A stretch of DNA of 64,000 bases. Source: an uncultured Candidatus Saccharibacteria bacterium. Lineage in GTDB: Bacteria > Patescibacteriota > Andersenbacteria > UBA10190. The notes under the pieces are model-generated. The model ran no database searches, was not told the origin of the DNA, and was given only the letters and a program-made list of their open reading frames with translations. The translations under genes and the position numbers were made by a program. Where the stretch lies: positions 9,806 through 73,805 of the forward strand of contig CAYJKV010000006.1 in assembly GCA_964371255.1 (NCBI GenBank), written 5' to 3'. Of this stretch, positions 1 through 64,000 are shown one piece after another. Position 1 is the stretch's first letter. Every line of letters starts with the position of its first letter.

Positions 1-96
1 TTTGGGGTTTCCAGCGCTATCGGCATTATCTTTGGGTACTATCCCGCACGACGAGCTGCCCAGCTGCAACCTATCGTTGCCTTGAGGCACGAATAA
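1..96 (+). CDS. 3' end of an ABC-transporter permease (FtsX/MacB family), partial at window edge
   Basis: Frame 1 translates to [31 protein letters not shown], the conserved C-terminal helix of FtsX/MacB permeases; stop TAA at 94-96. Confidence 0.6.
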
Positions 97-127
97 CTTT
101 AATTCTAAATTAATAATTAAGTACTTT

Positions 128-613
128 ATGACTACCAAAACAACAATTGCGGTAACAGCCATTATTTGCCTACTAGTTGGCGCAGCAGGAGGATATTTTG
201 GCCGAGGGTTCGTTCGACAAAATCGCCCCCTAGACCCCATCGGAAATCGTGGCATGTTTCAATCAGGCATGGAAAATTTTCCCGGTCGTTCCGGGCAAAA
301 TAGTCAAATGCCTGGCGGCGGCCGAGTTATTGGCGAGGTGCAATCAATCGCCGACGGACGGTTAACAATACAAACACCAAATAACAGCTCACAAATTGTC
401 TTAGTTAATAGCACCACCACCTACCAGCAAATAACTAGTGGCTCCGCCAGTGACGTTACTCCGGGTACACAAGTACTGGTCACGGGGCAACAAAATCCTG
501 ATGGCAGCACTACTGCCACTGCCATTCAAATTATTCCCGCAGGCATGAGCTTTCCTTTCGAGAATAGACCAGATAGGTTAAACGTAAATCAACCCAACAC
601 TAACCAGCAATAA
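128..613 (+). CDS. N-terminally membrane-anchored extracytoplasmic protein, DUF5666-like beta-rich domain
   Basis: N-terminal TM helix (IAVTAIICLLVGAAGGYF); Gly/Gln-rich linker; C-terminal pattern LTIQT..IVLVNSTTTY..GTQVLVTG..ATAIQII typical of small beta-barrel DUF5666-type proteins. Confidence 0.4.
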   Translation: MTTKTTIAVTAIICLLVGAAGGYFGRGFVRQNRPLDPIGNRGMFQSGMENFPGRSGQNSQMPGGGRVIGEVQSIADGRLTIQTPNNSSQIVLVNSTTTYQQITSGSASDVTPGTQVLVTGQQNPDGSTTATAIQIIPAGMSFPFENRPDRLNVNQPNTNQQ

Positions 614-692
614 TTAAAAATTGCAGTCGCAAAATTCCTATGCCTAAGGTATCTTCATTAGTTCTTTATTATAATCTTAGTAAGCAGCATCT

Positions 693-1355
693 ATGCGCAT
701 CTTAGTCGTCGAAGACGAGCCGAAGTTGAATAAGGGCATCGTGAAAGGTTTGAAAACCCGCGGCTATGCCGTTGACTTTGCTTTCGAAGGTCAAGCGGGA
801 GAAACTCTGGCTCGCCAAAATCCCTACGATCTAATCCTGCTCGATATTATGATGCCTCGCCGTGACGGACTTACCGTCTGCCGCAACCTGCGCCAAGACG
901 GCATCACCACCCCGATACTCTTCCTGACAGCCAAAGACGCTGTTGAAGATAAAGTAACGGGGTTAGACGAGGGAGCTGATGATTACCTGGTTAAGCCCTT
1001 TTCATTTGAGGAGCTAACAGCAAGAATTCGCAGCTTGCTGCGCCGACCAAACGCAGTGGTCTTGGATACATTGACGCTCGACAAACTGAGTCTCAACACT
1101 CAAGCTCACCGACTCACCATCAACAATACTGAGATTTCCCTGACCGCGCGCGAGTATGCATTACTGGAATATTTACTGCGTAACCGAGACAAAGTCCTTA
1201 CCCGAGAAGATATTCTCGATCATGTATGGGACAATTTTTATGACTCCCTCAGTAACGTGGTCGACGTGCATTTGAAGAATTTAAGAAAAAAATTACCAAA
1301 AGACTATGCCAAACGTATTACCACAATTCGCGGAAAAGGTTATCGGATTGCGTAA
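693..1355 (+). CDS. OmpR-family two-component response regulator (REC + winged-helix)
   Basis: MRILVVEDEPKL..DLILLDIMMP..LTAKD receiver motifs; C-terminal trans_reg_C (LTAREYALLEYLLRN...RGKGYRI). Confidence 0.9.
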   Translation: MRILVVEDEPKLNKGIVKGLKTRGYAVDFAFEGQAGETLARQNPYDLILLDIMMPRRDGLTVCRNLRQDGITTPILFLTAKDAVEDKVTGLDEGADDYLVKPFSFEELTARIRSLLRRPNAVVLDTLTLDKLSLNTQAHRLTINNTEISLTAREYALLEYLLRNRDKVLTREDILDHVWDNFYDSLSNVVDVHLKNLRKKLPKDYAKRITTIRGKGYRIA

Positions 1356-2355
1356 TAACCAGTTCCAGTTAACACGACTGCGCCTCACCGCTATTTATGC
1401 CGTCCTCCTTTTTACTGTTTTACTGATTTCCGGCCTTATTACCCACTCCGTTTTCTCCAGTCGGCTTGAGCATCGTGTTTCCTTTCGGGGTCGTCCCTTC
1501 CTCCCCCCACCCCAAATTTTACAAATAGATCGGGAAGCTCGCGACCAAGTACGGCAGGAGTTAATCACCTCAATGATTCTGGTTAATGGCACCCTCTTCA
1601 TTGGTGCCGTCGGACTTAGTTATATATTGGCTGGTCTCACTCTCCGTCCGATCAAGGAAGCATATGAACGCCAACGCCGCTTCTTAAGTGATGCCTCGCA
1701 CGAACTGCGTACGCCGTTAGCCATCCTGCAAACTGAGTTAGAAAATGAATTGGATAATACCAAGGCAAGCAATGGAGAAAAAGAAAATTCACAGAGCCAC
1801 CTGGAAGAAGTGCAGCGCATGAGCACCATCGTTAAAGACCTACTCTTAATCTCACGTCTCGATGGAGAAAATCAACTATCCACGCCTAAAGAAACTGTTG
1901 ACTTCAAAGAGATCATCACAGTAGCGGTCAAGCGTCTCCAGCAGTATGCCGCCAAGCATAAAATTAAAATAATTTCCTCTCCCCTGACGAGAACAACACC
2001 GCTTACAGTGACTGCTAATCGAGAGCACCTCCTGCAAGCAATAACCAACATTATTAAGAACGGTATTGATTACAATCAGCCCGAGGGCAAAGTTACAATC
2101 AGTCTGAAACCCAATAAAAACAGTGTCGATATTACAGTCAGCGATACTGGCATTGGCATCGCTGAAGCAGAAATTCCCAAACTTTTCGATCGTTTCTATC
2201 GGGTTGACCAAAGCCGATCGAGACAAATGGGCGGAAGCGGTTTAGGACTATCCATCGTTCAATCAGTCATCCTAGAGCTAAATGGCACCGTCCACATCAG
2301 CAGCCATCTGGGCAAGGGTACAACCGTTACCTTAACCTTTCCCCTAAAAGCATAA
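1306..2355 (+). CDS. Sensor histidine kinase (TM + HAMP + HisKA + HATPase_c)
   Basis: Two TM segments; H-box SHELRTPL; N/G boxes (NGIDYN, DTGIGI, GGSGLGLSIV); overlaps the regulator by ~50 nt, so the true start is probably downstream. Confidence 0.9.
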   Translation: MPNVLPQFAEKVIGLRNNQFQLTRLRLTAIYAVLLFTVLLISGLITHSVFSSRLEHRVSFRGRPFLPPPQILQIDREARDQVRQELITSMILVNGTLFIGAVGLSYILAGLTLRPIKEAYERQRRFLSDASHELRTPLAILQTELENELDNTKASNGEKENSQSHLEEVQRMSTIVKDLLLISRLDGENQLSTPKETVDFKEIITVAVKRLQQYAAKHKIKIISSPLTRTTPLTVTANREHLLQAITNIIKNGIDYNQPEGKVTISLKPNKNSVDITVSDTGIGIAEAEIPKLFDRFYRVDQSRSRQMGGSGLGLSIVQSVILELNGTVHISSHLGKGTTVTLTFPLKA

Positions 2356-2553
2356 AGCCCCACGAGCCTGACGCCCGTGGTTCCTACCGTAACAGAATGC
2401 CTTACCGCAGATAGAGCGGCGGAATCCCTCGTAGCCCTTCTGCTGGCGGAGGGAGAAGAAATGAGATAAAAACCTTCATACAATATTCACCATAGCTTCA
2501 TTGTCCTTTTGGCATAATAAAACCATTAATCCATAATCATTAACTATCAACCT

Positions 2554-3048
2554 ATGAAAGCCAAAAAAACATTGCTTGCCGCCAGCGCTATTGCCGTCCT
2601 GGGACTAAGTGCTTTTACCGCACTTCGTGCCAGCTCAACCTATGCCGCAGCAAATTCGTCTAACTTAATTGACCATTTCGCTGAACGATTCAACCTTAAC
2701 CGAGATGAAGTTCAGTCTGTCTTCGACGAGCATCGCTCGGCACAGCGGGCAGAGCATGAGCAGGTGATGCAAGACCACCTCGCCCAGGCCGTAACCGATG
2801 GAAAAATTACTCAAGCTCAAGCCGATCTTCTCTTAGTTAAACACACGGAAATGCAAACATTCATGGCATCACTAACTGACCAGACACCAGAAGAACGCCG
2901 CGAAGCCATGCAAACAAAAAGAGACGAGATGAGGCAGTGGGCGCAGGAAAATAATATCCCGCTCCAAAACTTACCGCTCGGCATGCCAGGACGTCACGGG
3001 CAAATGGGTGGCCAAATGGGAACAGGCTTCCATCGCTTCGGTAAATAG
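2554..3048 (+). CDS. Secreted CpxP/Spy-like periplasmic protein (LTxxQ motifs)
   Basis: Signal peptide (MKAKKTLLAASAIAVLGLSAF); two LTxxQ-like motifs (KITQAQADLL, LTDQTPEERREAMQ); located directly after the two-component pair, as cpxP is with cpxRA. Confidence 0.45.
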   Translation: MKAKKTLLAASAIAVLGLSAFTALRASSTYAAANSSNLIDHFAERFNLNRDEVQSVFDEHRSAQRAEHEQVMQDHLAQAVTDGKITQAQADLLLVKHTEMQTFMASLTDQTPEERREAMQTKRDEMRQWAQENNIPLQNLPLGMPGRHGQMGGQMGTGFHRFGK

Positions 3049-3068
3049 TAAAGCAAAAGAATACACAA

Positions 3069-3097
3069 ACCGCCGGTATTACCCGGCGGTTTTGTTT
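3069..3097 (+). terminator. Rho-independent terminator
   Basis: accgccgg-tattac-ccggcggt stem-loop followed by a T-run, immediately after the 2554-3048 CDS. Confidence 0.7.
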
Positions 3098-3401
3098 ACA
3101 CACAAATCAAGTTCGCACCGCTCTTAATAATAGTTCTTCGAGCCTGACGCAATGTTTTAATTTAAAGCCTTTTCATCGTATCTTCCTCGGAAGATAACGA
3201 TACCAACTTTCGTCGTAAATAAGCATAAATTACCAGCGCCGCTTGACTAAATAACCAAATTTCCGCTATATATAAAGTATGGCTAAAAACTGCCAACTGA
3301 ATAACCGGAAGATGACTGTCATCACTCGTGGCAGCAACTCTGCTTTGTCTTACCTGGGCGGTTTAAGCGCACCTAGCGCATAAATAGAAGAAATAACCGC
3401 T

Positions 3402-3434
3402 TGAACGCCTTGGTGAGATAAACCAAGGCGTTCT
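3402..3434. promoter_or_regulatory. Perfect 11-bp inverted repeat (gaacgccttgg ... ccaaggcgttc) 47 nt upstream of the MFS gene
   Basis: Seen directly in the sequence; could be an operator for a dimeric regulator or a terminator/attenuator. Confidence 0.4.
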
Positions 3435-3480
3435 TAGTTTATCTACCGTTCTTTTACAAAGGCACTATCAGGAATCCACC

Positions 3481-4713
3481 ATGGCCACCCATCACACCAC
3501 ACAATTGAACAATGTCATCGCAAAAAGCTCCACCCGAGACATCCGCAGCAACCTCTGGAAAATGTCTGTCATAACGGCTGCCAACGAAGCCCTCTTTCTC
3601 ATTCCCGTGATCGTCCCCTTCTTTCAGGAAAACGGACTATCACTAAAACAGGTCTTTCTGCTTCAAGGTATTTTTGCTCTCTCGCTCATGGTACTGGAAA
3701 TACCCTCCGGTTATCTATCCGACCGCTGGGGGCGCAAACCAACCATGCTGATTGGGTCAATGGTAGGGGTATTTGGCGCACTGTTGTATTCACTCTCTTC
3801 CACGTTTTGGGGTTTCTTTGTCGGAGAAATACTGCTGGCTGTAATGGTTAGCTTCTACTCCGGCACCAAAGAAGCTATCGTGTATGACACTCTCCTGGAA
3901 CTCGGTGAGGAAAAATCCTACCGCCGCTTTATTGGACGACAACAGTTTGCCGGCCTCTCGTCCCAAGCTATCGCTAGTATAGTTGGCGGACTGCTTACCG
4001 TGATAGCTTTAAGAGCCACGGTATGGGCAACAGTGATTCCATTCTCAATTGGTCTGTTTGTTGCGTTTTTTCTGCACGAACCTAAACGGCATAAACTCCA
4101 GGAGACAAGACACTTCAAAGCGATCTGCAATATAACCACCCATACGTTAGTAAAGAACGTACCGCTGCGCAACATCATCATACTTCACGCGGTCATTTCG
4201 TCCCTTACTTTAACATTAGTGTGGTTTACCCAGCCTTATCAGACAATGGTGGAATTACCGTTAGTCCTCTTCGGTGTCACCCACGCGTTCATAATGATTA
4301 TGACGGGGTTCGCGTCCAAGTGGGTCCATCTCTTACAGGAAAAAGCTGACGATCGTCTGATCCTGATTACCATTGCGATTGTTGTCACCGCCAGCTATCT
4401 GACGCTGGGCTTTGTGACATCGCTGTGGGGTATAGCGATCATATTCTTGGGAAGAGTGATGTGGGGTTTCCTCACTCCGTTGACTAGCGATATGGTGAAT
4501 CGCATGACGACATCCGAAATTCGGGCAACAACCCTCTCTATCAGATCGTTTGGATCTAGCCTATTATTCGGCATCGCTTCTCCCTTCATCGGCTTCTTAG
4601 CTGATGTCTTGACCTTAAATCAGGCCTTATTCACCACCGGCGTTGTGAGCAGTGTAATTCTGGTAATAGTTTTTATCAGGATGACGCCAGTGTGGCAGCA
4701 AGTGCCTAAATAA
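3481..4713 (+). CDS. MFS transporter
   Basis: About 12 predicted TM helices with a central hydrophilic loop; MFS-like motif GYLSDRWGRKPTMLIG after TM2. Confidence 0.8.
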   Translation: MATHHTTQLNNVIAKSSTRDIRSNLWKMSVITAANEALFLIPVIVPFFQENGLSLKQVFLLQGIFALSLMVLEIPSGYLSDRWGRKPTMLIGSMVGVFGALLYSLSSTFWGFFVGEILLAVMVSFYSGTKEAIVYDTLLELGEEKSYRRFIGRQQFAGLSSQAIASIVGGLLTVIALRATVWATVIPFSIGLFVAFFLHEPKRHKLQETRHFKAICNITTHTLVKNVPLRNIIILHAVISSLTLTLVWFTQPYQTMVELPLVLFGVTHAFIMIMTGFASKWVHLLQEKADDRLILITIAIVVTASYLTLGFVTSLWGIAIIFLGRVMWGFLTPLTSDMVNRMTTSEIRATTLSIRSFGSSLLFGIASPFIGFLADVLTLNQALFTTGVVSSVILVIVFIRMTPVWQQVPK

Positions 4714-4911
4714 AACCAAGCGGTACGACAACTTCGTGCCGCTTTTTCTTACACTCACCCCAAGGCACTTTATGACTCTTTGAGATAAATCGCTATCAGT
4801 TACTGGATAATCACACAAAGAAAAACTATCAAGGTACCCGGTACCATAATATTTTAACGCTCCGGAGTGCAAGTAAAGTTCGAACCAAAATTCCGCTGAT
4901 GAAACACCCGA

Positions 4912-4956
4912 TTTACTCCCCTAAAAAAGAAAAGACCCCGGCCAGCATGTAGCCAG
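4912..4956 (-). terminator. Rho-independent terminator for the minus-strand gene 4990-5517
   Basis: Minus strand reads caaaccccgactggctacatgctggccggggtc followed by ttttctttttt. Confidence 0.55.
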
Positions 4957-4989
4957 TCGGGGTTTGAATGATCAAGACAGAACAAACGG

Positions 4990-5517
4990 TTAACTCAGGA
5001 AATCCACTCCCTGCTTCATCTCATCGTCGTTCTCGTAGGTATCATGGGCCAACGCGACGATGGTGTCGGCGACAATGCCGGAGATGAGCTTGTCGAAATA
5101 TGGCTGAACACCAGAACAGGTAACCACGATTCCGCGCCGTTTGACGCCACCCCAATACGGAGTATCGCCGGGAAAGAGCAGGTGCGGCACCGGGCTGGTA
5201 CGATCGTCATTGCGATCAGTCCACAATTGCAGTGCTTTGCACCGGGCAATGTTGTCATACTCGTGTTCCCACGCGTTCTTATCGCCGACGCTTTGTTCGT
5301 AGATCGCGACGGGCTGCAGCAGATAGTTCGGCCAGTCGGGGTAATTCGCCTCGCGAGCGTCTTCCATTGCTGGCACGAGAACCACGACGTGGCAGTCATG
5401 CCGCTTGACCTTGTGCATCAGCGGTGCCGTCTGAAGTACCGTATGAACGGCAATCTCGACGGCCTGTTGTGCAATCTCTTTTGTCAGGTACTTCGGGGTA
5501 AGCAGTTGTTGCGTCAC
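4990..5517 (-). CDS. Hypothetical protein (175 aa)
   Basis: Intact ORF with terminator; locally higher GC; no motif recognised. Confidence 0.45.
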   Translation of the reverse strand: MTQQLLTPKYLTKEIAQQAVEIAVHTVLQTAPLMHKVKRHDCHVVVLVPAMEDAREANYPDWPNYLLQPVAIYEQSVGDKNAWEHEYDNIARCKALQLWTDRNDDRTSPVPHLLFPGDTPYWGGVKRRGIVVTCSGVQPYFDKLISGIVADTIVALAHDTYENDDEMKQGVDFLS

Positions 5518-5544
5518 GGAAATCTCCTTGTTGAGAGGTTGAAG

Positions 5545-6156
5545 TTAAATCCACTCCGACAGAGGAAGCTTTTTCTTCCATCGGTACAGAATGAGAGGGA
5601 GAGACACGCCTAATGCTCCGAAGAACATCCAAAGTGGCAGCACATAGTTTGAGAACGTATGTTCGGTGATGGCAAAGATTGCCAAGCCATAACCAACGGC
5701 GAAAAAGCACCAAGCAAATGGTCGGTCACCATTAGGCTGTGTCCACACAAAGTGGAACGTGGGAATCGCCGCGAACGCATCAGCTCCTATTGCCAGATAC
5801 AACGCAAACTGCGCCAGCTCCGGTCTGTCATGCACCGCAACCCAAATCCCAAGTGAGATCAGGCCGAGAACGAGACAGAAAATCTCGATGCGGTTCATTC
5901 TCTTCCATCGGCCATGTTTTTTCAGCACCAGCAGTGTAATCAGCAGTGGATTGGTAAAACCAAACATCGCCGGCCACACGTTCGCTCCTGCTCCGGAGCT
6001 CTTGTAGGTCAGCAGCAGTGCCAACCCAATCAGTGTCCACAACGACCAGCTCGTCAGATTTGGGTGGATCTTACCTTCATACGTCCGAATGGCGTATGGG
6101 ATAATGCTCACGATGACGAGCAATCCGGAAATAAAGCCAATCGTTTCAGTACTCAA
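5545..6156 (-). CDS. Integral membrane protein (about 6 TM), unknown function
   Basis: Hydrophobic helices throughout; in an apparent operon with 4990-5517; elevated GC. Confidence 0.5.
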   Translation of the reverse strand: MSTETIGFISGLLVIVSIIPYAIRTYEGKIHPNLTSWSLWTLIGLALLLTYKSSGAGANVWPAMFGFTNPLLITLLVLKKHGRWKRMNRIEIFCLVLGLISLGIWVAVHDRPELAQFALYLAIGADAFAAIPTFHFVWTQPNGDRPFAWCFFAVGYGLAIFAITEHTFSNYVLPLWMFFGALGVSLPLILYRWKKKLPLSEWI

Positions 6157-6328
6157 GAATCACCTCCATTTCGTGTTTTGGATCAGGAATTGACCTATTG
6201 ATTGTCAATGAGCAGCTTCGCAAGCTATGCTTGACGAAGACCGTGCAATATAGCATTATACAGTGTCTGTGTCAACGTCGACACAGCAAATACTAAAACC
6301 CACAAGACCCCTATTTCGGAGGCAAATA

Positions 6329-6724
6329 ATGACACTCTCTGCACCTTACCAATCCGTGCTCGATCAATGGGAGAACCAAGGTATTCGAGTTATGCAAGCT
6401 GACTGGACTACCAGTCTGCAACGTCACGTTGGCGCACAAGTCAAGTATCAAGGCGACCTCTGCTACGCCAAGCTCGCTATCGCCAGCCATGGCGACCTAG
6501 ATGAACCCGACATGTTCAACGGCATCTGCCGCGAGATATGGTGGTCGCAGGTAATCCAGCGATTACAGCAAAAAAACAGCTCATTTCCATTCACTTCGCC
6601 CCGCGTGTTTGCCACCAACGTGAGCCAGCAACCATTTCGGGATGAGGTGGCATGGTCGGTTAAAGGGGTCAAGTACTTGACCCCTTTATCGATCCCCATA
6701 ACCCCCTTTTTCCTGTCAGATTAA
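6329..6724 (+). CDS. Hypothetical protein
   Basis: ORF 6263-6724; the internal ATG at 6329 is preceded by GGAGG at -12, so it is the likelier start. Confidence 0.4.
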   Translation: MTLSAPYQSVLDQWENQGIRVMQADWTTSLQRHVGAQVKYQGDLCYAKLAIASHGDLDEPDMFNGICREIWWSQVIQRLQQKNSSFPFTSPRVFATNVSQQPFRDEVAWSVKGVKYLTPLSIPITPFFLSD

Positions 6725-7119
6725 AGTAATTGTTCAATAACTATTTTTGCGGTTTGGGATAAGTTGATCCTATTTAACTCTTCTCGAGTAAAAAATGCTG
6801 CCCCTGCCCCTTCGTGAATAGTAAATTCTTCCCAAGTTAAATGTTTGTCCACTTTAATTGCATGCACAATCTTATCCTCTCTGACTTGGGCATCACCCAC
6901 AATTCTTATATCTGCAGCCTCTAAATTGAAATCGAGCTCTTCTTTTACTTCTCTTATGCCAGCTTCAATTGAAGATTCTTCTGTTTCTATGCCACCACCG
7001 AAAAAGCCCCAGGTTAAGGGATCGCGAATATGCTCTGATCCGTCTCTCATTTGGAGTAAATATTCTCCATCTTGATTCGTGATAATAACATTAACTACAT
7101 GATTCATAGCGTTTGACAT
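6721..7119 (-). CDS. NUDIX hydrolase
   Basis: Nudix box GGGIETEESSIEAGIREVKEELDF (GX5EX7REUXEEXGU). Confidence 0.8.
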   Translation of the reverse strand: MSNAMNHVVNVIITNQDGEYLLQMRDGSEHIRDPLTWGFFGGGIETEESSIEAGIREVKEELDFNLEAADIRIVGDAQVREDKIVHAIKVDKHLTWEEFTIHEGAGAAFFTREELNRINLSQTAKIVIEQLL

Positions 7120-7132
7120 TGTAAATAATAAA

Positions 7133-7924
7133 TTGTATTGTACTCAGTTCCTGTGGTTTGTCTACAGGATTGTACACCTACAACCAGCCCATCCACTTCC
7201 TTCATCCCAAAGGAGTATTCCAGTGGCACAACAGAAACAACAACGGGGAGTCATCTACGTGGCAACCGGCGAAAGATACGCTCATGAGGTGATTATTTCC
7301 GCCAGAAGCCTTCGGCACCAAATGCCACGGCTACCCATCACGATTTTCACTAACGAGTCTCTGAGCGACACAAGCATATTCAATCGGGTCGAACCTGTTC
7401 CTGCAAACTTCTCACCAAAGGTAGTAAAAATTGCTTGCCTGCTGCGAACACCTTACAAGCACACACTCTATCTGGACGTGGATACATTTGTTTATACTAC
7501 GTTTCCTGAGCTCTTCAAACTGCTCGATAGATTCGATGTAGCAGCCGCCACTTCTCCGCAACGGATTAAACGCCCTACTCGGCGTATTCCAAACTGCTTT
7601 CCTGAGATGAACGCAGGGGTTATTCTCTACAAGCTCTCGAAGGGAACACAGAATCTCCTGAGGGAGTGGCAACGGCTCTATGAGCGACAAGGGAAACGAG
7701 CGGGAGCGCAAGATGAGCCGCCGTTTCGACAGGCATTATACGAGAGTAAAATTCAGTTGGCACCGTTGCCACCTGAATACAACTGTCGCATCGCCTATCC
7801 GAACTGTGTGAATGGAATAGTAAAGATCGTTCATGGCAGAAGCGATAATCTGGAACAGATTGCACATGACATTAATCAGAGAGAGGACTACAGGACGTAT
7901 ATTCCTGAGCAGGGTCTTCTCTAA
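7133..7924 (+). CDS. Nucleotide-diphospho-sugar glycosyltransferase (GT8-like fold, DXD motif)
   Basis: VIYVATGERY N-terminal Rossmann start; DVD (YLDVDTFV) DXD motif; exact start uncertain. Confidence 0.55.
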   Translation: MYCTQFLWFVYRIVHLQPAHPLPSSQRSIPVAQQKQQRGVIYVATGERYAHEVIISARSLRHQMPRLPITIFTNESLSDTSIFNRVEPVPANFSPKVVKIACLLRTPYKHTLYLDVDTFVYTTFPELFKLLDRFDVAAATSPQRIKRPTRRIPNCFPEMNAGVILYKLSKGTQNLLREWQRLYERQGKRAGAQDEPPFRQALYESKIQLAPLPPEYNCRIAYPNCVNGIVKIVHGRSDNLEQIAHDINQREDYRTYIPEQGLL

Positions 7925-7934
7925 CCACCTTACC

Positions 7935-7962
7935 AGCGCGACAGGAAGTTGCGCTTTTTTTT
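7935..7962 (+). terminator. Rho-independent terminator
   Basis: agcgcgac-aggaa-gttgcgct stem followed by an 8 T-run. Confidence 0.7.
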
Positions 7963-8413
7963 GGTTAAAAATGTTATTGAAAGTTCTTCGAAAGCATAAT
8001 TAGTTAAAAGTTCGAAACCGATCCCCGGCAGGAAATAAATTCTACAGAACCGAAAACTTTTAAGTTAAGAGTTGCAAAAACACCGCCTAGACTTTAGCGA
8101 TGTTTTTGTGCCTTGTCAGGCTATTTTATTCTGGTCTTTCACACCATGTCCCACTGGATAGAGACCAGTTGACCAGAACAAAATTGATACGCTCCCGCTC
8201 TTGAATATGTTTAGAACAGTTAATTGGACAAAAATTAAACAAGAAATGCGATTTGCGAGATTATATAACCTTGCCTTAAGCGCATAACATTAGAAAGGGA
8301 ACGCGGGGAATTGAGGTCAAGTACAATTAACTTATTAAGCTACCGACTTTGATAGTTATACTTGCCCCTTTATCTTCCCCGCAAAAAGCATCATTACGAA
8401 AATTCTCTAAAAT

Positions 8414-9265
8414 TTATACATTTTTCAAATAATCCAAAAACTTTCCGAGCTTGCTTTTTCTTTTCGAGTACATCAGTTCCTTGAGATAAGGTATTTCTTT
8501 TTTCATCATTCGTTCACCAGTCAGAATCTTATTTTGGCCATTCACAAAGTCATACCATTTGTTGGATCCTAAATCCAAATTCATCACAATGTCCGCTTCT
8601 TTTGACTGATAAAGAGACAAATAATGGCGCATGATATTCATCGAATCATACGCAATGTCCAATAAGCCAGATCGCCAATCGTCGTCAACGTAGTGTTTAT
8701 CCAAATTGACAGCCATCACAATATCCGCGCCCATTTTTCTCACAATTTCTACCGGTACCGGCGATCCCACTCCTCCGTCAACTAATACTCTTCCATCCCT
8801 TTCCACTGGTTGAAAAACCAAAGGCATCGAGATGCTGGCTCGAATAGCCTCTGCTAAATTCCCGCTATCCAGCACAACCACTTCACCTGTTTTGATATCG
8901 GTCGCTGCGGCCGAAAACGGTATACGACAATCTTTGAAGTCTTTGGCTACCAAATTGTTTGCAATAAAAGAGTTTACTCTCTCTCCTTTAATAAATCCTT
9001 TTCCTACCCGAAGATCAATCAAAGAGAACATACCCCGATTGGTCATATTTAATGCAATTTTTTCAATTTCTCCTATGTCTAACCCCGAGGCATAGATACC
9101 GCCAATCATGGCACCAATGCTGGAACCAGCAATGTAGTCGATCGGAATATTATTTTCTTCCAGAATTTTTATCACCCCAATATGAGCCAACCCTCTAGCC
9201 CCTCCACTGCCCAGCGCCAAACCTATTTTAAGTTGTTTCTTCTTTTTCATAAATCGAATCATCAT
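8414..9265 (-). CDS. Patatin-like phospholipase (RssA family)
   Basis: Oxyanion GSGGARG, nucleophile elbow GSSIGA (GXSXG), catalytic DGG/DGGV later in the sequence. Confidence 0.85.
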   Translation of the reverse strand: MMIRFMKKKKQLKIGLALGSGGARGLAHIGVIKILEENNIPIDYIAGSSIGAMIGGIYASGLDIGEIEKIALNMTNRGMFSLIDLRVGKGFIKGERVNSFIANNLVAKDFKDCRIPFSAAATDIKTGEVVVLDSGNLAEAIRASISMPLVFQPVERDGRVLVDGGVGSPVPVEIVRKMGADIVMAVNLDKHYVDDDWRSGLLDIAYDSMNIMRHYLSLYQSKEADIVMNLDLGSNKWYDFVNGQNKILTGERMMKKEIPYLKELMYSKRKSKLGKFLDYLKNV

Positions 9266-9689
9266 TTGAAGTTGGCAACGACAGAATATCTCGGATTTCA
9301 GTCAGCACACCTTCGGCAAAACCATCCAAATCATCAAACGTCTTATGAACCACGCGCGTAATGCCTATTGATTCGGCCTGCTGATTCCACTCTGGTATGG
9401 AAGATATAGACACAATGTGGTCCAAATCAAACTTGCTAAAATTAAGCGCATGAAATGATCCACCCACTTTGCAGTCACGATCCAGCAACACAATATCATA
9501 GGTGTGCTTCGTATCAGGATTTATATACTCTTCCACCATCGAATACTCCGACAAAACCACCAGCGACACATCCCGACCCTGTACTTCTAACTCATGATCG
9601 AGCATATACAAGCGACGAGCCAGAACCGCGATTGTTTGAATGTCATCTTCGAGAAGTAAAATACGGACTATTTTGCTCATATAACTCAC
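9228..9689 (-). CDS. Stand-alone receiver (REC/CheY-like) domain protein
   Basis: ILLLEDD acidic pocket, phospho-acceptor region DIVLLDRD, conserved K (VVHK); no output domain; overlaps patatin start by 38 nt. Confidence 0.6.
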   Translation of the reverse strand: MSYMSKIVRILLLEDDIQTIAVLARRLYMLDHELEVQGRDVSLVVLSEYSMVEEYINPDTKHTYDIVLLDRDCKVGGSFHALNFSKFDLDHIVSISSIPEWNQQAESIGITRVVHKTFDDLDGFAEGVLTEIRDILSLPTSNDDSIYEKEETT

Positions 9690-9850
9690 ATTATACCTGC
9701 ACCAACAGCCAGTCGAAGGGACTTAAATGGCATTTCAAGCTTAAAGGGATCCACCACTATTATTCCGTTCTCAACTATCGTTCAATTCAGCTCCACGGGT
9801 CGGATAGTATGGAGTAAATTCCTGACCCTAGTTCTGAAAACCAAACAAAC

Positions 9851-18514: not shown

Positions 18515-19117
18515 TCATTCCGCAAAGCGAACCTGAATTTGACGAATAAGCTCGTTATAAAGTCTGACTAGAAAACTGTTCCACTCCATTAGATTTCTAT
18601 CTTTCTCTACGGCTTCAATAATATTAAAGCCAAAGTGAGTGTGTCGTTGGCGCGCCAAGTCTTTATCAATCATGAGCTCATAGAGGTTTGGTGATATCTT
18701 ATCAATTGAATGAGCAAATTTTGCTTCACGAGATTTGTTGCGTTCAAATTCTTCATATATCGCATGATAATCTGCGGCAAGCTGGGAAAGTGCGGCTTCT
18801 CTTTCCGTCACAACCTCATTCTCAGTTTTTTGACGCTTCACAGTTAGAATATCGCCAGTAACTGTTTCGCCAATGTCATGAATGGCAAGCATAAGCAAAA
18901 CCTTGCCAATATCGAGCTCTTTTTCGCCTAGGTATGAGTACAAAAATGTAGCAACAATCGGTAGCGCGCCGATGTGGTCAGCAAGCGACTCGCGCATTAG
19001 ATTGCTGCCAGGTTCTGCTACGCCTTGGCCAACACGTGAAGGGAGATACGGTCCTCGATATACACCAGAATATCGTGCTAGTAAATCAAGCAATTTTGCC
19101 AGGCATTCTTTTTCCAT
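18515..19117 (-). CDS. HD-domain phosphohydrolase (YfbR-like 5'-deoxynucleotidase family)
   Basis: HD motif LMLAIHDIGETVTGD; ~200 aa from the internal Met; the longer ORF (to 19183) would overlap the tRNA 3' exon. Confidence 0.7.
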   Translation of the reverse strand: MEKECLAKLLDLLARYSGVYRGPYLPSRVGQGVAEPGSNLMRESLADHIGALPIVATFLYSYLGEKELDIGKVLLMLAIHDIGETVTGDILTVKRQKTENEVVTEREAALSQLAADYHAIYEEFERNKSREAKFAHSIDKISPNLYELMIDKDLARQRHTHFGFNIIEAVEKDRNLMEWNSFLVRLYNELIRQIQVRFAE

Positions 19118-19156
19118 CTGAAACCAATGTAACGCGTACGCTAAAAAAATAAAGAG

Positions 19157-19535
19157 CTCGCGGGGTCGGACTCGAACCGACAACCTAGTGGTTACATGTA
19201 ACCCATTATTTTCATAATGGCATGGACTATCTCATCACCCTTCCTTAATCAAGAAGGGGCTGGGCGCTTATGTAGGATTATTGTTGGAACTCACCTACTA
19301 GTCTCTACACCGGCCTTCGCCAAAACTTCAAACATGAAGTTTCCCAGCAAAGGATTGGCTCGGGATTGCCCTTCGACTCGTCGTCTGACGACTCGCTCAG
19401 GGTTTCCCCGAATTCACCCAGTTATTCGATCCGCCTCTCGACGGAAAGCTGCTATTTAACCCCCTCAATCCCCCTTATCAGGGAGAAGAAAGACTAATGT
19501 CACAGCCACTTGCTCTGCCATTGAGCTACCCGCGA
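19157..19535 (-). tRNA. tRNA-Asn(GUU) interrupted by an intron in the anticodon loop (exon 1 19502-19535, exon 2 19157-19194)
   Basis: Exons join into a canonical 72-nt tRNA: 7-bp acceptor stem (U1-A72), D arm gctc-aatggca-gagc, anticodon stem agtgg/ccact with loop CU-GUU-AA, variable loop aggtt, T arm gtcgg-ttcgagt-ccgac, discriminator G. Confidence 0.75.
19195..19501 (-). ncRNA. Group I-like self-splicing intron (~307 nt), no ORF
   Basis: 5' exon ends in U, intron ends in G; R-like gtgtagagactagta and S-like gagatagtcc can form P7 (gacta/tagtc); Q-like aatcccgagc; internal hairpin gaaacttcatgtttgaagttt. Confidence 0.65.
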
Positions 19536-19756
19536 ATGTTTTCTCCGCTGATAGCCGCGTGAGCGCGAAGCGCTTTTACGCGGCTACCCGCGAATAAGGC
19601 CTGTTTCCAGGCCTGTCTCTGAATTATTGCTAACCCAGATATCTTTAATACTGTAAAGAACACACCTAAATAAACCCAAACACCCAAACTAGGTGTCAGG
19701 GTAAATAGGTGTGTCAATTGTGGCTAATAATTGCAAAAAATTCAAGCTCCAGGCCG

Positions 19757-21196
19757 TTAAAACTGGAAATAGATGAACTCTCGCCCCATCATCGGCGCAT
19801 TCTCCGACAAAAACACGTACAGTGTCACAAACAGGACCGCCGCCCCATATACCATTTGATTGATCCGCGGCAGCTTCAGCCAGAATAATAAGTCCCTCCG
19901 CCGCCACTGCATTATCTGCGTTAGCAGCAAAATCGCTATTACCAGCACAAAATATAAAATCGTATCGCCAAAACCAAATTTTATTTCCCAATTAGAGAAC
20001 ATGGCCTGCAGCATCTCACCCACTTGCCCAATCGATTTTGCCCGAAAAAACAGCCAGCCAATGGCAGCCAGGTGAAAAAATATAATTATCTTCCCGACCT
20101 GCCATACCCAATACCGTTCCAGTGTCTCCCCTAAGGCCCGTGGCCAAAACCGCTCCATCGCCCGGTGCCCAATCAAGAGCAATCCCTGGTAACCTCCCCA
20201 TATCACGAACGTCCAAGCCGCCCCGTGCCATAATCCCCCAAGCAGCATGGTTATAGCCAGATTCCTTTGTGTCTTCCGCCACCCCTGCCGATTGCCGCCG
20301 AGCGGTATATACAAATAGTCCTTCAGCCAAGTCGATAAACTGATGTGCCACCGCTGCCAAAACTCGCGCGCGTTGCGAGAGAAATATGGCAAATTAAAAT
20401 TCAACATCAGCTCAAACCCCATCAGCTTCGCCAGTCCCCGCGCAATATCCGTATACCCGGAAAAATCGCAGTAGATCTGCCAGGCAAATGCGTACAAGGC
20501 CAGCCACACCTGCGGCCCGTTATATGGCCCGCCCGCAAACACTGGCTCCACTAATGTCGCCAGACTATCCGCCACAATGACCTTCTTAAATAATCCCCAG
20601 CCAATCAAATAAAGCCCCTCAGAAACTTTCCGGTCGCTCAGCCGTCGCGGCTTCATCACTTGCGGCAATAATGATGTGGCCCGCTCGATCGGTCCCGCCA
20701 CCAGCTGCGGAAAGAAAGCGACGAACAAAGCAAAATCAGTCAATTTTCTGGCCGGCTTAAGCTGCCGGCGATAAACGTCAATCGTATAGCTCATCGTCTG
20801 GAAGGTATAAAAAGAAATACCCACGGGCAATATGACGTGCAACGTGAACCCATCCACCCGCCAGCCAAAGACGCTCATTAGCTCCGCCAAACTATCATTG
20901 AAAAAATTGAAATATTTAAAGAAGCCCAGGATCAGTAGACTGGAGCTCATGCTCACCCACAATAAAATCTTTCTTCGCCGCGGCGTTTTAGCTTGATCAA
21001 TTTTCCAGCCAATCACATAATCGATGCCCGTCGACAGCCATATCAGGGACAAGAATCGCCAGTCCCATGACCCGTAAAAAACATAACTGGCCCCCAGCAA
21101 TAAATAATTTTGCCAGCGGTGCGACAAACACAGGTACAGCAAATACACGACGCTAAAGAACAAGAAGAACTCGCTCGTGTTAAAAACTAGCGCCAT
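19757..21196 (-). CDS. MBOAT-family membrane O-acyltransferase (AlgI/DltB-like)
   Basis: Multi-TM protein with conserved region WQRWHISLSTWLKDYLYIPLGGNR...LWHGAAW (MBOAT His). Confidence 0.85.
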   Translation of the reverse strand: MALVFNTSEFFLFFSVVYLLYLCLSHRWQNYLLLGASYVFYGSWDWRFLSLIWLSTGIDYVIGWKIDQAKTPRRRKILLWVSMSSSLLILGFFKYFNFFNDSLAELMSVFGWRVDGFTLHVILPVGISFYTFQTMSYTIDVYRRQLKPARKLTDFALFVAFFPQLVAGPIERATSLLPQVMKPRRLSDRKVSEGLYLIGWGLFKKVIVADSLATLVEPVFAGGPYNGPQVWLALYAFAWQIYCDFSGYTDIARGLAKLMGFELMLNFNLPYFSRNAREFWQRWHISLSTWLKDYLYIPLGGNRQGWRKTQRNLAITMLLGGLWHGAAWTFVIWGGYQGLLLIGHRAMERFWPRALGETLERYWVWQVGKIIIFFHLAAIGWLFFRAKSIGQVGEMLQAMFSNWEIKFGFGDTILYFVLVIAILLLTQIMQWRRRDLLFWLKLPRINQMVYGAAVLFVTLYVFLSENAPMMGREFIYFQF

Positions 21197-21299
21197 TATC
21201 TTTTATTAATTTTTTTAGGCCGTAAACACATCTATGCACCCTAGCCGGTTTTTATCCATTTGATAAGTCACGCCAACACCTTTAGTTTTAAAAGACTCT

Positions 21300-22502
21300 A
21301 TGCTACGTATTCATCACTCATTCCATCTGCCGCCTGCCCGCTATTGGTGGTTGCCCGCCATAGTTATAATCACCCTCGGGTCTATCCTTGTACTGGCTCA
21401 AAGCCCCCTGCCCGCTGCTATAACTTTTCTTCTTATCTTGCTCGTTCTGGCGCTAATCTTCCGTTATACCCCTCATCAACCGCCTGCATCCGCCCGCTCG
21501 GGTATCTATATCCTGATCACACTATTTTTTTGCCTGGCTCTCCTTTATATAACTGAGATTTCTCTTCGCCTATCCGACACCAACCGCCACCAGCCGCCCG
21601 ATGGTTTAGTTAATGGCACTTTATATACCTGGGGTCATGTCATTACCAATAACTCTCATGGCTTTCGTGAACGTGAATTTACATCCCCTAAACCGCCCAA
21701 CACTTACCGCCTCATGGTGCTCGGCGATTCCATGTCCTGGGGAGTTGGCTTACCCGTCCATGAGCGATATTCCAACCTACTAGAAGTCCTGCTCAACGAT
21801 ACTACCTCACCCCAACATTTCGAAGTGCTTAATTTTGCCGCCCGAGCCGCCAACACGGCCGATGAACTCAAGACTCTGCAAAAATATATCGGCCTTGTGC
21901 AACCTGACCAAATTATCATCGGCTATAATTTCGATGACATGGATTCGCCTGATAATATCGTTGATCAGGAAAGTCGCCAACTGGCCGCCCAATATAATCG
22001 CCTGATTGATCCTTATTTCTCCAAACTGCGCCTGTACTATCTCAGCGGTCAGACCAACCAAGCCGTTAAGCAAGCCGCCACTCTAATCGGTTACGTTCCC
22101 GACCAGACTGTCGAGGTTCGGCGGCAACTATCAGCCCAACAGAAAAATTTGCCCTCCTTTAAAAACACCCTTTATCAAATCAAGCAACTTTCCGATTCTT
22201 ACCATCTTCCCCCACCCATTCTGGTAATTCTTGAACGCGGGTTATATGCCGACCGCCCCACCGATTACGCCCACCCTGAGCCGGCATTACAGGCTATAAT
22301 CGATCAGCAAATTTTAGCCGAAAAAACTGCCCAATCCGTCGGCTTTACTACCCAGCACCATCGCGAAGATATTGCCGAGGAGCTCAACGATCAAATTCTC
22401 TCTGTTAACGCCATTGATCACCACCCCTCTCTCGCCCTGCACCAGCTCTATGCCGCTAAGCTGCGCGATACTGTCTTGGCAAATATGTCCTATATCAGAT
22501 AA
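21300..22502 (+). CDS. Membrane-anchored SGNH/GDSL hydrolase (AlgJ/DltD-like partner of MBOAT)
   Basis: N-terminal TM helices; GDS motif in YRLMVLGDSMSWGVG; divergent from the MBOAT gene. Confidence 0.6.
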   Translation: MLRIHHSFHLPPARYWWLPAIVIITLGSILVLAQSPLPAAITFLLILLVLALIFRYTPHQPPASARSGIYILITLFFCLALLYITEISLRLSDTNRHQPPDGLVNGTLYTWGHVITNNSHGFREREFTSPKPPNTYRLMVLGDSMSWGVGLPVHERYSNLLEVLLNDTTSPQHFEVLNFAARAANTADELKTLQKYIGLVQPDQIIIGYNFDDMDSPDNIVDQESRQLAAQYNRLIDPYFSKLRLYYLSGQTNQAVKQAATLIGYVPDQTVEVRRQLSAQQKNLPSFKNTLYQIKQLSDSYHLPPPILVILERGLYADRPTDYAHPEPALQAIIDQQILAEKTAQSVGFTTQHHREDIAEELNDQILSVNAIDHHPSLALHQLYAAKLRDTVLANMSYIR

Positions 22503-22509
22503 TTACCCT

Positions 22510-24462
22510 ATGCTTAAGCCCCCTCTTTTCCCGCCCCCCGTCAATTTTTCCGCCACGGCGAATATCACGGATGAATACGTCTATCAGTCCGCGGCGGCTG
22601 ACCCCACCGCATACTGGGCCAAGTGGGCTAAGGAACTGCACTGGTTTAAACCTTGGCAGACCGTCCTGGACTGGCAGCCGCCTTACGCCCGCTGGTTCGA
22701 TGGCGGGACCCTTAATGCTTCGGCTAACTGTCTTGATCGGCACCTCGAAACAAACGCTGCACGTCCCAATCTCTCCAATCACCCCGCTATTCTGTGGGAA
22801 GGCGAGCCGGGCGACCAGCGTCGCCTGACATATCTGGAATTATTTGAACAAGTGAACCGCTTTGCCGCCGCCCTGCAGCAAATTAATATCCGGCGCGGCG
22901 ATCGTGTGATCATCTACCTGCCTATGGTACCGGAACTTGTTACCGCCTGCTTAGCCTGCGCGCGGATTGGCGCTATTCATAGTGTTGTTTTCGCCGGCCT
23001 GGGCATTGATTCATTAATTGACCGTATTAATGACTTAGAGGCAACGCTGGTAATCACCGCCGACTACAGTTGGCGCCGTGGTAAAAAAATATTTCTAAAA
23101 AATACCGTTGACCGCAGCCTAAACCATTGTCCCTCTGTTACTAAAACCATTACCGTCTGCCGCGATCCCCACAACCCGTCTCCCGCCTGTCATCTTTCCC
23201 CTAAACGAGACCTGCTTTGGCATAAAATAATGTCCAGTGCTACCGCCAACTGCCCGCCCGCCCATCAAGCCGCCGAGGATATTCTCTTTATCCTTTACAC
23301 TTCCGGCACTACCGGTAAACCCAAAGGCATTGTCCATACCACCGGGGGATATTTGACCCAAGTTTACGCTACCGCAAAATTAGTGCTTGATCTTAAACCC
23401 GATGATATTTACTGGTGCACGGCGGATATTGGCTGGATTACCGGCCATAGTTATGTTATCTATGGTCCACTCATGTCCGGGGCAACCGTTTTTATTTATG
23501 AAGGTGCTTTTGATTTTCCCGACCAGGCCCGCGTCTGGCAAATGATCGAGCGCTACCGCATTTCCATTTTCTACACCGCCCCGACCGCCATCCGTCAATT
23601 CATCCAGTGGGGCAAAAATATTCCCGCTCAATCCGACTTAGCTTCCCTGCGTCTCCTTGGTTCCGTCGGTGAACCTATCAATCCCTCCACCTGGCGTTGG
23701 TATCATCAACATATCGGCCATGCCCGTTGCCCAATCGTCGACACCTGGTGGCAAACTGAAACCGGGGCCTTTATGATCGCACCTCTTCCCGGCCTCACTT
23801 CCCTCCCTCCCGGCTCGGCCACCCGCCCTTTCCCCGGTATCTCCGCTGCAGTATTAAACTCTTCCGGCCAACCTCAACCGAACAACCAATCCGGTCTGCT
23901 GGCTATCACTCAACCTTGGCCGTCAATGTTGCGCGGTATTTGGCGAGACGATAAACGATACCGGGACAATTACTGGTCCAAGTGGCATAATCAGGCTTAC
24001 CTGACCGGCGATGGGGCTAAGTGTGACGACCAACAAAACTTTTGGCTACTGGGCCGCATCGATGACATGATCCAAGTCGCCGGCCATCGCATCAGTTCGA
24101 CTGAAATTGAAAACGCGCTGGTTAGTCACGCGGCCGTCACGGAAGCGGCCGTAGTCAGCAAACCAGACCGTCTCAAAGGCGAAGCGGTGATAGCCTTCGT
24201 CACCCTTCTGCCCAGCCGCCGCCCGTCACCTGCCTTAATTAAAAGTATTCTTAAACTCGTGGCGGATCGCGTTGGACCAATCAACAAACCGGCCCAAATT
24301 GTTTTTACGCCCCAGCTGCCTAAAACCCGTTCAGGCAAAATTATGCGTCGCCTGCTGCGTAACATCGCCGCCAGCCAGCCGCTGGGCGATACTGCCACTT
24401 TGGCAGATCCTGCTGTCATTCATGCCCTGACACAACTCCGTAAAACATCTCCTTCTAACTAA
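22510..24462 (+). CDS. acs: Acetyl-CoA synthetase (AMP-forming)
   Basis: AMP-binding motif YTSGTTGKPKG; ~650 aa from the ATG at 22510, which lies just after the upstream stop. Confidence 0.9.
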   Translation: MLKPPLFPPPVNFSATANITDEYVYQSAAADPTAYWAKWAKELHWFKPWQTVLDWQPPYARWFDGGTLNASANCLDRHLETNAARPNLSNHPAILWEGEPGDQRRLTYLELFEQVNRFAAALQQINIRRGDRVIIYLPMVPELVTACLACARIGAIHSVVFAGLGIDSLIDRINDLEATLVITADYSWRRGKKIFLKNTVDRSLNHCPSVTKTITVCRDPHNPSPACHLSPKRDLLWHKIMSSATANCPPAHQAAEDILFILYTSGTTGKPKGIVHTTGGYLTQVYATAKLVLDLKPDDIYWCTADIGWITGHSYVIYGPLMSGATVFIYEGAFDFPDQARVWQMIERYRISIFYTAPTAIRQFIQWGKNIPAQSDLASLRLLGSVGEPINPSTWRWYHQHIGHARCPIVDTWWQTETGAFMIAPLPGLTSLPPGSATRPFPGISAAVLNSSGQPQPNNQSGLLAITQPWPSMLRGIWRDDKRYRDNYWSKWHNQAYLTGDGAKCDDQQNFWLLGRIDDMIQVAGHRISSTEIENALVSHAAVTEAAVVSKPDRLKGEAVIAFVTLLPSRRPSPALIKSILKLVADRVGPINKPAQIVFTPQLPKTRSGKIMRRLLRNIAASQPLGDTATLADPAVIHALTQLRKTSPSN

Positions 24463-24468
24463 TTATTT

Positions 24469-25365
24469 CTAATTCACCGATAATCTGCTTTCTTTCTGAG
24501 TCATCGCCGCCACGCTCTCCAATACATCAAAATCAAAACTGCTTCGTGCCACCGAATTAGATGTAAAGACCATTACGCCATCCGCCGCCAAAGACTGCAA
24601 CACTTCCGGCTGTGCCACATTATGAGTAATCACCCCTGCCACTTGCGTCACTCCCTGCCGGCGTAGACAATCAACCGCCGCCATAAAAGTTCTACCGGTA
24701 CTAATAATGTCGTCCACAATCACATGAACCTTATTAGCATCGCTAATAATATTAACCATCTCTACGGATACTTCAGTCGCAGACCGCCGCTGCTTCTTCA
24801 TCACCAGATATGACCAGCCTCCTAACTCCGCTAAGTGCCGCACTCTGTTTTCCGCCCCTTCATCTGGTGCTACCAACACCGCCTCAGTAAATTTATCCTG
24901 CAGATATTTAGCGATCGTCGGTCGTAAAGAAATTTCCAAAATATGCACCTGACCGACATAAGGTTGTAACACACTCTCATCGCAATGCAGATCCACCGTC
25001 CACAGTTCTTTCACTTTCTCTTTTATAATGGACAATAATGGGGCTGCACTCGCCACCACGCCCTCTCCCCGCCACGGCAGCGAACGCGCGTAAGGGAAAT
25101 ACGGCATCACTAGCCGTATGTTAGCTCCTTCTAAATACTGTAGTAAGGCCGTTAATTGTAGAATTTGCGCGTCTAAAGATCCTGGCCAAACGAACTGAAA
25201 ATAAACCAGAACCTGCTCCTCTATCTCGTCTCCGCTTAAACGCATAGACACTTCCCCATCAGGAAAGACCTCTGTCTTCAATACTGCCATCCGACACCCT
25301 AACCTGACACCCAACCTAGTCGCTTCTGCCGTGTTGCCAATCACTAGCATATAAACTTCCGCCAT
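24469..25365 (-). CDS. prs: Ribose-phosphate pyrophosphokinase
   Basis: PRPP-binding loop VDDIISTGRT, divalent-cation region; length and order typical. Confidence 0.85.
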   Translation of the reverse strand: MAEVYMLVIGNTAEATRLGVRLGCRMAVLKTEVFPDGEVSMRLSGDEIEEQVLVYFQFVWPGSLDAQILQLTALLQYLEGANIRLVMPYFPYARSLPWRGEGVVASAAPLLSIIKEKVKELWTVDLHCDESVLQPYVGQVHILEISLRPTIAKYLQDKFTEAVLVAPDEGAENRVRHLAELGGWSYLVMKKQRRSATEVSVEMVNIISDANKVHVIVDDIISTGRTFMAAVDCLRRQGVTQVAGVITHNVAQPEVLQSLAADGVMVFTSNSVARSSFDFDVLESVAAMTQKESRLSVN

Positions 25366-25430
25366 TAATTTTAAAAAACGCTTGCCTCTCTTATCCAGTC
25401 AGGCAATTAATATAAATTCTATAACCTCAT

Positions 25431-26282
25431 TTACTGCTTAGGTAGCATTTGTAGAGCTCCAGCCGCTCCTCGATCCACCAATATATCTTCGATTACCACC
25501 GGCTCTATGGGATTGTCTTTTTCATCCCTTTCCACTAGAGATATTTTATCTACCACGTCCATACCTTCTTCCACCACCCCAAATGGCGTGTGTTTCCCTT
25601 CCAATTGAGGTACCGTTGGCGCGGTAATTATGAAAAACTGACTGCCATTCGTATCGGGCCCGGCATTCGCCATTGCTATCACCCCTCTTTGCATGGGCAA
25701 CGATTGCAATTTTGTTGAGTAGTGGTAGCCTTGTGCCTCATAAAACTGCTGGATAGTCATCTTTTTAGCCTCCTCCGGCAGTTGGGTTGCTTGCGCCGGA
25801 TCAAGTGCGTCCACCAATAGTCTTTTATCCAAACCATAACTCTGTGCGTTTATTTCATCCTCAAATTGATACCCCGGGCCTCCCGTACCGTGCTGGGCTC
25901 TCTTAGCTTGATCTTTCGATAATGGATCCCCGCCCTGAATCATAAATTCCGGTATCACTCGATGCCAGGTTGTCCCATCATAAAAATTGCCCTCTGCCAA
26001 TTCTACAAAGTTTCCGACTGTTTTTGGTGCCCGACTGCCGTCCAAGGCAACCTTAATATCACCCAATGATGTTTTAAAAGTAATGCGCACTACTTGCGCC
26101 AGTGGCTTAATTTCCTTTATTCCCGATGGCTTTGGTGGCCATGCGATCGTATTATCCACCGGACTGCTCTCCGGCACAACATTTTGATCTATCGGCCGAT
26201 AACCATCCGGCCGCAGCAAATACACGCCACCCCCGGCCACCACCAACGCAAATATTATTATTAAAATTTGTGTGAGTTTCAT
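25431..26282 (-). CDS. Cyclophilin-type peptidyl-prolyl cis-trans isomerase with N-terminal membrane anchor
   Basis: FHRVIPEFMIQGGDP and GxxxxxNFVxLAEGxFYDG cyclophilin motifs. Confidence 0.85.
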   Translation of the reverse strand: MKLTQILIIIFALVVAGGGVYLLRPDGYRPIDQNVVPESSPVDNTIAWPPKPSGIKEIKPLAQVVRITFKTSLGDIKVALDGSRAPKTVGNFVELAEGNFYDGTTWHRVIPEFMIQGGDPLSKDQAKRAQHGTGGPGYQFEDEINAQSYGLDKRLLVDALDPAQATQLPEEAKKMTIQQFYEAQGYHYSTKLQSLPMQRGVIAMANAGPDTNGSQFFIITAPTVPQLEGKHTPFGVVEEGMDVVDKISLVERDEKDNPIEPVVIEDILVDRGAAGALQMLPKQ

Positions 26283-26384
26283 CTAAATAGATAAACATAA
26301 ATCGTGCTTACTGTGCAAACATTTATTTTCTGCCAATTACTTCGCCACAAAATAACCGTCTCACCCCTAGTTACTGCCTATCAA

Positions 26385-27761
26385 TCAATAATCTCGTAAT
26401 TTTTTAACCTTGTGGTGATCCCGAATCTTTTCTAAAGCCTTGGCTTCAATTTGCCGTATTCTCTCCCGTGTCACATCAAACTCTCGCCCCACCTCCTCCA
26501 ATGTATGACTCATCCCGTCCTTCAAACCAAACCGCATCTCTAATATTTTCTGCTCGCGCGGGGTCAGGTCGGACAATATCTCCATTACGTGCTCCTGCAA
26601 AATTTCCCGCCCGGCTGCCTGTTGCGGTGTGACCGCTTCTTCATCTTCAATAAAATTCTTAAGCGCCGAGTCTTCTTCGTCATCGCCAACCGAAGCGTCA
26701 ATCGACACCGTTTCCTGCGAAATCCTCATAATATGACGCACCTTTTCAACCGGCAGTTCCATTTCGGCGGCTATCTCCTCTGGCAAAGGATCCCGCCCCA
26801 GATCTTGCAGCAGACGTCGTTGCACCTGGGAAAACTTATTAATTGTTTCTACCATGTGCACAGGAATACGAATGGTCCGAGATTGGTCTGCCAGTGCCCG
26901 TGTGATCGCTTGCCGGATCCACCACGTCCCATAAGTGGAGAATTTATACCCGCGCCGGTAATCAAATTTCTCTACCGCCCGGAACAGCCCCATATTTCCT
27001 TCTTGTATTAAGTCCAACAGGGATAAGTTCTTCCGTCCTGTATATTTTTTTGCGATCGAGACGACCAGACGCAAGTTAGCTTCAGCCAAACGCTTACGTG
27101 CTTCCGCGTCTCCTTGCTCTATCCGCTTAGCCAACTCCACTTCCTCATCCGCCGTCAGCAGCGGCACCTTACCGATTTCCCGCAAATACATCTGCACCGA
27201 GTCGCTAGAAATATTACTTACGTCAATCAGGTTATCCAGCTGTTTACTCTCGTACTCTCGCTTCTTCGGCTTATTGGGCAAAGCGTCCGGCATACTGTAA
27301 TCAATCAGGCTGTCCCGCGGCTCTTCCACTCTGATGCCGCGATCCTCCAGCTCGGTGTAGATTACCTCCAAACCTTCTATATTTTCTTCAATATTTGGCA
27401 ACGCATGTAAGATTTCTTCTTCCGTCACGAAACTAGTTTGTCCGCCTTTTCGCAGCAGCGCCACCACTGCGTCAAGCTTAACTACCTCTTCCGGCGGTAT
27501 ATGTATTGCTCCTTTTTCTCTCGTCCCACGATTTTTCTTGTGCTGAACTTTTTTACCGCGCATTGATTTTTTGTTGCCCGCGGAGCCCCCCCTACCCTTC
27601 TGACTAATCAATCTTCTCGCCTTAGCTTTATTGGAAATGCGCGCGCGGTTATGACTCTTTTTCCTAATCTGCGGCTTGGACACTGCCTGACGCCCACGCT
27701 TGTTCGCAGCCGCTTTTTGATGCCCACTCCTTTTCTTATTATTTCTTTTTTTACCTGACAT
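26385..27761 (-). CDS. rpoD: RNA polymerase primary sigma factor sigma-70 with a Lys/Arg-rich N-terminal extension
   Basis: Regions 1.2-4 present (RpoD box [37 protein letters not shown]; region 4 HTH); first ~90 aa extremely basic. Confidence 0.9.
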
Positions 27762-27800
27762 TATGTCTAATACTGCATTGTACCCTAAATAATAAATCCT

Positions 27801-29558
27801 TTATAGGCTAACCTGAGATAGCTCCTGGCGTAAATCCTTAAACCTACCAAGCAGCTCACTCCTTTCTCCTTCCCCCTCAGCTGCCAACCTCTGCTGCATA
27901 ATTGCCAACTCACGTTCTAAATAATTCCGCTTCACCTTCCTCACCAGCACCATCACTTCTTTTTCAACGTCTACTTGCGACTGCTCTGCCAATTCCTCAC
28001 TCAAACGGCGCAGTCCCTCCGCTAATGAGACCTGCTCCTCCGGCACTTTTTCTATCAATTCATCTGCCGACCATTGAGCCGCTGCTTCATTTCCCTCCAC
28101 CAGCCTATGCAGTACGTTATACAACGCTTTTATGTTATCAACAAGTATGTATTCCTCCTTTACCTCTGTTAGGACCACGGGCCTCACGTTAGGCCAGGCT
28201 ATCACCATACCGATTAATTGCTGCTCCGGCGAGATTAAAACAGCTTTTTCCCCTCCTTGAGCTTTTTTTTCGAATGTTTCATACCCACCCTGCTTTACTG
28301 CCTGATCCAGCTTAGCAATAACCGTGTATTCCGGTACGTGCAGTATTTGAGCGATCTCCTGCACCATCTCTCCCAGATGCACCGGATTTGTCACTGCTTT
28401 GGCTATCGGCAACAACTCGTCCAAACAACCCGCGATGTCCGGACCATGACTTTTTTTTAGCCGATTCATTAAAGCCATTATTATCGACTGCGGCTTACTA
28501 ATTAACGCCAATAGCTGCTCCTTATCTGCCAAAGCCATATCGGCTGGATCAGCCTCCCCGGGTAAAAGCACCAAACCCACTTTCATCCCCGCCGTTAAGG
28601 CATCTAACGTCGCGGCGGTAGCCGCTTTAACACCAGCCGCGTCACCATCAAACAAAAAATGAATATCATTAGTTAAGCGGCTAATCTGCCGCAACGCCTC
28701 TGTTGTAAAAGCCGTACCCGAGCTAGCCACCACGTTCCTGACGCCGCTTTGTACCATCATCACCACGTCCATATATCCCTCCACCACAATGCATGGCTGT
28801 CGCTGGCGTAAATAATCCTTCGCCCTATTCAGGTTGTAAACCACTCGGCGCTTTTCATATAAGCTGCTTTCAGGTGAATTCACATATTTGCCTTCCTCGC
28901 CTGTTGCGTGCCATGGCACAATCCGGCCCCCAAACGCTACCACTCTATCCTGTATATCCTGAATTGGAAAAATGATCCGACCCCTAAATCGATCATACAA
29001 AGTTCCCCGGGAGTTTTCCCCCACCACCCCCGCCTCCAACATTTCCCTTGGACTAAAGCCTTTATGCCGTAAGAAATTCTGCAATGTATCCCAACTTTTT
29101 GGGGCATAACCAATACTAAATTGCTTGATCGTCTCCTCCTTGACACCCCGTTTCATTAAATACTCTTTGCTTTTATTTCCCACTTTCTGGTTTATTAAAA
29201 GTTCGTGATAAAACCGCGCCGTCCACTCCAATAATTCATAAAGCCGCTGCCTTTTATCACTGCTCCCTGGCGGTTGTTTCTTTAATTCCACTCCAGCCCT
29301 CGTCGCTAACATCTGCAACGCTTCCCGAAACTCCACTTGTTCAATCGCCTGGACGAAAGAGATCACGTCCCCGCCCTTATTACACCCAAAACAATGCCAT
29401 ATACCTTTGCTCGGGCTGACTATAAAAGACGGCGTTTTCTCCTGGTGAAACGGGCACAAACCCTTAAAATGCAGTCCGGCCTTTTTCAAGACCACCCGCT
29501 CCCCGACGATTTCCGCGATATCAAGCCGGTCTTTAATAATTTCCACTTCGTCACTCAT
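27801..29558 (-). CDS. dnaG: DNA primase
   Basis: CHC2 zinc finger (CPFHQEKTPSF...HCFGC), TOPRIM (EGYMDV...DGDAAG). Confidence 0.9.
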   Translation of the reverse strand: MSDEVEIIKDRLDIAEIVGERVVLKKAGLHFKGLCPFHQEKTPSFIVSPSKGIWHCFGCNKGGDVISFVQAIEQVEFREALQMLATRAGVELKKQPPGSSDKRQRLYELLEWTARFYHELLINQKVGNKSKEYLMKRGVKEETIKQFSIGYAPKSWDTLQNFLRHKGFSPREMLEAGVVGENSRGTLYDRFRGRIIFPIQDIQDRVVAFGGRIVPWHATGEEGKYVNSPESSLYEKRRVVYNLNRAKDYLRQRQPCIVVEGYMDVVMMVQSGVRNVVASSGTAFTTEALRQISRLTNDIHFLFDGDAAGVKAATAATLDALTAGMKVGLVLLPGEADPADMALADKEQLLALISKPQSIIMALMNRLKKSHGPDIAGCLDELLPIAKAVTNPVHLGEMVQEIAQILHVPEYTVIAKLDQAVKQGGYETFEKKAQGGEKAVLISPEQQLIGMVIAWPNVRPVVLTEVKEEYILVDNIKALYNVLHRLVEGNEAAAQWSADELIEKVPEEQVSLAEGLRRLSEELAEQSQVDVEKEVMVLVRKVKRNYLERELAIMQQRLAAEGEGERSELLGRFKDLRQELSQVSL

Positions 29559-29611
29559 CCTCTTCAGTATTCACACTTACCCCGTTATCTTCAACCTAAA
29601 ACGTCTTTTTC

Positions 29612-30193
29612 CTAATTTTTATTATATTGCTCGATAAAACCGCTTGGGTCTCGCCACCATTTAGTTCTCGTCCGCCATTCTTCCATTCGCTTGTATCCTG
29701 GCAAAACCACATCCCGCCACGGTCCAACATAAATTCCAAAATGCAGATGCGGCGTCTTCCACCAACCATTTTCCGGCGTTAACGCTCCAGCTACTACCCC
29801 CAACACCTGCCCACCCACCACCTGATCCCCCACGTTCACCCGTAAATCCTCTAAATGTCCATATAGTGAATAAAAATTACTAGTTTTGCCGTCACTATCT
29901 GGCAAAGCTTTGCTCACAACAGATGTAATTGGAGCTGGGGCTTTGTCACTGTGCGCCACTACAATTAATCCTCCCCAATTACGCTTCTTCTCGCTGCCCG
30001 CTCGCATCTCTGACCAAACTACCTCGCCATCGCCTATCGCTTTTACTTCTGTTCCCGCCGCTGCCTCCACATCGTCTCCTAAATGAGTTGCCCATAATAT
30101 AATTTTCCGCCGCACCCGCTCACGCCAACCATACCCCCCTATTTTATATGGTTCGATCGGCCAATATAATTTTTGCGGTTCGGGATAAGTCAT
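29612..30193 (-). CDS. M23 family peptidase
   Basis: GDGEVVW..., HLHFGIY M23 motifs. Confidence 0.75.
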   Translation of the reverse strand: MTYPEPQKLYWPIEPYKIGGYGWRERVRRKIILWATHLGDDVEAAAGTEVKAIGDGEVVWSEMRAGSEKKRNWGGLIVVAHSDKAPAPITSVVSKALPDSDGKTSNFYSLYGHLEDLRVNVGDQVVGGQVLGVVAGALTPENGWWKTPHLHFGIYVGPWRDVVLPGYKRMEEWRTRTKWWRDPSGFIEQYNKN

Positions 30194-30339
30194 GAATAAA
30201 AACTGAAAAGATTATTATTCCTTCTAGCATACGCCGCCCACCCTGACTTGAAAACAAAAGAAGGGCCTTTGTTCTTTGCCTTTTCTCGTCGTCGTTTCTG
30301 ATTCAATGATTTGGAATTTATAGTTTGTTTATCCTGAAA

Positions 30340-30400
30340 GGATCCCTTAGGGAGGATTTTCGGATTTATCCCTAAGGGACCCCATAGGGGGCCTTTCGTA
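30340..30400. promoter_or_regulatory. Paired hairpins (cccttaggg...ccctaaggg; cccc-ata-gggg) between the fpg stop and the M23 peptidase start
   Basis: Inverted repeats seen directly; likely terminator/attenuator or a protein-binding site. Confidence 0.35.
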
Positions 30401-30412
30401 TTTCTCCATTAC

Positions 30413-31273
30413 TTATTTCTGACACTGCGGACAATATACCGTGCCTCGCCCGCCCACTTTAATCCTTTTCAAAATTGTCCGACACCGGTAGCAAGGTTTT
30501 CCTCCGCGACCATACACCTTTAGTTTCTTTACGAACTTACCCTCGCCGCCTAAACCGTCCCGGTAACTGCTAAACGTCGTCCCCCGGGCTATAATCGATT
30601 TTTTCAGTACCGCCACAATGGACTTATGCAATTTTTCCGTCTCCTTAACCGATACCAGTTTTGCCCGGCGCGTGGGCTTAATCCCAGCCAAATAACACGC
30701 CTCATCCACATAGATGTTGCCCAGTCCGGCCACGCCCCGCTGGTCTAATAAAACATTTTTTACCGCTGTTGCGCGCCGCCGTAAAATCCCAGACAGCTTA
30801 TCGGCCGTAAAACTTTTCGTTAGCGGCTCCACCCCAAACCTAGCCATAGCAGTAACCAATTGTCGCTCATTAACCACCTGCATATACCCGAACTGCCGCA
30901 TGTCATTAAAAAATAGCTGCCCGCCATCGCTAAACGCAATTATGATATGCGAGTACTTATTAGGCAGCTCATCAAATTTAATCAGCGGACCACCATGACC
31001 GCCGCCTACCATCATCTTTTTATTCCGATAAATTAACTGGCCAGTCATTTTCATGTGCACCAGCAGCCACGCTCCACTGCTCATCGAAAATATTAGCAAT
31101 TTGCCTCGCCGCTTAATTTTCTGCACGACCTGTCCTTTTAATTTCTTCTTAAATAGCCCGACATCTCCTCGCACTATCTTAACCTTCGTTACCATAACTT
31201 CCTTAATCCGCCTGCCCCTTAGCAGGCGTTGCAGGTCCCGCCTCACCGTTTCTACTTCTGGCAACTCAGGCAT
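30413..31273 (-). CDS. mutM: Formamidopyrimidine-DNA glycosylase
   Basis: N-terminal MPELPEVE, H2TH, C-terminal zinc finger CYRCRT...CPQCQ. Confidence 0.9.
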   Translation of the reverse strand: MPELPEVETVRRDLQRLLRGRRIKEVMVTKVKIVRGDVGLFKKKLKGQVVQKIKRRGKLLIFSMSSGAWLLVHMKMTGQLIYRNKKMMVGGGHGGPLIKFDELPNKYSHIIIAFSDGGQLFFNDMRQFGYMQVVNERQLVTAMARFGVEPLTKSFTADKLSGILRRRATAVKNVLLDQRGVAGLGNIYVDEACYLAGIKPTRRAKLVSVKETEKLHKSIVAVLKKSIIARGTTFSSYRDGLGGEGKFVKKLKVYGRGGKPCYRCRTILKRIKVGGRGTVYCPQCQK

Positions 31274-31454
31274 AGTAATATCTTCCTTCTTTCAATCTTG
31301 TAAACACAGATAAAAGTTAATCATTCCCCACTATACGAGAAACCGTTCCTGTCGTCCAACCATAATCCATATTTTCTCCTTGGTTAATTAATGCCATTCA
31401 ACCCCTGAGCACCCGCCATGTGAGTTCAACTAATTGTGATATAAACTAAGGAGT

Positions 31455-31805
31455 ATGCAGCTCACTGTGGTCGAAAAAATTGTGATCGGTATTAATATAT
31501 TTTTACTGTTCGTTCTGTTCCTGATTCTCACTGCCCATTACCTAGTTGTTCAGAGCGGGATCGATCTTCGCAGCCGTCTTTCCTTATCCTCTAATATGGC
31601 CGCCCCCTCACCTGTTCCCGACATTGATAATTCCCGCGAGGCACCCAACTTCAATACTGACTTATCAGTTGTCGTACCTCAACCAACTAACAACGAAGAA
31701 GTTAGCGCTGATCAACCAAGACGACCATGGGTCGGGTGGGCTATTGTTATTACTAGCAGCCTCCTCCTTATCGCCGGCATAGCTCTAAAGTTTATTCGCT
31801 CATAA
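31455..31805 (+). CDS. Small membrane protein (2 TM)
   Basis: Hydrophobic N- and C-terminal helices; lies upstream of the pilin gene. Confidence 0.4.
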   Translation: MQLTVVEKIVIGINIFLLFVLFLILTAHYLVVQSGIDLRSRLSLSSNMAAPSPVPDIDNSREAPNFNTDLSVVVPQPTNNEEVSADQPRRPWVGWAIVITSSLLLIAGIALKFIRS

Positions 31806-31807
31806 AT

Positions 31808-32551
31808 ATGCCTTCACCTTCTAATCACCAAACTGGCTTCACTCTTATTGAACTCCTGGTTGTGATTGGCATTATCGGAAATATTGCCGGTATGGTGCTG
31901 GTCGCCTCCAGCGGTGTTCGGGAAAGAGCCCATCTTGCTTCTTTGCTCAGTTATAGCAGCGGCGTTAAGCACCAGCTACTCACTGAATGTGGCGGATTAT
32001 GGGAGTTGGACGAAGGCAGCGGTACTACCGCTGCCGATAGCTGTCGTAGCAACACCGCCACCTTATACAATGGACCGGACTGGGTCGAGGGTACCAACAA
32101 CACCTACGGCCTACAATTTGACGGCTCTACTGAATACCTGAGGGTTACCAACGTACCCGCTTATGATCGGACTGTCGGTTTTACCATTGACGCTTATGTT
32201 TATCCTCACGCCACCTCAGATCATGATATTTTTTTCAGTGGCGGCCTACCCTACGTTTCTCGCTACGGTAGCCGCTTTTATTTCTCTTGGCGCGACGCCA
32301 CCGGCAACCAGCGGGCCGTTGCTCAACCCGTCGGATCCATATCCGCGAACCAATGGTACCACGTACTGGCTACTCATAATGGCACAGCGGCTCGTCTATA
32401 CGTAGACGGCGATCTGGTAGCGAGTAATACGTCCACCTCTCTTTCTGCTTCCATACCTTCCACCTATTATATTGGTCGTCATACCAGTGCCTACTACTTC
32501 GATGGTGTAATCGACGCCGTCCATATTTTCAACGCTCCCCATATTCAATAA
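31808..32551 (+). CDS. Type IV pilin-like protein (prepilin N-terminal methylation motif) with LamG/concanavalin-like domain
   Basis: GFTLIELLVVIGIIG class III signal; C-terminal LamG-like beta-sandwich pattern. Confidence 0.7.
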   Translation: MPSPSNHQTGFTLIELLVVIGIIGNIAGMVLVASSGVRERAHLASLLSYSSGVKHQLLTECGGLWELDEGSGTTAADSCRSNTATLYNGPDWVEGTNNTYGLQFDGSTEYLRVTNVPAYDRTVGFTIDAYVYPHATSDHDIFFSGGLPYVSRYGSRFYFSWRDATGNQRAVAQPVGSISANQWYHVLATHNGTAARLYVDGDLVASNTSTSLSASIPSTYYIGRHTSAYYFDGVIDAVHIFNAPHIQ

Positions 32552-32612
32552 GGACGTGTAAACAATTTGCCTTGATCCCTTATGCCTTTACTATTCATGG
32601 ACAAATTGATCT

Positions 32613-32951
32613 ATGAAAATTGCCTGGGACGCAGCAAACGAGATCGGCAGCAAATCAATAAATGTACAACATCAGTGCTTCTTTGACATGATCAATATTT
32701 TTTTCGCTGCATACATAAAAGAGGAGCAATTTTGTGCAAAATTGGGGTATCCCGCCATTGGCAAGCAAACTAAAGCCCACCAACAATACCAGCGGGAAAT
32801 TTCTGACCTTATGCGTCAAAGGCACAACTCCCGTTCCGCCACAGAACGCTTAGCCGAAGAGGTTGCGAACTCTTCCGTCAGCTGGTTGACTCATCACATC
32901 CTCAGGCTTGGACCGGCAATGCGAGATTTGTTCCACCAACTCAACAGATAA
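32613..32951 (+). CDS. Hemerythrin-like metal-binding domain protein
   Basis: N-terminus W..A.EIG...I..QHQ.FF.MIN matches the hemerythrin HHE pattern (W...SVG...ID.QH..LF.LIN). Confidence 0.45.
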   Translation: MKIAWDAANEIGSKSINVQHQCFFDMINIFFAAYIKEEQFCAKLGYPAIGKQTKAHQQYQREISDLMRQRHNSRSATERLAEEVANSSVSWLTHHILRLGPAMRDLFHQLNR

Positions 32952-33271
32952 AGCGCAGCCACTACTAAAGCCGGGCCCGATATGCCGACATACCAACTCC
33001 ATGGCCGGCTCAACCCCACCATCCATACATAAGCGGCCGCGGCTGCCGCAAAGAAAACTGCCCCCACCAAATCGTACTTCCATGCCACCATGACGACTAA
33101 CAATAGTACGAACGATGGCAGTAGGTGTATCATCAGGGGCAAGATTGCTTCCCATCCTCTATACTGCTCAAAAATATCCGCGGCAAAAAGCGACAAGAAG
33201 GCAATGAAAAGTAGCGACGCAACTCTTGGGGCCCAATAAATAGTTTTGTCTAATGCTCTGTTTATTTTCAT
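32894..33271 (-). CDS. Membrane protein (4 TM), unknown
   Basis: Hydrophobic; overlaps the 3' end of the hemerythrin-like ORF by ~58 nt, so one of the two calls may be wrong. Confidence 0.35.
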   Translation of the reverse strand: MKINRALDKTIYWAPRVASLLFIAFLSLFAADIFEQYRGWEAILPLMIHLLPSFVLLLVVMVAWKYDLVGAVFFAAAAAAYVWMVGLSRPWSWYVGISGPALVVAALYLLSWWNKSRIAGPSLRM

Positions 33272-33347
33272 ATAATTATTCTGCTATCAATAAATACACT
33301 CTTTATTCTTTTTCTGACAAATTCTTCTCTACCTCTCCCTCGTTCTA

Positions 33348-34430
33348 CTACAAAACTTTATTCTTTTCCCGATCAATCCAAGCTTTAACTTCAGCTGGGG
33401 CCCGCGCTAATAATATTTCCGTCCAGAGATACGCCAACATAGACTCCGCCCCCCGGTGATCATTGATCCCTAGATCAAATAAACCATCATACGACGCACC
33501 CGCCTCGGTATCCGCTAAAACAACATGGCCGGTATTACACCCAAAGAACCAGAGGTAAGGCGCGGCCACTTCTGCGACCGACACTCGCTCCGGAAAATAT
33601 CTCCGATATTCCAGCAGAAAATCAAACATCAAACCCGCCTCAATCGGCTGCTGGTTATTAGTCGCCGGCCGGCCGCCTTTCGCATACCATCCATCGCTGC
33701 CAATGGGGATAAACATATTCTCACGGATAGTTGCGGCTATTAAAAACCTGGCACTTGCTTCTAATATATTATCCTGTATTTTTTTATCCGCTTCCTTTGT
33801 TAAAGCCACTAGTGCGTGGGGGAATAAGGCGTTGGCATAAGTCATTACCGGCTCAAACCACTGCCACGATTGCTCAACATTTTTCTGCCACAAAGCCGCT
33901 AAAGCCTGATAGCCCTTATCCTGCCAACCTGCCAGACACGGTGGAACTTTATCCGCTGCAGTTAACTTGGCTAATGCCACCAATGTTTCTGCGATCGCTC
34001 GCGGTGCAGTTAGGCTTTTTATTCGCCCCTCAAGCTCTTCTAACTTTTGCGCCGCCTCTTGGCGTCGCCCATCATCTTCGTCATGAATAATCAGTTCAAC
34101 TAGACATCTAATAACCCGGGCGTACATGTCTTCTGATTCAGGTTTTCTCGGCAGCCATCGACCATTGGCCTCGCGAAAGTTTATAAAACTGCCAGGCGCT
34201 TGCTCCGCCTCCTTAAGAAATCGCCAGCACTTTTCTAAAAACAACCGGGCATCTTTCCGCTGCGCTCCAGCTAAAAAAGGTATTAAGCGCACTAATACTT
34301 GAACCGCCCGTGCGTTGTCATCAGTACAATATCCTTCCGACAATATCGGATTATTAGTATCAGCATGTTGGTATAATCCATACGCTCCCATCAACCGGCG
34401 GAAATGCTGTAACGATAAATGAGCTTGCAT
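33348..34430 (-). CDS. Hypothetical protein, possibly an (alpha/alpha)6-type glycoside hydrolase-like enzyme
   Basis: Helix-rich 360-aa protein with acidic residues and an aromatic-rich C-terminus; placed in a glycan-enzyme cluster; no firm motif. Confidence 0.35.
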   Translation of the reverse strand: MQAHLSLQHFRRLMGAYGLYQHADTNNPILSEGYCTDDNARAVQVLVRLIPFLAGAQRKDARLFLEKCWRFLKEAEQAPGSFINFREANGRWLPRKPESEDMYARVIRCLVELIIHDEDDGRRQEAAQKLEELEGRIKSLTAPRAIAETLVALAKLTAADKVPPCLAGWQDKGYQALAALWQKNVEQSWQWFEPVMTYANALFPHALVALTKEADKKIQDNILEASARFLIAATIRENMFIPIGSDGWYAKGGRPATNNQQPIEAGLMFDFLLEYRRYFPERVSVAEVAAPYLWFFGCNTGHVVLADTEAGASYDGLFDLGINDHRGAESMLAYLWTEILLARAPAEVKAWIDREKNKVL

Positions 34431-34495
34431 AATACTGACAGTTATGGTAGATATAATTAGTTATATTGTCAAGCTAGTCAATTGTAGATTTTCAC

Positions 34496-35746
34496 ATGCG
34501 CAGCATACAAAACATACTTACCCGTCAACAGCAACCAATCAATGCCATTTATGTATCCTCATACATCCCGCGCAAGTGTGGTATCGCCACTTACACCAAA
34601 GACTTAACCAACGCGATCAATCTCATCAACTCTCATTCCTTGGCCGAACTCATGGTGGTGACTCCTGCTCACAACCACGAACCGCTTGATTATCCTTGGG
34701 AAGCAAAATTTAAAATTGGACGAGACGATCTGCCGGATTACGTATCCGCTGCTGAATATGTCAACTCATCGCATGCTGATTTAGTTGTCTTGGAACATGA
34801 ATTTGGTTTGTTTGGTGGCGAAGCTGGCGAGTATATTGTTCACTTTGCTGAAGCCCTTAACAAACCACTTATCACTACCTTTCACACTGTTCCTGCCAAA
34901 TATACCAGCGTTATGGCTAAGGTCCTTCGTCGATTAGGTAAAAAATCTCGAGCCATCACTGTCATGATGGACAACGTGGCCAACGAACTCATTAACCACT
35001 ATCACATACCATCCCGAAAAGTAGTGATTATTCCGCATGGCGTACCTGATTTACCTTTCAATTCGACCGAGAAGTACAAAGCAAAAAGACGGCTCAGCGA
35101 CCGGATAGTATTAGGCAACATCAATCTCCTTCATCACAACAAGGGCATCGAGTATGCCCTGGAAGCTGTCGCCTTAATTGCCAAGCGCCATCCGGAAGTG
35201 CTGTATGTCTGCATCGGCCAAACCCATCCTGACGTTCTGCGGCAAGAAGGAGAGACTTATCGTAACTTTCTGAAAAAACGCGTCCGTGAATTGAACATCA
35301 AGAAAAATGTCCTGTTTATTAATAAATATTTATCCCTTAAAGACTTAACTGAATGGCTTAAGCTGATTGATATTTATATCACCCCCTACCTTGACCCCCA
35401 GCAAATTACATCCGGTGCTTTAGCTTATGCCCTTGGTGCTGGCAAAGCCTGTGTCTCAACCCCATACTTATATGCCAAGGAAGTTTTAGCCGATGAACGA
35501 GGTATCCTGGTGCCCTGGCGGGATCCGTCAGCCTTAGCTAAAACCGTCACGGACCTCTTGGCCGACCCAAATAGAAAACACAATATTGAAAAACGTGCCT
35601 ATCAATATGGTCGTCTCATGACTTGGTCTCATGTCGGCAGTCAACACCTGAATCTTTTCCGCACCGTCATGGCTAGAACACCAGCTATCCAGCCAATAAC
35701 CGCCGATACACCTCAAGATAACCCTCAACCATCTGTGCCACGGTAA
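34496..35746 (+). CDS. Glycosyltransferase family 4 (GT-B)
   Basis: GT4 C-terminal pattern; N-terminal I.YVSSY.P.KCGIATYTKDL typical of GT4 mannosyl/glucosyl transferases. Confidence 0.7.
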   Translation: MRSIQNILTRQQQPINAIYVSSYIPRKCGIATYTKDLTNAINLINSHSLAELMVVTPAHNHEPLDYPWEAKFKIGRDDLPDYVSAAEYVNSSHADLVVLEHEFGLFGGEAGEYIVHFAEALNKPLITTFHTVPAKYTSVMAKVLRRLGKKSRAITVMMDNVANELINHYHIPSRKVVIIPHGVPDLPFNSTEKYKAKRRLSDRIVLGNINLLHHNKGIEYALEAVALIAKRHPEVLYVCIGQTHPDVLRQEGETYRNFLKKRVRELNIKKNVLFINKYLSLKDLTEWLKLIDIYITPYLDPQQITSGALAYALGAGKACVSTPYLYAKEVLADERGILVPWRDPSALAKTVTDLLADPNRKHNIEKRAYQYGRLMTWSHVGSQHLNLFRTVMARTPAIQPITADTPQDNPQPSVPR

Positions 35747-36692
35747 AATTGTTCTGCACGTGCGAACGACAAGCGTTACGATCAATATTATCGATTTTCC
35801 TTACTGCCTGCACCGCTTCTTCTAATGAATGAACTAAAAATCCAGTCGTTTTATCTTTTATAATCTCCGACATACTACCCCGCTCGATGGCGATCACCGG
35901 TGTACCGCAAGCCATCGCCTCCACGGGCGACAAGCCAAACGGTTCATCGAAATTAATTAAATGCAGTAAAGCTAAAGCCTCCCCTAGCAGCTTGTCCCGT
36001 TTTTTCGGACCAACATTACCCACATACGTGACATTTTTGTCATCAATAAACGGCCTGATCTCCTGCTCAAAATATTCTTTTTCCGGTGTAATGCCTGCCA
36101 TCACTAACGGTAAATTGGTTTGTTTAGCAACCTCAATTGCTTCTCTCGCTCCCTTATCCCGGCTGATTCGCCCGAAAAAAAGCAGGTACTTGCCAGGGTC
36201 TGTTCTTAAGGAAAACTGCTCCAAATTAATGCCGTGGTATACCGTGGCAGCATATTTTAACTCCGGCCGCCGGTCCGCATTGCTAATCGAGACATATGCT
36301 ACCCGATCATTATATTTCTGATACGCCGGCAATAAGTCGGCCGAAGAAAAACCATGAATTGTAGTTACTATCGGCACCGCTACCAGGCGGCTGTAAGTTA
36401 ATGGCTGCCAATCGTAATGGCTATGAATCAAATCAAATTCACTGGCATGTTCAAACACTTCCGCCATGTGCAATGTTTCCCAAACCCGTGCCGCCAGCGT
36501 GCGGCCTTCGCCCACCGTGTCAGCGATCGCGTGGAGCCGGCCACCCGTCACCGAATCGCGGCTGGCAAAAAGAGTCACCTCCACTCCCTTTTTTACTAAA
36601 CCCTCTGTAATTAAGGAGGCAACTAATTCCCAAGGCCCATAGTGCTCGGGCGGAGTGCGCCAATGTATCGGCGCCAACATCGCTACTCGCAT
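35685..36692 (-). CDS. Glycosyltransferase family 4 (GT-B)
   Basis: E-x7-E region EPFGLSPVEAMACGTPVIA. Confidence 0.8.
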   Translation of the reverse strand: MRVAMLAPIHWRTPPEHYGPWELVASLITEGLVKKGVEVTLFASRDSVTGGRLHAIADTVGEGRTLAARVWETLHMAEVFEHASEFDLIHSHYDWQPLTYSRLVAVPIVTTIHGFSSADLLPAYQKYNDRVAYVSISNADRRPELKYAATVYHGINLEQFSLRTDPGKYLLFFGRISRDKGAREAIEVAKQTNLPLVMAGITPEKEYFEQEIRPFIDDKNVTYVGNVGPKKRDKLLGEALALLHLINFDEPFGLSPVEAMACGTPVIAIERGSMSEIIKDKTTGFLVHSLEEAVQAVRKIDNIDRNACRSHVQNNFTVAQMVEGYLEVYRRLLAG

Positions 36693-36693
36693 C

Positions 36694-37680
36694 TCACCAA
36701 ATCTCTTTTAATGGTAATACTGCCCGCCCTGTTACATAATCCGCTGCGCCATAATATATCCACAACTCATCGTTCTTAATTAAGGCTCCACAGGAATACA
36801 CCACATTGGGCACAAAGCCTTCCTTCTCCCATAGCGTCTCGGGCTCAAGAATGGGACTCGAATACCACTTTAACCGCGTCGGAAACCGTCGATCCAGCAA
36901 CATTAATCCCAACCGGTAATGTGCCAACTGATCAACCGCGTGATAGACCAGCAAATACCCTTGCTCACAAATGATCGGCTGTGAACTTATACCTACCTTG
37001 TTTGACTGCCACACTTCAGGCACCGGCCAGGTAATGGTTTGCGTATCAAACCAACTCATAAAGTCATGTGTAAATGACAGTTTTAGTTGGTTGTGCTCCC
37101 GGTAATATAAACCAAAAGCTCCGTTGATCTTTTCTGGCAGCAAACAGCCATTTTTTGCCGGCACTTCCGGCAAAATTACATCGTGTCGTATAAAACTTTT
37201 AAAATCCTTAGTGGTGTGCATCGCTATTCGCACGCGCCAGGGGATATAATCCATCACTCCGCTAATATCAGACACTGTCCCTATCGCGTGATAAGCTGCC
37301 GCCGTATGGATAATATAGTAAGTGCCATCAATCTCGGTGATACGTGGATCCTCTATACCAAGCCGCTCATCCATGTCCGTCGGGTCCGTGTCAATCGCCG
37401 GTAATTCATACCTCGTAAAGTGAACACCGTCATCGCTCTTCGCCAAGCCAAATCGCGAAATTCTAAATTGATCATAAGCGCGATAAAGCAATACAATTTC
37501 ATTCTGATATTGCGCCACCCCCGGATTGAAAGTCCCCTTCTTCTCCCACCAATATTGATCGCCTTGGCGCGGTGTAATAATTGGTTCGTCTGGCATACGC
37601 TGTGCTTTTGGCAGTACCCGGTAAGCCGCCCCTGCTTTTGCCTGTTTTTTTTCTTCTGGTGATACTGGATCGCTTGTCAT
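36694..37680 (-). CDS. GH130-like glycoside hydrolase/phosphorylase (5-bladed beta-propeller)
   Basis: EDPRITEIDGTYYIIHTA motif; size ~330 aa. Confidence 0.6.
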   Translation of the reverse strand: MTSDPVSPEEKKQAKAGAAYRVLPKAQRMPDEPIITPRQGDQYWWEKKGTFNPGVAQYQNEIVLLYRAYDQFRISRFGLAKSDDGVHFTRYELPAIDTDPTDMDERLGIEDPRITEIDGTYYIIHTAAAYHAIGTVSDISGVMDYIPWRVRIAMHTTKDFKSFIRHDVILPEVPAKNGCLLPEKINGAFGLYYREHNQLKLSFTHDFMSWFDTQTITWPVPEVWQSNKVGISSQPIICEQGYLLVYHAVDQLAHYRLGLMLLDRRFPTRLKWYSSPILEPETLWEKEGFVPNVVYSCGALIKNDELWIYYGAADYVTGRAVLPLKEIW

Positions 37681-37811
37681 TACCTCATATTATCAATCCC
37701 CGGACACTTAGCAACTAAAAAATCATATTTTTCAGCGCCTCTGCCCTATTCATCAGTTTCTCTCCTGCCGTCTTCGGCCTTATCCCAACCGGTAAACCTC
37801 AAGAAACAGCA

Positions 37812-39152
37812 TCAGCTTACTGGAGCATTGGCAGCGCCATCCCGTCGCAGCATCCAAGCCAGCACAATCGGGGGCAACACCGTACTGACAATAATCATAA
37901 TCACAATGACCGAAAACAAATCGTCTGTCACCACTCCTAATGACCGGCCGATAGTGGCAAAAATAAGTCCAACCTCGCCCCTTGGCACCATACCCCAGCC
38001 CACTAGCCATTTTCGTACATTACCCGCCACCGCGCCCGCCACGATTTTTCCAGCGAATGCCACCACCGTGATTCCTAAAGCTACCAATAACACCGGGCCG
38101 TTCATCAGTGTTTCCAATTTTACCCCCATCCCCGTCACCACGAAGAAGATTGGCACCAGAAAATAACCTAGCGGTTCTATTAAATCTTCGATATTACGTT
38201 CATTCTTGAAGAACCGGAAATGAACAGGATCCAGCACCAAACCTGCGGCAAACGCACCTACAATCGGCGCTAATCCTATCAGACTAGCTAACCACGCAAA
38301 AATTAAACCAAAACTAATCGCCAAAGTAAATTTCATGCCGCTGCCACTGTGCACGCGCGACAAGAGTTGCCCTAAACGAGGCGCTAGCAGTTGCCCTATC
38401 ACAATCGAACCCACCAGGAAAAGCACTGCCTTGCCTGTTATTAAACTAATCGCGCCAAAGCTAATCGCTCCCACCGTCACAATCGCCGAGACAACAGCTA
38501 ATATTATCAAACCTAAAACATCATCAATCACTGCGGCCCCCAGAACAATTTGGGCTTCCGGCATGTCCAACTTTTTCAAATCCTGGAATACCCGGGCCGT
38601 AATCCCCACCGACGTCGCAGTTAAAGCCGCGCCCAGAAATAGATAGGCGCTGGATGACAAGCCCGGCATCAGCCACGGACCAACTATGTATGTGCCTAGC
38701 ACAAACGGTACTACCACACCCACGCAGGCCACCAAAAAAGCCCGGACTCCTACTGCGCCCAACTTCTTAATATTAGACTCCAAACCAATTTGGAATAATA
38801 AAATTACTACCCCCAGTTCTGCCAGAAAAGTAATAATCGGACTATGCGTAATCGGCTCAAACATGTGCAGACCAAGCAAACCTAAGTTGCCCAGCACCAC
38901 ACCAGCTAACAACTCTCCTAACACTGCCGGTTGGCCGAACCGCTCCACCAGACTCGAGAATTTAGCTACCAACAACAGAATAGCAATCCATAGAAAAATC
39001 ACCGCCGACACCCCATGTTCCAAACCCTCCCCCTCTTCCGGTAAAGAAAATGCCGCCGCCATCGTCAGCACGACCAATATTATTCCCAGATAAATCAAGA
39101 CTAACGACCGCGACCCAACTTTGCTATTTGTTATTGAATCTAATGACTTCAT
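37812..39152 (-). CDS. Cation:proton antiporter, CPA2 (Kef/NapA-type)
   Basis: 12-13 TM; LGELLAGVVLGNLGLLGL and other CPA2 motifs. Confidence 0.85.
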   Translation of the reverse strand: MKSLDSITNSKVGSRSLVLIYLGIILVVLTMAAAFSLPEEGEGLEHGVSAVIFLWIAILLLVAKFSSLVERFGQPAVLGELLAGVVLGNLGLLGLHMFEPITHSPIITFLAELGVVILLFQIGLESNIKKLGAVGVRAFLVACVGVVVPFVLGTYIVGPWLMPGLSSSAYLFLGAALTATSVGITARVFQDLKKLDMPEAQIVLGAAVIDDVLGLIILAVVSAIVTVGAISFGAISLITGKAVLFLVGSIVIGQLLAPRLGQLLSRVHSGSGMKFTLAISFGLIFAWLASLIGLAPIVGAFAAGLVLDPVHFRFFKNERNIEDLIEPLGYFLVPIFFVVTGMGVKLETLMNGPVLLVALGITVVAFAGKIVAGAVAGNVRKWLVGWGMVPRGEVGLIFATIGRSLGVVTDDLFSVIVIMIIVSTVLPPIVLAWMLRRDGAANAPVS

Positions 39153-39444
39153 ATAGAATAACTAATTTTCGAATTACATTAGCGTATACGGATAAATGAG
39201 ATTGTCAATAATCACAATTTTTATCATTTACACTCCGCTATTAGTAACGACTAGATAAGAGACCATACAGAGAGAGATTCTCCTGCAGTAAATCTCCTGA
39301 CGGAAATTTCATCCGGGCCTGGCCTCACAGTGCTCGCCTTGCTCTGATGGGCAAATTCGCCCAATACTCCCGCCCTTCTCATTCCAACGAGAGTGACTTA
39401 ACGTCACTCACTCTCTCCTCCTCACAAAACTTCTTATTTCTGGA

Positions 39445-39586
39445 GGGCCGCTAGAGTTAGGTACCCGTACAGTTCAGTGTGTTGAAGCTTTTACTGAAGG
39501 TCAATTCGAAACACAAACTGAGGCATGTGGGTTGGGGTATTATAGGAAGCAAACGGAACAAATGGGACAGTATAAAAAGAGTTTGT
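39445..39586 (+). repeat. ~140-bp direct repeat copy A (about 88% identical to 44043-44173)
   Basis: 54-nt identical core agttaggtacccgtacagttcagtgtgttgaagcttttactgaaggtcaattcg plus a conserved 3' part aacggaacaaatgggacagtataaaaagag. Confidence 0.9.
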
Positions 39587-39729
39587 TCTGTGTTTCCCTT
39601 ACTTTCTTTCACATTCTATTGCCATGTATAACCTTCACTTAAGCTGCATAAGAACGATGACTTACTTACAGTATGATGATACTGTTAAGCGTGGAGGGCA
39701 CTGGGTATTAATAATTAATTCTCAACTAC

Positions 39730-40311
39730 ATGAATAAACGAAATTTGTTATTAGGCGGTGGAATAGCAGCTACTCTCTTTGCACTGGTAGCTGGTGCTCC
39801 ATTATACGCAGCCATTAATGATATGGCAGCCGACTATGGCCGGTCAGTTGAATTCGTGCCTCTCGTGCGGCACATGATGAGCCAGGTGCACTGCTATGAC
39901 ACTGGCACGGAGGACTGTGAAGAGGCTGACCATATAGGTACCACTTTCACGAAGGAACATACGCTGGGATTCCTCCTCGATGGCTCAAAGAGTAAGATGA
40001 CCGCGCTCGGCTTTAAACCAGTCTATCTCTGCGAAGCTCGCGATGATAGCGGTGTCATGATGGTGACCGGTGGCTTGCTCGAGAATAATCCCAAGGCAGC
40101 CTGTCGTGCAACCGGATTCCGTTATGACCACGTAGGCTATATTTCTACCACAAACCAGATTGAGGCACCGTGGGCCTTGTATCGCTGCCTGCATCCAGAT
40201 ACCCACGACACGCTGCTGACGGATAATCAGGGAGAATGCGCCGCGCAGAGTTATGATGCAGCCGAATTGCTAGGTTACCTATACGCTGGCGGACCCAGCG
40301 TCGCTGATTAG
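39730..40311 (+). CDS. Secreted Cys-containing hypothetical protein
   Basis: Signal peptide; 8 Cys; no known motif. Confidence 0.45.
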   Translation: MNKRNLLLGGGIAATLFALVAGAPLYAAINDMAADYGRSVEFVPLVRHMMSQVHCYDTGTEDCEEADHIGTTFTKEHTLGFLLDGSKSKMTALGFKPVYLCEARDDSGVMMVTGGLLENNPKAACRATGFRYDHVGYISTTNQIEAPWALYRCLHPDTHDTLLTDNQGECAAQSYDAAELLGYLYAGGPSVAD

Positions 40312-40364
40312 GTTTCCCCGCGTAGTAGAAGACAGAAAGCTGGGTCATCCGACCCGGCTTTCTT

Positions 40365-41138
40365 TTACTCAAATCTCAATGTATCTAAAATAGCTCGCAC
40401 TAACGGATTCTCTCCACGTTCTTCGGCTACACCATGGCTGATTTCTATCCTCACATCATCTTCCTGGAAAAACCAGAAAATCTCGCGGTCAAAAATTTGA
40501 TTGTAATCTTCCCGCAAGCACCCTTGAAAGAGTCTCATTCCGGTAAGTTCAATCTCAGAGCCAGAAATATGCTGGTATGAGACTGGAATAACCCTTGGTA
40601 CGTTGTTGTTAATTTTCTGTGATTCTTCTTGTAACTTCTGAATGAACTCCTCGATCGATTCCTTTTTGTGACCTGGCTCGCATTGTTCACCGAGAAGCGA
40701 TAGCTCATAGCCGGAGATTTGGAAGAATAGTGCTGCATAGAGTGCGCTAGGTGGAGCTTGCGCAGTAAGAGAAATCTTATCGGCAACCTCGGGGTTAGTA
40801 CGGTTCATAGTGCTGGTCCAACCTTCAAAGGTGATGCCAGGCGGATATTGAAAAGAATAGCCATACTTCATGTTCGTGAACCGGGGCCAGGCTGTCGTAT
40901 CAAATTGTTCCGCTTGTGCGCTATCTACTAAGCTTACTAATTCGTCAGGGGTAATCTCTTCCACTGTCTCGAATGGAGCATTGCTGGGAATCGGCTGCGG
41001 CTTGTTCTCTTGCCACTTAAGTAACGGTGCTATCAGAGCCAACCACACTACGATACCGATAATGGCTATAAGACCTATAACTGCAACAATGGACTCTAGT
41101 CTGCACATACGCTGCTTACCATAGTATACTTTCCTCAA
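40365..41138 (-). CDS. Membrane-anchored hypothetical protein
   Basis: N-terminal TM helix (IVAVIGLIAIIGIVVWLALIAPLL); rest hydrophilic. Confidence 0.4.
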   Translation of the reverse strand: MRKVYYGKQRMCRLESIVAVIGLIAIIGIVVWLALIAPLLKWQENKPQPIPSNAPFETVEEITPDELVSLVDSAQAEQFDTTAWPRFTNMKYGYSFQYPPGITFEGWTSTMNRTNPEVADKISLTAQAPPSALYAALFFQISGYELSLLGEQCEPGHKKESIEEFIQKLQEESQKINNNVPRVIPVSYQHISGSEIELTGMRLFQGCLREDYNQIFDREIFWFFQEDDVRIEISHGVAEERGENPLVRAILDTLRFE

Positions 41139-41704
41139 TGAACCAAAGAATTCAACAAATGATAAAAGTCGCGATCATAGCAGTGAGTACGAGCGCGATG
41201 TATTATTCTGGACCCTTATTTATTGCCGCAGTCTTGGGGCACGGCTTCTTTTCAGGTTCCCGTCTTGCGCCACTCTTGGCCGCTACTTATGGATTGCTTG
41301 CTTCATGGTATGTCGCTAAGAAACTGTTAGAAAAATCTGCTGATATTCCTATAAAACAGAAGCTGGGCATTGCGGCGATTACTTTGGTCGTAGCGGTGGT
41401 TGTGCTCGGTCGGTTTTTCTTTGCCCAACTGGCGTGGATAGGATTGAGTTTAGTCGGAGGGCCTTTAACTTTCCGGTCTGTTCTAATGGCAGTTACATCA
41501 TCACTCTTTTTATTGATAGCTGTGTGGACTGCCGTGTATCACGCGATTGCTGTCTGGCGCGCTACAAAAAGTAGTGTCTTCAGAAATGCTGATTCATTGC
41601 TTGATCCGATTGTTATTTGTTTAACTTTGAGCTTGGTTATTCTGTCGTGGCTCTCCATATTTATGGAGCCCGTATTCGATCTGCTTAAGAGGATAAGTTG
41701 GTAA
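41138..41704 (+). CDS. Integral membrane protein, unknown
   Basis: 5-6 TM helices. Confidence 0.4.
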   Translation: MNQRIQQMIKVAIIAVSTSAMYYSGPLFIAAVLGHGFFSGSRLAPLLAATYGLLASWYVAKKLLEKSADIPIKQKLGIAAITLVVAVVVLGRFFFAQLAWIGLSLVGGPLTFRSVLMAVTSSLFLLIAVWTAVYHAIAVWRATKSSVFRNADSLLDPIVICLTLSLVILSWLSIFMEPVFDLLKRISW

Positions 41705-41784
41705 TACTATCCGACTAACGAACCACCTGTCCTAAGTCGCTTAAGGTTGACCGCTGCATTACGTAATGGCACAGTGTACTTGTC

Positions 41785-42144
41785 ATGCAAGGCCAAATTA
41801 AAAAGCTATTAATTGCGGGGATACCATTGCATGTAGCCTTATTCATGATAGTGGGACGAGATGCATCAGAACTATTCTTGCCAAACTTTATTGAGGAAAT
41901 ATCAGAATTGATGTGGCAAGCCACAATTTTTCTCAATTTCATCGTGATACTTATACCAAGAGAGATTTTGATTGATGTCGGCGTACTCAGCTGTCGAGTA
42001 GAATGGGATGGTTGGTGTTGGATAACACCTCATGCTTTAATTGTATTTGCACTACTTCTTAGTGCAGGTATTTACTTTATATTCACCAAGGTCGAAAAAA
42101 TAAAAAAAGGGCCGCGCCATAATAGCACAGCCCCAAAGAACTAA
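41785..42144 (+). CDS. Small membrane protein, unknown
   Basis: 3 TM helices; weak call. Confidence 0.3.
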   Translation: MQGQIKKLLIAGIPLHVALFMIVGRDASELFLPNFIEEISELMWQATIFLNFIVILIPREILIDVGVLSCRVEWDGWCWITPHALIVFALLLSAGIYFIFTKVEKIKKGPRHNSTAPKN

Positions 42145-42185
42145 AGGAAGGATAAAAGGGATAAAAGGAGTTCGACTTCACGAAA

Positions 42186-42602
42186 ATGATCCTCTGCGGT
42201 GGCTGCGGGGATGGCATCACGGCCGAGGAAAAATTTAAAAAGCGCGGGGATGGCTCAATCAAAAAATATGTGTACTACCACTGCAGTCGATTCGACTACA
42301 CCTGCAAACAGCCGTATGTGCGTGAAGATGAACTACTATCTCAAATACTTCAAATAATCGATAAGGTAGACTTTAATAAACTGGGAATTCAAAAGAAACT
42401 GGAAATCGAAACACAACGACTACAAAAATTCAGTCTTGGAATATTGCAACAAAATCAAAAAATTGTTGTGCCGAAAGTGGACACGAGAACTTATGCCAAA
42501 TACTTACTGCAGGAAGGGACGCGAGAGGAAAAGCGAGAGTTACTCTCTTGCCCGAAAAGCAAACTGAAATTTATAGATGGCAAATTACTGATTAGCGATT
42601 AG
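42186..42602 (+). pseudogene. C-terminal fragment of a large serine recombinase (zinc beta-ribbon + coiled coil); catalytic resolvase domain absent
   Basis: CGGCG...YYHC zinc-ribbon motif followed by a coiled coil, typical of the large serine recombinase C-terminus; no upstream catalytic domain in frame. Confidence 0.5.
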
Positions 42603-43322
42603 CTCCTTTTTAACAATCCACTTGGATTCATCGGTCGTTAAAACAAGTACATCGATATTCCCTCCAACGTTCTTTGGACGCGCCTGAAATCTCATAGTGT
42701 CAATTGTCGTACGTATTGCATATATTGAAAAATCTATCGCATCTTGAAGCGCCATCGCATCCCAAATAATCGGAGCCACCCCTCGCAGAACTTTCTGTTG
42801 GCCATTCGCATTAACAATAACGGGATTCATTAAGTTTGTAAGAATGTCAGCTTGGCCTGACCATGTGCATCCAAATGCCGAAGACCCGTCTGGCTTTAAG
42901 TTTCTCCGCTCATGCTTATCTTGTTTTATATGAGTATATAAAACATAAGGCACACTTACTTTACCCTCTTTTTTGTATCCACACACATGAAAGCCCGTAT
43001 CGACTTCACCAAACTCTTTTTTGATAAAGTTTTTTAACTTCCTAGCGACACTTTCTACATCGTCCTGTTCTTTAAGTAATTCCTCGCTAAAACGTCTTAT
43101 GTGACTAGCCATTGGTACACCTCCTAGTAAATCTTGGCCGAAGCTAGAAATACCAATACCTTGTTTCTCAAGGAAGAAAGTCTTCGTAACGTTATCAGAA
43201 TTAGTAGTCTCCACATTGAAGGACTTACCCTCAGGATTAGTACCGCCAATTGTAACTGACTGCCGACTATCGGAGGCCATTACAATGCCTTCAGGAACAT
43301 AAGTGGCTATAACAAGTGACAT
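42585..43322 (-). CDS. Ntn-hydrolase of the proteasome beta-subunit/HslV-like (peptidase T1) type, Ser as putative N-terminal nucleophile
   Basis: MSLVIATYVPEGIVMASDSRQS aligns with the T1-x15-D17 pattern of proteasome beta subunits (TTIvg.kf.dGVVlAaDsRat); Lys near position 33. Confidence 0.45.
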   Translation of the reverse strand: MSLVIATYVPEGIVMASDSRQSVTIGGTNPEGKSFNVETTNSDNVTKTFFLEKQGIGISSFGQDLLGGVPMASHIRRFSEELLKEQDDVESVARKLKNFIKKEFGEVDTGFHVCGYKKEGKVSVPYVLYTHIKQDKHERRNLKPDGSSAFGCTWSGQADILTNLMNPVIVNANGQQKVLRGVAPIIWDAMALQDAIDFSIYAIRTTIDTMRFQARPKNVGGNIDVLVLTTDESKWIVKKELIANQ

Positions 43323-43325
43323 AGT

Positions 43326-43877
43326 TTATGAATTTTTAAACATTAAATAGATCCCCATGAAAGCTAGGACTGTTTCGGGGTAACTCCATGATTGAAGAGT
43401 GGAAACAGCGCCAAGGAATAGAAAAGCACAAGCGATAAAAAACGATTTCCGCGCCGTCTCAGGGCTAAGCGTTGAAAGAGCAACACCTGTGTCGGCAAAG
43501 GCATTCTTAAATTGGACTTTGAGATTACTCATTTCTTGCTTATGTCCCACTGACTGGTCGGTACTTGTTGGCTGGTTGCTGGGCGCGGCAACCTGGGCGG
43601 AAGAAGAGGATCCCGAACTTGAGTACTCAAAACCTATCCAATGGATGTAGCGCTTAGCCTCTGCTGTTAATTCGAAAGGGCTCTCATTACGGTTCTTCAG
43701 TTTTTGGTATTCCAATAGACCCTTTGCCCGTAAACTAAGAAGGCGATCATAAGTCGATACGTGAGATTTAAGGCCAAGCTGATCCGTGAGTTCCCTCAGC
43801 GTAGGAAACCGATCCAATGTCTGCTCCATAGCTCCTATGACCTGTAAGGTCTCCAGCTGTTTTCCAGTTAGGTCCAT
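43326..43877 (-). CDS. LexA-type winged-HTH DNA-binding domain fused to a C-terminal membrane region
   Basis: N-terminus LTGKQLETLQVIGAMEQTLDRFPTLRELTDQLGLKSHVSTYDRLLSLRAKGLL resembles LexA_DNA_bind; Ser-rich linker; C-terminal 2 TM helices; no LexA peptidase domain. Confidence 0.45.
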   Translation of the reverse strand: MDLTGKQLETLQVIGAMEQTLDRFPTLRELTDQLGLKSHVSTYDRLLSLRAKGLLEYQKLKNRNESPFELTAEAKRYIHWIGFEYSSSGSSSSAQVAAPSNQPTSTDQSVGHKQEMSNLKVQFKNAFADTGVALSTLSPETARKSFFIACAFLFLGAVSTLQSWSYPETVLAFMGIYLMFKNS

Positions 43878-44042
43878 ACCTAAATGATACTCTTCCCTGA
43901 TGGGGACGCAAGGGTATTAAATTAAATCCCTGTGCTTGGACAAAATTGAACCGACAAGAGAATAGAATTCGAACCTTTCAAAACCTAAGTAGGTGGGTCA
44001 TTTAGACCCAAAACTATCGGGCGGGCCACGTGAGTTAGGTAC

Positions 44043-44173
44043 CCGTACAGTTCAGTGTGTTGAAGCTTTTACTGAAGGTCAATTCGGAAGTGAATTTCAG
44101 GCATGTGGGTTGGGTTATTTTGGGTGTAAACGGAACAAATGGGACAGTATAAAAAGAGTCTGTTCTGTGTTTC
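44043..44173 (+). repeat. ~140-bp direct repeat copy B
   Basis: Matches 39445-39586. Confidence 0.9.
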
Positions 44174-44219
44174 ATTTGCATATATGTTTATTTTGTGGTG
44201 ATGTATGTTGTTCCTGCAT

Positions 44220-44615
44220 CTACAGGCTGGCTAACAGTTTCTTCACTCGGGTCTCAATAATATCTCGGATGGTGCGTATTTCTACTAAATCCTTCCCTTC
44301 TGTATTATCAACATCCCAGTCCTCAATCTTTGCTTGAATGATCGGAGAAAAAGCAAGCTTCACCAAACAGCCAAAGGAGATAAGGCGATCGTATTGATCA
44401 GCAGTAGCTGGATCAAATAACTTGGGCTTGTTTGTGGAAACATCGATGCCTTTTTCTTGCATAGCTGCCACGACAATAGGATTCACTGCTGGAGCAGGCA
44501 TCGTCCCGGCACTTTCTGCACCGAAATCTGTTCCAACAGCGAAGGTATTAAAGAAAGCCTCGGCCATTTGAGAGCGGCCGGCGTTTTCAGCACAAACAAA
44601 GATAATCTTTCTCAT
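44220..44615 (-). CDS. arsC: Arsenate reductase, LMW-PTPase (thioredoxin-coupled) type
   Basis: P-loop CAENAGRSQMAE (CX5R) at the N-terminus; 131 aa. Confidence 0.8.
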   Translation of the reverse strand: MRKIIFVCAENAGRSQMAEAFFNTFAVGTDFGAESAGTMPAPAVNPIVVAAMQEKGIDVSTNKPKLFDPATADQYDRLISFGCLVKLAFSPIIQAKIEDWDVDNTEGKDLVEIRTIRDIIETRVKKLLASL

Positions 44616-44661
44616 TGCCTAAAGTATATCGGTAATATGGAAAATTGTGTCGCATAAATCT

Positions 44662-45723
44662 TTATGTGAGCGTGTCCAAGGCTTCATGTGTTTGTTGAGT
44701 TTCAAAGAAAGGTCTTAATCGCAAAGCAACGCTTACTAATAATATCAGCACCGGCACTTCAATTAATGGCCCAATCACAGCCGCAAAGGCCACCCCGGAA
44801 TTAATACCAAACACAGCAACTGCCACGGCAATGCCAAGCTCAAAGTTATTGCCCGCCGCCGTGAACGCTAGTGCCGTACTCTTGGGATAATCCGCGCCTA
44901 CTCTCTTTGATATGAAGAAAGCGGAGAAAAACATGACGATAAAGTAAATTATTAGCGGAATCGCTATGCGCACAACATCAAAGGGTATCGTCACAATAAC
45001 ACTGCCTTTCAGTGAAAACATGACAACGATTGTGAAGAGCAAGGCGATAAGTGTTAAGGGGCTAATCGCCGGCAGAAAGTATTGTTTGTACCAAACTTCT
45101 CCCTTGGACTTTAAGAGGGCATAGCGAGTGGTAATTCCCGCTATAAAAGGAATGCCTAAATAGATAAAGACACTTTTCGCAATTTCAATTATACCCACGT
45201 CCACAATACTGCCCTGCAGACCAAACAGTGCCGGCAAAACAGTCACAAAAATATAAGCATACACGCTGTAAAATAAAACTTGGAACAAGCTGTTAAACGC
45301 AACCAGACCGGCCACATAGTCATTATCCCCGTGCGCTAAATCTGTCCAGACCAGCACCATGGCGATACATCGGGCAATTCCTATCATTATCAGACCCACC
45401 ATATACTCCGGATAATCTCTAAGGAAAAATATGGCCAGGAAAAACATAAGCAACGGTCCGATTATCCAGTTCTGCAAAAGAGAAAGCCCAAGAATCTTTT
45501 TATCCTTGAATACCTTGCCTAGTTCTTCGTAACGAACTTTTGCCAAAGGCGGATACATCATCACGATTAATCCAATGGCTAGCGGGATACTAGTCGTGCC
45601 AACACTATAACGATTAATGACACTCCCAACCTGCGGAAAATAATGGCTTGAAGCTATGCCTGCAGCCATAGCCAAAAAAATCCAAAGCGTTAAGTATCGG
45701 TCTAAGATGGAAAGTTTTTTCAC
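44662..45723 (-). CDS. acr3: Arsenite efflux transporter, ACR3 family
   Basis: 10 TM; N-terminus [19 protein letters not shown] typical of Acr3. Confidence 0.85.
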
Positions 45724-45731
45724 GACAACTG

Positions 45732-46469
45732 TTATTTAAGCGCCGAGAACGTAATGCTAGACGCATATTCCGGCAAGAACGCAGGAATTTCTTTGTGGAT
45801 TTCAACGCTCTGAAAACCGGCCTTTCCTAAGAGGTTAAGATACTCCTGTTTCAAAATGGCACCGCTAACGCATCCGGTTAACAATTCCTTATCATTTTTT
45901 AATTCATCCGGCAAAGGTTTCTTCAAAACAACATCAGAAATCATGAGCCTGCCACCTGCTTTCAACGCCCTATACGCTTCGCGAAAAACCTTTTCTTTGT
46001 CAGGAGCCAAATTAATCACGCAGTTCGAAATAATTACATCTACTGATTCGTTATCAACCGGCAACGCCTCAATGTCTCCCTTCCTAAACTCGACATTTTG
46101 ATAATCATTCTTCACTGCATTCGCCCTGGCTTGCACAAGCATCTCGTCAGTCATGTCAACACCAATCACCCTGCCGGCATCGCCGACTTTGTCAGCCGCC
46201 AGAAAGACGTCAATGCCGGCTCCCGAACCTAAATCCAAAACGACTTCTCCGGCTTTCAATGATGAGATAGCGACCGGATTACCGCAGCCAAGCCCTAGGT
46301 TTGAGCCCTCTGGTACTTGCCGCATCTCATCTTGAGAATATCCCATTTCTCGCGACTGTAGCTGCACAGTCCGATTAGCGTTGCACCCGCAGCTGCCGCA
46401 ACCAGAAGCTCTGGCAATGTTGGCATACGATTCCTCCACGATTTTCTTTACTTCTTTTGGATTATTCAT
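45732..46469 (-). CDS. arsM: Arsenite S-adenosylmethionine methyltransferase
   Basis: SAM motif [13 protein letters not shown]; conserved Cys pairs (GCGSCGC, GLGCGNP, SNCVINL) of ArsM. Confidence 0.8.
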
Positions 46470-46780
46470 ATTTTTATCTTAAGAATTAGGTTGGTAATTT
46501 CTTTACCTTTTGGTGTTAAAGAGTAATAAGACCATTTGCCGTCCCTCCTGTCCGTCACTAACCCGCCGTCCTTAAGGTCTTTCAGGTGATGCGAAATGAG
46601 GCTTTGGGAAAATTTAAGATGCTCCATTAACTGGCAGACACAGTGTTCGCCATTTTTAAGCATAAGGACCAACTGCAGGCGGCTGTTTTCAGACACAAGC
46701 TTTAGCAGTGCCGCAACTTTTTTCACATCTCTATATTCGGTTATATCAACACGGCAGCAATCATATGAACACATGCTCAT
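46466..46780 (-). CDS. arsR: ArsR/SmtB family metalloregulator
   Basis: HTH with metal-site CVC ([11 protein letters not shown]...SHHLKDL). Confidence 0.85.
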
Positions 46781-46842
46781 ATATTAAACCAGCACTAAGT
46801 TATTTACAATTCAGAGCCAGCTAAATAGGATATCGCTAAAAA

Positions 46843-47802
46843 CTATAGAACCGCATTAAACACAAACCCGATAATCATTATCCCCGTAGCTACCAAACCA
46901 AAAAAGGTTAGTAGCAGGGGTAATTTAATAGCCTTTTTCAAGATAAGCGCCTCCGGCAAAGACAGCCCAACCGTTGCCATCATAAAGGCCAAGGCCGTGC
47001 CAAGCGGAACGCCTTTATCAACCAGCGACTGCATAATCGGAAAAACACTGTGAGCGCTGGCATACAACGGCACACCCGCGATGACTGCTAATGGAACTGC
47101 CAGTAGGTTATCGCCCCCAACGTACTTTTCAAAAAATCCTTCAGGAACATATCCATGTATTGCTGCGCCGATACCGATCCCCGCCAATACGTACGGCACA
47201 ACTTTTTTCGTAATGCTCCATGCTTCTTTGGATACGTCTTTGAGTATGGGTAAGGATAACGGCGACCAGCCCACGTTTATAGCCGCCGGCCGTATTTTCG
47301 TCTCCATAATATAGTTTTCAACATAACGCTCCATCTTGAGACGGCTCATAATATAACCGCCCAAGGAGCCAAGCACCATGCCTGCTCCGACGTACATGGC
47401 CGTTATCTTCCAGCCGAATAACCCAATGAAAAGCGCCACCGCCACTTCGTTAATAAGCGGTGACGTAATGAGAAAAGCGAACGTGACGCCGAGCGGTATG
47501 CCCGCGCCCACAAAGCCAATAAACAAAGGAATAGACGAGCAGGAACAAAACGGTGTGACGGCTCCAAAAATTGAGGCTAGCACATACTCCAGCCCGTACC
47601 ATTTCCGCTTAGTCAAAAAATCCCGTAGCTTCTCTACTGGCAGGTAATAACGAAGCAGACTCATAAAGAACGTAATAACCAGCAGCAGCAGCACAATTTT
47701 TATGCTGTCATACACGAAAAAGTTAACGCTTTGCGCCAAGCCGGATCCCGTTTCTAAATTAAGCGCGGTGTAAGTAAGCCAATCCGCAAACTGTTGAATC
47801 AT
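46843..47802 (-). CDS. arsP: Organoarsenical efflux permease ArsP-like (DUF318 permease)
   Basis: TPFCSCSSIP motif (the ArsP TPFcSCS signature); 8 TM. Confidence 0.7.
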   Translation of the reverse strand: MIQQFADWLTYTALNLETGSGLAQSVNFFVYDSIKIVLLLLVITFFMSLLRYYLPVEKLRDFLTKRKWYGLEYVLASIFGAVTPFCSCSSIPLFIGFVGAGIPLGVTFAFLITSPLINEVAVALFIGLFGWKITAMYVGAGMVLGSLGGYIMSRLKMERYVENYIMETKIRPAAINVGWSPLSLPILKDVSKEAWSITKKVVPYVLAGIGIGAAIHGYVPEGFFEKYVGGDNLLAVPLAVIAGVPLYASAHSVFPIMQSLVDKGVPLGTALAFMMATVGLSLPEALILKKAIKLPLLLTFFGLVATGIMIIGFVFNAVL

Positions 47803-47909
47803 AAATTACAGGTTAATGAGAAATAAAATAAAGCAATATGTGCATTGATAAAACTATTTGACCTTATACGGTTTGAACTTTTTGTTAATAGGCGTTTTGA
47901 TAAATATTT

Positions 47910-48308
47910 TTAATAAGCCAAATCGTCTTTTCTTTGCTCCAGCTCTGTTTTGACGTTTTTAAATACGCCGGTTTCTTTCACGATTCTTTGCGCTTTGTCT
48001 CTCGGTGTATCGTCGTCTTCGACAAAACTGATCGCTCCGACCGGGCAGAGATTGGAGCAGGTGATGCAGGCTACCATGCAATTATTCGGATTGACCACTT
48101 TAGACTTTTTATTTTTGTAATCAAACTTATACACGCCTCGGCCGCAACTGGTGGCGCACATGCCGCAACCAATGCATTTTGATTCGTCTATCACGGGATG
48201 CCAGTCTATCTTATCGCGGTCAATGCCGTGAAATTTAGTAAACTTCGGGTCTTTGTTTGATGTTTCCATAGTGTTTTGATTTAAATAATAATTATTATTT
48301 GACTTCAT
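47910..48308 (-). CDS. 2x[4Fe-4S] ferredoxin-domain protein
   Basis: CIGCGMCATSC and CMVACITCSNLCP cluster motifs. Confidence 0.7.
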   Translation of the reverse strand: MKSNNNYYLNQNTMETSNKDPKFTKFHGIDRDKIDWHPVIDESKCIGCGMCATSCGRGVYKFDYKNKKSKVVNPNNCMVACITCSNLCPVGAISFVEDDDTPRDKAQRIVKETGVFKNVKTELEQRKDDLAY

Positions 48309-48828
48309 ATACCTCGAACTTTTTGTTCCGCAGATACCATTCCATTAAATACCCGACGACGATAAACAGGGGCAGGGCGACAAGCGTCCTCGCCAAGGTA
48401 AATTTCAGTCCCAAATATCCTATTTCAATTCCCAGCATCGGAATCTTGAGGGTTGAAAACGCCCCGAGATAAATAAAGATATTTTTCACGCTGGCTCCTT
48501 TCTCGTAAAGAATGTAAGCCACGGGAAATGCGCCATAGAGAGGCCCAGCTTGAAGCGTGGCTAAAACTATTACGGCCAGCATGCCCATGATGCCGGAGTC
48601 CTTGCCAATATATTTTTCTATCTTTTCTTTCGGAAACCAGACATCAAATAAGCCGACAATGATAAACAGAAACGGAATAAAAATGATCATTTCAATAAAC
48701 GATTCGGTAAAACTCCGGTAGATTGTTTTGCCGGGATCAAATCCAAACCAAAAGGAAACGATGCCAAAAACGGCAAAACTCGCGAGCCAAATGTACGGTT
48801 TCATTTTTTGGAATGCTTTCTTGGTCAT
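48295..48828 (-). CDS. Permease half-protein (split two-gene permease, C-terminal module)
   Basis: 5 TM; overlaps its partner by 4 nt (translational coupling). Confidence 0.5.
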   Translation of the reverse strand: MTKKAFQKMKPYIWLASFAVFGIVSFWFGFDPGKTIYRSFTESFIEMIIFIPFLFIIVGLFDVWFPKEKIEKYIGKDSGIMGMLAVIVLATLQAGPLYGAFPVAYILYEKGASVKNIFIYLGAFSTLKIPMLGIEIGYLGLKFTLARTLVALPLFIVVGYLMEWYLRNKKFEVYEVK

Positions 48829-49364
48829 AGAATAATTCCGATTAAAACGCCGATGATAATGGCGGCCGCAAAATTCAAAACATTCCGCAGTATGGCGATC
48901 TTTTTGCCAAAATATTTGGTTTCAAGCGGTAAGGTCACGACTCCGACCATCATCAGCGTTGTCATAAAAACAGCGACTGTGGAATAAGAGGCACCCTGTT
49001 TTACAAGGCTGGCGGCAATCGGATAAGAAATAAATCCGGGGATAAGAGTGATGGAGCCGACAACTGCGGCGATCGCAAATCCGACGACACCCGAACCGGC
49101 TCCCAAGTATTCGGTTATCAGTCGCGGAGGAATAATAAACAGCAATAAGCTGACCAGCATCAGGATATTCAGAAACGGGACGATGATATTTTTAAACATC
49201 CTGAACCCTTTTTTAAAGCCTAGTATTGTCTTATCTTTATCCAACAGGAACGAGACTAAGCTCGTGGAAACTGAGAAGGTGATAAAGATTAAAGCGTTGT
49301 TCATAAAAATATACTTGGGACTAGTTGCAATGCTCGCATTTAAGCTCGATGTTTTTTGATTCAC
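48825..49364 (-). CDS. Permease half-protein (N-terminal module)
   Basis: 5 TM; paired with 48295-48828. Confidence 0.5.
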   Translation of the reverse strand: MNQKTSSLNASIATSPKYIFMNNALIFITFSVSTSLVSFLLDKDKTILGFKKGFRMFKNIIVPFLNILMLVSLLLFIIPPRLITEYLGAGSGVVGFAIAAVVGSITLIPGFISYPIAASLVKQGASYSTVAVFMTTLMMVGVVTLPLETKYFGKKIAILRNVLNFAAAIIIGVLIGIIL

Positions 49365-50208
49365 CCTCGGAGGTCATCTGCAAGGTGGAATGCCTAATGC
49401 GAAATTTTTCTTGCAGTAACTTCTGAACGGCGGAAAGCAATGACCCTCGCTCTCCGGCGTTTAATTCGCCTATTTTCAAATGCGCGCTTAAATATCTATT
49501 GTCCGTTCCAGTCTGCCAGATATGGAGGTCATGGATGCCTTCAACTCCCAACGTCGCCGCCAACGTTTTCTGAACTTCATTGAAATCTATATCAGAAGGC
49601 ACAGAATCAAGCATCATGTTGAGCGACTTAATGACTATCTTATAAATCTCTTTAAGAAGAAAAACGGAGATTAAGATAGACAACGCCGGATCAATCCAAT
49701 TCCAGCCGGTGAAATAAATCGCCACCGCTCCGATAATCACCGCCAAAGAAAAGATGGCATCTTGCAAGGAGTGAAGCCATGCGCTTTTTAAATTTAAGTT
49801 ATTATGGGCATCTTTTTCCAAAAGATACGTAGCGATTCCGTTTCCGATCAGGGCAACGCCAGCAACAACCATCATCTGTACTCCAGCTACCTCCGTCGGA
49901 TGAAACAACCTCTTCACCGCTTCAATGACGATAAAAATCGTGACCGCCAGCAAAATCCCGCCGTTCGTGAAAGCAATAATAACTTCAGCTCGCTTATAGC
50001 CGTAGGTCTTTCGGTCATTGTTAGGCCAAGAAGACATCTTCTCTCCCCACCAGCTTAAAACCATTGACCCGATATCCGTGATGTTATGTAAGGCGTCCGA
50101 GATTAAAGCCATGCTTCGCGAAAGCAGGCCAAAAATAATTTCAAAAATAACTATTCCGATGTTTAGGAAAATTGAAATTGTTAGATTTCTACTGTTGTGC
50201 TTTTCCAT
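49321..50208 (-). CDS. Cation diffusion facilitator (CzcD/ZitB-like) metal efflux protein
   Basis: 6 TM + C-terminal cytoplasmic domain; SDALHNITD motif. Confidence 0.85.
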   Translation of the reverse strand: MEKHNSRNLTISIFLNIGIVIFEIIFGLLSRSMALISDALHNITDIGSMVLSWWGEKMSSWPNNDRKTYGYKRAEVIIAFTNGGILLAVTIFIVIEAVKRLFHPTEVAGVQMMVVAGVALIGNGIATYLLEKDAHNNLNLKSAWLHSLQDAIFSLAVIIGAVAIYFTGWNWIDPALSILISVFLLKEIYKIVIKSLNMMLDSVPSDIDFNEVQKTLAATLGVEGIHDLHIWQTGTDNRYLSAHLKIGELNAGERGSLLSAVQKLLQEKFRIRHSTLQMTSEGESKNIELKCEHCN

Positions 50209-50209
50209 T

Positions 50210-50926
50210 TTAGAGATTTATCAGGTATTGAATGAGATATCGCAGGTAGTAAGCCCCCACTGCCAAAAATGTCACTGCCACTGTATAACGAACAACCTTT
50301 TCAACCTTGCCGACAATGTTGAACACGGCGCTTAAACTCGACACACTATACGCGAGCAGAAGCGACATAACTAGTACTGGTAATGCCGTACCAATAGCAA
50401 ATAGTGGCGCCAGTAGTAATCCGCCGTTAGTCTTAAGCACTAAAGGCACTAAGACACCGAAAAAGAGCACGCCGCTATAAGGACAAAAGGCCAAGGCAAA
50501 TATCATCCCTAGCAATAGCGGACCTAAATACGGCCAAGCCGCCAGTTTTTCTTTCCACCGCTCAATATGATCGCTATGAAGCCGCACTGGCAGTTTAATT
50601 AAGCCCAGCAATACTAATCCGATGAGTATCAACACCGGCCCCAGCACTTTATCGCCCCATCCTACAAAAATACGAGCTACGTTCACTGAAGCAAAACCGG
50701 CATACAGCAAAACCAAAATAAAGGAATACGATAACGCTCGCCCTAATGTGTAAAGCACGCCACTCCAAAGCGTATATTTAGCCGATTGAAGCTTACGCGC
50801 CATAAATGCAACGGCCGTAATATTAGTCGCTAACGGACATGGGCTAATGGAGGTCATTACACCCAACAAAAAAGCGGTTAGAAACGGAATATTGCTCTGC
50901 TCTATGAGCGATGACAGCATCGACAT
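50210..50926 (-). CDS. CcdA/DsbD-type thiol-disulfide transmembrane electron transporter
   Basis: SPCPL redox cysteine motif in TM1; 6-8 TM. Confidence 0.75.
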   Translation of the reverse strand: MSMLSSLIEQSNIPFLTAFLLGVMTSISPCPLATNITAVAFMARKLQSAKYTLWSGVLYTLGRALSYSFILVLLYAGFASVNVARIFVGWGDKVLGPVLILIGLVLLGLIKLPVRLHSDHIERWKEKLAAWPYLGPLLLGMIFALAFCPYSGVLFFGVLVPLVLKTNGGLLLAPLFAIGTALPVLVMSLLLAYSVSSLSAVFNIVGKVEKVVRYTVAVTFLAVGAYYLRYLIQYLINL

Positions 50927-50936
50927 ATATCAACCT

Positions 50937-51467
50937 TTACTCAATGCAACAGTCAATCGCTTTGCGCACCAGGCCACGTAATTTGCCCATGAAGCCCTGC
51001 GGTTCGCTATCATGACGATTCACAGCCTCATCGTCTATCCGCTTCACCTCGCCAATATCAACAGCCTTCATGTTGATGCCCCAGAACAGCGAATAAAGGT
51101 CATACGATTTCTGGAACAAATCCTGCGCCTCTTTTTTATTACCCATTGCTTCCTGTTTGGTTCCTACCTCCATTAAGCGCATAGAAGCCGCCAGTAAATG
51201 TTTTGAGATACACCACACTTCACCTTCGTACTCTTGAATGAGTTGTTTTAATAACGCTTTGCGCATGTCGCGCACTTCCTTAAGCAAGTCGTAGTACTCC
51301 GGCTTGCCCGTTTTCGCACCGGTGAAGAAAAAGTGCTCTTCGATACTGACCAGGTTCATGATAGCAATACTCAAATCCTGGTCGGACGACAAGTCCATCT
51401 TGTCTTTCTTTTTACTCTCCATGACTTTTTCGACAAATTGCTCCACATCGAGTGTTGGTTTTTGCAT
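50937..51467 (-). CDS. Hypothetical soluble protein
   Basis: Intact ORF in the operon; no motif recognised. Confidence 0.4.
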   Translation of the reverse strand: MQKPTLDVEQFVEKVMESKKKDKMDLSSDQDLSIAIMNLVSIEEHFFFTGAKTGKPEYYDLLKEVRDMRKALLKQLIQEYEGEVWCISKHLLAASMRLMEVGTKQEAMGNKKEAQDLFQKSYDLYSLFWGINMKAVDIGEVKRIDDEAVNRHDSEPQGFMGKLRGLVRKAIDCCIE

Positions 51468-51474
51468 AGTGGTT

Positions 51475-52035
51475 TTATGAATTAGTGATGAAATAAAAAA
51501 TGATGCTTAGGATAACGAGTGGCAACGTGGGCATAACCACCTTCTGAAACGGAAAATACGCGTGCCCGTAGTTACGCTGCTTGAGCGCATAATAAAGCGA
51601 GCCGCCAAGCCAAAATGCCACGCTGCCGACAACCACACCAACCAATAGTTTATCAATCCCCCAGAGCGTATTGAATGGATGGCCGATAATGCCGCCCCAA
51701 TACAGCGGCACAAGAGTTAGAAGGTAATAACCAACCGTCACAATTAGCGCATCACCACGGAACCGCCACGTTTTCTTAGCAAGCCAATTCATCGTCCACA
51801 TCGTAAACGAAACTATCAGACCACCTACCCATAAGCCAGATACCGTATCATCAATGCCAAGCCAACGTGATAGTCCTAAACCAGCACCTACCGCCACCGT
51901 ACATACCGGACACACGGCTTGAGCCGCTTGTCCGAAGCCAGCCCATACTATCATTGCTAATACTAACAATAAGAAATTATATATTTTCATAAAGTTTGTC
52001 GTTAAAGAACTTTTTAATATCTTCATCACCGACAT
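51475..52035 (-). CDS. Membrane protein with CPVC motif
   Basis: 5 TM; periplasmic-side CPVC pair; possible thiol-redox or metal-handling role. Confidence 0.4.
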   Translation of the reverse strand: MSVMKILKSSLTTNFMKIYNFLLLVLAMIVWAGFGQAAQAVCPVCTVAVGAGLGLSRWLGIDDTVSGLWVGGLIVSFTMWTMNWLAKKTWRFRGDALIVTVGYYLLTLVPLYWGGIIGHPFNTLWGIDKLLVGVVVGSVAFWLGGSLYYALKQRNYGHAYFPFQKVVMPTLPLVILSIIFYFITNS

Positions 52036-52765
52036 AACAAATATCGTTAGCCCACAAAAATGGCACGCCGACAGCGCCGCCAGGAATATCGCACGCTAAC
52101 GCTTTCTCCTCCAGCAGCGTCGCGTTATCGCGACTATGGTAAACTTCACGTTTTTCAAACGTGACTTTTTCCGCAACTTTATTCTCTTCTAAATACTGGT
52201 CAAGAATGGCGCAATGCGGACACCCATCACCGAAGAATAAAATGATATCTGACGCGATCGGGGTTGTGCTTACTTCCATTGCTGCAGCAGTTGGTAATAA
52301 CAGGGTGAGTTTTTGAGTAAGGTAGCTTTCGAAGGCTGGCTCGTCTGAGAGTAATTGCCACACTTTGGTATCTTGTTCAATATGATCAACCCCCGACGCG
52401 ACAGCGTTTACATAAAGGGAGGAGCCATATGCCATGTATTTTTGGGCAATATTTTTATTTTCCGGTAAATCAACATTTACTTCTTGAAAGGTCATGCGTC
52501 CAGCAGCTAAGTCCTGCGCAAAATTCTTTTGGATCGTTTGTGAGGTAAGCTTGCTCAACATCAAACACGAGGAGCACCGTTGTGTGGCGTGAAAATACAC
52601 CACGTCCACGCGGTCAGAAAGTTGTGCGGACTTGCTCATGTTTTCACCCGCAATGACCGCGGGGGTTACTTCTGGAGACATGCCGCCATCTCTTGTCCCT
52701 GCCCACCATACGAACACCGCCAATATCCCAACTACACCTACAATTGGCAGATATTTATTATTCAT
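51977..52765 (-). CDS. Membrane-anchored thioredoxin-fold protein (CxxC)
   Basis: N-terminal TM; CPHC and RCSSC motifs in thioredoxin-like modules. Confidence 0.55.
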   Translation of the reverse strand: MNNKYLPIVGVVGILAVFVWWAGTRDGGMSPEVTPAVIAGENMSKSAQLSDRVDVVYFHATQRCSSCLMLSKLTSQTIQKNFAQDLAAGRMTFQEVNVDLPENKNIAQKYMAYGSSLYVNAVASGVDHIEQDTKVWQLLSDEPAFESYLTQKLTLLLPTAAAMEVSTTPIASDIILFFGDGCPHCAILDQYLEENKVAEKVTFEKREVYHSRDNATLLEEKALACDIPGGAVGVPFLWANDICYVGDEDIKKFFNDKLYENI

Positions 52766-53007
52766 GCGGATAGGGAACTTAAAATCGTTTTCGCTTCATC
52801 CACACTCGCCACCTTGCCCGCCAATTTAACTTCTTCGTCAATAACTAGCGCCGGAGCAGACATAATACCGTAGCTTACGATGTCGGCGATGTTGGTGACT
52901 TTTTCAAAGATAGCGTCGTCAATGCCAAGCTCTTTAGCCGCCTGCCTGACGTTCTCCTCAAGTCTCTGACAACTGGGACAACCAGTGCCTAATATTTTAA
53001 TGTTCAT
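52762..53007 (-). CDS. Small thioredoxin-family protein (redox-active disulfide protein 2 type)
   Basis: MNIKILGTGCPSCQRL N-terminal CxxC; 81 aa. Confidence 0.65.
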   Translation of the reverse strand: MNIKILGTGCPSCQRLEENVRQAAKELGIDDAIFEKVTNIADIVSYGIMSAPALVIDEEVKLAGKVASVDEAKTILSSLSA

Positions 53008-53317
53008 GGGTTTTAATTATGGAATTAAATAACGCCAAATGTTCGCGCATGGCTTTGTCATGCACGGAATAATAGACGAACGACCCGTCCTTGCGCTCGG
53101 CAACTAAGGATAGTTTCTTCAGTTTAGCCAGATGGTGCGATACCAGGTTTTGTGGTAGTTGCAGTGTCTCAACCATCTCACAAACGCAGTGTTCTTTCTG
53201 GCTCAAAAAACACAAAATGCGCAGTCGATTAACATCAGCAAGCAGTTTTAAAAACTCCCGTAACTTGGTCAGGCGAACGGCCTTTTGGGATTGCGGTTGT
53301 GAGCAGGTGAGAGACAT
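52997..53317 (-). CDS. ArsR/SmtB family transcriptional regulator (second copy)
   Basis: HCVCEMVETL...SHHLAKL HTH. Confidence 0.8.
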   Translation of the reverse strand: MSLTCSQPQSQKAVRLTKLREFLKLLADVNRLRILCFLSQKEHCVCEMVETLQLPQNLVSHHLAKLKKLSLVAERKDGSFVYYSVHDKAMREHLALFNSIIKTHEH

Positions 53318-53562
53318 GAGATATCAACGAGTGTTGATATCTTAGCACGATTACATATTCATAAGCAAATCACGACCGGTACGACCCCCTTATGTTCAAC
53401 TTATGGCCATACCATTTACTGCTAACGGAAGCAGTGCAACAAACGACGAGTCAAAAAATTGAGCCCAATTTCGACACCAGGTTTTTGTTTTGCATAAAAA
53501 TAGAATAAGATTCAAACTACTCAAAATCTATATGGGTGGGTCGATTTGGCCCAAAAAAGTTC

Positions 53563-53579
53563 GGCGGAGAGGGTGGGAT
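53563..53579. repeat. 17-bp duplicate (ggcggagagggtgggat) of the tRNA-Ser 3' end
   Basis: Exact 17-mer also at 53936-53952 inside the tRNA-Ser gene; att-like. Confidence 0.8.
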
Positions 53580-53597
53580 GCTTCGACAGGCTCAGTA

Positions 53598-53897
53598 TTA
53601 TGCCTCACCCTCTTTCAACAACTCACGACTCTTGCTCAATCTTACGATTAAATCATTATCATTTGCAATCAGAGCTTTCTTCTTTGCGACAGACCACCCC
53701 TTCAGCTGTCTTTCTCTTAACTTGGCATCTTTAGAATTTTGAAATTTTTCACTATAAACCAAGACAATATCAGAAAACTTTTTTGTGTAAGGAGAATACT
53801 TTTTCTTATGCTCATTCATTCTGCGTTTTAAGTCGTCTGTAAAACCAACATAAAAAGTTTTCTGATTGCAAAGAAGAATATAAACAAACCACGGCAT
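53598..53897 (-). CDS. GIY-YIG nuclease-domain protein (homing-endonuclease-like, ~100 aa)
   Basis: WFVYILLCNQKTFYVGFTDDLKRRMNEHK (GIY...YIG, R, E); start taken at the internal Met to avoid the tRNA. Confidence 0.7.
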   Translation of the reverse strand: MPWFVYILLCNQKTFYVGFTDDLKRRMNEHKKKYSPYTKKFSDIVLVYSEKFQNSKDAKLRERQLKGWSVAKKKALIANDNDLIVRLSKSRELLKEGEA

Positions 53898-53937
53898 GTA
53901 TATATTATCCGCAAGAGCCCTGAGCTTGTCGAAGGGC

Positions 53938-54024
53938 GGAGAGGGTGGGATTCGAACCCACGGTCCGTGTGAACGGACTCCGGTTTTCAAGACCGGTGCA
54001 CTAGTCCACTATGCGACCTCTCCA
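53938..54024 (-). tRNA. tRNA-Ser(UGA)
   Basis: Minus strand folds into a cloverleaf GGAGAGG...anticodon loop CU-UGA-AA...long variable arm...T arm GTGGG-TTCGAAT-CCCAC-CCTCTCC-G. Confidence 0.85.
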
Positions 54025-54208
54025 ACGTCAGCACTATACACATATTCTATCTCGCTATCAAACACACAAAAAACGGTTAACAGAACTTTCTTACTACATT
54101 AAAATGACCCGTTGCAATACCTCGCCTCTTTTCTGAAAATGTCTTCCTTTTTTATTTACCAATTTCAGTCACGCCGAAAAACCAGTTAGCAACCACGCAC
54201 CTTTCCTC

Positions 54209-55654
54209 TCAAACCTTTACGACCCTGACTGCCGGCTCATAACTGTTTGATCCGCTCTTTAACCCCGACACTACAATCACCCGCCCGGTCATCTTATTGC
54301 TCAGTTCTTTTCTTATGATCTGCCAGGCTCGTTGCACCATTTTATCCGGTTCTGCATAACCCTCCACATAAATCGGCTGTGCTCCCCAACTTAACTTCAA
54401 CTGCCTTTGCACGCCCGCGCTATCCGTTACCGCCAGAATGGGTATTTCCGGCCGGAAGCGCGCTATGGCCCGTGCTGAATAGCCTGATCTAGTCGTCACC
54501 AAAATAGCTGCCGCCTGTATCTGTCTGGCCAGTTCCACTGCCCCGGCCGCGACCGCCAGTTGCGTCGGCGCTCCCTGCATACCATACTCTGGCTTTAAAT
54601 TATCCAGTGGCGATTCTTCGGTCGCTTCAATTATATCCGCCATAGTTCTCACGCTGCGTACCGGATACCGGCCCATCGCTGTTTCTTCGGACAGCATTAG
54701 CGCGTCGGCGTGGTCAATCACAGCATTCGCCACATCCGATACTTCCGCTCTTGTCGGACGAGGCTTAAGCGTCATCGAGGACAACATATGCGTGGCCACC
54801 ACCACCGGTTTCGCCGCCACCAAACATTTTGCTATCAGTTCTTTTTGCATCACCGGCACACGGGCCATCGTCGTTTCCAGTCCGAGGTCGCCTCGGGCTA
54901 CCATTACCCCGTCTGCTTCCTCTAAAATGCTGTCAAAATTATCCACCGCTTCCTTCTTTTCAATTTTGGCAATTACCTGCGGCAGCTCGACGCTGTCTCC
55001 GCACAAGTCTTTGATTCGTTTTTTAAGCCGCCGCACGTCTTCCGCTGTCCGCACAAACGATAACGCAACCATATCCACATTATTATTAATCCCCAGCACT
55101 AAATCTTCCTTGTCTTTTTCCGTAAATCCCTCTATCGACAACGCTCGATTCGGTACCGTCAATCCCCGATAAGATATCAGCGTTCCTCCCACTATCACTT
55201 TAGTCAGGACCCTTCTGCCTTCCACCGCCATTACTTCTAATTCCAATAATCCGTCACTGAGCAGAATAGCGTCGCCCCGCTTCACTTCTTTCGCCAACGC
55301 GCTATAAGGCACAGGTACCTGCCCCTCTTCTGCCCGATCCGTACCGGCCACTAATACGAGCATTGATTCATCCAGCAACTCCAGCCCTTCTTCCGGCAAA
55401 CTCCCGACTCGCAGTTTAGCTCCTTGCAAATCTTGCATAATAGCGACCGTTCGCTTTTCTTTGGCTGCCGCGGCCCGTAACTTTTGTAATAATGCGAAAT
55501 TGGTCTCCGCGCTCCCGTGGGAAAAATTAATTCGCGCCACATCCACCCCTGCTTTTAGCATCTCTCTCAATGTTCCTTCCGCGTTGCACGCCGGACCTAA
55601 AGTGGCGACAATTTTCGTCCGATTAATCACTTCGTTCTTTTGTTTCCTCTTCAT
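54209..55654 (-). CDS. pyk: Pyruvate kinase
   Basis: TKIVATLGPA N-terminus; MVARGDLG; full-length PK. Confidence 0.9.
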   Translation of the reverse strand: MKRKQKNEVINRTKIVATLGPACNAEGTLREMLKAGVDVARINFSHGSAETNFALLQKLRAAAAKEKRTVAIMQDLQGAKLRVGSLPEEGLELLDESMLVLVAGTDRAEEGQVPVPYSALAKEVKRGDAILLSDGLLELEVMAVEGRRVLTKVIVGGTLISYRGLTVPNRALSIEGFTEKDKEDLVLGINNNVDMVALSFVRTAEDVRRLKKRIKDLCGDSVELPQVIAKIEKKEAVDNFDSILEEADGVMVARGDLGLETTMARVPVMQKELIAKCLVAAKPVVVATHMLSSMTLKPRPTRAEVSDVANAVIDHADALMLSEETAMGRYPVRSVRTMADIIEATEESPLDNLKPEYGMQGAPTQLAVAAGAVELARQIQAAAILVTTRSGYSARAIARFRPEIPILAVTDSAGVQRQLKLSWGAQPIYVEGYAEPDKMVQRAWQIIRKELSNKMTGRVIVVSGLKSGSNSYEPAVRVVKV

Positions 55655-55718
55655 CTTGAAATTTTACCATACCTTAAATCGGACCGCTTCTCATCGGCCC
55701 AATCATCGCCTCTCCAAA

Positions 55719-56036
55719 TTAAATGCGAAATTTACCGGCTAAATCTCCCAGCCAAGGTATCTTCCAGCTCTTGCCCATCAAGGCCTGCACTAACGCAATT
55801 ATATCCACAATCATCACGCCCAGAAATAATAGGTTGCCGACCGCCTGAATCCAAGCTGAGGCCAATAAAGATATAATCAATACACCGAGCACTACCAATC
55901 CTTGCCTGATGTGCCAATTAATAAAAGGGTCTTCTCTTCGCACCAGCATGGGTACCAGCACCAAAACACCCACATAACACAGCGCCGCAAAGAGATTTTT
56001 TTCCTCCATGTCCAATATCGGTTTTTCTTCTGCCAT
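55719..56036 (-). CDS. Small membrane protein (DUF4870-like)
   Basis: 2-3 TM; FAALCYVGVLVLVPMLV pattern. Confidence 0.4.
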   Translation of the reverse strand: MAEEKPILDMEEKNLFAALCYVGVLVLVPMLVRREDPFINWHIRQGLVVLGVLIISLLASAWIQAVGNLLFLGVMIVDIIALVQALMGKSWKIPWLGDLAGKFRI

Positions 56037-56155
56037 ATATCAATAATATAACATTACCAAAGTTTACCGCTACTTAAGGCTACTGTTGCTCCCGGCCACT
56101 TCCCCTAAATAAAAATTTCCCCGACCGGGGAAATTTTTATTGCTCATTGCGGCTG

Positions 56156-57835
<1,680 letters not shown>

Positions 57836-57857
57836 TTAGAAATTATAAATTATAAAA

Positions 57858-58151
57858 TTAGTCTCTGATTACACCCAGAATTTTATCTTCCTCGATGACC
57901 AGGTATTCTTCCTTGTCAATTTCCACCTCATCCGGTGCGTACTTGGTAAACAAAACCTTATCGCCCTTTTTAACGCTCATTGGCGCTGTCTGTCCATTTT
58001 CCAGGCGCTTGCCCGGACCAGCCGCCACAACTTCTCCCTGCATCGGTTTTTCTTTATCTACGGTATCCGGCAGGACAATCCCGGAAGCCGTGACCTCTTC
58101 CGCATCCAGCGGTTTTACAACAACCTTGTCGTATAGTGGTTCGATTTTCAT
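57858..58151 (-). CDS. groES: Co-chaperonin GroES
   Basis: [14 protein letters not shown]...; 97 aa; directly upstream of groEL. Confidence 0.95.
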
Positions 58152-58422
58152 ATTTTTTACTTTTTTAATAATTAGTTAATGAACCTTTATTTATAATAAA
58201 TATTTAGCCGCTAAGCAAGTCTCCTGACATTATCTGGACCCGCTCAACGCTATTTAGCACTCTATCACCATGACTGCTAACACGCAAGAGGGTAAAGCGC
58301 GTGTTCTTCCGTTTCCCCCTTTCCGCCCGACTATCTTAGAAAATTCCAATAAAAAAAGCCCGGTACGTTTCCGTACAGGGCAAAATGCGAAGTGTCCAAG
58401 GACCAGGACCTAGAGAAAAAAC

Positions 58423-59124
58423 CTAAGCACTGATACTTGCGGGCGAAACGACCGAGCAGTCCCGAACGCACCAACTGCACCCAAGCCAGCGGCAGCGCCA
58501 GTACCAGTAATCATTAACCCAGCACAAGTAAAGCACGCGGCGGTCATTGTTCGGGCCGAGCAGGACAAGCCCGAGGAAGTCAAGGTAGGTAATACCCTGA
58601 GTCAGGCGCAAATGCTCGAGCACACTGTCGGCACTGTTCTTCTGGTAATCCTCCCACAAAGCCAGAAACTGGTTGCCGCCGTGGCGGATGAGTTGGGGGT
58701 AGTCTCCCTTAAGCCGACGCAGTTCTTCTTCTCCTTTGATCGGACCATCTCCTTCTTTGATACAGGTCAGGAATTGGCATTTGGAGTAGTCTACTTGTGT
58801 CAGATTATAGGCGCGCTCATCCCGTTCCAATTCTTTCCAACCTTCGCCGAGGAAAGCGACGGGATCGAACTGTTTGGAGCAGTTGAGAACCAAGTTGGTT
58901 CTAACTAACTTATAGTCACCGGATAGAAACAATCTGAAAGGGGTAGGGGGAGGCAGTCTTCCCGCCGTCTTTGCTTCCCTAAGCGCCGTAAAATATCCGC
59001 CCTCCAGTAGCTCCTGAGCTTCTTGTGTAGAAAGTCCCTCCAGTTGTTCAAATAACTTCTTGCCTTGTCCGGACACAGTCACATCAATCGAAAAGGGGTT
59101 CGAACTCATACGAACGTCCTCCAT
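58423..59124 (-). CDS. Hypothetical protein
   Basis: Intact ORF; Trp/Cys-rich C-terminus; no motif recognised. Confidence 0.4.
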   Translation of the reverse strand: MEDVRMSSNPFSIDVTVSGQGKKLFEQLEGLSTQEAQELLEGGYFTALREAKTAGRLPPPTPFRLFLSGDYKLVRTNLVLNCSKQFDPVAFLGEGWKELERDERAYNLTQVDYSKCQFLTCIKEGDGPIKGEEELRRLKGDYPQLIRHGGNQFLALWEDYQKNSADSVLEHLRLTQGITYLDFLGLVLLGPNNDRRVLYLCWVNDYWYWRCRWLGCSWCVRDCSVVSPASISA

Positions 59125-59611
59125 TTTGGGGCTTATTTAGCTTAAATACGCTTAAACCAAACAAGCGTCCAGGTTGTAAAAAGAACCAACACGAGACAGT
59201 CTGATCTCTATAATCTTATCTAACCCATAACACAACCCCGGATACTACACCCATATAAAGTCCGTGTCTATATTAATAATCTTACCCACTAACACACCTC
59301 CTCATTCGCACTTTTTGTCATTTGGCATTAGTTATTGAATTGCCCGCCGGCCGACTTGTCGTCCGAAGCCTTGGCGAAGGATGAAGCTCCGCCAGCTGGA
59401 GAAGACGGAGGCGGGCAAAACGGGATGAATGCCTTTGCGACTCTGCTTCTGAGTTTGTTTATGGTGTTTTGAGGAACTTTCAGTTTTACATTGTTATTTT
59501 TCGCTATTCGTTTTACGTTTTTCGTTATTTCTGATTTGTTTTCCCAAAGAGATCTCTTAGGGAAAATTGAGGTTTTGGCGTTAGGATTTCTCCAGTTTCG
59601 TGCTTCGGATT

Positions 59612-64000: not shown

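Follow-up and report, generated by a model that had tools for sequence, protein, structure and literature searches.

A tRNA-Asn(GUU) gene of an Andersenbacteria-like lineage split between U35 and U36 by an ORF-less group I intron

Published tRNA-Asn introns and the interrupted gene in the window

The four classical classes of tRNA introns were expanded to 21 by Williams (2020; bioRxiv 10.1101/2020.01.27.920355), and it is this work that Nakagawa et al. (2026, mSystems, PMC13011429) credit with the class 'Asn.4Ug', in which tRNA-Asn is interrupted at 35/36. Among 95 complete Patescibacteria genomes, Nakagawa et al. counted 15 cases of a tRNA-Asn(GUU) gene interrupted at 35/36 by a group I intron, a class that they found to be enriched in Patescibacteria. 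Subgroup IA accounted for 25 of the 28 introns at 35/36 in their study, its Table S5 gives the Asn 35/36 introns of Nitrospirota and Bipolaricaulota as IA1, and HNH endonucleases were encoded in four of the Patescibacteria Asn introns. Precise GTP-dependent self-splicing in vitro was demonstrated for one Asn and one Asp intron, the spliced product of an Asn-class homologue was sequenced, which confirmed the 35/36 boundary, and an omega-G-to-C mutant lost exon ligation. The same authors reported that standard tools miss or misname such intron-split tRNA genes.

A gene of this kind was found on the minus strand of the window, by which we mean the whole 64-kb stretch of DNA analysed here. It is made up of three parts:

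19535-19502, minus strand: 5' exon of tRNA-Asn, 34 nt, ending in CUGU (TCGCGGGTAGCTCAATGGCAGAGCAAGTGGCTGT), tRNA positions 1-35
19501-19195, minus strand: group I intron, 307 nt, starting with G and ending with the omega-G at 19195
19194-19157, minus strand: 3' exon of tRNA-Asn, 38 nt, starting with UAA (TAACCACTAGGTTGTCGGTTCGAGTCCGACCCCGCGAG)

The 5' exon contains the 5' strand of the acceptor stem, the D arm, the 5' strand of the anticodon stem and C32, U33, G34 and U35, and the 3' exon contains U36, A37 and A38, the 3' strand of the anticodon stem, the variable loop, the T arm, the 3' strand of the acceptor stem and G73; CCA is not encoded. Joined in silico, the two exons gave a canonical cloverleaf with U1-A72, discriminator G73 and the anticodon GUU, which ARAGORN called tRNA-Asn(gtt), and with intron search the same program read the genomic sequence as tRNA-Asn(gtt) i(35,307). 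These readings bear out the first-pass annotation, which had placed two tRNA halves of 34 and 38 nt at exactly these coordinates, had joined them into a canonical tRNA-Asn with U1-A72 and a discriminator G, and had put a 307-nt spacer, with U at the exon end and G at its own end, between anticodon positions 35 and 36. Without intron search, ARAGORN missed the tRNA-Asn gene, and a tRNA-Ser was its only call in the whole window. No second tRNA-Asn was found by ARAGORN in the 64-kb window, and the split gene is probably the only tRNA-Asn gene of the cell.

The spacer that interrupts the anticodon had also been taken for a group I intron obeying the U(-1)/omega-G rules, and this identity is now confirmed. 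The Rfam model Intron_gpI (RF00028) matched positions 19468-19203 of the minus strand with 71.4 bits (E=4e-16), compared with a gathering score of 50 bits, over its full length (model positions 1-253/253), and this was the sole intron match in the window. In contrast, the view that an Asn host is unusual is outdated, because host, site and phylum are those of a typical case of the published Asn.4Ug or 35/36 class (10.1101/2020.01.27.920355; PMC13011429).

We then compared the intron with described ones. The in vitro validated Asn intron of GCA_016700035.1 has the same host tRNA, the same U35/U36 site, the same U(-1) and omega-G and the same host phylum, and shows about 70% identity to the window intron over the aligned positions. 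The blocks common to both are the internal guide sequence (IGS) GCAGC, GGGUGAAUU, AAUCCxxAGCC, AGAGACUAG, AAGCGCCC, GAUGAGAUAGUCC and a P9 with a GAAA loop; the P7.1 loop motif UGAG..CCAACAAUAAU is also shared, and the window's motif occurs in a Doudnabacteria tRNA-Phe intron as well. The window intron is longer (307 nt versus 234 nt), which is due to a 49-nt insert in the P1 loop (L1), a 26-nt P5 extension hairpin and a long P6b. Outside the genus of the window, identity to its intron was 64-75% for at least 66 genome copies and for four Patescibacteria Asn introns from the literature. The Andersenbacteria-like lineage of the window was not found in the tables of PMC13011429 as far as these were consulted.

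More distant relatives differ in the periphery or in the host. The Asn 35/36 introns of Nitrospirota and Bipolaricaulota (GCA_951812745.1, GCA_004102645.1) share the site and the core architecture at 66-72% identity, but belong to other phyla; their L1 and P5/P6 peripheries are short or unlike those of the window, and their P7.1 reads GAGGU/ACCUC where the window has GUAGG/CCUAC. The 33/34 introns in tRNA-Phe(GAA) of Patescibacteria (Doudnabacteria GCA_016699995.1 and loci such as L087, L115, L130 and L135) have a P7-P7.1 segment near-identical to that of the window (GGUGUAGAGACUAGUAGGUGAG..CCAACAAUAAUCCUAC) and, with 70-73% overall identity, are as close to it as any Asn-hosted copy outside the window's genus, whereas their host tRNA, their insertion position and their IGS are different. 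The classical IC3 introns, that is, those of cyanobacterial and plastid tRNA-Leu(UAA) at 34/35, tRNA-fMet at 33/34, Azoarcus tRNA-Ile and Agrobacterium tRNA-Arg (Arg or Ile, 36/37), share with the window intron the general mechanism, the location in the anticodon loop, the small size and a similar P4/P6 and J6/7-P7 consensus, but sit in other hosts and positions and have no hairpin between P7 and the 3' strand of P3 (P3'). The Nostoc tRNA-Leu intron showed the lowest identity of the introns compared (57% over the shorter of the two sequences). An IC3 type was ruled out by the P7-P3' hairpin, by the homology to IA/IA1 introns (PMC13011429) and by this lowest identity. A P7.1-like hairpin between P7 and P3' is a feature associated with subgroup IA; from this hairpin and from the homology to introns classified in PMC13011429, we infer that the lineage of the window intron belongs to subgroup IA.

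Secondary structure of the intron and covariation among its homologues

A full P1-P9 model was built for the intron, including an IGS that pairs with the exon end GGCUGU, a partner that the first-pass annotation had suggested looking for. Precursor position p corresponds to window coordinate 19536 minus p. The elements of the model are as follows:

19507-19502 with 19452-19447, minus strand: P1, exon GGCUGU (precursor G29-U34) paired with the IGS GCAGCU (precursor G84-U89)
19501-19453, minus strand: insert in L1, the P1 loop, 49 nt, hairpin fold of -16.2 kcal/mol
19445-19430, minus strand: P2 (precursor 91-106), hairpin UCCGUC-GAGA-GGCGGA with a GNRA loop
19421-19415 with 19266-19260, minus strand: P3, CUGGGUG paired with CGCCCAG (precursor 115-121/270-276)
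19411-19309, minus strand: P4-P5-P6 domain, from covariation and folds
19411-19406 with 19365-19360, minus strand: P4 (precursor 125-130/171-176), 99% paired
19402-19399 with 19372-19369, minus strand: P5 (precursor 134-137/164-167)
19398-19373, minus strand: strain-specific P5 extension hairpin, from the fold
19359-19357 with 19311-19309, minus strand: P6, 99% paired
19353-19348 with 19319-19314, minus strand: P6a, 98.8% paired, covariation at 6/6 pairs
between the strands of P6a, minus strand: P6b hairpin (P6, P6a and P6b together, precursor 177-227)
19305-19299 with 19229-19224, minus strand: P7, the guanosine-binding helix, G-A(bulge)-GACUA paired with UAGUCC
19298-19272, minus strand: P7.1-like hairpin (precursor 238-264), GUAGG-CCUAC, 5 bp, 17-nt loop UGAGUUCCAACAAUAAU
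19258-19238, minus strand: P8 hairpin (precursor 278-298), fold of -11.5 kcal/mol
19237-19230, minus strand: J8/7, UGAUGAGA
19223-19221 with 19198-19196, minus strand: P9.0, AUG paired with CAU (precursor 313-315/338-340), 93% paired, compensatory changes at 3/3 pairs
19220-19203, minus strand: P9 (precursor 316-333), 7 bp with a GAAA loop, 98% paired, compensatory changes at 6/7 pairs
19195, minus strand: omega-G (precursor G341), preceded by P9.0

In precursor numbering, one strand of P7 is G231 plus G233-A237, between which A232 bulges out, and the other is U307-C312; P7 and P3 together make up the usual pseudoknot. What the first-pass annotation had picked out as R-like, S-like and Q-like elements corresponds in this model to the 5' strand of P7 with J6/7, the 3' strand of P7 with J8/7, and the 3' strand of P4 with P6, respectively.

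To place the intron among its homologues, one genome per bacterial or archaeal species was scanned with the core pattern AGAGACUAG…AAGCGCCC…GAUGAGAUAGUCC, and at least 120 genomes were found to carry the same intron family; the source species of the window is not among the loci listed for them. The hosts among the listed matches include Nitrospirales, Acidobacteriota/Aminicenantes, 'Deltaproteobacteria', Rokubacteria, Elusimicrobia, Ignavibacteria, Hormoscilla cyanobacteria and several Patescibacteria lineages. Among the matches listed, ARAGORN called at least 59 loci tRNA-Asn(gtt), and exon-based mapping placed at least 66 copies in tRNA-Asn at 35/36 with U(-1) and omega-G. An alignment of 68 precursors was assembled from 66 genome copies, the window copy and one strain variant, and pairs were counted on the manual structure.

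The results showed that 91.8% of the cells of the P1-P9 model were in standard pairs, compared with 78.5% in shuffles, and that pairing fell to 34-49% when the partners were slid by 1-3 columns. Changes on both sides were seen at 48 of the 83 pairs, and none of 500 shuffles attained any of the five measures used. Nearly every pair in P2, P6a, P9 and P9.0 covaried; in P2, compensatory changes occurred at 6/6 pairs with 97.8% of the cells paired. P3 was 100% paired, with a compensatory change at 2 pairs, and P4 and P6 also had some compensatory changes. P7, the 3' strand of P3 and J8/7 were invariant in the 68 sequences since their bases were demanded by the search pattern, and this invariance is therefore not independent evidence. 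P1 was 97% paired, and the U34•G84 wobble at the 5' splice site (precursor numbering) was U•G in 68/68 sequences; the helix shows no covariation because the exon is fixed. The P7.1-like hairpin, lying between P7 and P3', had compensatory changes at 4/5 pairs and was 73% paired, and P8 was only 55% paired and is supported by the fold of each sequence, not by column covariation; the weak column pairing of both is due to differing hairpin lengths. In the tRNA part, the acceptor and D helices were 100% paired and the T arm 99.7%, the latter with 4 covarying pairs.

Close strains preserved the same structure. Their substitutions included U•G to C-G changes in P2 (strain L002) and in P6a, and their indels were confined to the peripheral loops L1, P5 extension and P6b, with strain L002 lacking 24 nt of the P5 extension. 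In addition, four relatives that have diverged by 5-24% in their introns still had identical exons.

Alternative readings and the proposed splicing pathway

The best explanation of these data, to which we assign a probability of about 0.93, is a functional Patescibacteria tRNA-Asn(GUU) gene that is split between U35 and U36 by an ORF-less 307-nt group I intron of a widespread bacterial lineage. Moving the boundaries by two bases would turn the gene into a tRNA-Thr(UGU) with an intron at 33/34, a call that ARAGORN and tFind often make in this family (at least 7 homologues are Thr(tgt) i(33) by ARAGORN among the matches listed) and an ambiguity that is documented in PMC13011429. Such a shifted intron, however, would end in A (…UUACA) instead of G, which makes the Asn reading unambiguous in the window; ARAGORN also calls the window gene Asn, and the gene has U1-A72, G73 and exons closely like those of the 66 homologues. 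Since none of the 62 intron-less tRNAs in the fetched loci was an uninterrupted tRNA-Asn, the boundary check leans on published comparisons for near-identical exons: the published counterparts of the homologues' exons match intron-less tRNA-Asn genes at 86-100%, and the sequenced spliced product of a homologue is of the 35/36 type (PMC13011429). The chance that the gene is a tRNA-Thr is thus minimal. Just as little credit is due to the idea that the locus encodes small proteins (19217-19459 on the plus strand and 19526-19717 on the minus strand) and resembles RNA incidentally. ORFs of 80 and 63 aa are indeed present and the strain indel, at 24 nt, is divisible by three, but neither ORF had a Pfam match at E<=1, a stop-free run as long as the antisense one was attained in 239 of 2000 shuffles, and its frame relative to the conserved blocks varies among homologues, while two independent RNA models together with covariation account for the conservation. 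The coding potential of both ORFs was accordingly rejected, in agreement with the first-pass annotation, which had regarded the six-frame ORFs here as artefacts. The same holds for the 5' extension of the ORF at 18515-19183 over the 3' exon: in an identical contig, the HD-domain neighbour gene is called from ATG 19117 and not from TTG 19183, so that the TTG-extended form is an artefact.

It could also be imagined that the locus is a decaying tRNA pseudogene, whose core looks intact although splicing is lost and another, intron-less tRNA-Asn serves the cell. The splicing of the window copy is predicted from sequence and homology, its homing endonuclease gene is already degenerate, and an insertion duplicating the tRNA 5' end lies directly upstream, all of which would fit such decay. 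Nevertheless, all core helices are intact, the strain substitutions are compensatory or located in loops, the exons have stayed identical while the introns of the four relatives diverged, and the window holds no second tRNA-Asn; we consider a pseudogene very improbable. A functional tRNA-Asn gene is thus the reading followed below, and the window copy is very probably functional and self-splicing, as judged from its sequence and from a homologue with about 70% identity that splices in vitro (PMC13011429).

In the pathway proposed for this gene, transcription would yield a 379-nt precursor, in which the intron would fold into the P3-P9 catalytic core and P1 would arise between the exon end GGCUGU and the internal guide GCAGCU, placing the U•G wobble at the splice site. 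The 5' splice site would be attacked by an exogenous guanosine that P7 has bound; the omega-G (19195), placed by P9.0, would then take over from this guanosine, and the freed 3'-OH of U35 would attack the 3' splice site. The tRNA anticodon stem, possibly along with a 5-bp P10, may keep the two exons together. For the alignment of their exons, tRNA introns reportedly depend on this stem, as seen by Zaug, McEvoy and Cech in 1993 with Anabaena pre-tRNA-Leu. The expected products are a 72-nt tRNA, to which CCA would be added later, and a linear intron.

The surroundings of the gene were also inspected. A 58-nt insertion that duplicates the tRNA 5' end lies directly upstream of the tRNA-Asn; it is not a repeated element within the window. 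A sigma-70 scan of the minus strand detected no promoter-like site upstream of the gene, and the tRNA 3' end, a repeat of which would point to an island boundary, was not found again in the window. A phage origin was rejected, as blastn against 50,697 phage records gave no match. Contigs identical to the window are present in a series of ENA metagenome assemblies, and the MBOAT and RpoD proteins of the window fall into 90%-identity clusters with proteins of Parcubacteria group bacterium GW2011_GWA2_45_14 (KKT93362.1, KKT93367.1) and Candidatus Andersenbacteria, which places the window in a Patescibacteria (CPR) genome of Parcubacteria/Andersenbacteria-like type.

Probable endonuclease loss, the P1-loop insert and the comparative series

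The intron had been described as free of ORFs, and this assessment held: the longest stop-free stretch on its sense strand is 40 codons, no endonuclease ORF is present, and no Pfam match was obtained. A scan of metagenomes with the window's own P7-P7.1 sequence gave 17 loci. Two of them (L133 and L134) carry the same tRNA-Asn intron with 81-84% identity and the same L1 insert, which is kept in at least three related strains (the window, L002 and L133). Another relative, locus L129 on contig Ga0075963_107 (61,959 nt), has tRNA exons identical to those of the window, an intron core with 76% identity and the same MBOAT gene upstream (91.6% amino acid identity). The L129 intron is 548 nt long because its P1 loop contains a 110-aa ORF with an HNH-type motif. 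Against Pfam HNH, this ORF gave only a weak match (E=0.0047) that falls short of the cutoff; its homology to the HNH gene of the Asn intron in GCA_023898525.1 (PMC13011429) is clear.

In both L129 and GCA_023898525.1, the P1 loop accommodates an HNH ORF (about 107-110 aa) whose 3' end overlaps the IGS, whereas the window has a fragment of about 49 nt at this place. Local matches of the window's L1 insert span 17 nt of the L129 ORF, 15 of them identical, and 15 nt of the GCA_023898525.1 ORF, 13 of them identical; they are collinear and lie in the region coding for 'KDFGLS…GLTR', and their local score was attained by only 8-11 of 3000 shuffles. Significance is confined to these local matches: when the insert was aligned globally with the entire endonuclease region of L129, 367 of 1000 shuffles did as well. 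With moderate confidence, we regard the L1 insert as the probable leftover of an HNH homing-endonuclease gene. With that gene lost and some 49 nt left, the window copy would be vertically inherited and immobile.

The L1 insert also contains GGUUA (19462-19458), which can pair with UAACC of the 3' exon to form a 5-bp candidate P10. P10 has 3 bp or fewer in 63 of the 68 family members, and a run of at least 4 bp occurs in only 5 of the 68; P10 was therefore discarded as a family-wide feature, and the 5-bp P10 of the window is tentatively regarded as specific to its lineage. One could speculate, though we think it unlikely, that the leftover of the HNH gene in L1 was co-opted into the ribozyme structure, supplying GGUUA for this P10. 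If co-option were true, the locus would belong to a natural series in which a homing endonuclease is lost and its remains are recruited within an essential single-copy tRNA gene.

The window copy is a further example of a known intron and not a new kind, as its class, splice site and self-splicing had been published beforehand, and it opens no new question. For genome annotation, it means that a genome of this type would seem to have no tRNA-Asn and its completeness would be underestimated, since standard tRNA finders miss the gene; this loss of an intron-split tRNA-Asn from annotation is exactly the problem raised in PMC13011429. For the intron family, an Andersenbacteria-like lineage is added to the known hosts of Asn 35/36 introns, and a comparative series becomes available at one orthologous site, comprising a copy with an endonuclease gene, a copy with only a remnant of it and strain-level indels in the peripheral loops. 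This series illustrates how a homing endonuclease may be gained, decay and be lost in an intron that is itself hard to lose from a tRNA gene that is probably single-copy.

The interval upstream of the tRNA-Asn gene

The split tRNA-Asn gene lies downstream of an MBOAT gene, and the interval from the MBOAT stop codon to the tRNA contains the following features:
19591-19619, minus strand: hairpin
19679-19697, minus strand: hairpin
19537-19595, minus strand: 58-nt insertion directly upstream of the tRNA-Asn gene

One of the two hairpins reads GACACCUAG…GGGUGUU and is followed by a U-rich tail, and the other reads AGGCCUGGAAACAGGCCUU; both resemble terminators that would serve the MBOAT gene. For the tRNA-Asn gene, no minus-strand promoter of the sigma-70-like type was detected. 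The 58-nt insertion is lacking in a related strain (loci L002 and L003) and occurs only once within the window. Its first 13 nt (ATTCGCGGGTAGC) perfectly repeat the 2 nt preceding the tRNA plus the first 11 nt of the tRNA itself, and the remaining 45 nt include an imperfect 27-nt inverted repeat. This structure could have arisen by slippage or by an insertion resembling one with target-site duplication.

Apparent integration hotspot at the 3' flank and possible defence genes

The MBOAT gene of the related strain is 100% identical to that of the window, and the two sequences diverge directly past the tRNA-Asn discriminator base. The features considered on this side are:
L002:4890-7431 and L003:3933-6474: divergent 3' flank of the tRNA-Asn gene, whose counterpart runs from 19156 downwards in the window
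15738-18335, minus strand: gene for an 865-aa PHP and SMC_N protein, two genes downstream of the tRNA-Asn
12839-13612, plus strand: 257-aa ORF that weakly and partially resembles the PADLOC model MzaA

The divergent flank encodes a large serine recombinase of 505 aa (Resolvase/Recombinase/Zn_ribbon_recom) together with an AAA_25 protein, and these stand where the window has its HD-domain gene. The region 3' of the intron-bearing tRNA-Asn gene appears to serve as a hotspot for integration. The 865-aa protein is a hit to Ppl, an anti-phage defence model of PADLOC (E=3.5e-38), and the GC content is 0.39 in window positions 16001-20000 vs about 0.47 elsewhere; the PHP and SMC_N region beside the tRNA-Asn could be variable defence cargo. 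The MzaA match of the 257-aa ORF is weak (E=1.3e-8) and covers only ~50 residues; a ParB-like gene (window 13679-14599) adjoins this ORF.

Variation and spread of the intron

Close strains differ in the peripheral loops of the tRNA-Asn intron. The P5 extension hairpin of the window (19373-19398) contains 24 nt that are missing from L002, from L133 and L134 (other loci with this intron) and from L129, the locus of a syntenic relative. P6b of the L133 intron carries an additional insertion of ~36 nt. The orthologous gene of the syntenic relative is located as follows:
L129:6903-7522, minus strand: tRNA-Asn gene with identical exons

Its intron is 548 nt long and holds in the P1 loop a 110-aa HNH-type ORF, the final codons of which overlap the internal guide sequence. 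This gene was not called by ARAGORN, intron search included.

Our genome scan (L007-L126) found the Asn 35/36 intron family in at least 120 species-level genomes, which span many phyla. In draft genomes (MAGs) the family is far more widespread than among complete genomes, for which 28 cases are reported (PMC13011429). Furthermore, the P7-P7.1 segment of the window's intron is nearly identical to that of Patescibacteria introns at position 33/34 of tRNA-Phe(GAA) (loci L087, L115, L031, L059, L061, L130, L132, L135, L136, L139, L142, and L143). This similarity exceeds that to most Asn-hosted copies from other phyla, and it suggests that a single intron lineage has moved between tRNA genes inside Patescibacteria.

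Follow-up and report, generated by a model that had tools for sequence, protein, structure and literature searches.

Two long direct repeats enclose about 4.6 kb of a 64-kb window (the whole stretch of DNA analysed) from an uncultured member of the Patescibacteria (CPR), and the DNA between them encodes the C-terminal end of a large serine recombinase (LSR). The question that this locus raises is what the repeats are and whether they mark the ends of an integrated element. Decayed integrative elements are common, and the interest lies in the repeat itself, which is conserved, non-coding, without a match in Rfam, probably structured as RNA and coupled to one clade of LSRs. LSRs are important genome-engineering tools that are thought to require only short DNA att sites. 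We give about an even chance to the reading that the repeats are paralogous, full-length copies of a module tied to LSRs, and that the 4.6 kb between them would represent a fixed, immobile remnant of LSR-type mobile DNA.

The repeat pair in the window

The repeats lie on the plus strand at approximately 39442-39598 and 44020-44175, are about 155 nt long each and share 88% identity over 158 nt, with a 1-nt indel between the left and right copies. The left copy opens with a 5' X block (GGAGGGCCGCTAGAGTTAGGTACCC) and closes with a 3' hairpin. The right copy is located 143 nt upstream of the LexA-like gene, which diverges from it; on its other side comes a convergent arsC gene, 3' end first. Comparison of the copies revealed an identical core of 55 nt (39454-39508 and 44032-44086, plus strand) and a second identical block of 32 nt (39551-39582 and 44128-44159), after which there is one mismatch and then 13 further identical nucleotides. 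An earlier note on this DNA had described same-strand repeats of about 140 bp with a 54-nt core, a 3' block and a diverged middle. The pair is real and its differences fall mostly within 39509-39550, as proposed; its extent and core are those given here, and the right copy begins at 44020, about 20 nt to the left of the 44043 first suggested. Only two copies were found in the window, where shuffles predict none, and the repeat is not a many-copy sequence there.

Over its entire length, the left copy is homologous to positions 428-611 of another contig, L012. This relative differs from the window at 12 positions of the 55-nt core, and both window copies are identical at these positions, suggesting that duplication or gene conversion took place recently inside this genome. 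The perfect core would then be the product of such an event and not the scar of a crossover.

A module family restricted to CPR-type DNA

The repeat is a previously undescribed non-coding module restricted to DNA of the Patescibacteria (CPR) type. Members were found in CPR-type contigs only, and about 10 sequences are known, several of which are closely related. The family is rare: 241 million metagenome records contained one exact match, and 596 Gb of genomes contained two true matches. Full-length relatives are present in L012 (E 8e-60) and on the P0122 contig, while the 3' domain and the X block are present in L013 (a WWE3 MAG), L015 (a Curtissbacteria MAG) and L057 (an IMG/VR contig). The family element measures about 160 nt; in each of these five members it is in single copy, and no LSR occurs within the obtainable DNA around it. 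A total of 25 nt are invariant across distant lineages. A curated RNA family does not account for the module, as the Rfam 15 covariance models matched neither window copy, even with the threshold relaxed to E<=10, and the homologous loci likewise gave no match.

The recombinase remnant and its coupling to the module

The LSR remnant (plus strand, 42161-42602) comprises a zinc ribbon and a coiled-coil/C-terminus. Its 138-aa ORF (42186-42602) has the recombinase zinc ribbon PF13408 as its sole domain match (E 1.9e-7) and also matches the integrase phrog_95, and homology to intact-length relatives begins at KEFDFTK, which is encoded shortly before the ATG at 42186. The earlier identification of a C-terminal-only LSR fragment was therefore correct. 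The missing part is not elsewhere in the window: tblastn for resolvase catalytic and recombinase domains across the 64 kb recovered nothing besides the remnant. Decay is not confined to this remnant: all of the clade members examined were broken, being split into three pieces, interrupted by a nonsense codon or frameshift, truncated by an IS or devoid of the catalytic domain.

The link between the module and these recombinases comes from loci that had been chosen solely for encoding homologues of the 138-aa fragment. The module is immediately upstream of the LSR gene in three of the five independent loci, in each case co-oriented with a decayed gene of the same clade and 60-400 nt from it: in L119 the module occupies 6665-6990 and the LSR starts at 7236, in L121 the positions are 1792-2113 and 2177, and in L124/125 they are 7495-7640 and 8001, the latter being the start of an LSR fragment. 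The L119 module scored E 1.9e-8 against a covariance model built without it. In addition, L119 and L121 are 83% identical over exactly the module plus the LSR (1.7 kb), beginning at the 5' edge of the module, 270 nt ahead of the hairpin, and their flanks are unrelated. This position directly 5' of one LSR clade, in the same orientation and in other genomes, suggests that the module travels with those recombinases, which it may serve as a leader or regulatory RNA, as a cis-acting site region, or as both.

Against this reading, the remnant in the window lies 2.6 kb from the left copy, and nothing LSR-like follows the right copy. The recombinase in the window has been cut down to its last 138 codons. 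The segment could derive from a single element with a module at both ends, whether carried from the start or gained later; alternatively, it could consist of two neighbouring cassettes, each with a recombinase that was lost or truncated.

A covarying hairpin at the 3' end of the module

The module starts with the X block, which is G-rich, and ends with a hairpin followed by a U-rich stretch. The hairpin is composed of a tandem 9-mer (GGAACAAAT GGGACAGTA; general pattern NNNACA-AAT-NNNACA-GTA) and one or two complementary arms of the pattern TGTNNN. In the left copy it spans 39545-39597 on the plus strand, with the repeat units R1 (GGAACA, 39555-39560) and R2 (GGGACA, 39564-39569) and the arms arm1 (TGTTCT, 39584-39589) and arm2 (TGTTTC, 39591-39596). 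In the right copy it spans 44124-44181 on the same strand, with R1 at 44132-44137, R2 at 44141-44146, arm1 at 44161-44166 and arm2 at 44168-44173, and an extra outer stem of 7 bp (GUGUAAA/UUUGCAU) is present (MFE -19 kcal/mol, z -3.5). The long hairpin is the MFE structure in the right copy, L012 and L119, with z values of -3.5 to -4.3.

Covariation was assessed in 8-9 of the sequences. R1 and arm1 are paired in 91.7% of cells, with double changes in two pairs (five cells); this level was reached by 1 of 500 shuffles, and slid controls gave 35-58%. These statistics are modest because only about 10 sequences are known and several are closely related. R1 and arm2 are paired in 100% of cells (five sequences), and one pair of the outer stem is AU, UA or GC among three sequences. 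The R2:arm1 register paired no better than shuffles, and L015 has no 3' arm. All of the non-Watson-Crick pairs in the core stems are G·U on the plus strand. The alignment suggests, with moderate confidence, that base pairs are kept by compensatory changes together with strand-specific G·U pairs, as expected for a structured RNA; this pattern favours RNA of the plus strand, from which the module may be transcribed. The search for a promoter gave weak -10-like hexamers upstream of the X block and no convincing candidate. As its second choice, the earlier note had offered the duplication of a structured RNA or of a regulatory element, and the hairpin covariation and the full-length family copies place it closer to the evidence than att scars.

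Alternative explanations

The module might instead be a stand-alone small RNA family or regulatory module that is functionally untied to recombination, with copies that accumulate in MGE-rich variable regions and a window pair that arose by local duplication. We consider this unlikely. The covariation and one-stranded G·U pairs would fit it, and the five members without a nearby LSR suggest that the module may exist independently of these recombinases. The right copy and the L057 and P0122 modules are followed by convergent genes, indicating that the module is not always a gene leader. However, given a module this rare, its presence immediately upstream of the gene in three of five LSR-homologue loci makes chance adjacency hard to accept, and the unit conserved between L119 and L121 is exactly the module plus the LSR.

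A similarly low probability attaches to the scenario in which the repeats are attL and attR of a once-integrated element, whose circle recombined with a chromosomal copy of the module, the 55-nt core being the crossover region. Serine integrases of the phiC31/Bxb1 type cross over at a 2-bp core, without the need for homology, and do not create long direct repeats, so boundaries of about 155 bp are not expected; in place of hybrid att sites of 40-50 bp, the boundaries are full family copies with a 55-nt identical core. It is true that direct repeats bound a segment holding an integrase remnant, that the sequence is diverged on either side of the core, that the module elsewhere adjoins the LSR, which is the usual place of attP/attL, and that the single copies found alone might represent target sites without an insertion. 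Several observations nevertheless argue against this scenario. First, neither copy is truncated when compared with L012, and agreement with L012 alternates along them (right copy, both window copies alike, left copy, mixed, right copy) with no single switch. Second, the hairpin arms co-vary as one unit, also in the LSR-adjacent copies, which argues that the hairpin is not a hybrid junction, and the stretch shared by L119 and L121 already begins at the 5' boundary of the module, well ahead of the hairpin. Third, there is no tyrosine integrase, and neither an empty site nor an allele with a single module was found: the segment is present in every one of more than 22 same-population contigs, and in the relatives covered, no synteny was detected around exchanger homologues at 68-77% identity. 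Such a site would have shown that the segment was once mobile, and its absence from these sequences also counts against the reading that we prefer. Fourth, the composition does not shift, which likewise counts against both readings: the GC content is 0.441 in the segment, 0.461 in the window and 0.471 and 0.445 in the two flanks, and the label AT-rich given earlier was not confirmed at 44.1% versus 46.1%. Of the att-flanked island decay proposed at the outset, the recombinase remnant and the link between the repeat and LSRs survive; the attL/attR scars are not supported. Decayed mobile DNA remains a fair description, because the remnant is real and the repeat is linked to its clade.

It is very unlikely that the conserved 3' block is the coding sequence of a leader peptide or micro-protein of 16-29 aa (M-x-Q-M-x-Q-Y-K-K-G-V-(S/F)...), or that the whole element is a Cys-containing plus-frame protein of about 65 aa. 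Most members do have an open frame that begins with ATG, TTG or ACG and is preceded, at a distance of 3-5 nt, by a purine-rich stretch; the window and L121 differ by K to R twice and by three synonymous changes, and the long plus frame is open in the right copy, L012 and P0122. Yet pN/pS in that frame is not below that of the other two (0.64, 0.66, 0.81), the invariant 25 nt lack synonymous variation, the peptide tails resemble one another neither in sequence nor in length or hydrophobicity, both strands are open, and the left copy, with its indel, has no start codon for the long frame. Exhaustive protein searches among 1.8 billion representatives gave one homologous ORF call, together with low-complexity noise, and none for the minus-strand ORF.

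Least probable of all, and a long shot in our judgement, is that the module is a structured RNA that partners LSRs as a cofactor, specificity determinant or switch, with the 9-mer triplets (GAG/GAG, GGG/GGG, TGG/TGG) as recognition elements. If true, an RNA-assisted serine recombinase would parallel the IS110 bridge RNAs in a family thought to be purely protein-guided. The IS110 bridge RNAs, IS1111 seekRNAs and TnpB/IscB omega RNAs resemble the module in that a structured element (here about 110-330 nt) lies beside a recombinase gene and moves with it, and in having short repeats with variable triplets that change in concert (GAG/GAG, GGG/GGG, GGA/GGG, TGG/TGG); however, their partners are DEDD/RuvC-type enzymes and not serine recombinases, and no complementarity was found between the module triplets and target or donor sites.

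The L012 copy adjoins a DGR reverse transcriptase and Avd; a DGR TR/VR pair was rejected, as A is involved in 6 of the 13 internal differences in the left copy and in none in the right, the segment has no reverse transcriptase and the L012 contig has no TR/VR repeat.

Comparison with known systems

The reading that we prefer, of paralogous LSR-linked modules around a mobile-DNA remnant, shares features with several known systems. As in LSR elements (phiC31/Bxb1 prophages, SPbeta/skin-type elements and SCC cassettes), the repeat-bounded segment contains an LSR gene, although here it is a remnant, a conserved non-coding region adjoins the LSR 5' end where attP/attL normally lies, and the module contains an imperfect palindrome of about 45 bp, roughly the size of an att site. 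In contrast, the att sites of those elements are 40-50 bp long with a shared 2-bp crossover, whereas the repeats here are of about 155 nt and full family copies also occur alone; the palindrome mismatches are all of the G·U type on one strand, suggesting RNA, and both an intact recombinase and an empty site are absent among the loci examined here.

The res site of Tn3, which consists of three resolvase-dimer binding subsites beside a small resolvase gene, doubles as the operator of that gene. The module resembles the Tn3/gamma-delta res site in size (about 120-160 bp of short repeated motifs), in its place immediately upstream of a serine-recombinase gene and in the two directly oriented copies that flank a segment, an arrangement typical of resolvase substrates. 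The likeness goes no further: the small resolvase with its C-terminal HTH and the DDE transposase of those elements are both absent here, and the motifs differ. Islands in tRNA/tmRNA genes, which restore the gene on integration, likewise have direct repeats that derive from a conserved structured non-coding element and include one perfectly identical stretch, but there the duplication covers only the gene's 3' part and a tyrosine integrase is present, while here the two copies are both complete and neither a tRNA nor a tmRNA takes part.

A conserved structured element of about 110-330 nt accompanying LSRs suggests either new regulation, such as a leader RNA for integrase expression, or a recombination site of greater complexity. 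A module that acts only as leader or operator would be a modest addition, while its participation in recombination would be a significant surprise. It is also a marker for mobile DNA in the genomes of CPR bacteria, whose mobile elements have been little mapped.

Genes of the segment and its flanks

From the left, the segment encodes a Cys-containing 193-aa protein with a signal-peptide-like N-terminus and no family assignment (39730-40311, plus strand), a 257-aa ORFan with a hydrophobic N-terminal segment (40365-41138, minus strand) and a 188-aa multi-pass membrane ORFan (41138-41704, plus strand). A hydrophobic 119-aa ORF (41785-42144, plus strand) is doubtful because it is predicted as a gene in only some assemblies. 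A strong intrinsic-terminator-like hairpin of 12 bp followed by a T-run (42108-42134, minus strand) coincides with the point at which LSR homology is lost, and probably ends a minus-strand operon of the LexA-like and 245-aa genes. The 245-aa protein (42585-43322, minus strand) belongs to no recognised family: it had been taken for a proteasome-beta-like Ntn hydrolase, but the sole hint comes from residues 1-26, which match the connectase N-terminal domain below threshold (E 0.08), with no PDB match and an unusable AlphaFold model (pLDDT 35). In the 183-aa protein (43326-43877, minus strand), the LexA-type winged-helix domain noticed earlier was found at the N-terminus; the C-terminus is hydrophobic, and the S24 peptidase domain is absent. 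The left flank carries a Na+/H+ exchanger gene (37812-39152, minus strand), whose 90% cluster includes proteins of Candidatus Andersenbacteria/Parcubacteria MAGs, and the right flank carries the arsC-type LMW phosphatase gene (44220-44615, minus strand), which is the last gene of an arsenic/metal-resistance cluster.

Two copies of a module enclose a segment with a recombinase remnant

The direct repeat pair claimed by the earlier note is present, with exactly two copies in the window. A sequence of about 155 nt, here called the module, occurs at 39442-39598 and again at 44020-44175 with 88% identity over 158 nt, and neither sequence profiles nor a covariance model detected a third copy in the 64 kb. 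The copies share an identical core of 55 nt (39454-39508 = 44032-44086) and, on the 3' side, a second identical block of 32 nt (39551-39582), followed by 1 mismatch and 13 further identical nt, while their differences are concentrated in the middle (39509-39550). The metagenomic homologue L012 departs at 12 positions from the window copies in the stretch where their core is perfect, and the 55-nt identity points to a recent event within the genome, either duplication or gene conversion. The segment had also been described as AT-rich, which its GC content does not bear out (0.441, vs. 0.461 for the window and 0.471 and 0.445 for the flanks). GC skew varies across the segment because its genes occupy both strands.

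Seven ORFs were found in the segment. The sole matches of the 138-aa ORF (42186-42602) are a recombinase zinc-ribbon domain and a phage integrase family, in agreement with its earlier description as a C-terminal-only fragment of a large serine recombinase (LSR). Homology to longer relatives starts about 8 codons 5' of the ATG; it is lost at about 42140, and a strong terminator on the minus strand (42108-42134) adjoins that point. The missing resolvase catalytic domain, which the earlier note proposed to look for elsewhere, is absent from the entire window. As for the other proteins named there, a LexA-type winged helix was recovered in a 183-aa protein, which has no peptidase domain, and the supposed 245-aa Ntn hydrolase gave nothing significant in Pfam, NCBIfam, PADLOC, PHROGs or PDB. 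The remaining four ORFs received no family assignment.

Association of the module with large serine recombinases

Database searches with the 138-aa fragment returned 23 homologues, all of them short (84-240 aa) since, as their loci show, these are fragments of LSR genes that have been broken. Every member of the LSR clade that we examined (L119, L120, L121, L122, L124 and the window) is broken: the LSR is split into three frameshifted ORFs in L119, carries a single in-frame TGA in place of a zinc-ribbon cysteine in L121, is frameshifted in L122, is cut off by an IS630-type transposase in L120 and lacks the catalytic domain in L124/125. Either the clade consists of dead elements in CPR genomes, or there is something systematic in the reading of these genes.

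The LSR-homologue loci were chosen solely by their LSR and not by the module. In three of them, the module lies just 5' of the LSR and shares its strand: at 6665-6990 in L119 (LSR from 7236), at 1792-2113 in L121 (LSR from 2177) and at 7495-7640 in L124/125 (LSR fragment from 8001). L119 scored E 1.9e-8 against a covariance model built without it, and the 83% identity between L119 and L121 covers exactly the module and the LSR (1.7 kb), beyond which the sequences at either end are unrelated. Elsewhere in very large collections the module is very rare, so its adjacency to the LSR is not due to chance. No cargo other than the LSR is common to the window segment and the family loci.

Under the explanation that we hold at about even confidence, the module would be a travelling LSR cis element and the segment a dead remnant with a module at each end. 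The module would be a conserved leader or cis element moving with one clade of CPR LSRs, and the window segment would be a fixed remnant of such module-LSR mobile DNA, its recombinase cut down to the C-terminus. RecA-type deletion between the repeats could still occur; no deletion allele was seen.

Distribution and structure of the module

Outside the LSR loci, full-length single-copy homologues were found in L012, one contig from an exact scan of JGI metagenomes for the 3' block, and in P0122, which lies on a 3-kb contig and was retrieved by an exhaustive protein search with the plus-frame translation. Scans of GTDB genomes and IMG/VR added three members with the 3' block and the upstream X block: L013 in a WWE3 MAG, L015 at the contig start in a Curtissbacteria MAG, and L057 on a viral-flagged contig, the only true member from several IMG/VR scans. 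The remaining pattern matches, many of them in IMG/VR, were coding or chance. The exact pattern of the 5' core had 0 matches in GTDB genomes, BLAST searches of phage and plasmid collections with the element gave no match, and no match for the motif was found in the literature. The copies that stand alone would be either targets or independent genes.

A G-rich X block opens every member (GGCGGAGAGGGTGAGTCCAGAACC in L119 and L121, GGAGGGCCGCTAGAGTTAGGTACC in the window). The 3' end consists of a tandem 9-mer, R1-AAT-R2-GTA (e.g. GGAACAAAT GGGACAGTA), followed by a purine-rich loop, by one arm or two with complementarity to R1/R2 (TGTTCT, TGTTTC) and by a U-rich stretch. Across lineages, R1 and R2 differ in their variable triplets, which shift together (GGA/GGG, GGG/GGG, GAG/GAG), and L119 and L121 have additional tandem units with TGG/TGG and GTT/GT(T/G). 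In these two loci, the LSR-adjacent module reaches about 330 nt through an expansion into three to four sub-units in tandem (L119 6790-6990, L121 1920-2113) of the form NNNACA-(G/A)AAT-NNNACA-GTAC...GGGG, each with its own triplet (TGG, GTT, GAG).

R1 pairs with arm1 in 7 of 8 sequences, with double compensatory changes at two pairs, a result matched by only 1 of 500 shuffles (slid controls were 35-58% paired), and R1 pairs with arm2 in all 5 sequences having a second arm. Among the three full-length sequences, one pair of a 7-bp outer stem appears as A-U, U-A and G-C, and G·U and U·G in a 5' domain stem are replaced by A-U and C-G. Minimum-energy folding yields the long hairpin (z of -3.5 to -4.3 in three members), and the non-canonical pairs in the core stems are all G·U on the plus strand. 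The R2:arm1 register paired no better than shuffles, and L015 lacks the 3' arm. In this small sample, with the R2:arm1 null and the armless L015 included, the pairing, compensatory changes, fold energy and strand of the G·U pairs favour a plus-strand RNA over a symmetric DNA site. The module might act either as an RNA, be it a leader, a switch or a cofactor, or as a DNA element with multiple sites, similar to a resolvase res site.

Alternative explanations

The same fold, together with the copies standing alone, would suit a small RNA family unrelated to the recombinase, which we consider unlikely beside the LSR adjacency in three loci chosen without regard to the module. No Rfam family was found for any module member. 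Rfam (gathering and E<=10) and ARAGORN returned nothing at the repeats, whether in the window or in the homologous loci, and a known RNA family, tRNA or tmRNA there was rejected.

Direct repeats around a recombinase remnant would fit attL/attR scars, as the earlier note had proposed. Serine integrases leave only 2-bp identity. Both copies are complete, and resemblance to L012 forms a mosaic that shifts back and forth over their length rather than switching once, so that the repeats do not look like such scars, and the literal att model appears improbable. Nor was an empty site found: the locus occurs in more than 22 contigs of one ENA metagenome series (same-population contigs were found via three proteins, relatives via homologues of the flanking Na+/H+ exchanger), all contigs spanning the site carry the segment, and the homologues of the exchanger, which share 68-77% identity with it, are found in unrelated genomic contexts. 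The repeats are 100% identical among the ENA contigs (99.6% in one case). Assembly breaks near 39071-39222 were judged uninformative because they lie apart from the repeat, in AT-rich sequence. On the basis of the exchanger homologues, the organism is assigned to Patescibacteria, and the exchanger's 90% cluster includes proteins from Candidatus Andersenbacteria and Parcubacteria MAGs. Exchangers of at least 90% identity are encoded in Parcubacteria GW2011_GWA2_45_14 (KKT93376.1) and in Andersenbacteria MAGs (OGY33061.1, OGY37974.1, OGY39524.1, HBE90762.1).

A protein-coding repeat was not convincing: both strands have open frames, an indel of 1 nt occurs in the left copy, and protein searches were essentially empty, with a single homologous ORF call for the plus-strand ORF and none for the 46-aa ORF on the minus strand. 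Moreover, pN/pS is reduced in no frame and alike in all three, and codon-position bias is insignificant. A micro-ORF in the repeat (MxQMxQYKKGV...) is very doubtful, a minor possibility. Separately, the 182-aa database 'protein' P0127 appears to be a tandem DNA repeat in translation; it has four repeats of about 27 aa (MRSRSSTREGWPD.RRTCSIFHLHL) and weakly matches the translation of the module's 3' end (CSVFHLH).

A promoter was rejected by search and inspection, the invariant block fitting no sigma-70 geometry. The template/variable repeat pair of a diversity-generating retroelement (DGR) was also rejected: the substitutions are not adenine-specific, and the segment has no reverse transcriptase. 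In L012, the module copy adjoins an RVT_1 reverse transcriptase and a divergently oriented bAvd-like protein (1353-2764), which are DGR hallmarks; a template/variable pair is absent from that 2.8-kb contig.

Other features of the window

A group I intron (Rfam, 19203-19468) splits a tRNA gene at 19156-19535 on the minus strand, identified as tRNA-Asn(GUU) with a 307-nt intron at anticodon positions 34/35 by ARAGORN with introns allowed and missed by default ARAGORN. The bacterial tRNA genes known to carry group I introns are those for Leu, fMet, Arg and Ile; Asn looks unusual. Because a 222-aa 'ORF' with an HD domain (18515-19183) overlaps the 3' half of this tRNA, its true start probably lies further downstream. 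About 700 nt downstream of the tRNA is a 5.9-kb interval enclosed by a 60-nt direct repeat of 97% identity (12509-12568 and 18431-18490). It contains genes for a sigma-70-like and a ParB-like protein, for an M23 peptidase and for an 865-aa ATPase of the PHP+SMC type, with GC down to 0.33-0.39 in part, and may look better as a candidate island than the 39442-44175 segment does.

From the right repeat towards tRNA-Ser(UGA) (53934-54024, minus strand) runs a long arsenic/metal-resistance cluster (44220-53000, minus strand) with arsC, an ACR3-type SBF, an ArsM-like methyltransferase, ArsR, ArsP permeases, ferredoxin, cation efflux, DsbD and thioredoxin genes, which may itself be accessory DNA and, as cargo, is unusual in CPR genomes. 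At 60817-60980, a 21-nt unit (ATTCAACAAAGTCGATGACCG-like) is repeated six times in tandem, probably as a 7-aa repeat within an ORF. Finally, a low-GC stretch at 8414-10621 (minus strand; GC 0.39-0.42) encodes a patatin-like phospholipase and a TPR/rifampin ADP-ribosyltransferase (Arr) domain protein.

Follow-up and report, generated by a model that had tools for sequence, protein, structure and literature searches.

A LexA-type winged-helix protein with a putative membrane anchor and a proteasome-like Ntn hydrolase encoded as a recurrent gene pair

The 64,000-nucleotide stretch of DNA analysed here (the window) carries two adjacent genes on the same strand (Table 1). The upstream gene encodes a protein, referred to as wHTH-TM, in which a LexA-type winged-helix DNA-binding domain is followed by a linker and a C-terminal hydrophobic hairpin, and the downstream gene encodes a hydrolase whose N-terminal sequence is MSLVIATYVPEGIVMASDSRQS. 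Both open reading frames are present as a first-pass annotation of the sequence had described them, but the gap between them is shorter than the four base pairs given there. A C-terminal fragment of a large serine recombinase, of the zinc-ribbon type, is convergent with the 3' end of the hydrolase gene and overlaps it by 18 nt. All of these lie between two direct repeats (86% and 74% identity), in agreement with the repeat-flanked island containing a recombinase fragment that had been proposed, and the pair has a mobile-element context. The left repeat copy can be aligned with the sequence that precedes the orthologous antiporter gene in related Parcubacteria contigs. Two other readings of the flanks were tried and rejected. 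The repeat was considered as a structured RNA or riboswitch, but Rfam gave no match at E ≤ 1 and the folding z-scores were -1.08 and +0.43. A tRNA-fragment attachment site was suggested by a T-loop-like GGTTCGA upstream in the window and in the related locus L085, but ARAGORN found no tRNA.

Table 1. Features of the gene pair and its flanks, in window coordinates
Feature	Position	Strand	Basis
Direct repeat, left copy; sequence native to the Na+/H+ antiporter gene, upstream of it	39439..39629	.	
Large serine recombinase, C-terminal fragment, 138 aa	42186..42602	+	Pfam Zn_ribbon_recom E 1.9e-7; PHROG integrase E 3.4e-5
Hydrolase gene, 245 aa, Ser2 nucleophile	42585..43322	-	ORF; profile, PDB and Foldseek matches
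Inter-gene spacer, 3 nt, TAA act ATG	43323..43325	-	Sequence of junction
wHTH-TM gene, 183 aa, LexA-type wHTH/linker/C-terminal hydrophobic hairpin	43326..43877	-	ORF; Pfam LexA_DNA_bind
C-terminal hydrophobic helical hairpin, aa 139-181, putative membrane anchor	43335..43463	-	Hydropathy; low-confidence model
Ser-rich linker, predicted disordered, aa 83-137, proposed cleavage region	43467..43631	-	pLDDT, conservation
Winged-helix DNA-binding domain, aa 2-63	43689..43874	-	PF01726; NCBIfam lexA; model helices
Direct repeat (~190 nt), right copy, upstream of the wHTH-TM gene	44017..44206	.	Repeat comparison
Promoter-like site inside the right repeat copy	44175-44146	-	Sequence

wHTH-TM matches the Pfam LexA_DNA_bind model (PF01726) over residues 2-63 with 33.1 bits (threshold 23.7, E 4.8e-8). 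The NCBIfam lexA model (TIGR00498) is matched only at positions 3-64 of 203, with 28.4 bits against a threshold of 110.95, and neither Pfam nor NCBIfam returned a Peptidase_S24 match; the protein is, as first annotated, a LexA-like winged helix without the LexA peptidase domain. The AF2 model of wHTH-TM was built from a three-sequence alignment (pLDDT 48.9) and was used for secondary structure only. It has N-terminal helices at residues 5-21, 27-34 and 40-61, a region at residues 62-137 where pLDDT falls below 50, and C-terminal helices at 139-160 and 166-181 that are of low confidence. Residues 145-162 form a clear hydrophobic segment (Kyte-Doolittle ~2.3) and residues 166-181 a shorter and weaker one (~1.1-1.25). 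The hydrophobic character of this hairpin is kept in all four homologues despite their diverging sequence. The two-helix membrane anchor of the first-pass annotation is therefore plausible: one segment is clearly hydrophobic and both are predicted to be helical, but the second is short and weak. R142 and K143 come before the first hydrophobic helix and the hydrolase lacks a signal peptide, so the linker and the peptidase would both be cytoplasmic. No recognisable cleavage motif was found in the sequence, and a search of the sequence upstream of the four wHTH-TM genes revealed no palindromic operator conserved among them.

The 245-residue protein is almost certainly a proteasome-like Ntn hydrolase. 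This assignment was obtained from family profiles and not from single-sequence searches, which gave nothing usable in Pfam, NCBIfam, PADLOC, PHROGs or the PDB (phmmer). Neither PF00227 (Proteasome) nor any NCBIfam family, HslV included, matched the window hydrolase, and the connectase domain (PF09894) reached 12.9 bits against a threshold of 26.8 (E 0.081), over residues 1-26 only. A profile of 101 family sequences aligned by hhalign with proteasome beta/HslV at 94.5% probability (E 7.4e-8, 177 columns), the references being four beta/HslV sequences. A profile search of the PDB with the hydrolase family gave 49 matches, all of them to proteasome, connectase or Anbu (connectase at E 0.069, a designed Anbu at E 1.7). 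The best 50 PDB entries listed by Foldseek for the AF2 model of the hydrolase (pLDDT 69.5, pTM 0.68) were all 20S proteasomes (probability 1.00, TM 0.47-0.70). These comparisons bear out the proteasome-like fold first suggested for the protein, an Ntn alpha-beta-beta-alpha sandwich that can be superposed on 20S beta subunits, and none assigned it to an unrelated fold.

In the hhalign register, S2 corresponds to T1, D18 to D/E17, K47 to K33, G62 to G47, and S155-G156 to S129-G130; in the Thermoplasma beta subunit the counterparts of D18, K47 and G62 are E17, K33 and G47. Among the 101 diverse members, 82 have Ser and 16 have Thr at residue 2, a total of 98 with one or the other, and conservation is similarly high at D18 (100/101), K47 (96/101) and G62 (94/101). 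Of the active-site register proposed earlier, the Ser nucleophile and the Asp17 equivalent stand, but the Lys33 spacing was wrong: residue K33 of the hydrolase is unconserved (12/101), and a 13-residue insertion moves the catalytic lysine to K47. An initial HMM-to-PDB alignment that equated K47 with proteasome Lys40 was overturned by the profile-profile alignment. Removal of Met1 by methionine aminopeptidase would leave Ser2 as the first residue, and the enzyme, judged by its residues, appears catalytically complete. Helices H1 and H2 are present in the model (residues 71-82 and 89-104), and hhalign places a 22-residue insertion between H3 and H4 (residues 165-186). Fuchs et al. (PMC8665760) argue that insertions placed here could keep double rings from assembling, and the ring-forming, self-compartmentalising type of protease that had been assumed is not supported.

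The wHTH-TM family has four members among 5.8 billion proteins, and all four are encoded directly upstream of a proteasome-like hydrolase, in separate loci (the window, L085, L090 and L092); the adjacency seen in the window is thus a strict linkage. Identity to the window is 80% for the wHTH protein and 95.5% for the hydrolase in L085, 31% and 66% in L090, and ~35% and 28% in L092, where the hydrolase passes the Pfam Proteasome threshold (24.0 bits, threshold 22.4). The window, L085 and L092 have the same 3-nt spacing. In L090 the spacing is 6 nt, and a frameshift interrupts wHTH-TM but spares the hydrolase; this copy may reflect either gene decay or a fault in the assembly. The genes beside the pair vary from locus to locus (an ars operon; a PALP enzyme; an MmeI-type restriction-modification (R-M) system; HNH plus methyltransferase), the gene order in L092 being methyltransferase, HNH, wHTH-TM, hydrolase. 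A convergent serine-recombinase fragment follows the pair in three of the four loci, as a homologous tail in L085 and as a resolvase fragment in L090, and the window and L085 share a contiguous 1.48-kb homologous block that comprises the pair and the recombinase tail. Measured against L085, dN/dS is 0.06 for wHTH-TM and 0.018 for the hydrolase; purifying selection acts on both. The linker is poorly conserved among the four homologues, a KNAF motif excepted, but its dN/dS is still 0.06. All four loci are metagenomic, and their independence is limited because the run accessions of three fall in one SRR2238xxxx range. No further wHTH-TM homologues were found in JGI metagenomes and IMG/VR, and a tblastn/HMM search of 80 genome loci gave only weak matches, to the LexA domains of LexA-methyltransferase fusions. 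With 996 homologues of the hydrolase and recurrence of the pair elsewhere, the observation is far beyond chance. The two genes are probably linked in function.

The hydrolase family itself is large, highly conserved and unannotated (996 matches; 1,470 representatives at 50% identity). It occurs at 189 loci in 185,579 species genomes (~0.1%), and its members are 50-75% identical across phyla. Most of them lie among housekeeping genes or downstream of R-M genes, without a wHTH partner. Some 90 other hydrolase loci, including those of relatives 65-74% identical, have no wHTH partner of any kind, and the peptidase is therefore not dependent on wHTH-TM. Its neighbours include miaA, PNPOx, dapF and an aminotransferase gene in Dehalococcoidia, and an AdoHcy hydrolase gene in Caldisericota. 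In the closest clade, R-M genes (MvaI/BcnI or HNH, with an N6/N4 methyltransferase) precede the hydrolase gene by 26-42 nt on the same strand. A HEPN_Cthe2314 gene is immediately downstream of the hydrolase in nine loci, and a translationally coupled gene, 'X', for a protein of ~180-212 aa is beside it in six. The sole signal in family X is a weak one to PIN_10 (E 0.11), and a PDB profile search with this family found nothing. A phage or plasmid origin of the hydrolase was also considered and rejected, with no match in INPHARED phages, a single weak match among plasmids and one locus in IMG/VR.

We favour the following explanation of these observations. In a Parcubacteria/Andersenbacteria-like CPR bacterium, wHTH-TM and the hydrolase would form a co-transcribed and co-inherited module that once belonged to a serine-recombinase element, now decayed. 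Ser2 would be exposed as the nucleophile of the peptidase once Met1 is removed, with Asp18, Lys47 and Gly62 completing the active site. A disordered cytoplasmic linker of ~55 residues would join the LexA-type winged helix of wHTH-TM to its C-terminal membrane hairpin, and the protein would serve both as the dedicated regulator of the operon and as a specific substrate of the peptidase. As wHTH-TM lacks a peptidase domain of its own, any cleavage would occur in trans, by the neighbouring Ntn peptidase. Once the linker is cut, the DNA-binding domain would be parted from the membrane (and probably dimerising) hairpin, and expression would switch. Such a 'LexA in two pieces' would act in the manner of the ImmR/ImmA or DdrO/IrrE repressor-protease pairs. 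Removal of Met1, insertion into the membrane and binding of wHTH-TM at its own promoter are steps that we infer.

This explanation of a mobile module with a cleavable regulator is, as a whole, a tentative one that may well prove wrong, and cleavage of the regulator by the peptidase, the regulated-proteolysis switch suggested in the first-pass annotation, is in itself rather doubtful. Against cleavage stand the partnerless hydrolase loci, the broken wHTH-TM frame in L090 and the negative operator search, as well as an anchor deduced from hydropathy and a model of low pLDDT, with its short second helix. A membrane-bound factor in bacteria can, moreover, reach DNA without being released: ToxR and CadC are membrane-anchored regulators that bind DNA unreleased, which counts against a release model. 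A broader version can be imagined, in which the pair is a split LexA: the DNA-binding domain would have a membrane hairpin in place of the autoprotease half and would be switched by a separate proteasome-like Ser-Ntn peptidase, in trans. The hydrolase family would then be the protease core of small mobile modules that accompany R-M genes, with wHTH-TM, the HEPN RNase-like protein and X as interchangeable partners; we consider this version unlikely.

It is also possible, if on the doubtful side, that wHTH-TM is never cut. It would be a local, membrane-anchored one-component transcription factor that senses an envelope or membrane cue and controls the peptidase operon, and the peptidase would act on other cellular substrates, as it has to in the many genomes without the regulator. 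Regulators are commonly encoded beside their targets, which favours such an arrangement, as does the tendency of the hydrolase to stand alone among housekeeping genes. The greater conservation of the hydrolase relative to its partner (95.5% versus 80% identity to L085) and its survival in L090 next to a frameshifted wHTH-TM point in the same direction. However, wHTH-TM has been found only upstream of this one kind of peptidase, even where the hydrolases have diverged to 28% identity, and what its LexA-type domain is missing is precisely the protease half, beside another protease. The want of an operator also tells against an uncut transcription factor. If, on the other hand, the adjacency were meaningless, a repressor-like gene encoded by the element and the hydrolase gene would simply have travelled together on a small mobile segment. 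The 1.48-kb block shared by the window and L085, recombinase tail included, is what would be expected of such a segment, and so is a decayed island in which a recombinase fragment alone is left. We regard co-travel as improbable, since the 3-nt spacing is kept in L092, where both proteins are only ~30% identical and the flanks are different, both genes are under strong purifying selection, and four of four wHTH-TM members are linked to a hydrolase that ~0.1% of species genomes possess.

Two further alternatives concern the role of the enzyme. The hydrolase may be the constant core of a conflict or defence module that tends to ride with R-M genes and takes HEPN RNase-like, X or wHTH-TM partners, wHTH-TM being a sensor or a membrane-acting effector under positive or negative control by the peptidase. 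The downstream HEPN_Cthe2314 genes and coupled X genes are in keeping with this idea, and so are the R-M genes shortly before the closest clade and the gene order of L092. It is nevertheless rather unlikely: PADLOC gave no match for any module component, 50-75% identity across phyla is unusually high for a defence gene, the family is absent from INPHARED phages and has a single IMG/VR locus, and many members are in stable housekeeping contexts, while the window itself has neither X nor HEPN genes. A very improbable alternative is a connectase-like role, in which the enzyme would act as a transpeptidase or ligase on a specific target, perhaps wHTH-TM, and not as a degradative or processing hydrolase. 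The N-terminal domain of connectase was the only hint from single-sequence Pfam searches, and connectase recurs in the profile search. Connectase itself shows that a proteasome homologue can, as a monomer, work as a specific ligase (PMC7980362). The Pfam score is, however, well below threshold, helices H1 and H2 are kept in the window hydrolase and absent in connectase, and no substrate context of the methyltransferase-A type is present.

More than 20 proteasome-like families have been catalogued without a functional clue, and no informative gene contexts were found for proteasome homologs (Fuchs, Alva and Lupas, 2021; PMC8665760). The locus described here offers a clue of a rare kind to the function of such relatives of the proteasome: for one large and unusually conserved family, three or more tightly coupled partners recur, namely wHTH-TM, a HEPN protein and a 180-212-aa protein, and often lies just downstream of R-M genes. 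The role of these relatives has become directly testable in vitro with two small proteins. If the regulator is cleaved, the pair would represent a new type of repressor-protease switch and a bacterial parallel to the proteasome-dependent release of membrane-tethered transcription factors. If the split-LexA module were real, it would be the first physiological role for a proteasome homolog of the group II/PMI-like type.

Several known systems resemble the pair in part. LexA (TIGR00498) likewise has an N-terminal winged-helix domain (PF01726) followed by a flexible linker, but wHTH-TM lacks the S24 autoprotease/dimerisation domain with its Ser-Lys dyad and Ala-Gly self-cleavage site and ends in a hydrophobic hairpin. 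ImmR/ImmA (ICEBs1) and DdrO/IrrE (Deinococcus) belong to mobile-element or stress-response settings; in each, the gene for an HTH repressor adjoins that for its cognate protease, and derepression is achieved by site-specific cleavage of the repressor. The co-oriented HTH and protease genes of these systems adjoin each other as in all four pairs described here, which are 3 nt apart (6 nt in L090). The proteases are, however, COG2856 zinc metallopeptidases acting on soluble XRE-type repressors, whereas the window encodes a proteasome-like Ntn enzyme and a LexA-type, putatively membrane-anchored regulator. Release of membrane-tethered transcription factors by proteolysis is known from Spt23/Mga2 of yeast, which are processed by the proteasome, and from SREBP/ATF6. 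These resemble wHTH-TM in having a DNA-binding domain on a C-terminal membrane anchor (putative in wHTH-TM), but they are systems of eukaryotes that rely on ubiquitin or intramembrane proteases.

Among superfamily members, HslV, Anbu, BPH and connectase share the fold and catalytic triad of the hydrolase. HslV differs in that the window protein does not match its model, and neither an HslU gene nor any other AAA+ gene was found beside the pair. Rrp (SP_1145) of S. pneumoniae TIGR4, a proteasome-like Ntn enzyme whose function was previously not known, is encoded on a mobile element and cleaves bL27 site-specifically (bioRxiv 10.64898/2026.08.10.744006). Rrp is a precedent for a proteasome-like Ntn protease of a mobile element with a processing role; its substrate is a ribosomal protein, and its description mentions no adjacent regulator. 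[quoted passage not shown] PMI/group II homologs and the window family have in common a proteasome-beta fold, a Thr/Ser1-Asp17-Lys33-Gly47 active site, the absence of a propeptide, an insertion between H3 and H4, and a patchy distribution in bacteria and archaea. What sets the window family apart is its dedicated wHTH-TM partner, together with two further recurrent partners.

The proteasome-beta-like Ntn hydrolase and the LexA-type winged-helix protein with a C-terminal hydrophobic hairpin (wHTH-TM) form a conserved, tightly spaced operon in a recombinase-associated mobile context. Both ORFs are present as first annotated, and they do lie with a recombinase fragment in a repeat-flanked island; the gap between them, given earlier as 4 bp, is 3 nt (TAA-act-ATG). 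The recombinase fragment overlaps the hydrolase 3' end by 18 nt. Identical copies of the pair locus occur in at least 22 metagenomic contigs.

Coordinates of the gene pair, its island and other features of the window
Feature	Size	Position	Strand	Remark
Hydrolase ORF	245 aa	42585-43322	-	as first annotated
wHTH-TM ORF	183 aa	43326-43877	-	as first annotated
Serine-recombinase zinc-ribbon fragment	138 aa	42186-42602	+	convergent with hydrolase
Direct repeat copies	~190 nt	39439-39629 and 44017-44206		flank the pair
Promoter-like site		44175-44146	-	within repeat
Arsenic cluster		44220-49364	-	immediately upstream of island
PHP + SMC-like ATPase gene	865 aa	15738-18335	-	GC 0.34-0.39
HD-domain gene		18515-19183		
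Group I intron		19203-19468	-	Rfam RF00028, 71.4 bits, E 4e-16
MBOAT gene		19757-21196		

Searching 5.8 billion proteins with wHTH-TM returned the protein itself and one homologue, and a profile search added two further members, four in all. A proteasome-like hydrolase lies directly downstream in 4/4, so the wHTH-TM family is strictly linked to the hydrolase, and the adjacency to which the first-pass annotation drew attention recurs elsewhere. In locus L085 (wHTH-TM 80% and hydrolase 95.5% identical, spacer 3 nt) a PALP enzyme forms the left flank. In L090 (31% and 66%, spacer 6 nt) a frameshift splits wHTH-TM (L090:45-670) between the wHTH domain and the remainder, leaving the downstream hydrolase intact; the split gene is either a pseudogene or an assembly error. 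In L092 (about 35% and 28%, spacer 3 nt) a methyltransferase and an HNH gene lie upstream, and the hydrolase, of 349 aa, passes Pfam Proteasome. In the window, as in L085 and L090, a convergent serine-recombinase fragment lies 3' of the hydrolase gene. The window and L085 share a single homologous block of 1.48 kb, which begins 41 nt before the wHTH-TM start and ends 147 nt beyond the stop of the hydrolase gene. For these two loci, dN/dS comes to 0.06 in wHTH-TM, its linker counted in, and to 0.018 in the hydrolase, with synonymous sites near saturation; both genes are under purifying selection.

The flanking repeat duplicates the native 5' region of a Na+/H+ antiporter gene, which is recognisable in island-less relatives too; this region (TTTTTATACTGT...ACATGCC) is conserved in front of the orthologous gene of related Parcubacteria contigs. 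Similar promoter-like sequence thus precedes both the antiporter gene and the wHTH-TM operon. The repeat gave no sign of RNA structure. The adjoining antiporter falls in a 90%-identity cluster together with Parcubacteria GW2011_GWA2_45_14 and Candidatus Andersenbacteria proteins, which places the window in a CPR bacterium. The arsenic cluster, unusual cargo for a CPR genome, encodes an arsR-like HTH_5 protein, an ArsM-like methyltransferase, an ACR3/SBF permease, an LMW-phosphatase-type ArsC, a small ferredoxin and several ArsP_1 permeases, one full-length (319 aa) and two shorter. Elsewhere in the window, the PHP + SMC-like ATPase gene, in a low-GC stretch, is recognised by PADLOC's model for the Ppl defence system (E 3.5e-38), and the group I intron occupies the gap between the HD-domain and MBOAT genes, with no tRNA or rRNA host gene detected for it.

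By its sequence features, wHTH-TM is a LexA-type DNA-binding protein with a hydrophobic C-terminal hairpin and no protease of its own, much as first described. Residues 2-63 match Pfam LexA_DNA_bind (33.1 bits, threshold 23.7; E 4.8e-8), the NCBIfam lexA model is matched over its first 64 positions only, and no S24 peptidase domain was found. Hydropathy marks residues 145-162 as strongly hydrophobic and 166-181 as a shorter segment of weaker character; both are helical in an AF2 model of low confidence (pLDDT 48.9), in which residues 62-137 are disordered. Because R142 and K143 precede helix 1, the protein would sit in the membrane N-in/C-in. Despite sequence divergence the architecture is kept: wHTH, a 'SPFxL...W.G' helix, a variable linker, a KNAF motif and two hydrophobic helices.

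Single-sequence searches fail to place the hydrolase. With a profile of 101 diverse family members, the PDB sequences matched are only proteasome subunits, connectase and a designed Anbu (best E 2.3e-4). Foldseek with the AF2 model (pLDDT 69.5) returned 20S proteasome entries throughout its top 50 (probability 1.00), and profile-profile alignment to proteasome beta/HslV (four reference sequences: beta subunits of Thermoplasma, yeast and Mycobacterium, and HslV of E. coli) gave 94.5% probability (E 7.4e-8). The proposed fold is therefore upheld. In the aligned register, Ser2, Asp18, Lys47, Gly62 and Ser155-Gly156 correspond to Thr1, Glu/Asp17, Lys33, Gly47 and Ser129-Gly130. At position 2, 82% of the 101 sequences carry Ser and 16% carry Thr; a Ser1 nucleophile is already documented in proteasome homologs (PMC8665760). 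D18 (100/101), K47 (96/101) and G156 (101/101) are conserved. The enzyme is apparently a catalytically complete proteasome-like Ser-Ntn peptidase. The earlier Lys33 spacing is wrong: literal K33 is unconserved, the catalytic lysine being K47, past a 13-residue insertion (28-40). A further 22 residues are inserted between H3 and H4, and the label 'self-compartmentalising' is unsupported, since such insertions could block double-ring assembly in proteasome homologs (PMC8665760).

The hydrolase, for its part, does not depend on wHTH-TM. The set of 5.8 billion proteins contains 996 homologues of the hydrolase (E<=1e-3), of which the best 120 are 58-74% identical, lack a Pfam domain and are named only 'hypothetical protein'; a profile search of a 50%-identity library gave 1,470 representatives, nearly all aligning from residue 1. 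GTDB contigs (one genome per species) hold 189 loci, 49-71% identical to the window protein, in Dehalococcoidia and other Chloroflexota, Patescibacteria, Caldisericota, Gammaproteobacteria and Cloacimonadota, and in the archaeal Thermoplasmatales and Methanoregula. wHTH-TM homologues were found at 0/80 hydrolase genome loci searched. The family has no representative among INPHARED phages and next to none on plasmids or in IMG/VR. In Dehalococcoidia it sits within a stable housekeeping block (miaA, PNPOx, dapF, hydrolase, class-I aminotransferase), and in Caldisericota an AdoHcy hydrolase gene precedes it.

Other partners recur. An HEPN_Cthe2314 gene lies directly downstream in nine loci of several phyla (L003, L018, L024, L030, L034, L035, L038, L039, L053; e.g. 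L035:1117-1869), hosted by Dehalococcoidia, Gammaproteobacteria, Bdellovibrionales and Cloacimonadota. This partner has ~250 aa (PF18730, E 2.2e-9), one member carrying an Rx4H-like motif by eye; a 2013 HEPN survey gave no gene context for the family (PMC3710099). Family X (180-212 aa; conserved D41 and T93; weak PIN_10 match, E 0.11) accompanies six hydrolases (L001:6732-7307, L089:4732-5274, L098:1905-2456, L099:2750-3388, L101:3317-3754, L032:6844-7335) as a translationally coupled gene; in 5/6 it overlaps the stop codon of the hydrolase, by 4-8 nt, and in L032 it lies ~100 nt downstream. The closest clade (66-74% identical) lies on the same strand, 26-42 nt 3' of R-M genes. The R-M-adjacent hydrolases listed as closest relatives (L091, L098, L099, L101, L102, L092, L089, L014) closely follow type II systems with MvaI/BcnI, HNH or BglII endonucleases and N6/N4 methyltransferases. 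Fusion of the methyltransferase to a complete LexA (wHTH + S24 peptidase) is seen in L014, L089 and L101.

wHTH-TM and the hydrolase are probably functionally linked. In a plausible mechanism, Met1 of the hydrolase would be removed, membrane-seated wHTH-TM would autoregulate the operon, and the peptidase would cut its linker. That the peptidase cleaves this regulator is a tentative proposal. The main rival, for which we hold out limited expectation, makes wHTH-TM a local regulator that the peptidase leaves uncleaved.

The HEPN, X and R-M neighbours suit a conflict-type module with interchangeable partners; we regard this as unlikely. Mere hitchhiking of the two genes draws on the mobile setting and has to face the 4/4 pairing and the constraint on both genes, and is quite improbable. 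A connectase-like ligase, suggested by the connectase match among PDB sequences, seems very improbable.

The hydrolase belongs to known, uncharacterised proteasome homologs. [quoted passage not shown] Our literature search turned up no description of a LexA-wHTH membrane protein paired with a proteasome homolog. Closest in working would be the repressor-protease modules ImmR/ImmA and DdrO/IrrE, whose defining COG2856 metallopeptidase is missing from the pair. The pair would also resemble a LexA whose protease is provided in trans, although LexA's defining S24 domain is missing. A recent precedent is Rrp (SP_1145; bioRxiv 10.64898/2026.08.10.744006), a proteasome-like protease that is encoded on a mobile element and cuts site-specifically.

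What the first reader, a model, noticed from the sequence alone, without database searches (positions are those of the whole stretch)
53563..54024. GIY-YIG endonuclease gene bracketed by a 17-bp duplication of the tRNA-Ser 3' end
The exact 17-mer ggcggagagggtgggat is present in the tRNA-Ser acceptor/T-arm region (53936-53952) and again at 53563-53579. The two copies flank only a ~100-aa free-standing GIY-YIG nuclease gene. This is the signature of site-specific insertion at a tRNA 3' end, but with a minimal cargo. It could be the border of the neighbouring ars island or a small homing-endonuclease-type mobile gene. GIY-YIG genes are also classic group I intron passengers, which is notable given the intron-containing tRNA-Asn elsewhere in the window.
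Basis: seen in the sequence. Interest (0 to 1): 0.55.

Follow-up and report, generated by a model that had tools for sequence, protein, structure and literature searches.

The report
Tiny nuclease cassette inserted behind tRNA
A 355-bp cassette carrying only a 99-residue GIY-YIG nuclease gene sits directly behind a serine tRNA gene and is bracketed by two copies of the tRNA's last 17 bases; the same layout recurs behind many different tRNAs in related ultra-small bacteria, which points to a barely described kind of tRNA-targeting mobile element.

Summary
The second copy is the 3' end of tRNA-Ser(TGA). The layout recurs: in at least 19 independent Patescibacteria loci a homologous nuclease gene follows a tRNA (Ser, Gln, His, Asn, Glu, Ala) and is followed by an exact 16-21-nt copy of that tRNA's own 3' end. 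The cassette ends carry a conserved 13-nt core, TTCGACA[AG]GCTCA, closed by a short stem whose sequence varies. The same core flanks homologous GIY-YIG genes in many phyla. The closest known system is the Ssn family (Chenal 2025): small GIY-YIG nucleases that cut only single-stranded DNA and are flanked by hairpin repeats. That paper mentions neither tRNA nor duplications, and its published motif does not match here. My reading is an Ssn-like mobile mini-cassette that inserts at tRNA 3' ends and duplicates tRNA nucleotides about 57/59 to 74. The group I intron and ars-island readings are not supported. The mechanism is inferred, and no empty site was found in the same population. I class it as a new variant of a known kind.

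The parts
53937..54023 (-). tRNA-Ser(TGA) gene, intact; this is the target gene
   Evidence: Rfam RF00005, 60.9 bits. ARAGORN places it at 53934-54024 with anticodon tga. A promoter-like TTGATA-17-TATAGT lies upstream at 54061..54033.
53935..53951 (-). Direct repeat copy 1 (minus strand ATCCCACCCTCTCCGCC): tRNA nt 59-73 plus CC, part of the functional tRNA
   Evidence: D3.
53920..53934 (-). Left terminal inverted repeat, CTTCGACAAGCTCAG. It contains the family-wide 13-nt core TTCGACAAGCTCA (53933..53921). As single-stranded DNA the core is predicted to sit in a loop closed by GCCCT/AGGGC (53937..53917).
   Evidence: I4; exact core match; fold; closing-stem statistics across loci.
53904..53932 (-). 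Promoter-like site TCGACA-17-GATAAT. The -35 hexamer lies inside the core, and the -10 hexamer ends 6 nt before the ATG.
   Evidence: The same geometry occurs in 10 of 31 relatives against 8.5% at random positions. This is suggestive only.
53598..53897 (-). GIY-YIG nuclease ORF, 99 aa (MPWFVYILLC...) plus stop
   Evidence: Pfam PF01541, E=6.9e-16. Invariant Y6, Y16, G18, R26, H30 and E62 in 39 homologs. AF2 model pLDDT 86. The nearest structures are UPF0213 BH0048/EF2693, then Slx1.
53581..53595 (-). Right terminal inverted repeat (minus strand CTGAGCCTGTCGAAG; the core TTCGACAGGCTCA reads on the plus strand at 53582-53594)
   Evidence: (I4).
53563..53579 (-). Direct repeat copy 2, a displaced copy of the tRNA 3' end, separated from the right repeat by one base (53580). 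On the minus strand it is followed by GAAC and then TTTTTT (53558..53553).
   Evidence: The flank GAA resembles the empty site of the relative L086, GCC|GAATTG.

Best explanation
The stretch 53580-53934 is a 355-bp mobile mini-cassette inserted at the 3' end of the tRNA-Ser(TGA) gene. Its only gene encodes a single-domain, about 100-aa GIY-YIG nuclease of the UPF0213/Ssn-like kind. Its two ends are inverted copies of a motif with a conserved 13-nt core (TTCGACA[AG]GCTCA), closed by a short stem of variable sequence.

Insertion left the tRNA intact. The segment from the T-loop (nt 59) to just past the discriminator (nt 75) is present twice, once on each side of the cassette.

The mechanism is inferred. 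By analogy with the characterised Ssn enzymes, the nuclease recognises its end motif in single-stranded DNA and nicks a few nucleotides 5' of it on each strand. Those positions coincide with the two cassette/repeat junctions. The T-arm of a tRNA gene (stem plus loop TTCGAAT) resembles the end motif (stem plus loop TTCGAC...), which would make it the preferred target. Two offset nicks, one in the T-loop on one strand and one near nt 74/75 on the other, followed by joining and gap filling by host repair enzymes, would give the 16-19-nt duplication.

Once established behind one tRNA isotype, the cassette probably spreads mainly to the same tRNA gene in other cells by homology-assisted repair. It can be lost precisely by slippage or recombination between the two repeat copies.

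Shown: the anatomy, its recurrence, the sequence-variable closing stems, and an empty orthologous site in a relative. Inferred: the enzyme's substrate, the nick positions, the order of events, and present-day activity.
For: (1) Anatomy: direct repeat / inverted repeat / ORF / inverted repeat / direct repeat.

(2) Recurrence. In genome loci found with the protein profile, 21 Patescibacteria-type loci have a same-strand tRNA ending 28-105 nt before the ORF. Sixteen of these carry an exact 16-21-nt copy of that tRNA's own 3' end 13-117 nt after the stop codon. Isotypes are Ser, Gln, His, Asn, Glu and Ala. Three more cases are L027, L096 and L101; L027 and L096 carry group-I-intron-like sequence just upstream of the tRNA 3' end, which probably explains why ARAGORN reported no tRNA there. 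An exact repeat of at least 16 nt occurs in 15 of 29 loci, against 3 of 812 cross-locus controls.

(3) The repeat boundaries are set by position in the tRNA, not by its sequence. The repeat starts at T-loop nt 57 (end type B) or nt 58-59 (end type A) and ends at nt 73-77. In L004, L008 and L018 the distal copy plus its flank reads N73-CCA while the proximal copy does not. This places the junction inside CCA.

(4) Some distal copies have decayed (L007, L019, L025, L026, L029, L032), and some ORFs are broken by stop codons (L014, L015). So the distal copy is not generally conserved, and cassettes differ in age.

(5) Repeated events at one site. L024 has four copies of the tRNA 3' end, separating one ORF cassette from ORF-less end-motif segments. 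L030 has a 105-nt exact repeat, which is the duplication plus a truncated second cassette.

(6) Empty site. In relative L086 (PK 72% identical; conserved cpn10-cpn60-mamF-PK synteny; same tRNA upstream region; identical last 25 nt of the tRNA) the tRNA is followed directly by GAATTG....

(7) The 13-nt core is closed by at least 3 Watson-Crick pairs in 164 of 208 occurrences, against about 12% in flank-shuffled controls. There are 19 different 4-bp closing stems. An exact core lies within -200/+250 nt of the ORF in 68 of 80 loci from many phyla, at 2.45 per kb against 0.046 per kb farther away.

(8) The catalytic residues are intact and the model is a confident GIY-YIG fold.

(9) Precedent: Ssn GIY-YIG enzymes cut only single-stranded DNA, 3 nt 5' of their hairpin motif, and their genes are flanked by inverted copies of that motif (PMC11893778).
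Against: No empty site or excision junction was found in the same population. All 16-plus contigs carrying this locus are identical. The one metagenome scan for the exact empty junction returned only unrelated tRNA-Ser genes.

The nuclease tree follows end type and mostly follows tRNA isotype. This fits isotype-specific homing, but it also fits long vertical residence.

GIY-YIG enzymes hydrolyse DNA and are not known to perform strand transfer. No enzyme of this kind is known to give a 16-19-bp duplication.

The core occurs only twice in the 64-kb window, so there is no sign of spread within this genome. No relatives were found in viral contigs.

The closing stems are only 3-4 bp, and the folds in the window are not better than shuffles. 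The hairpin therefore rests on comparative evidence alone.

Membership of the biochemically characterised Ssn clade could not be established.
Confidence: 0.6

Rival explanations
1. This is classical homing rather than transposition. The nuclease cuts cassette-free copies of the same tRNA gene in or near the T-loop. The break is repaired by synthesis-dependent strand annealing from a cassette-bearing copy. The distal tRNA-3'-end copy is carried with the cassette as its right-hand homology arm and is not made afresh at each insertion.
For: Nucleases cluster by tRNA isotype. The left boundary of the repeat lies in the T-loop next to TTCGA, which resembles the end motif. Hydrolytic GIY-YIG enzymes are known as homing enzymes (established knowledge). 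L099/L102 and L101 share an identical cassette and right flank but differ on the left, as expected from recombination through the cassette.
Against: The repeat boundaries (nt 57 or 58-59 to about nt 74) are the same across five or six different isotypes within each end type. Each switch of isotype therefore needed a position-defined duplication anyway. The occupied tRNA keeps an intact T-loop, so it is not obviously immune to re-cutting, and re-insertion behind existing copies is seen in L024. The protein lacks the separate DNA-binding domain of I-TevI-type enzymes.
Confidence: 0.2
2. This is a resident, domesticated Ssn-like nuclease gene that is no longer mobile. The end motifs and the distal tRNA fragment would serve the host or the gene itself, for example in expression, transcript 3' end formation, or control of recombination and transformation at tRNA loci, as proposed for NTS/SsnA in Neisseria.
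For: The locus is fixed and invariant in the sampled population. A promoter-like site uses the core as its -35 hexamer. In sphingomonads a homolog sits at a fixed place between rnc and era. The Ssn paper argues for domestication.
Against: The distal copies decay in several loci, and some ORFs are pseudogenes. The same layout occurs at six isotypes with host-specific repeats. Tandem and ORF-less derivatives exist. The orthologous site in a relative is empty.
Confidence: 0.12
3. The 17-mer pair is a leftover att site of an integrase-mediated genomic island, the neighbouring ars/metal-resistance cluster, which integrated into tRNA-Ser.
For: G+C falls from about 0.50-0.57 to about 0.39-0.47 on the cassette/ars side of the tRNA. 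Synteny with relatives ends exactly at the tRNA. tRNA 3' ends are classic integrase targets (established knowledge).
Against: The repeats bracket only 355 bp, not the island. There is no integrase among the next roughly 10 kb of called genes and no third copy in 64 kb. The identical layout recurs at other tRNAs with only the nuclease gene as cargo.
Confidence: 0.03
4. The gene is a homing endonuclease gene derived from or associated with a group I intron, linked to the intron-containing tRNA-Asn in the same window.
For: A group I intron interrupts tRNA-Asn(GTT) at 19203-19468. Two occupied loci in relatives (L027, L096) also show group-I-intron-like sequence upstream of the tRNA 3' end.
Against: No intron model matches around 53400-54150 even at E<=5. 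The cassette lies after the mature tRNA end, not within it. TIGR01453 scores 23 bits against a 56-bit cut-off. The tRNA-Asn intron carries no ORF, and no cassette follows that tRNA.
Confidence: 0.01

Closest known systems
Ssn nucleases with NTS/SRM hairpin repeats (Chenal et al. 2025, Nat Commun, PMC11893778)
   Same: Both are single-domain GIY-YIG proteins of about 94-100 aa. In both, the gene is flanked on both sides by inverted copies of an oriented motif, the motif recurs in arrays in some genomes, and the layout looks like an insertion sequence. The Ssn enzymes cut single-stranded DNA a few nucleotides 5' of the motif, and here those positions would coincide with the cassette junctions.
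   Different: The published SRM search pattern has no match in the window or in 17 tested loci. Here the conserved part is a 13-nt loop closed by a 3-4-bp variable stem, not a 7-8-bp stem with a conserved 5' flank. The paper mentions no tRNA association, no duplication of flanking sequence and no Patescibacteria. The nearest solved structures are UPF0213 proteins. Assignment to CDD cd10448 could not be tested.
REP/BIME repeats with RAYT (TnpA-REP), and IS200/IS605
   Same: A nuclease gene is flanked by inverted hairpin-forming repeats. ORF-less copies occur in alternating orientation in arrays (L046, L072). Single-stranded hairpin recognition is the likely mode.
   Different: The enzyme is a hydrolytic GIY-YIG nuclease, not an HUH/Y1 transposase that forms a covalent intermediate. 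IS200/IS605 elements make no target duplication, whereas here 16-19 nt are duplicated.
Free-standing GIY-YIG homing endonuclease genes of phages (T4 Seg proteins, including SegB in the T4 tRNA gene cluster; from my own knowledge, not checked here)
   Same: A small mobile GIY-YIG nuclease gene lies next to tRNA genes and probably relies on host repair to spread.
   Different: Seg and I-TevI enzymes are larger and have a separate DNA-binding domain. They have no terminal inverted repeats and leave no target duplication. No relatives of the window protein were found in IMG/VR.
Integrase-borne genomic islands and prophages at tRNA 3' ends
   Same: A direct repeat of the tRNA 3' end brackets the inserted DNA, and the tRNA stays intact.
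   Different: There is no recombinase and the cargo is only 355 bp. Terminal inverted repeats are present. The repeat boundaries are fixed by position in the tRNA across isotypes.
Casposons (PMC4046053)
   Same: Terminal inverted repeats plus an unusually long target duplication (14-15 bp); some sit at tRNA gene 3' ends.
   Different: Casposons are several kb long, self-synthesising, and use a Cas1 integrase. Here a 99-aa nuclease is the only protein.

Membership tests
GIY-YIG nuclease superfamily (Pfam PF01541) | GIY and YIG motifs, conserved Arg and metal-binding Glu, beta-beta-alpha-beta-alpha core fold | tested here: met
   PF01541 E=6.9e-16, 58.8 bits against a 22.6-bit cut-off. Y6, Y16, G18, R26, H30 and E62 are invariant in 39 sequences. 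The AF2 model has pLDDT 86 with secondary-structure elements E-E-H-E-H-H-H.
UPF0213 / COG2827 (YhbQ-like, Slx1-related) | Single-domain protein of about 100 aa with sequence and fold similarity to BH0048, EF2693 and the Slx1 nuclease domain | tested here: met
   The profile of 39 homologs matches 1zg2 (E=4.2e-12), 1ywl (4.5e-10) and Slx1 (3e-3). Foldseek ranks 1zg2 and 1ywl first, followed by Slx1 entries.
Ssn family (Chenal 2025) | Single-domain GIY-YIG protein shorter than 150 aa | tested here: met
   99 aa with one Pfam domain spanning residues 3-72.
Ssn family (Chenal 2025) | Top CDD hit cd10448, or BLASTP E<1e-10 with at least 75% coverage to N. meningitidis SsnA (CAX49033.1) | not testable with these tools
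   Neither CDD nor the SsnA sequence was available. The definition comes from PMC11893778 Methods.
Ssn family (Chenal 2025) | Gene flanked 5' and 3' by SRM elements matching HGTCWYN(0-2)YYVSBRHN(0-5)WNVSBRGN(0-2)RNCYNB | tested here: not met
   There are no matches in the window. Among 17 related loci there is one match in total, 118 nt or more upstream of the ORF in L066 and not at a gene flank. The gene is flanked instead by a different inverted motif.
Ssn family (Chenal 2025) | Site-specific cleavage of single-stranded DNA only | not testable with these tools
   This needs biochemistry.
I-TevI-type / group I intron homing endonucleases | GIY-YIG domain plus linker and DNA-binding domain; located in an intron or matching TIGR01453 | tested here: not met
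   TIGR01453 scores 23.1 bits against a 56.05-bit cut-off and covers only residues 4-36. The protein is 99 aa. No intron model matches at 53400-54150.
Integrase-type tRNA-inserted island | Tyrosine or serine recombinase gene next to the att repeat | tested here: not met
   None of the called genes in the 10 kb beyond the repeat has a recombinase domain.
DNA transposon / insertion sequence (generic) | Terminal inverted repeats and a flanking direct duplication of target sequence | tested here: met
   A 15-bp inverted repeat, 14 of 15 complementary, lies directly inside the 17-bp direct repeat. The same holds in at least 19 loci.
DNA transposon / insertion sequence (generic) | Insertion polymorphism and several copies at different sites | tested here: inconclusive
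   An empty orthologous tRNA occurs in a relative at 72% PK identity. Six isotypes are occupied across genomes, and two sites are occupied on one contig (L006, L018). Tandem copies occur in L024. However, there is no within-species polymorphism, and no near-identical copies at two sites were seen.
REP/RAYT-like repeat-nuclease pair | The cognate repeat is dispersed in many copies in the genome | tested here: not met
   The window has only the two cassette ends; the two other near-matches lie inside coding sequence. Arrays do exist in other phyla.

The most novel reading that the evidence does not exclude
These cassettes may be a so far unrecognised class of autonomous bacterial DNA transposon whose only protein is a roughly 100-aa GIY-YIG single-strand nuclease. 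Under this reading the enzyme reads a hairpin-presented 13-nt motif at its own ends. It mistakes the T-arm of tRNA genes for that motif and inserts there, producing a duplication (tRNA nt about 57/59 to 74) whose limits are set by tRNA geometry. This would also give the first insertion footprints for the wider group of Ssn-like nuclease and hairpin-repeat systems, whose mobility has so far only been conjectured.
Probability: 0.35. Interest if true: 0.8.

Novelty: new variant of a known kind. Interest (0 to 1): 0.62.

Why it matters
Small GIY-YIG proteins of the COG2827/UPF0213 kind have been annotated for twenty years as possible repair nucleases. In 2025 one clade of small single-domain GIY-YIG proteins (CDD cd10448), Ssn, was shown to be hairpin-guided single-strand DNases whose cellular role outside Neisseria is open. 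Their insertion-sequence-like layout was noted but not explained.

The locus in this window, together with its relatives, supplies what was missing: a defined target (tRNA 3' ends), a duplication footprint, ORF-less derivatives, decayed copies and an empty site. This makes the question [quoted passage not shown] directly testable with a few oligonucleotides and one small protein.

It also flags a recurrent feature of tRNA loci in Patescibacteria that can mislead gene callers. ORFs are called reading out of the tRNA, and gene starts differ between annotations.

Finally, it offers a second motif/enzyme pair for single-stranded-DNA tools.

Tried and rejected
- Chance repeat: rejected.
- Assembly artefact: rejected, since independent contigs are identical.
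- Further cassette ends in the window: the near-matches at 5084 and 13442 are not cassette ends; the one at 5084 lies inside a coding sequence.
- Rfam: no curated family covers the cassette ends. There were only sub-threshold resemblances of proteobacterial arrays to AaHKsRNA41.
- Intrinsic terminator after the distal repeat: none found.
- Stable hairpins in the window by energy alone: not better than shuffles. The hairpin claim therefore rests on closing-stem statistics across loci.
- An alternative hairpin, GCTCA-loop-TGAGC: present in only 11 of 206 occurrences, so not general.
- Empty site in the same species: the single metagenome scan returned five unrelated tRNA-Ser genes. Close PK relatives at 93% and 83% identity gave contigs that either end before the tRNA or lack it.
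- Identical protein in different genomic contexts (P0001, P0027, P0040): only the same loci in other samples, apart from the L099/L101 left-flank difference.
- Viral contigs: no relatives.
- PADLOC and NCBIfam: nothing specific.
- Literature: no paper contains the 14-mer. No paper links GIY-YIG with tRNA in Patescibacteria or with REP/RAYT. COG2827 is discussed only as a putative repair nuclease. One search failed on syntax and one was swamped by an unrelated word prefix.
- Ssn membership by sequence: not possible, because no supplement is held.
Full report
OBSERVATION. The 17-mer GGCGGAGAGGGTGGGAT is present exactly twice in the window, at 53563-53579 and 53935-53951. Even with two mismatches allowed there is no third copy, and 0.01 copies are expected by chance. 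The internal 12-mer gives the same two sites. The copy at 53935-53951 is the 3' end of a minus-strand tRNA-Ser(TGA). Read on the minus strand it is ATCCCACCCTCTCCGCC: T-loop nt 59-60, the T-stem 3' strand, the acceptor 3' strand, discriminator G73 and CC. The only credible ORF between the copies is 53897..53598, 99 aa, matching Pfam GIY-YIG at E=6.9e-16. The locus is base-for-base identical in contigs assembled from several other samples.

Directly inside the two direct repeats lies a 15-bp inverted repeat. On the minus strand, CTTCGACAAGCTCAG begins at the base after the first copy. CTGAGCCTGTCGAAG ends one base before the second copy (I4). On the minus strand the order is therefore: tRNA, including repeat copy 1; left inverted repeat; a promoter-like TCGACA-17-GATAAT that ends 6 nt before the ATG; the ORF; right inverted repeat; one base; repeat copy 2; GAAC; TTTTTT. 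The inserted unit is 355 bp (53580-53934).

THE LAYOUT RECURS. The protein's relatives are almost all from Patescibacteria. Some of their called ORFs carry N-terminal extensions such as GSNPT or GSIPV, which are translated T-arms. A profile scan of one genome per species returned 80 loci. In the Patescibacteria-type loci, ARAGORN finds a same-strand tRNA ending 28-105 nt before the ORF in 21 cases. The isotypes are Ser, Gln, His, Asn, Glu and Ala. In 16 of these an exact 16-21-nt copy of that tRNA's own 3' end lies 13-117 nt after the stop codon.

Loci where no tRNA was detected still show a tRNA-3'-end-like sequence at the distal junction, and in most also at the proximal one. L027 and L096 carry group-I-intron-like sequence just upstream of the tRNA 3' end, so the tRNAs there probably contain introns that hide them from ARAGORN. 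L027, L096 and L101 add three more exact repeats, which brings the total to at least 19 independent loci. An exact repeat of at least 16 nt is seen in 15 of 29 loci, against 3 of 812 cross-locus controls.

The repeat always starts in the T-loop and ends at nt 73-77, whatever the isotype. It starts at nt 58-59 in loci with end type A (..GGTGAGCCTGTCGAACC) and at nt 57 in loci with end type B (..CCTGAGCnnnGCCGAAGG). In L004, L008 and L018 the distal copy with its flank still reads N73-CCA while the proximal copy does not, which places the junction inside CCA.

Several distal copies have decayed, and some ORFs carry in-frame stops. L024 has four copies of the tRNA 3' end, separating one ORF cassette from ORF-less end-motif segments. 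L030 has a truncated second cassette.

THE END MOTIF. The cassette ends share a 13-nt core, TTCG[A/G]CA[A/G]GCTCA. An exact core lies within -200/+250 nt of the nuclease ORF in 68 of 80 loci drawn from many phyla. The density is 2.45 per kb there, against 0.046 per kb farther away. The core is closed by at least 3 contiguous Watson-Crick pairs in 164 of 208 occurrences, compared with about 12% when flanks are shuffled between occurrences. There are 19 different 4-bp closing stems. The pairing is kept while the sequence changes, which argues for a hairpin rather than a duplex binding site.

In Proteobacteria the same core forms arrays of alternating orientation (L046, period 120). In three sphingomonads the gene sits at a fixed place between rnc and era. 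In the window the left-end core is predicted to sit in a loop closed by GCCCT/AGGGC, which uses the last bases of the tRNA. The energy of that fold is not better than shuffles.

THE PROTEIN. Y6, Y16, G18, R26, H30 and E62 are invariant in 39 homologs. The AlphaFold model is confident, with pLDDT 86. The nearest solved structures are the uncharacterised UPF0213 proteins BH0048 and EF2693, followed by the structure-selective nuclease Slx1. UvrC and I-TevI rank lower, with non-significant E-values. The family is large: 19,820 clusters at 50% identity with E<=1e-3. Neither the intron-endonuclease model nor any defence model fits.

WHAT IS KNOWN. Chenal et al. 2025 (PMC11893778) described the Ssn family. 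These are single-domain GIY-YIG proteins of about 94 aa (CDD cd10448) that cut only single-stranded DNA, 3 nt 5' of a hairpin repeat (NTS in Neisseria, generalised as SRM). Their genes are flanked on both sides by that repeat. The authors note the resemblance to insertion sequences and to REP/RAYT, and they suggest domestication. The paper mentions neither tRNA, Patescibacteria nor duplications. Its SRM search pattern has no match in the window and none at the gene flanks in 17 related loci. Other literature treats COG2827 proteins only as putative repair nucleases. No held paper contains the 14-mer.

So the pairing of a small GIY-YIG nuclease with a flanking hairpin repeat is a known kind of system. 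The motif found here, the tRNA target and the duplication are not described. Whether the window protein belongs to cd10448 or to the neighbouring UPF0213 group could not be tested.

IS IT AN INSERTION? The orthologous tRNA-Ser(TGA) of a relative (L086) is followed directly by GAATTG... with no cassette. The orthology rests on 72% PK identity, the same cpn10-cpn60-mamF-PK block, the same tRNA upstream region and an identical last 25 nt of the tRNA. The window's distal copy is followed by GAAC. Also pointing to insertion events of different ages are the host-specific exact repeats at six isotypes, the decayed copies, the pseudogenes and the tandem derivatives.

Against present-day activity here: there is no polymorphism in the sampled population, and no empty junction was recovered in the one metagenome scan. 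The nuclease tree largely tracks tRNA isotype, which fits isotype-specific homing but also long vertical residence.

MECHANISM (INFERRED). Suppose the Ssn rule carries over, meaning a single-strand nick a few nucleotides 5' of the motif. The nicks would then fall 1-3 nt 5' of TTCGAC on the top strand at the left end and on the bottom strand at the right end. These are the two cassette/repeat junctions.

The T-arm of a tRNA gene is a stem with loop TTCGAAT, and so resembles the end motif, a stem with a loop beginning TTCGAC. This would explain both the target choice and the left boundary of the repeat. A second nick at a fixed offset falls near nt 74/75 in every tRNA, because the distance from the T-loop to the 3' end is constant. 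Host gap filling would then produce the duplication and leave the tRNA intact. A direct repeat flanking an inverted repeat is also the arrangement known to favour precise loss by replication slippage (established knowledge).

The main rival for the spreading step is homing by synthesis-dependent strand annealing, with the distal copy acting as a carried homology arm. That would explain the isotype clustering. It does not explain why the boundaries are the same across isotypes.

For the ars island: G+C drops on the cassette/ars side of the tRNA and synteny ends at the tRNA. However, there is no integrase and no third repeat copy, and the repeat pair brackets only the cassette. For the group I intron: the intron in tRNA-Asn(GTT) is real but is unrelated to this gene.

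VERDICT. The locus is an Ssn-like GIY-YIG mini-cassette inserted at the tRNA-Ser 3' end, one member of a recurrent family in Patescibacteria that targets tRNA genes. I class it as a new variant of a known kind. Mobility and mechanism remain inferences that a small set of experiments could settle.

Noticed in passing
window 19203-19468 (minus strand), exons about 19150-19530: tRNA-Asn(GTT) is interrupted in the anticodon loop by a 266-nt group I intron (Rfam 71.4 bits). ARAGORN does not report this tRNA. The intron carries no ORF, and the tRNA 3' end (..CCCGCGAGCT) is followed by a T-run with no GIY-YIG cassette.
   Followed up: partly
window 39439-39596 and about 44017-44173: A direct repeat of about 158 nt at 88% identity, 4.6 kb apart, lies near the far end of the ars/metal-resistance cluster close to a LexA-like gene. 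It is not explained.
   Followed up: no
window about 43600-53560: A lower-G+C cluster of metal and arsenic genes (ArsR x2, thioredoxin-like, DsbD_2, cation efflux, ArsP permeases, ferredoxin, methyltransferase, Acr3/SBF, LMW phosphatase) starts right after the cassette. Relatives have purC/purE between PK and tRNA-Ser, and different genes after the tRNA. Synteny therefore breaks exactly at this tRNA.
   Followed up: partly
L099/L102 versus L101: An identical cassette, distal repeat and right flank appear in different samples, but the left flank differs. L101 has an intact tRNA-Glu(CTC). L099 and L102 have unrelated genes, including a type I restriction subunit, ending in ..GTTCACCC, a remnant-like version of the tRNA end. 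This suggests rearrangement through the cassette or its left junction.
   Followed up: no
L046 2890-3740; L072 2380-2880; L042 17-700: In Proteobacteria and Acidobacteria the same 13-nt core forms arrays of alternating orientation, with period 120 nt in L046 and L072 (spacing of about 33 nt in L042), next to the nuclease gene. This resembles REP/BIME arrays.
   Followed up: partly
L038, L056, L062: In three sphingomonads the homologous GIY-YIG gene, flanked by the core motif, sits at the same place between rnc and era (the upstream and downstream sequences are conserved between the three loci). This looks like a fixed, vertically inherited copy.
   Followed up: no
L046 2829-3741; L054 3281-3414: The Rfam family AaHKsRNA41 (Aggregatibacter sRNA 41) gives repeated sub-threshold matches (up to 45 bits, against a gathering score of 97) to these repeat arrays. 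That sRNA family may derive from the same kind of repeat.
   Followed up: no
L005 about 1190-1290; L017 and L022 left ends: In some cassettes the left-end core is itself interrupted by an inserted palindrome or extra sequence, for example L005 ttcgacaagcctgcctgccggcaggcaggctcaggg.
   Followed up: no
L006-L010, L018, L026, L032, L049 record titles: Several MAGs titled 'uncultured Gammaproteobacteria' carry loci typical of Patescibacteria, with the closest nuclease homologs, tRNA-linked cassettes and, in L026, group-I-intron-like sequence next to the tRNA 3' end. The taxonomic labels are probably wrong.
   Followed up: no
window 53598-53990 and homolog ORF calls: Gene callers disagree on this small gene. 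A 130-aa ORF reading out of the tRNA, a 99-aa product and a 73-aa product are all on record for identical DNA.
   Followed up: yes
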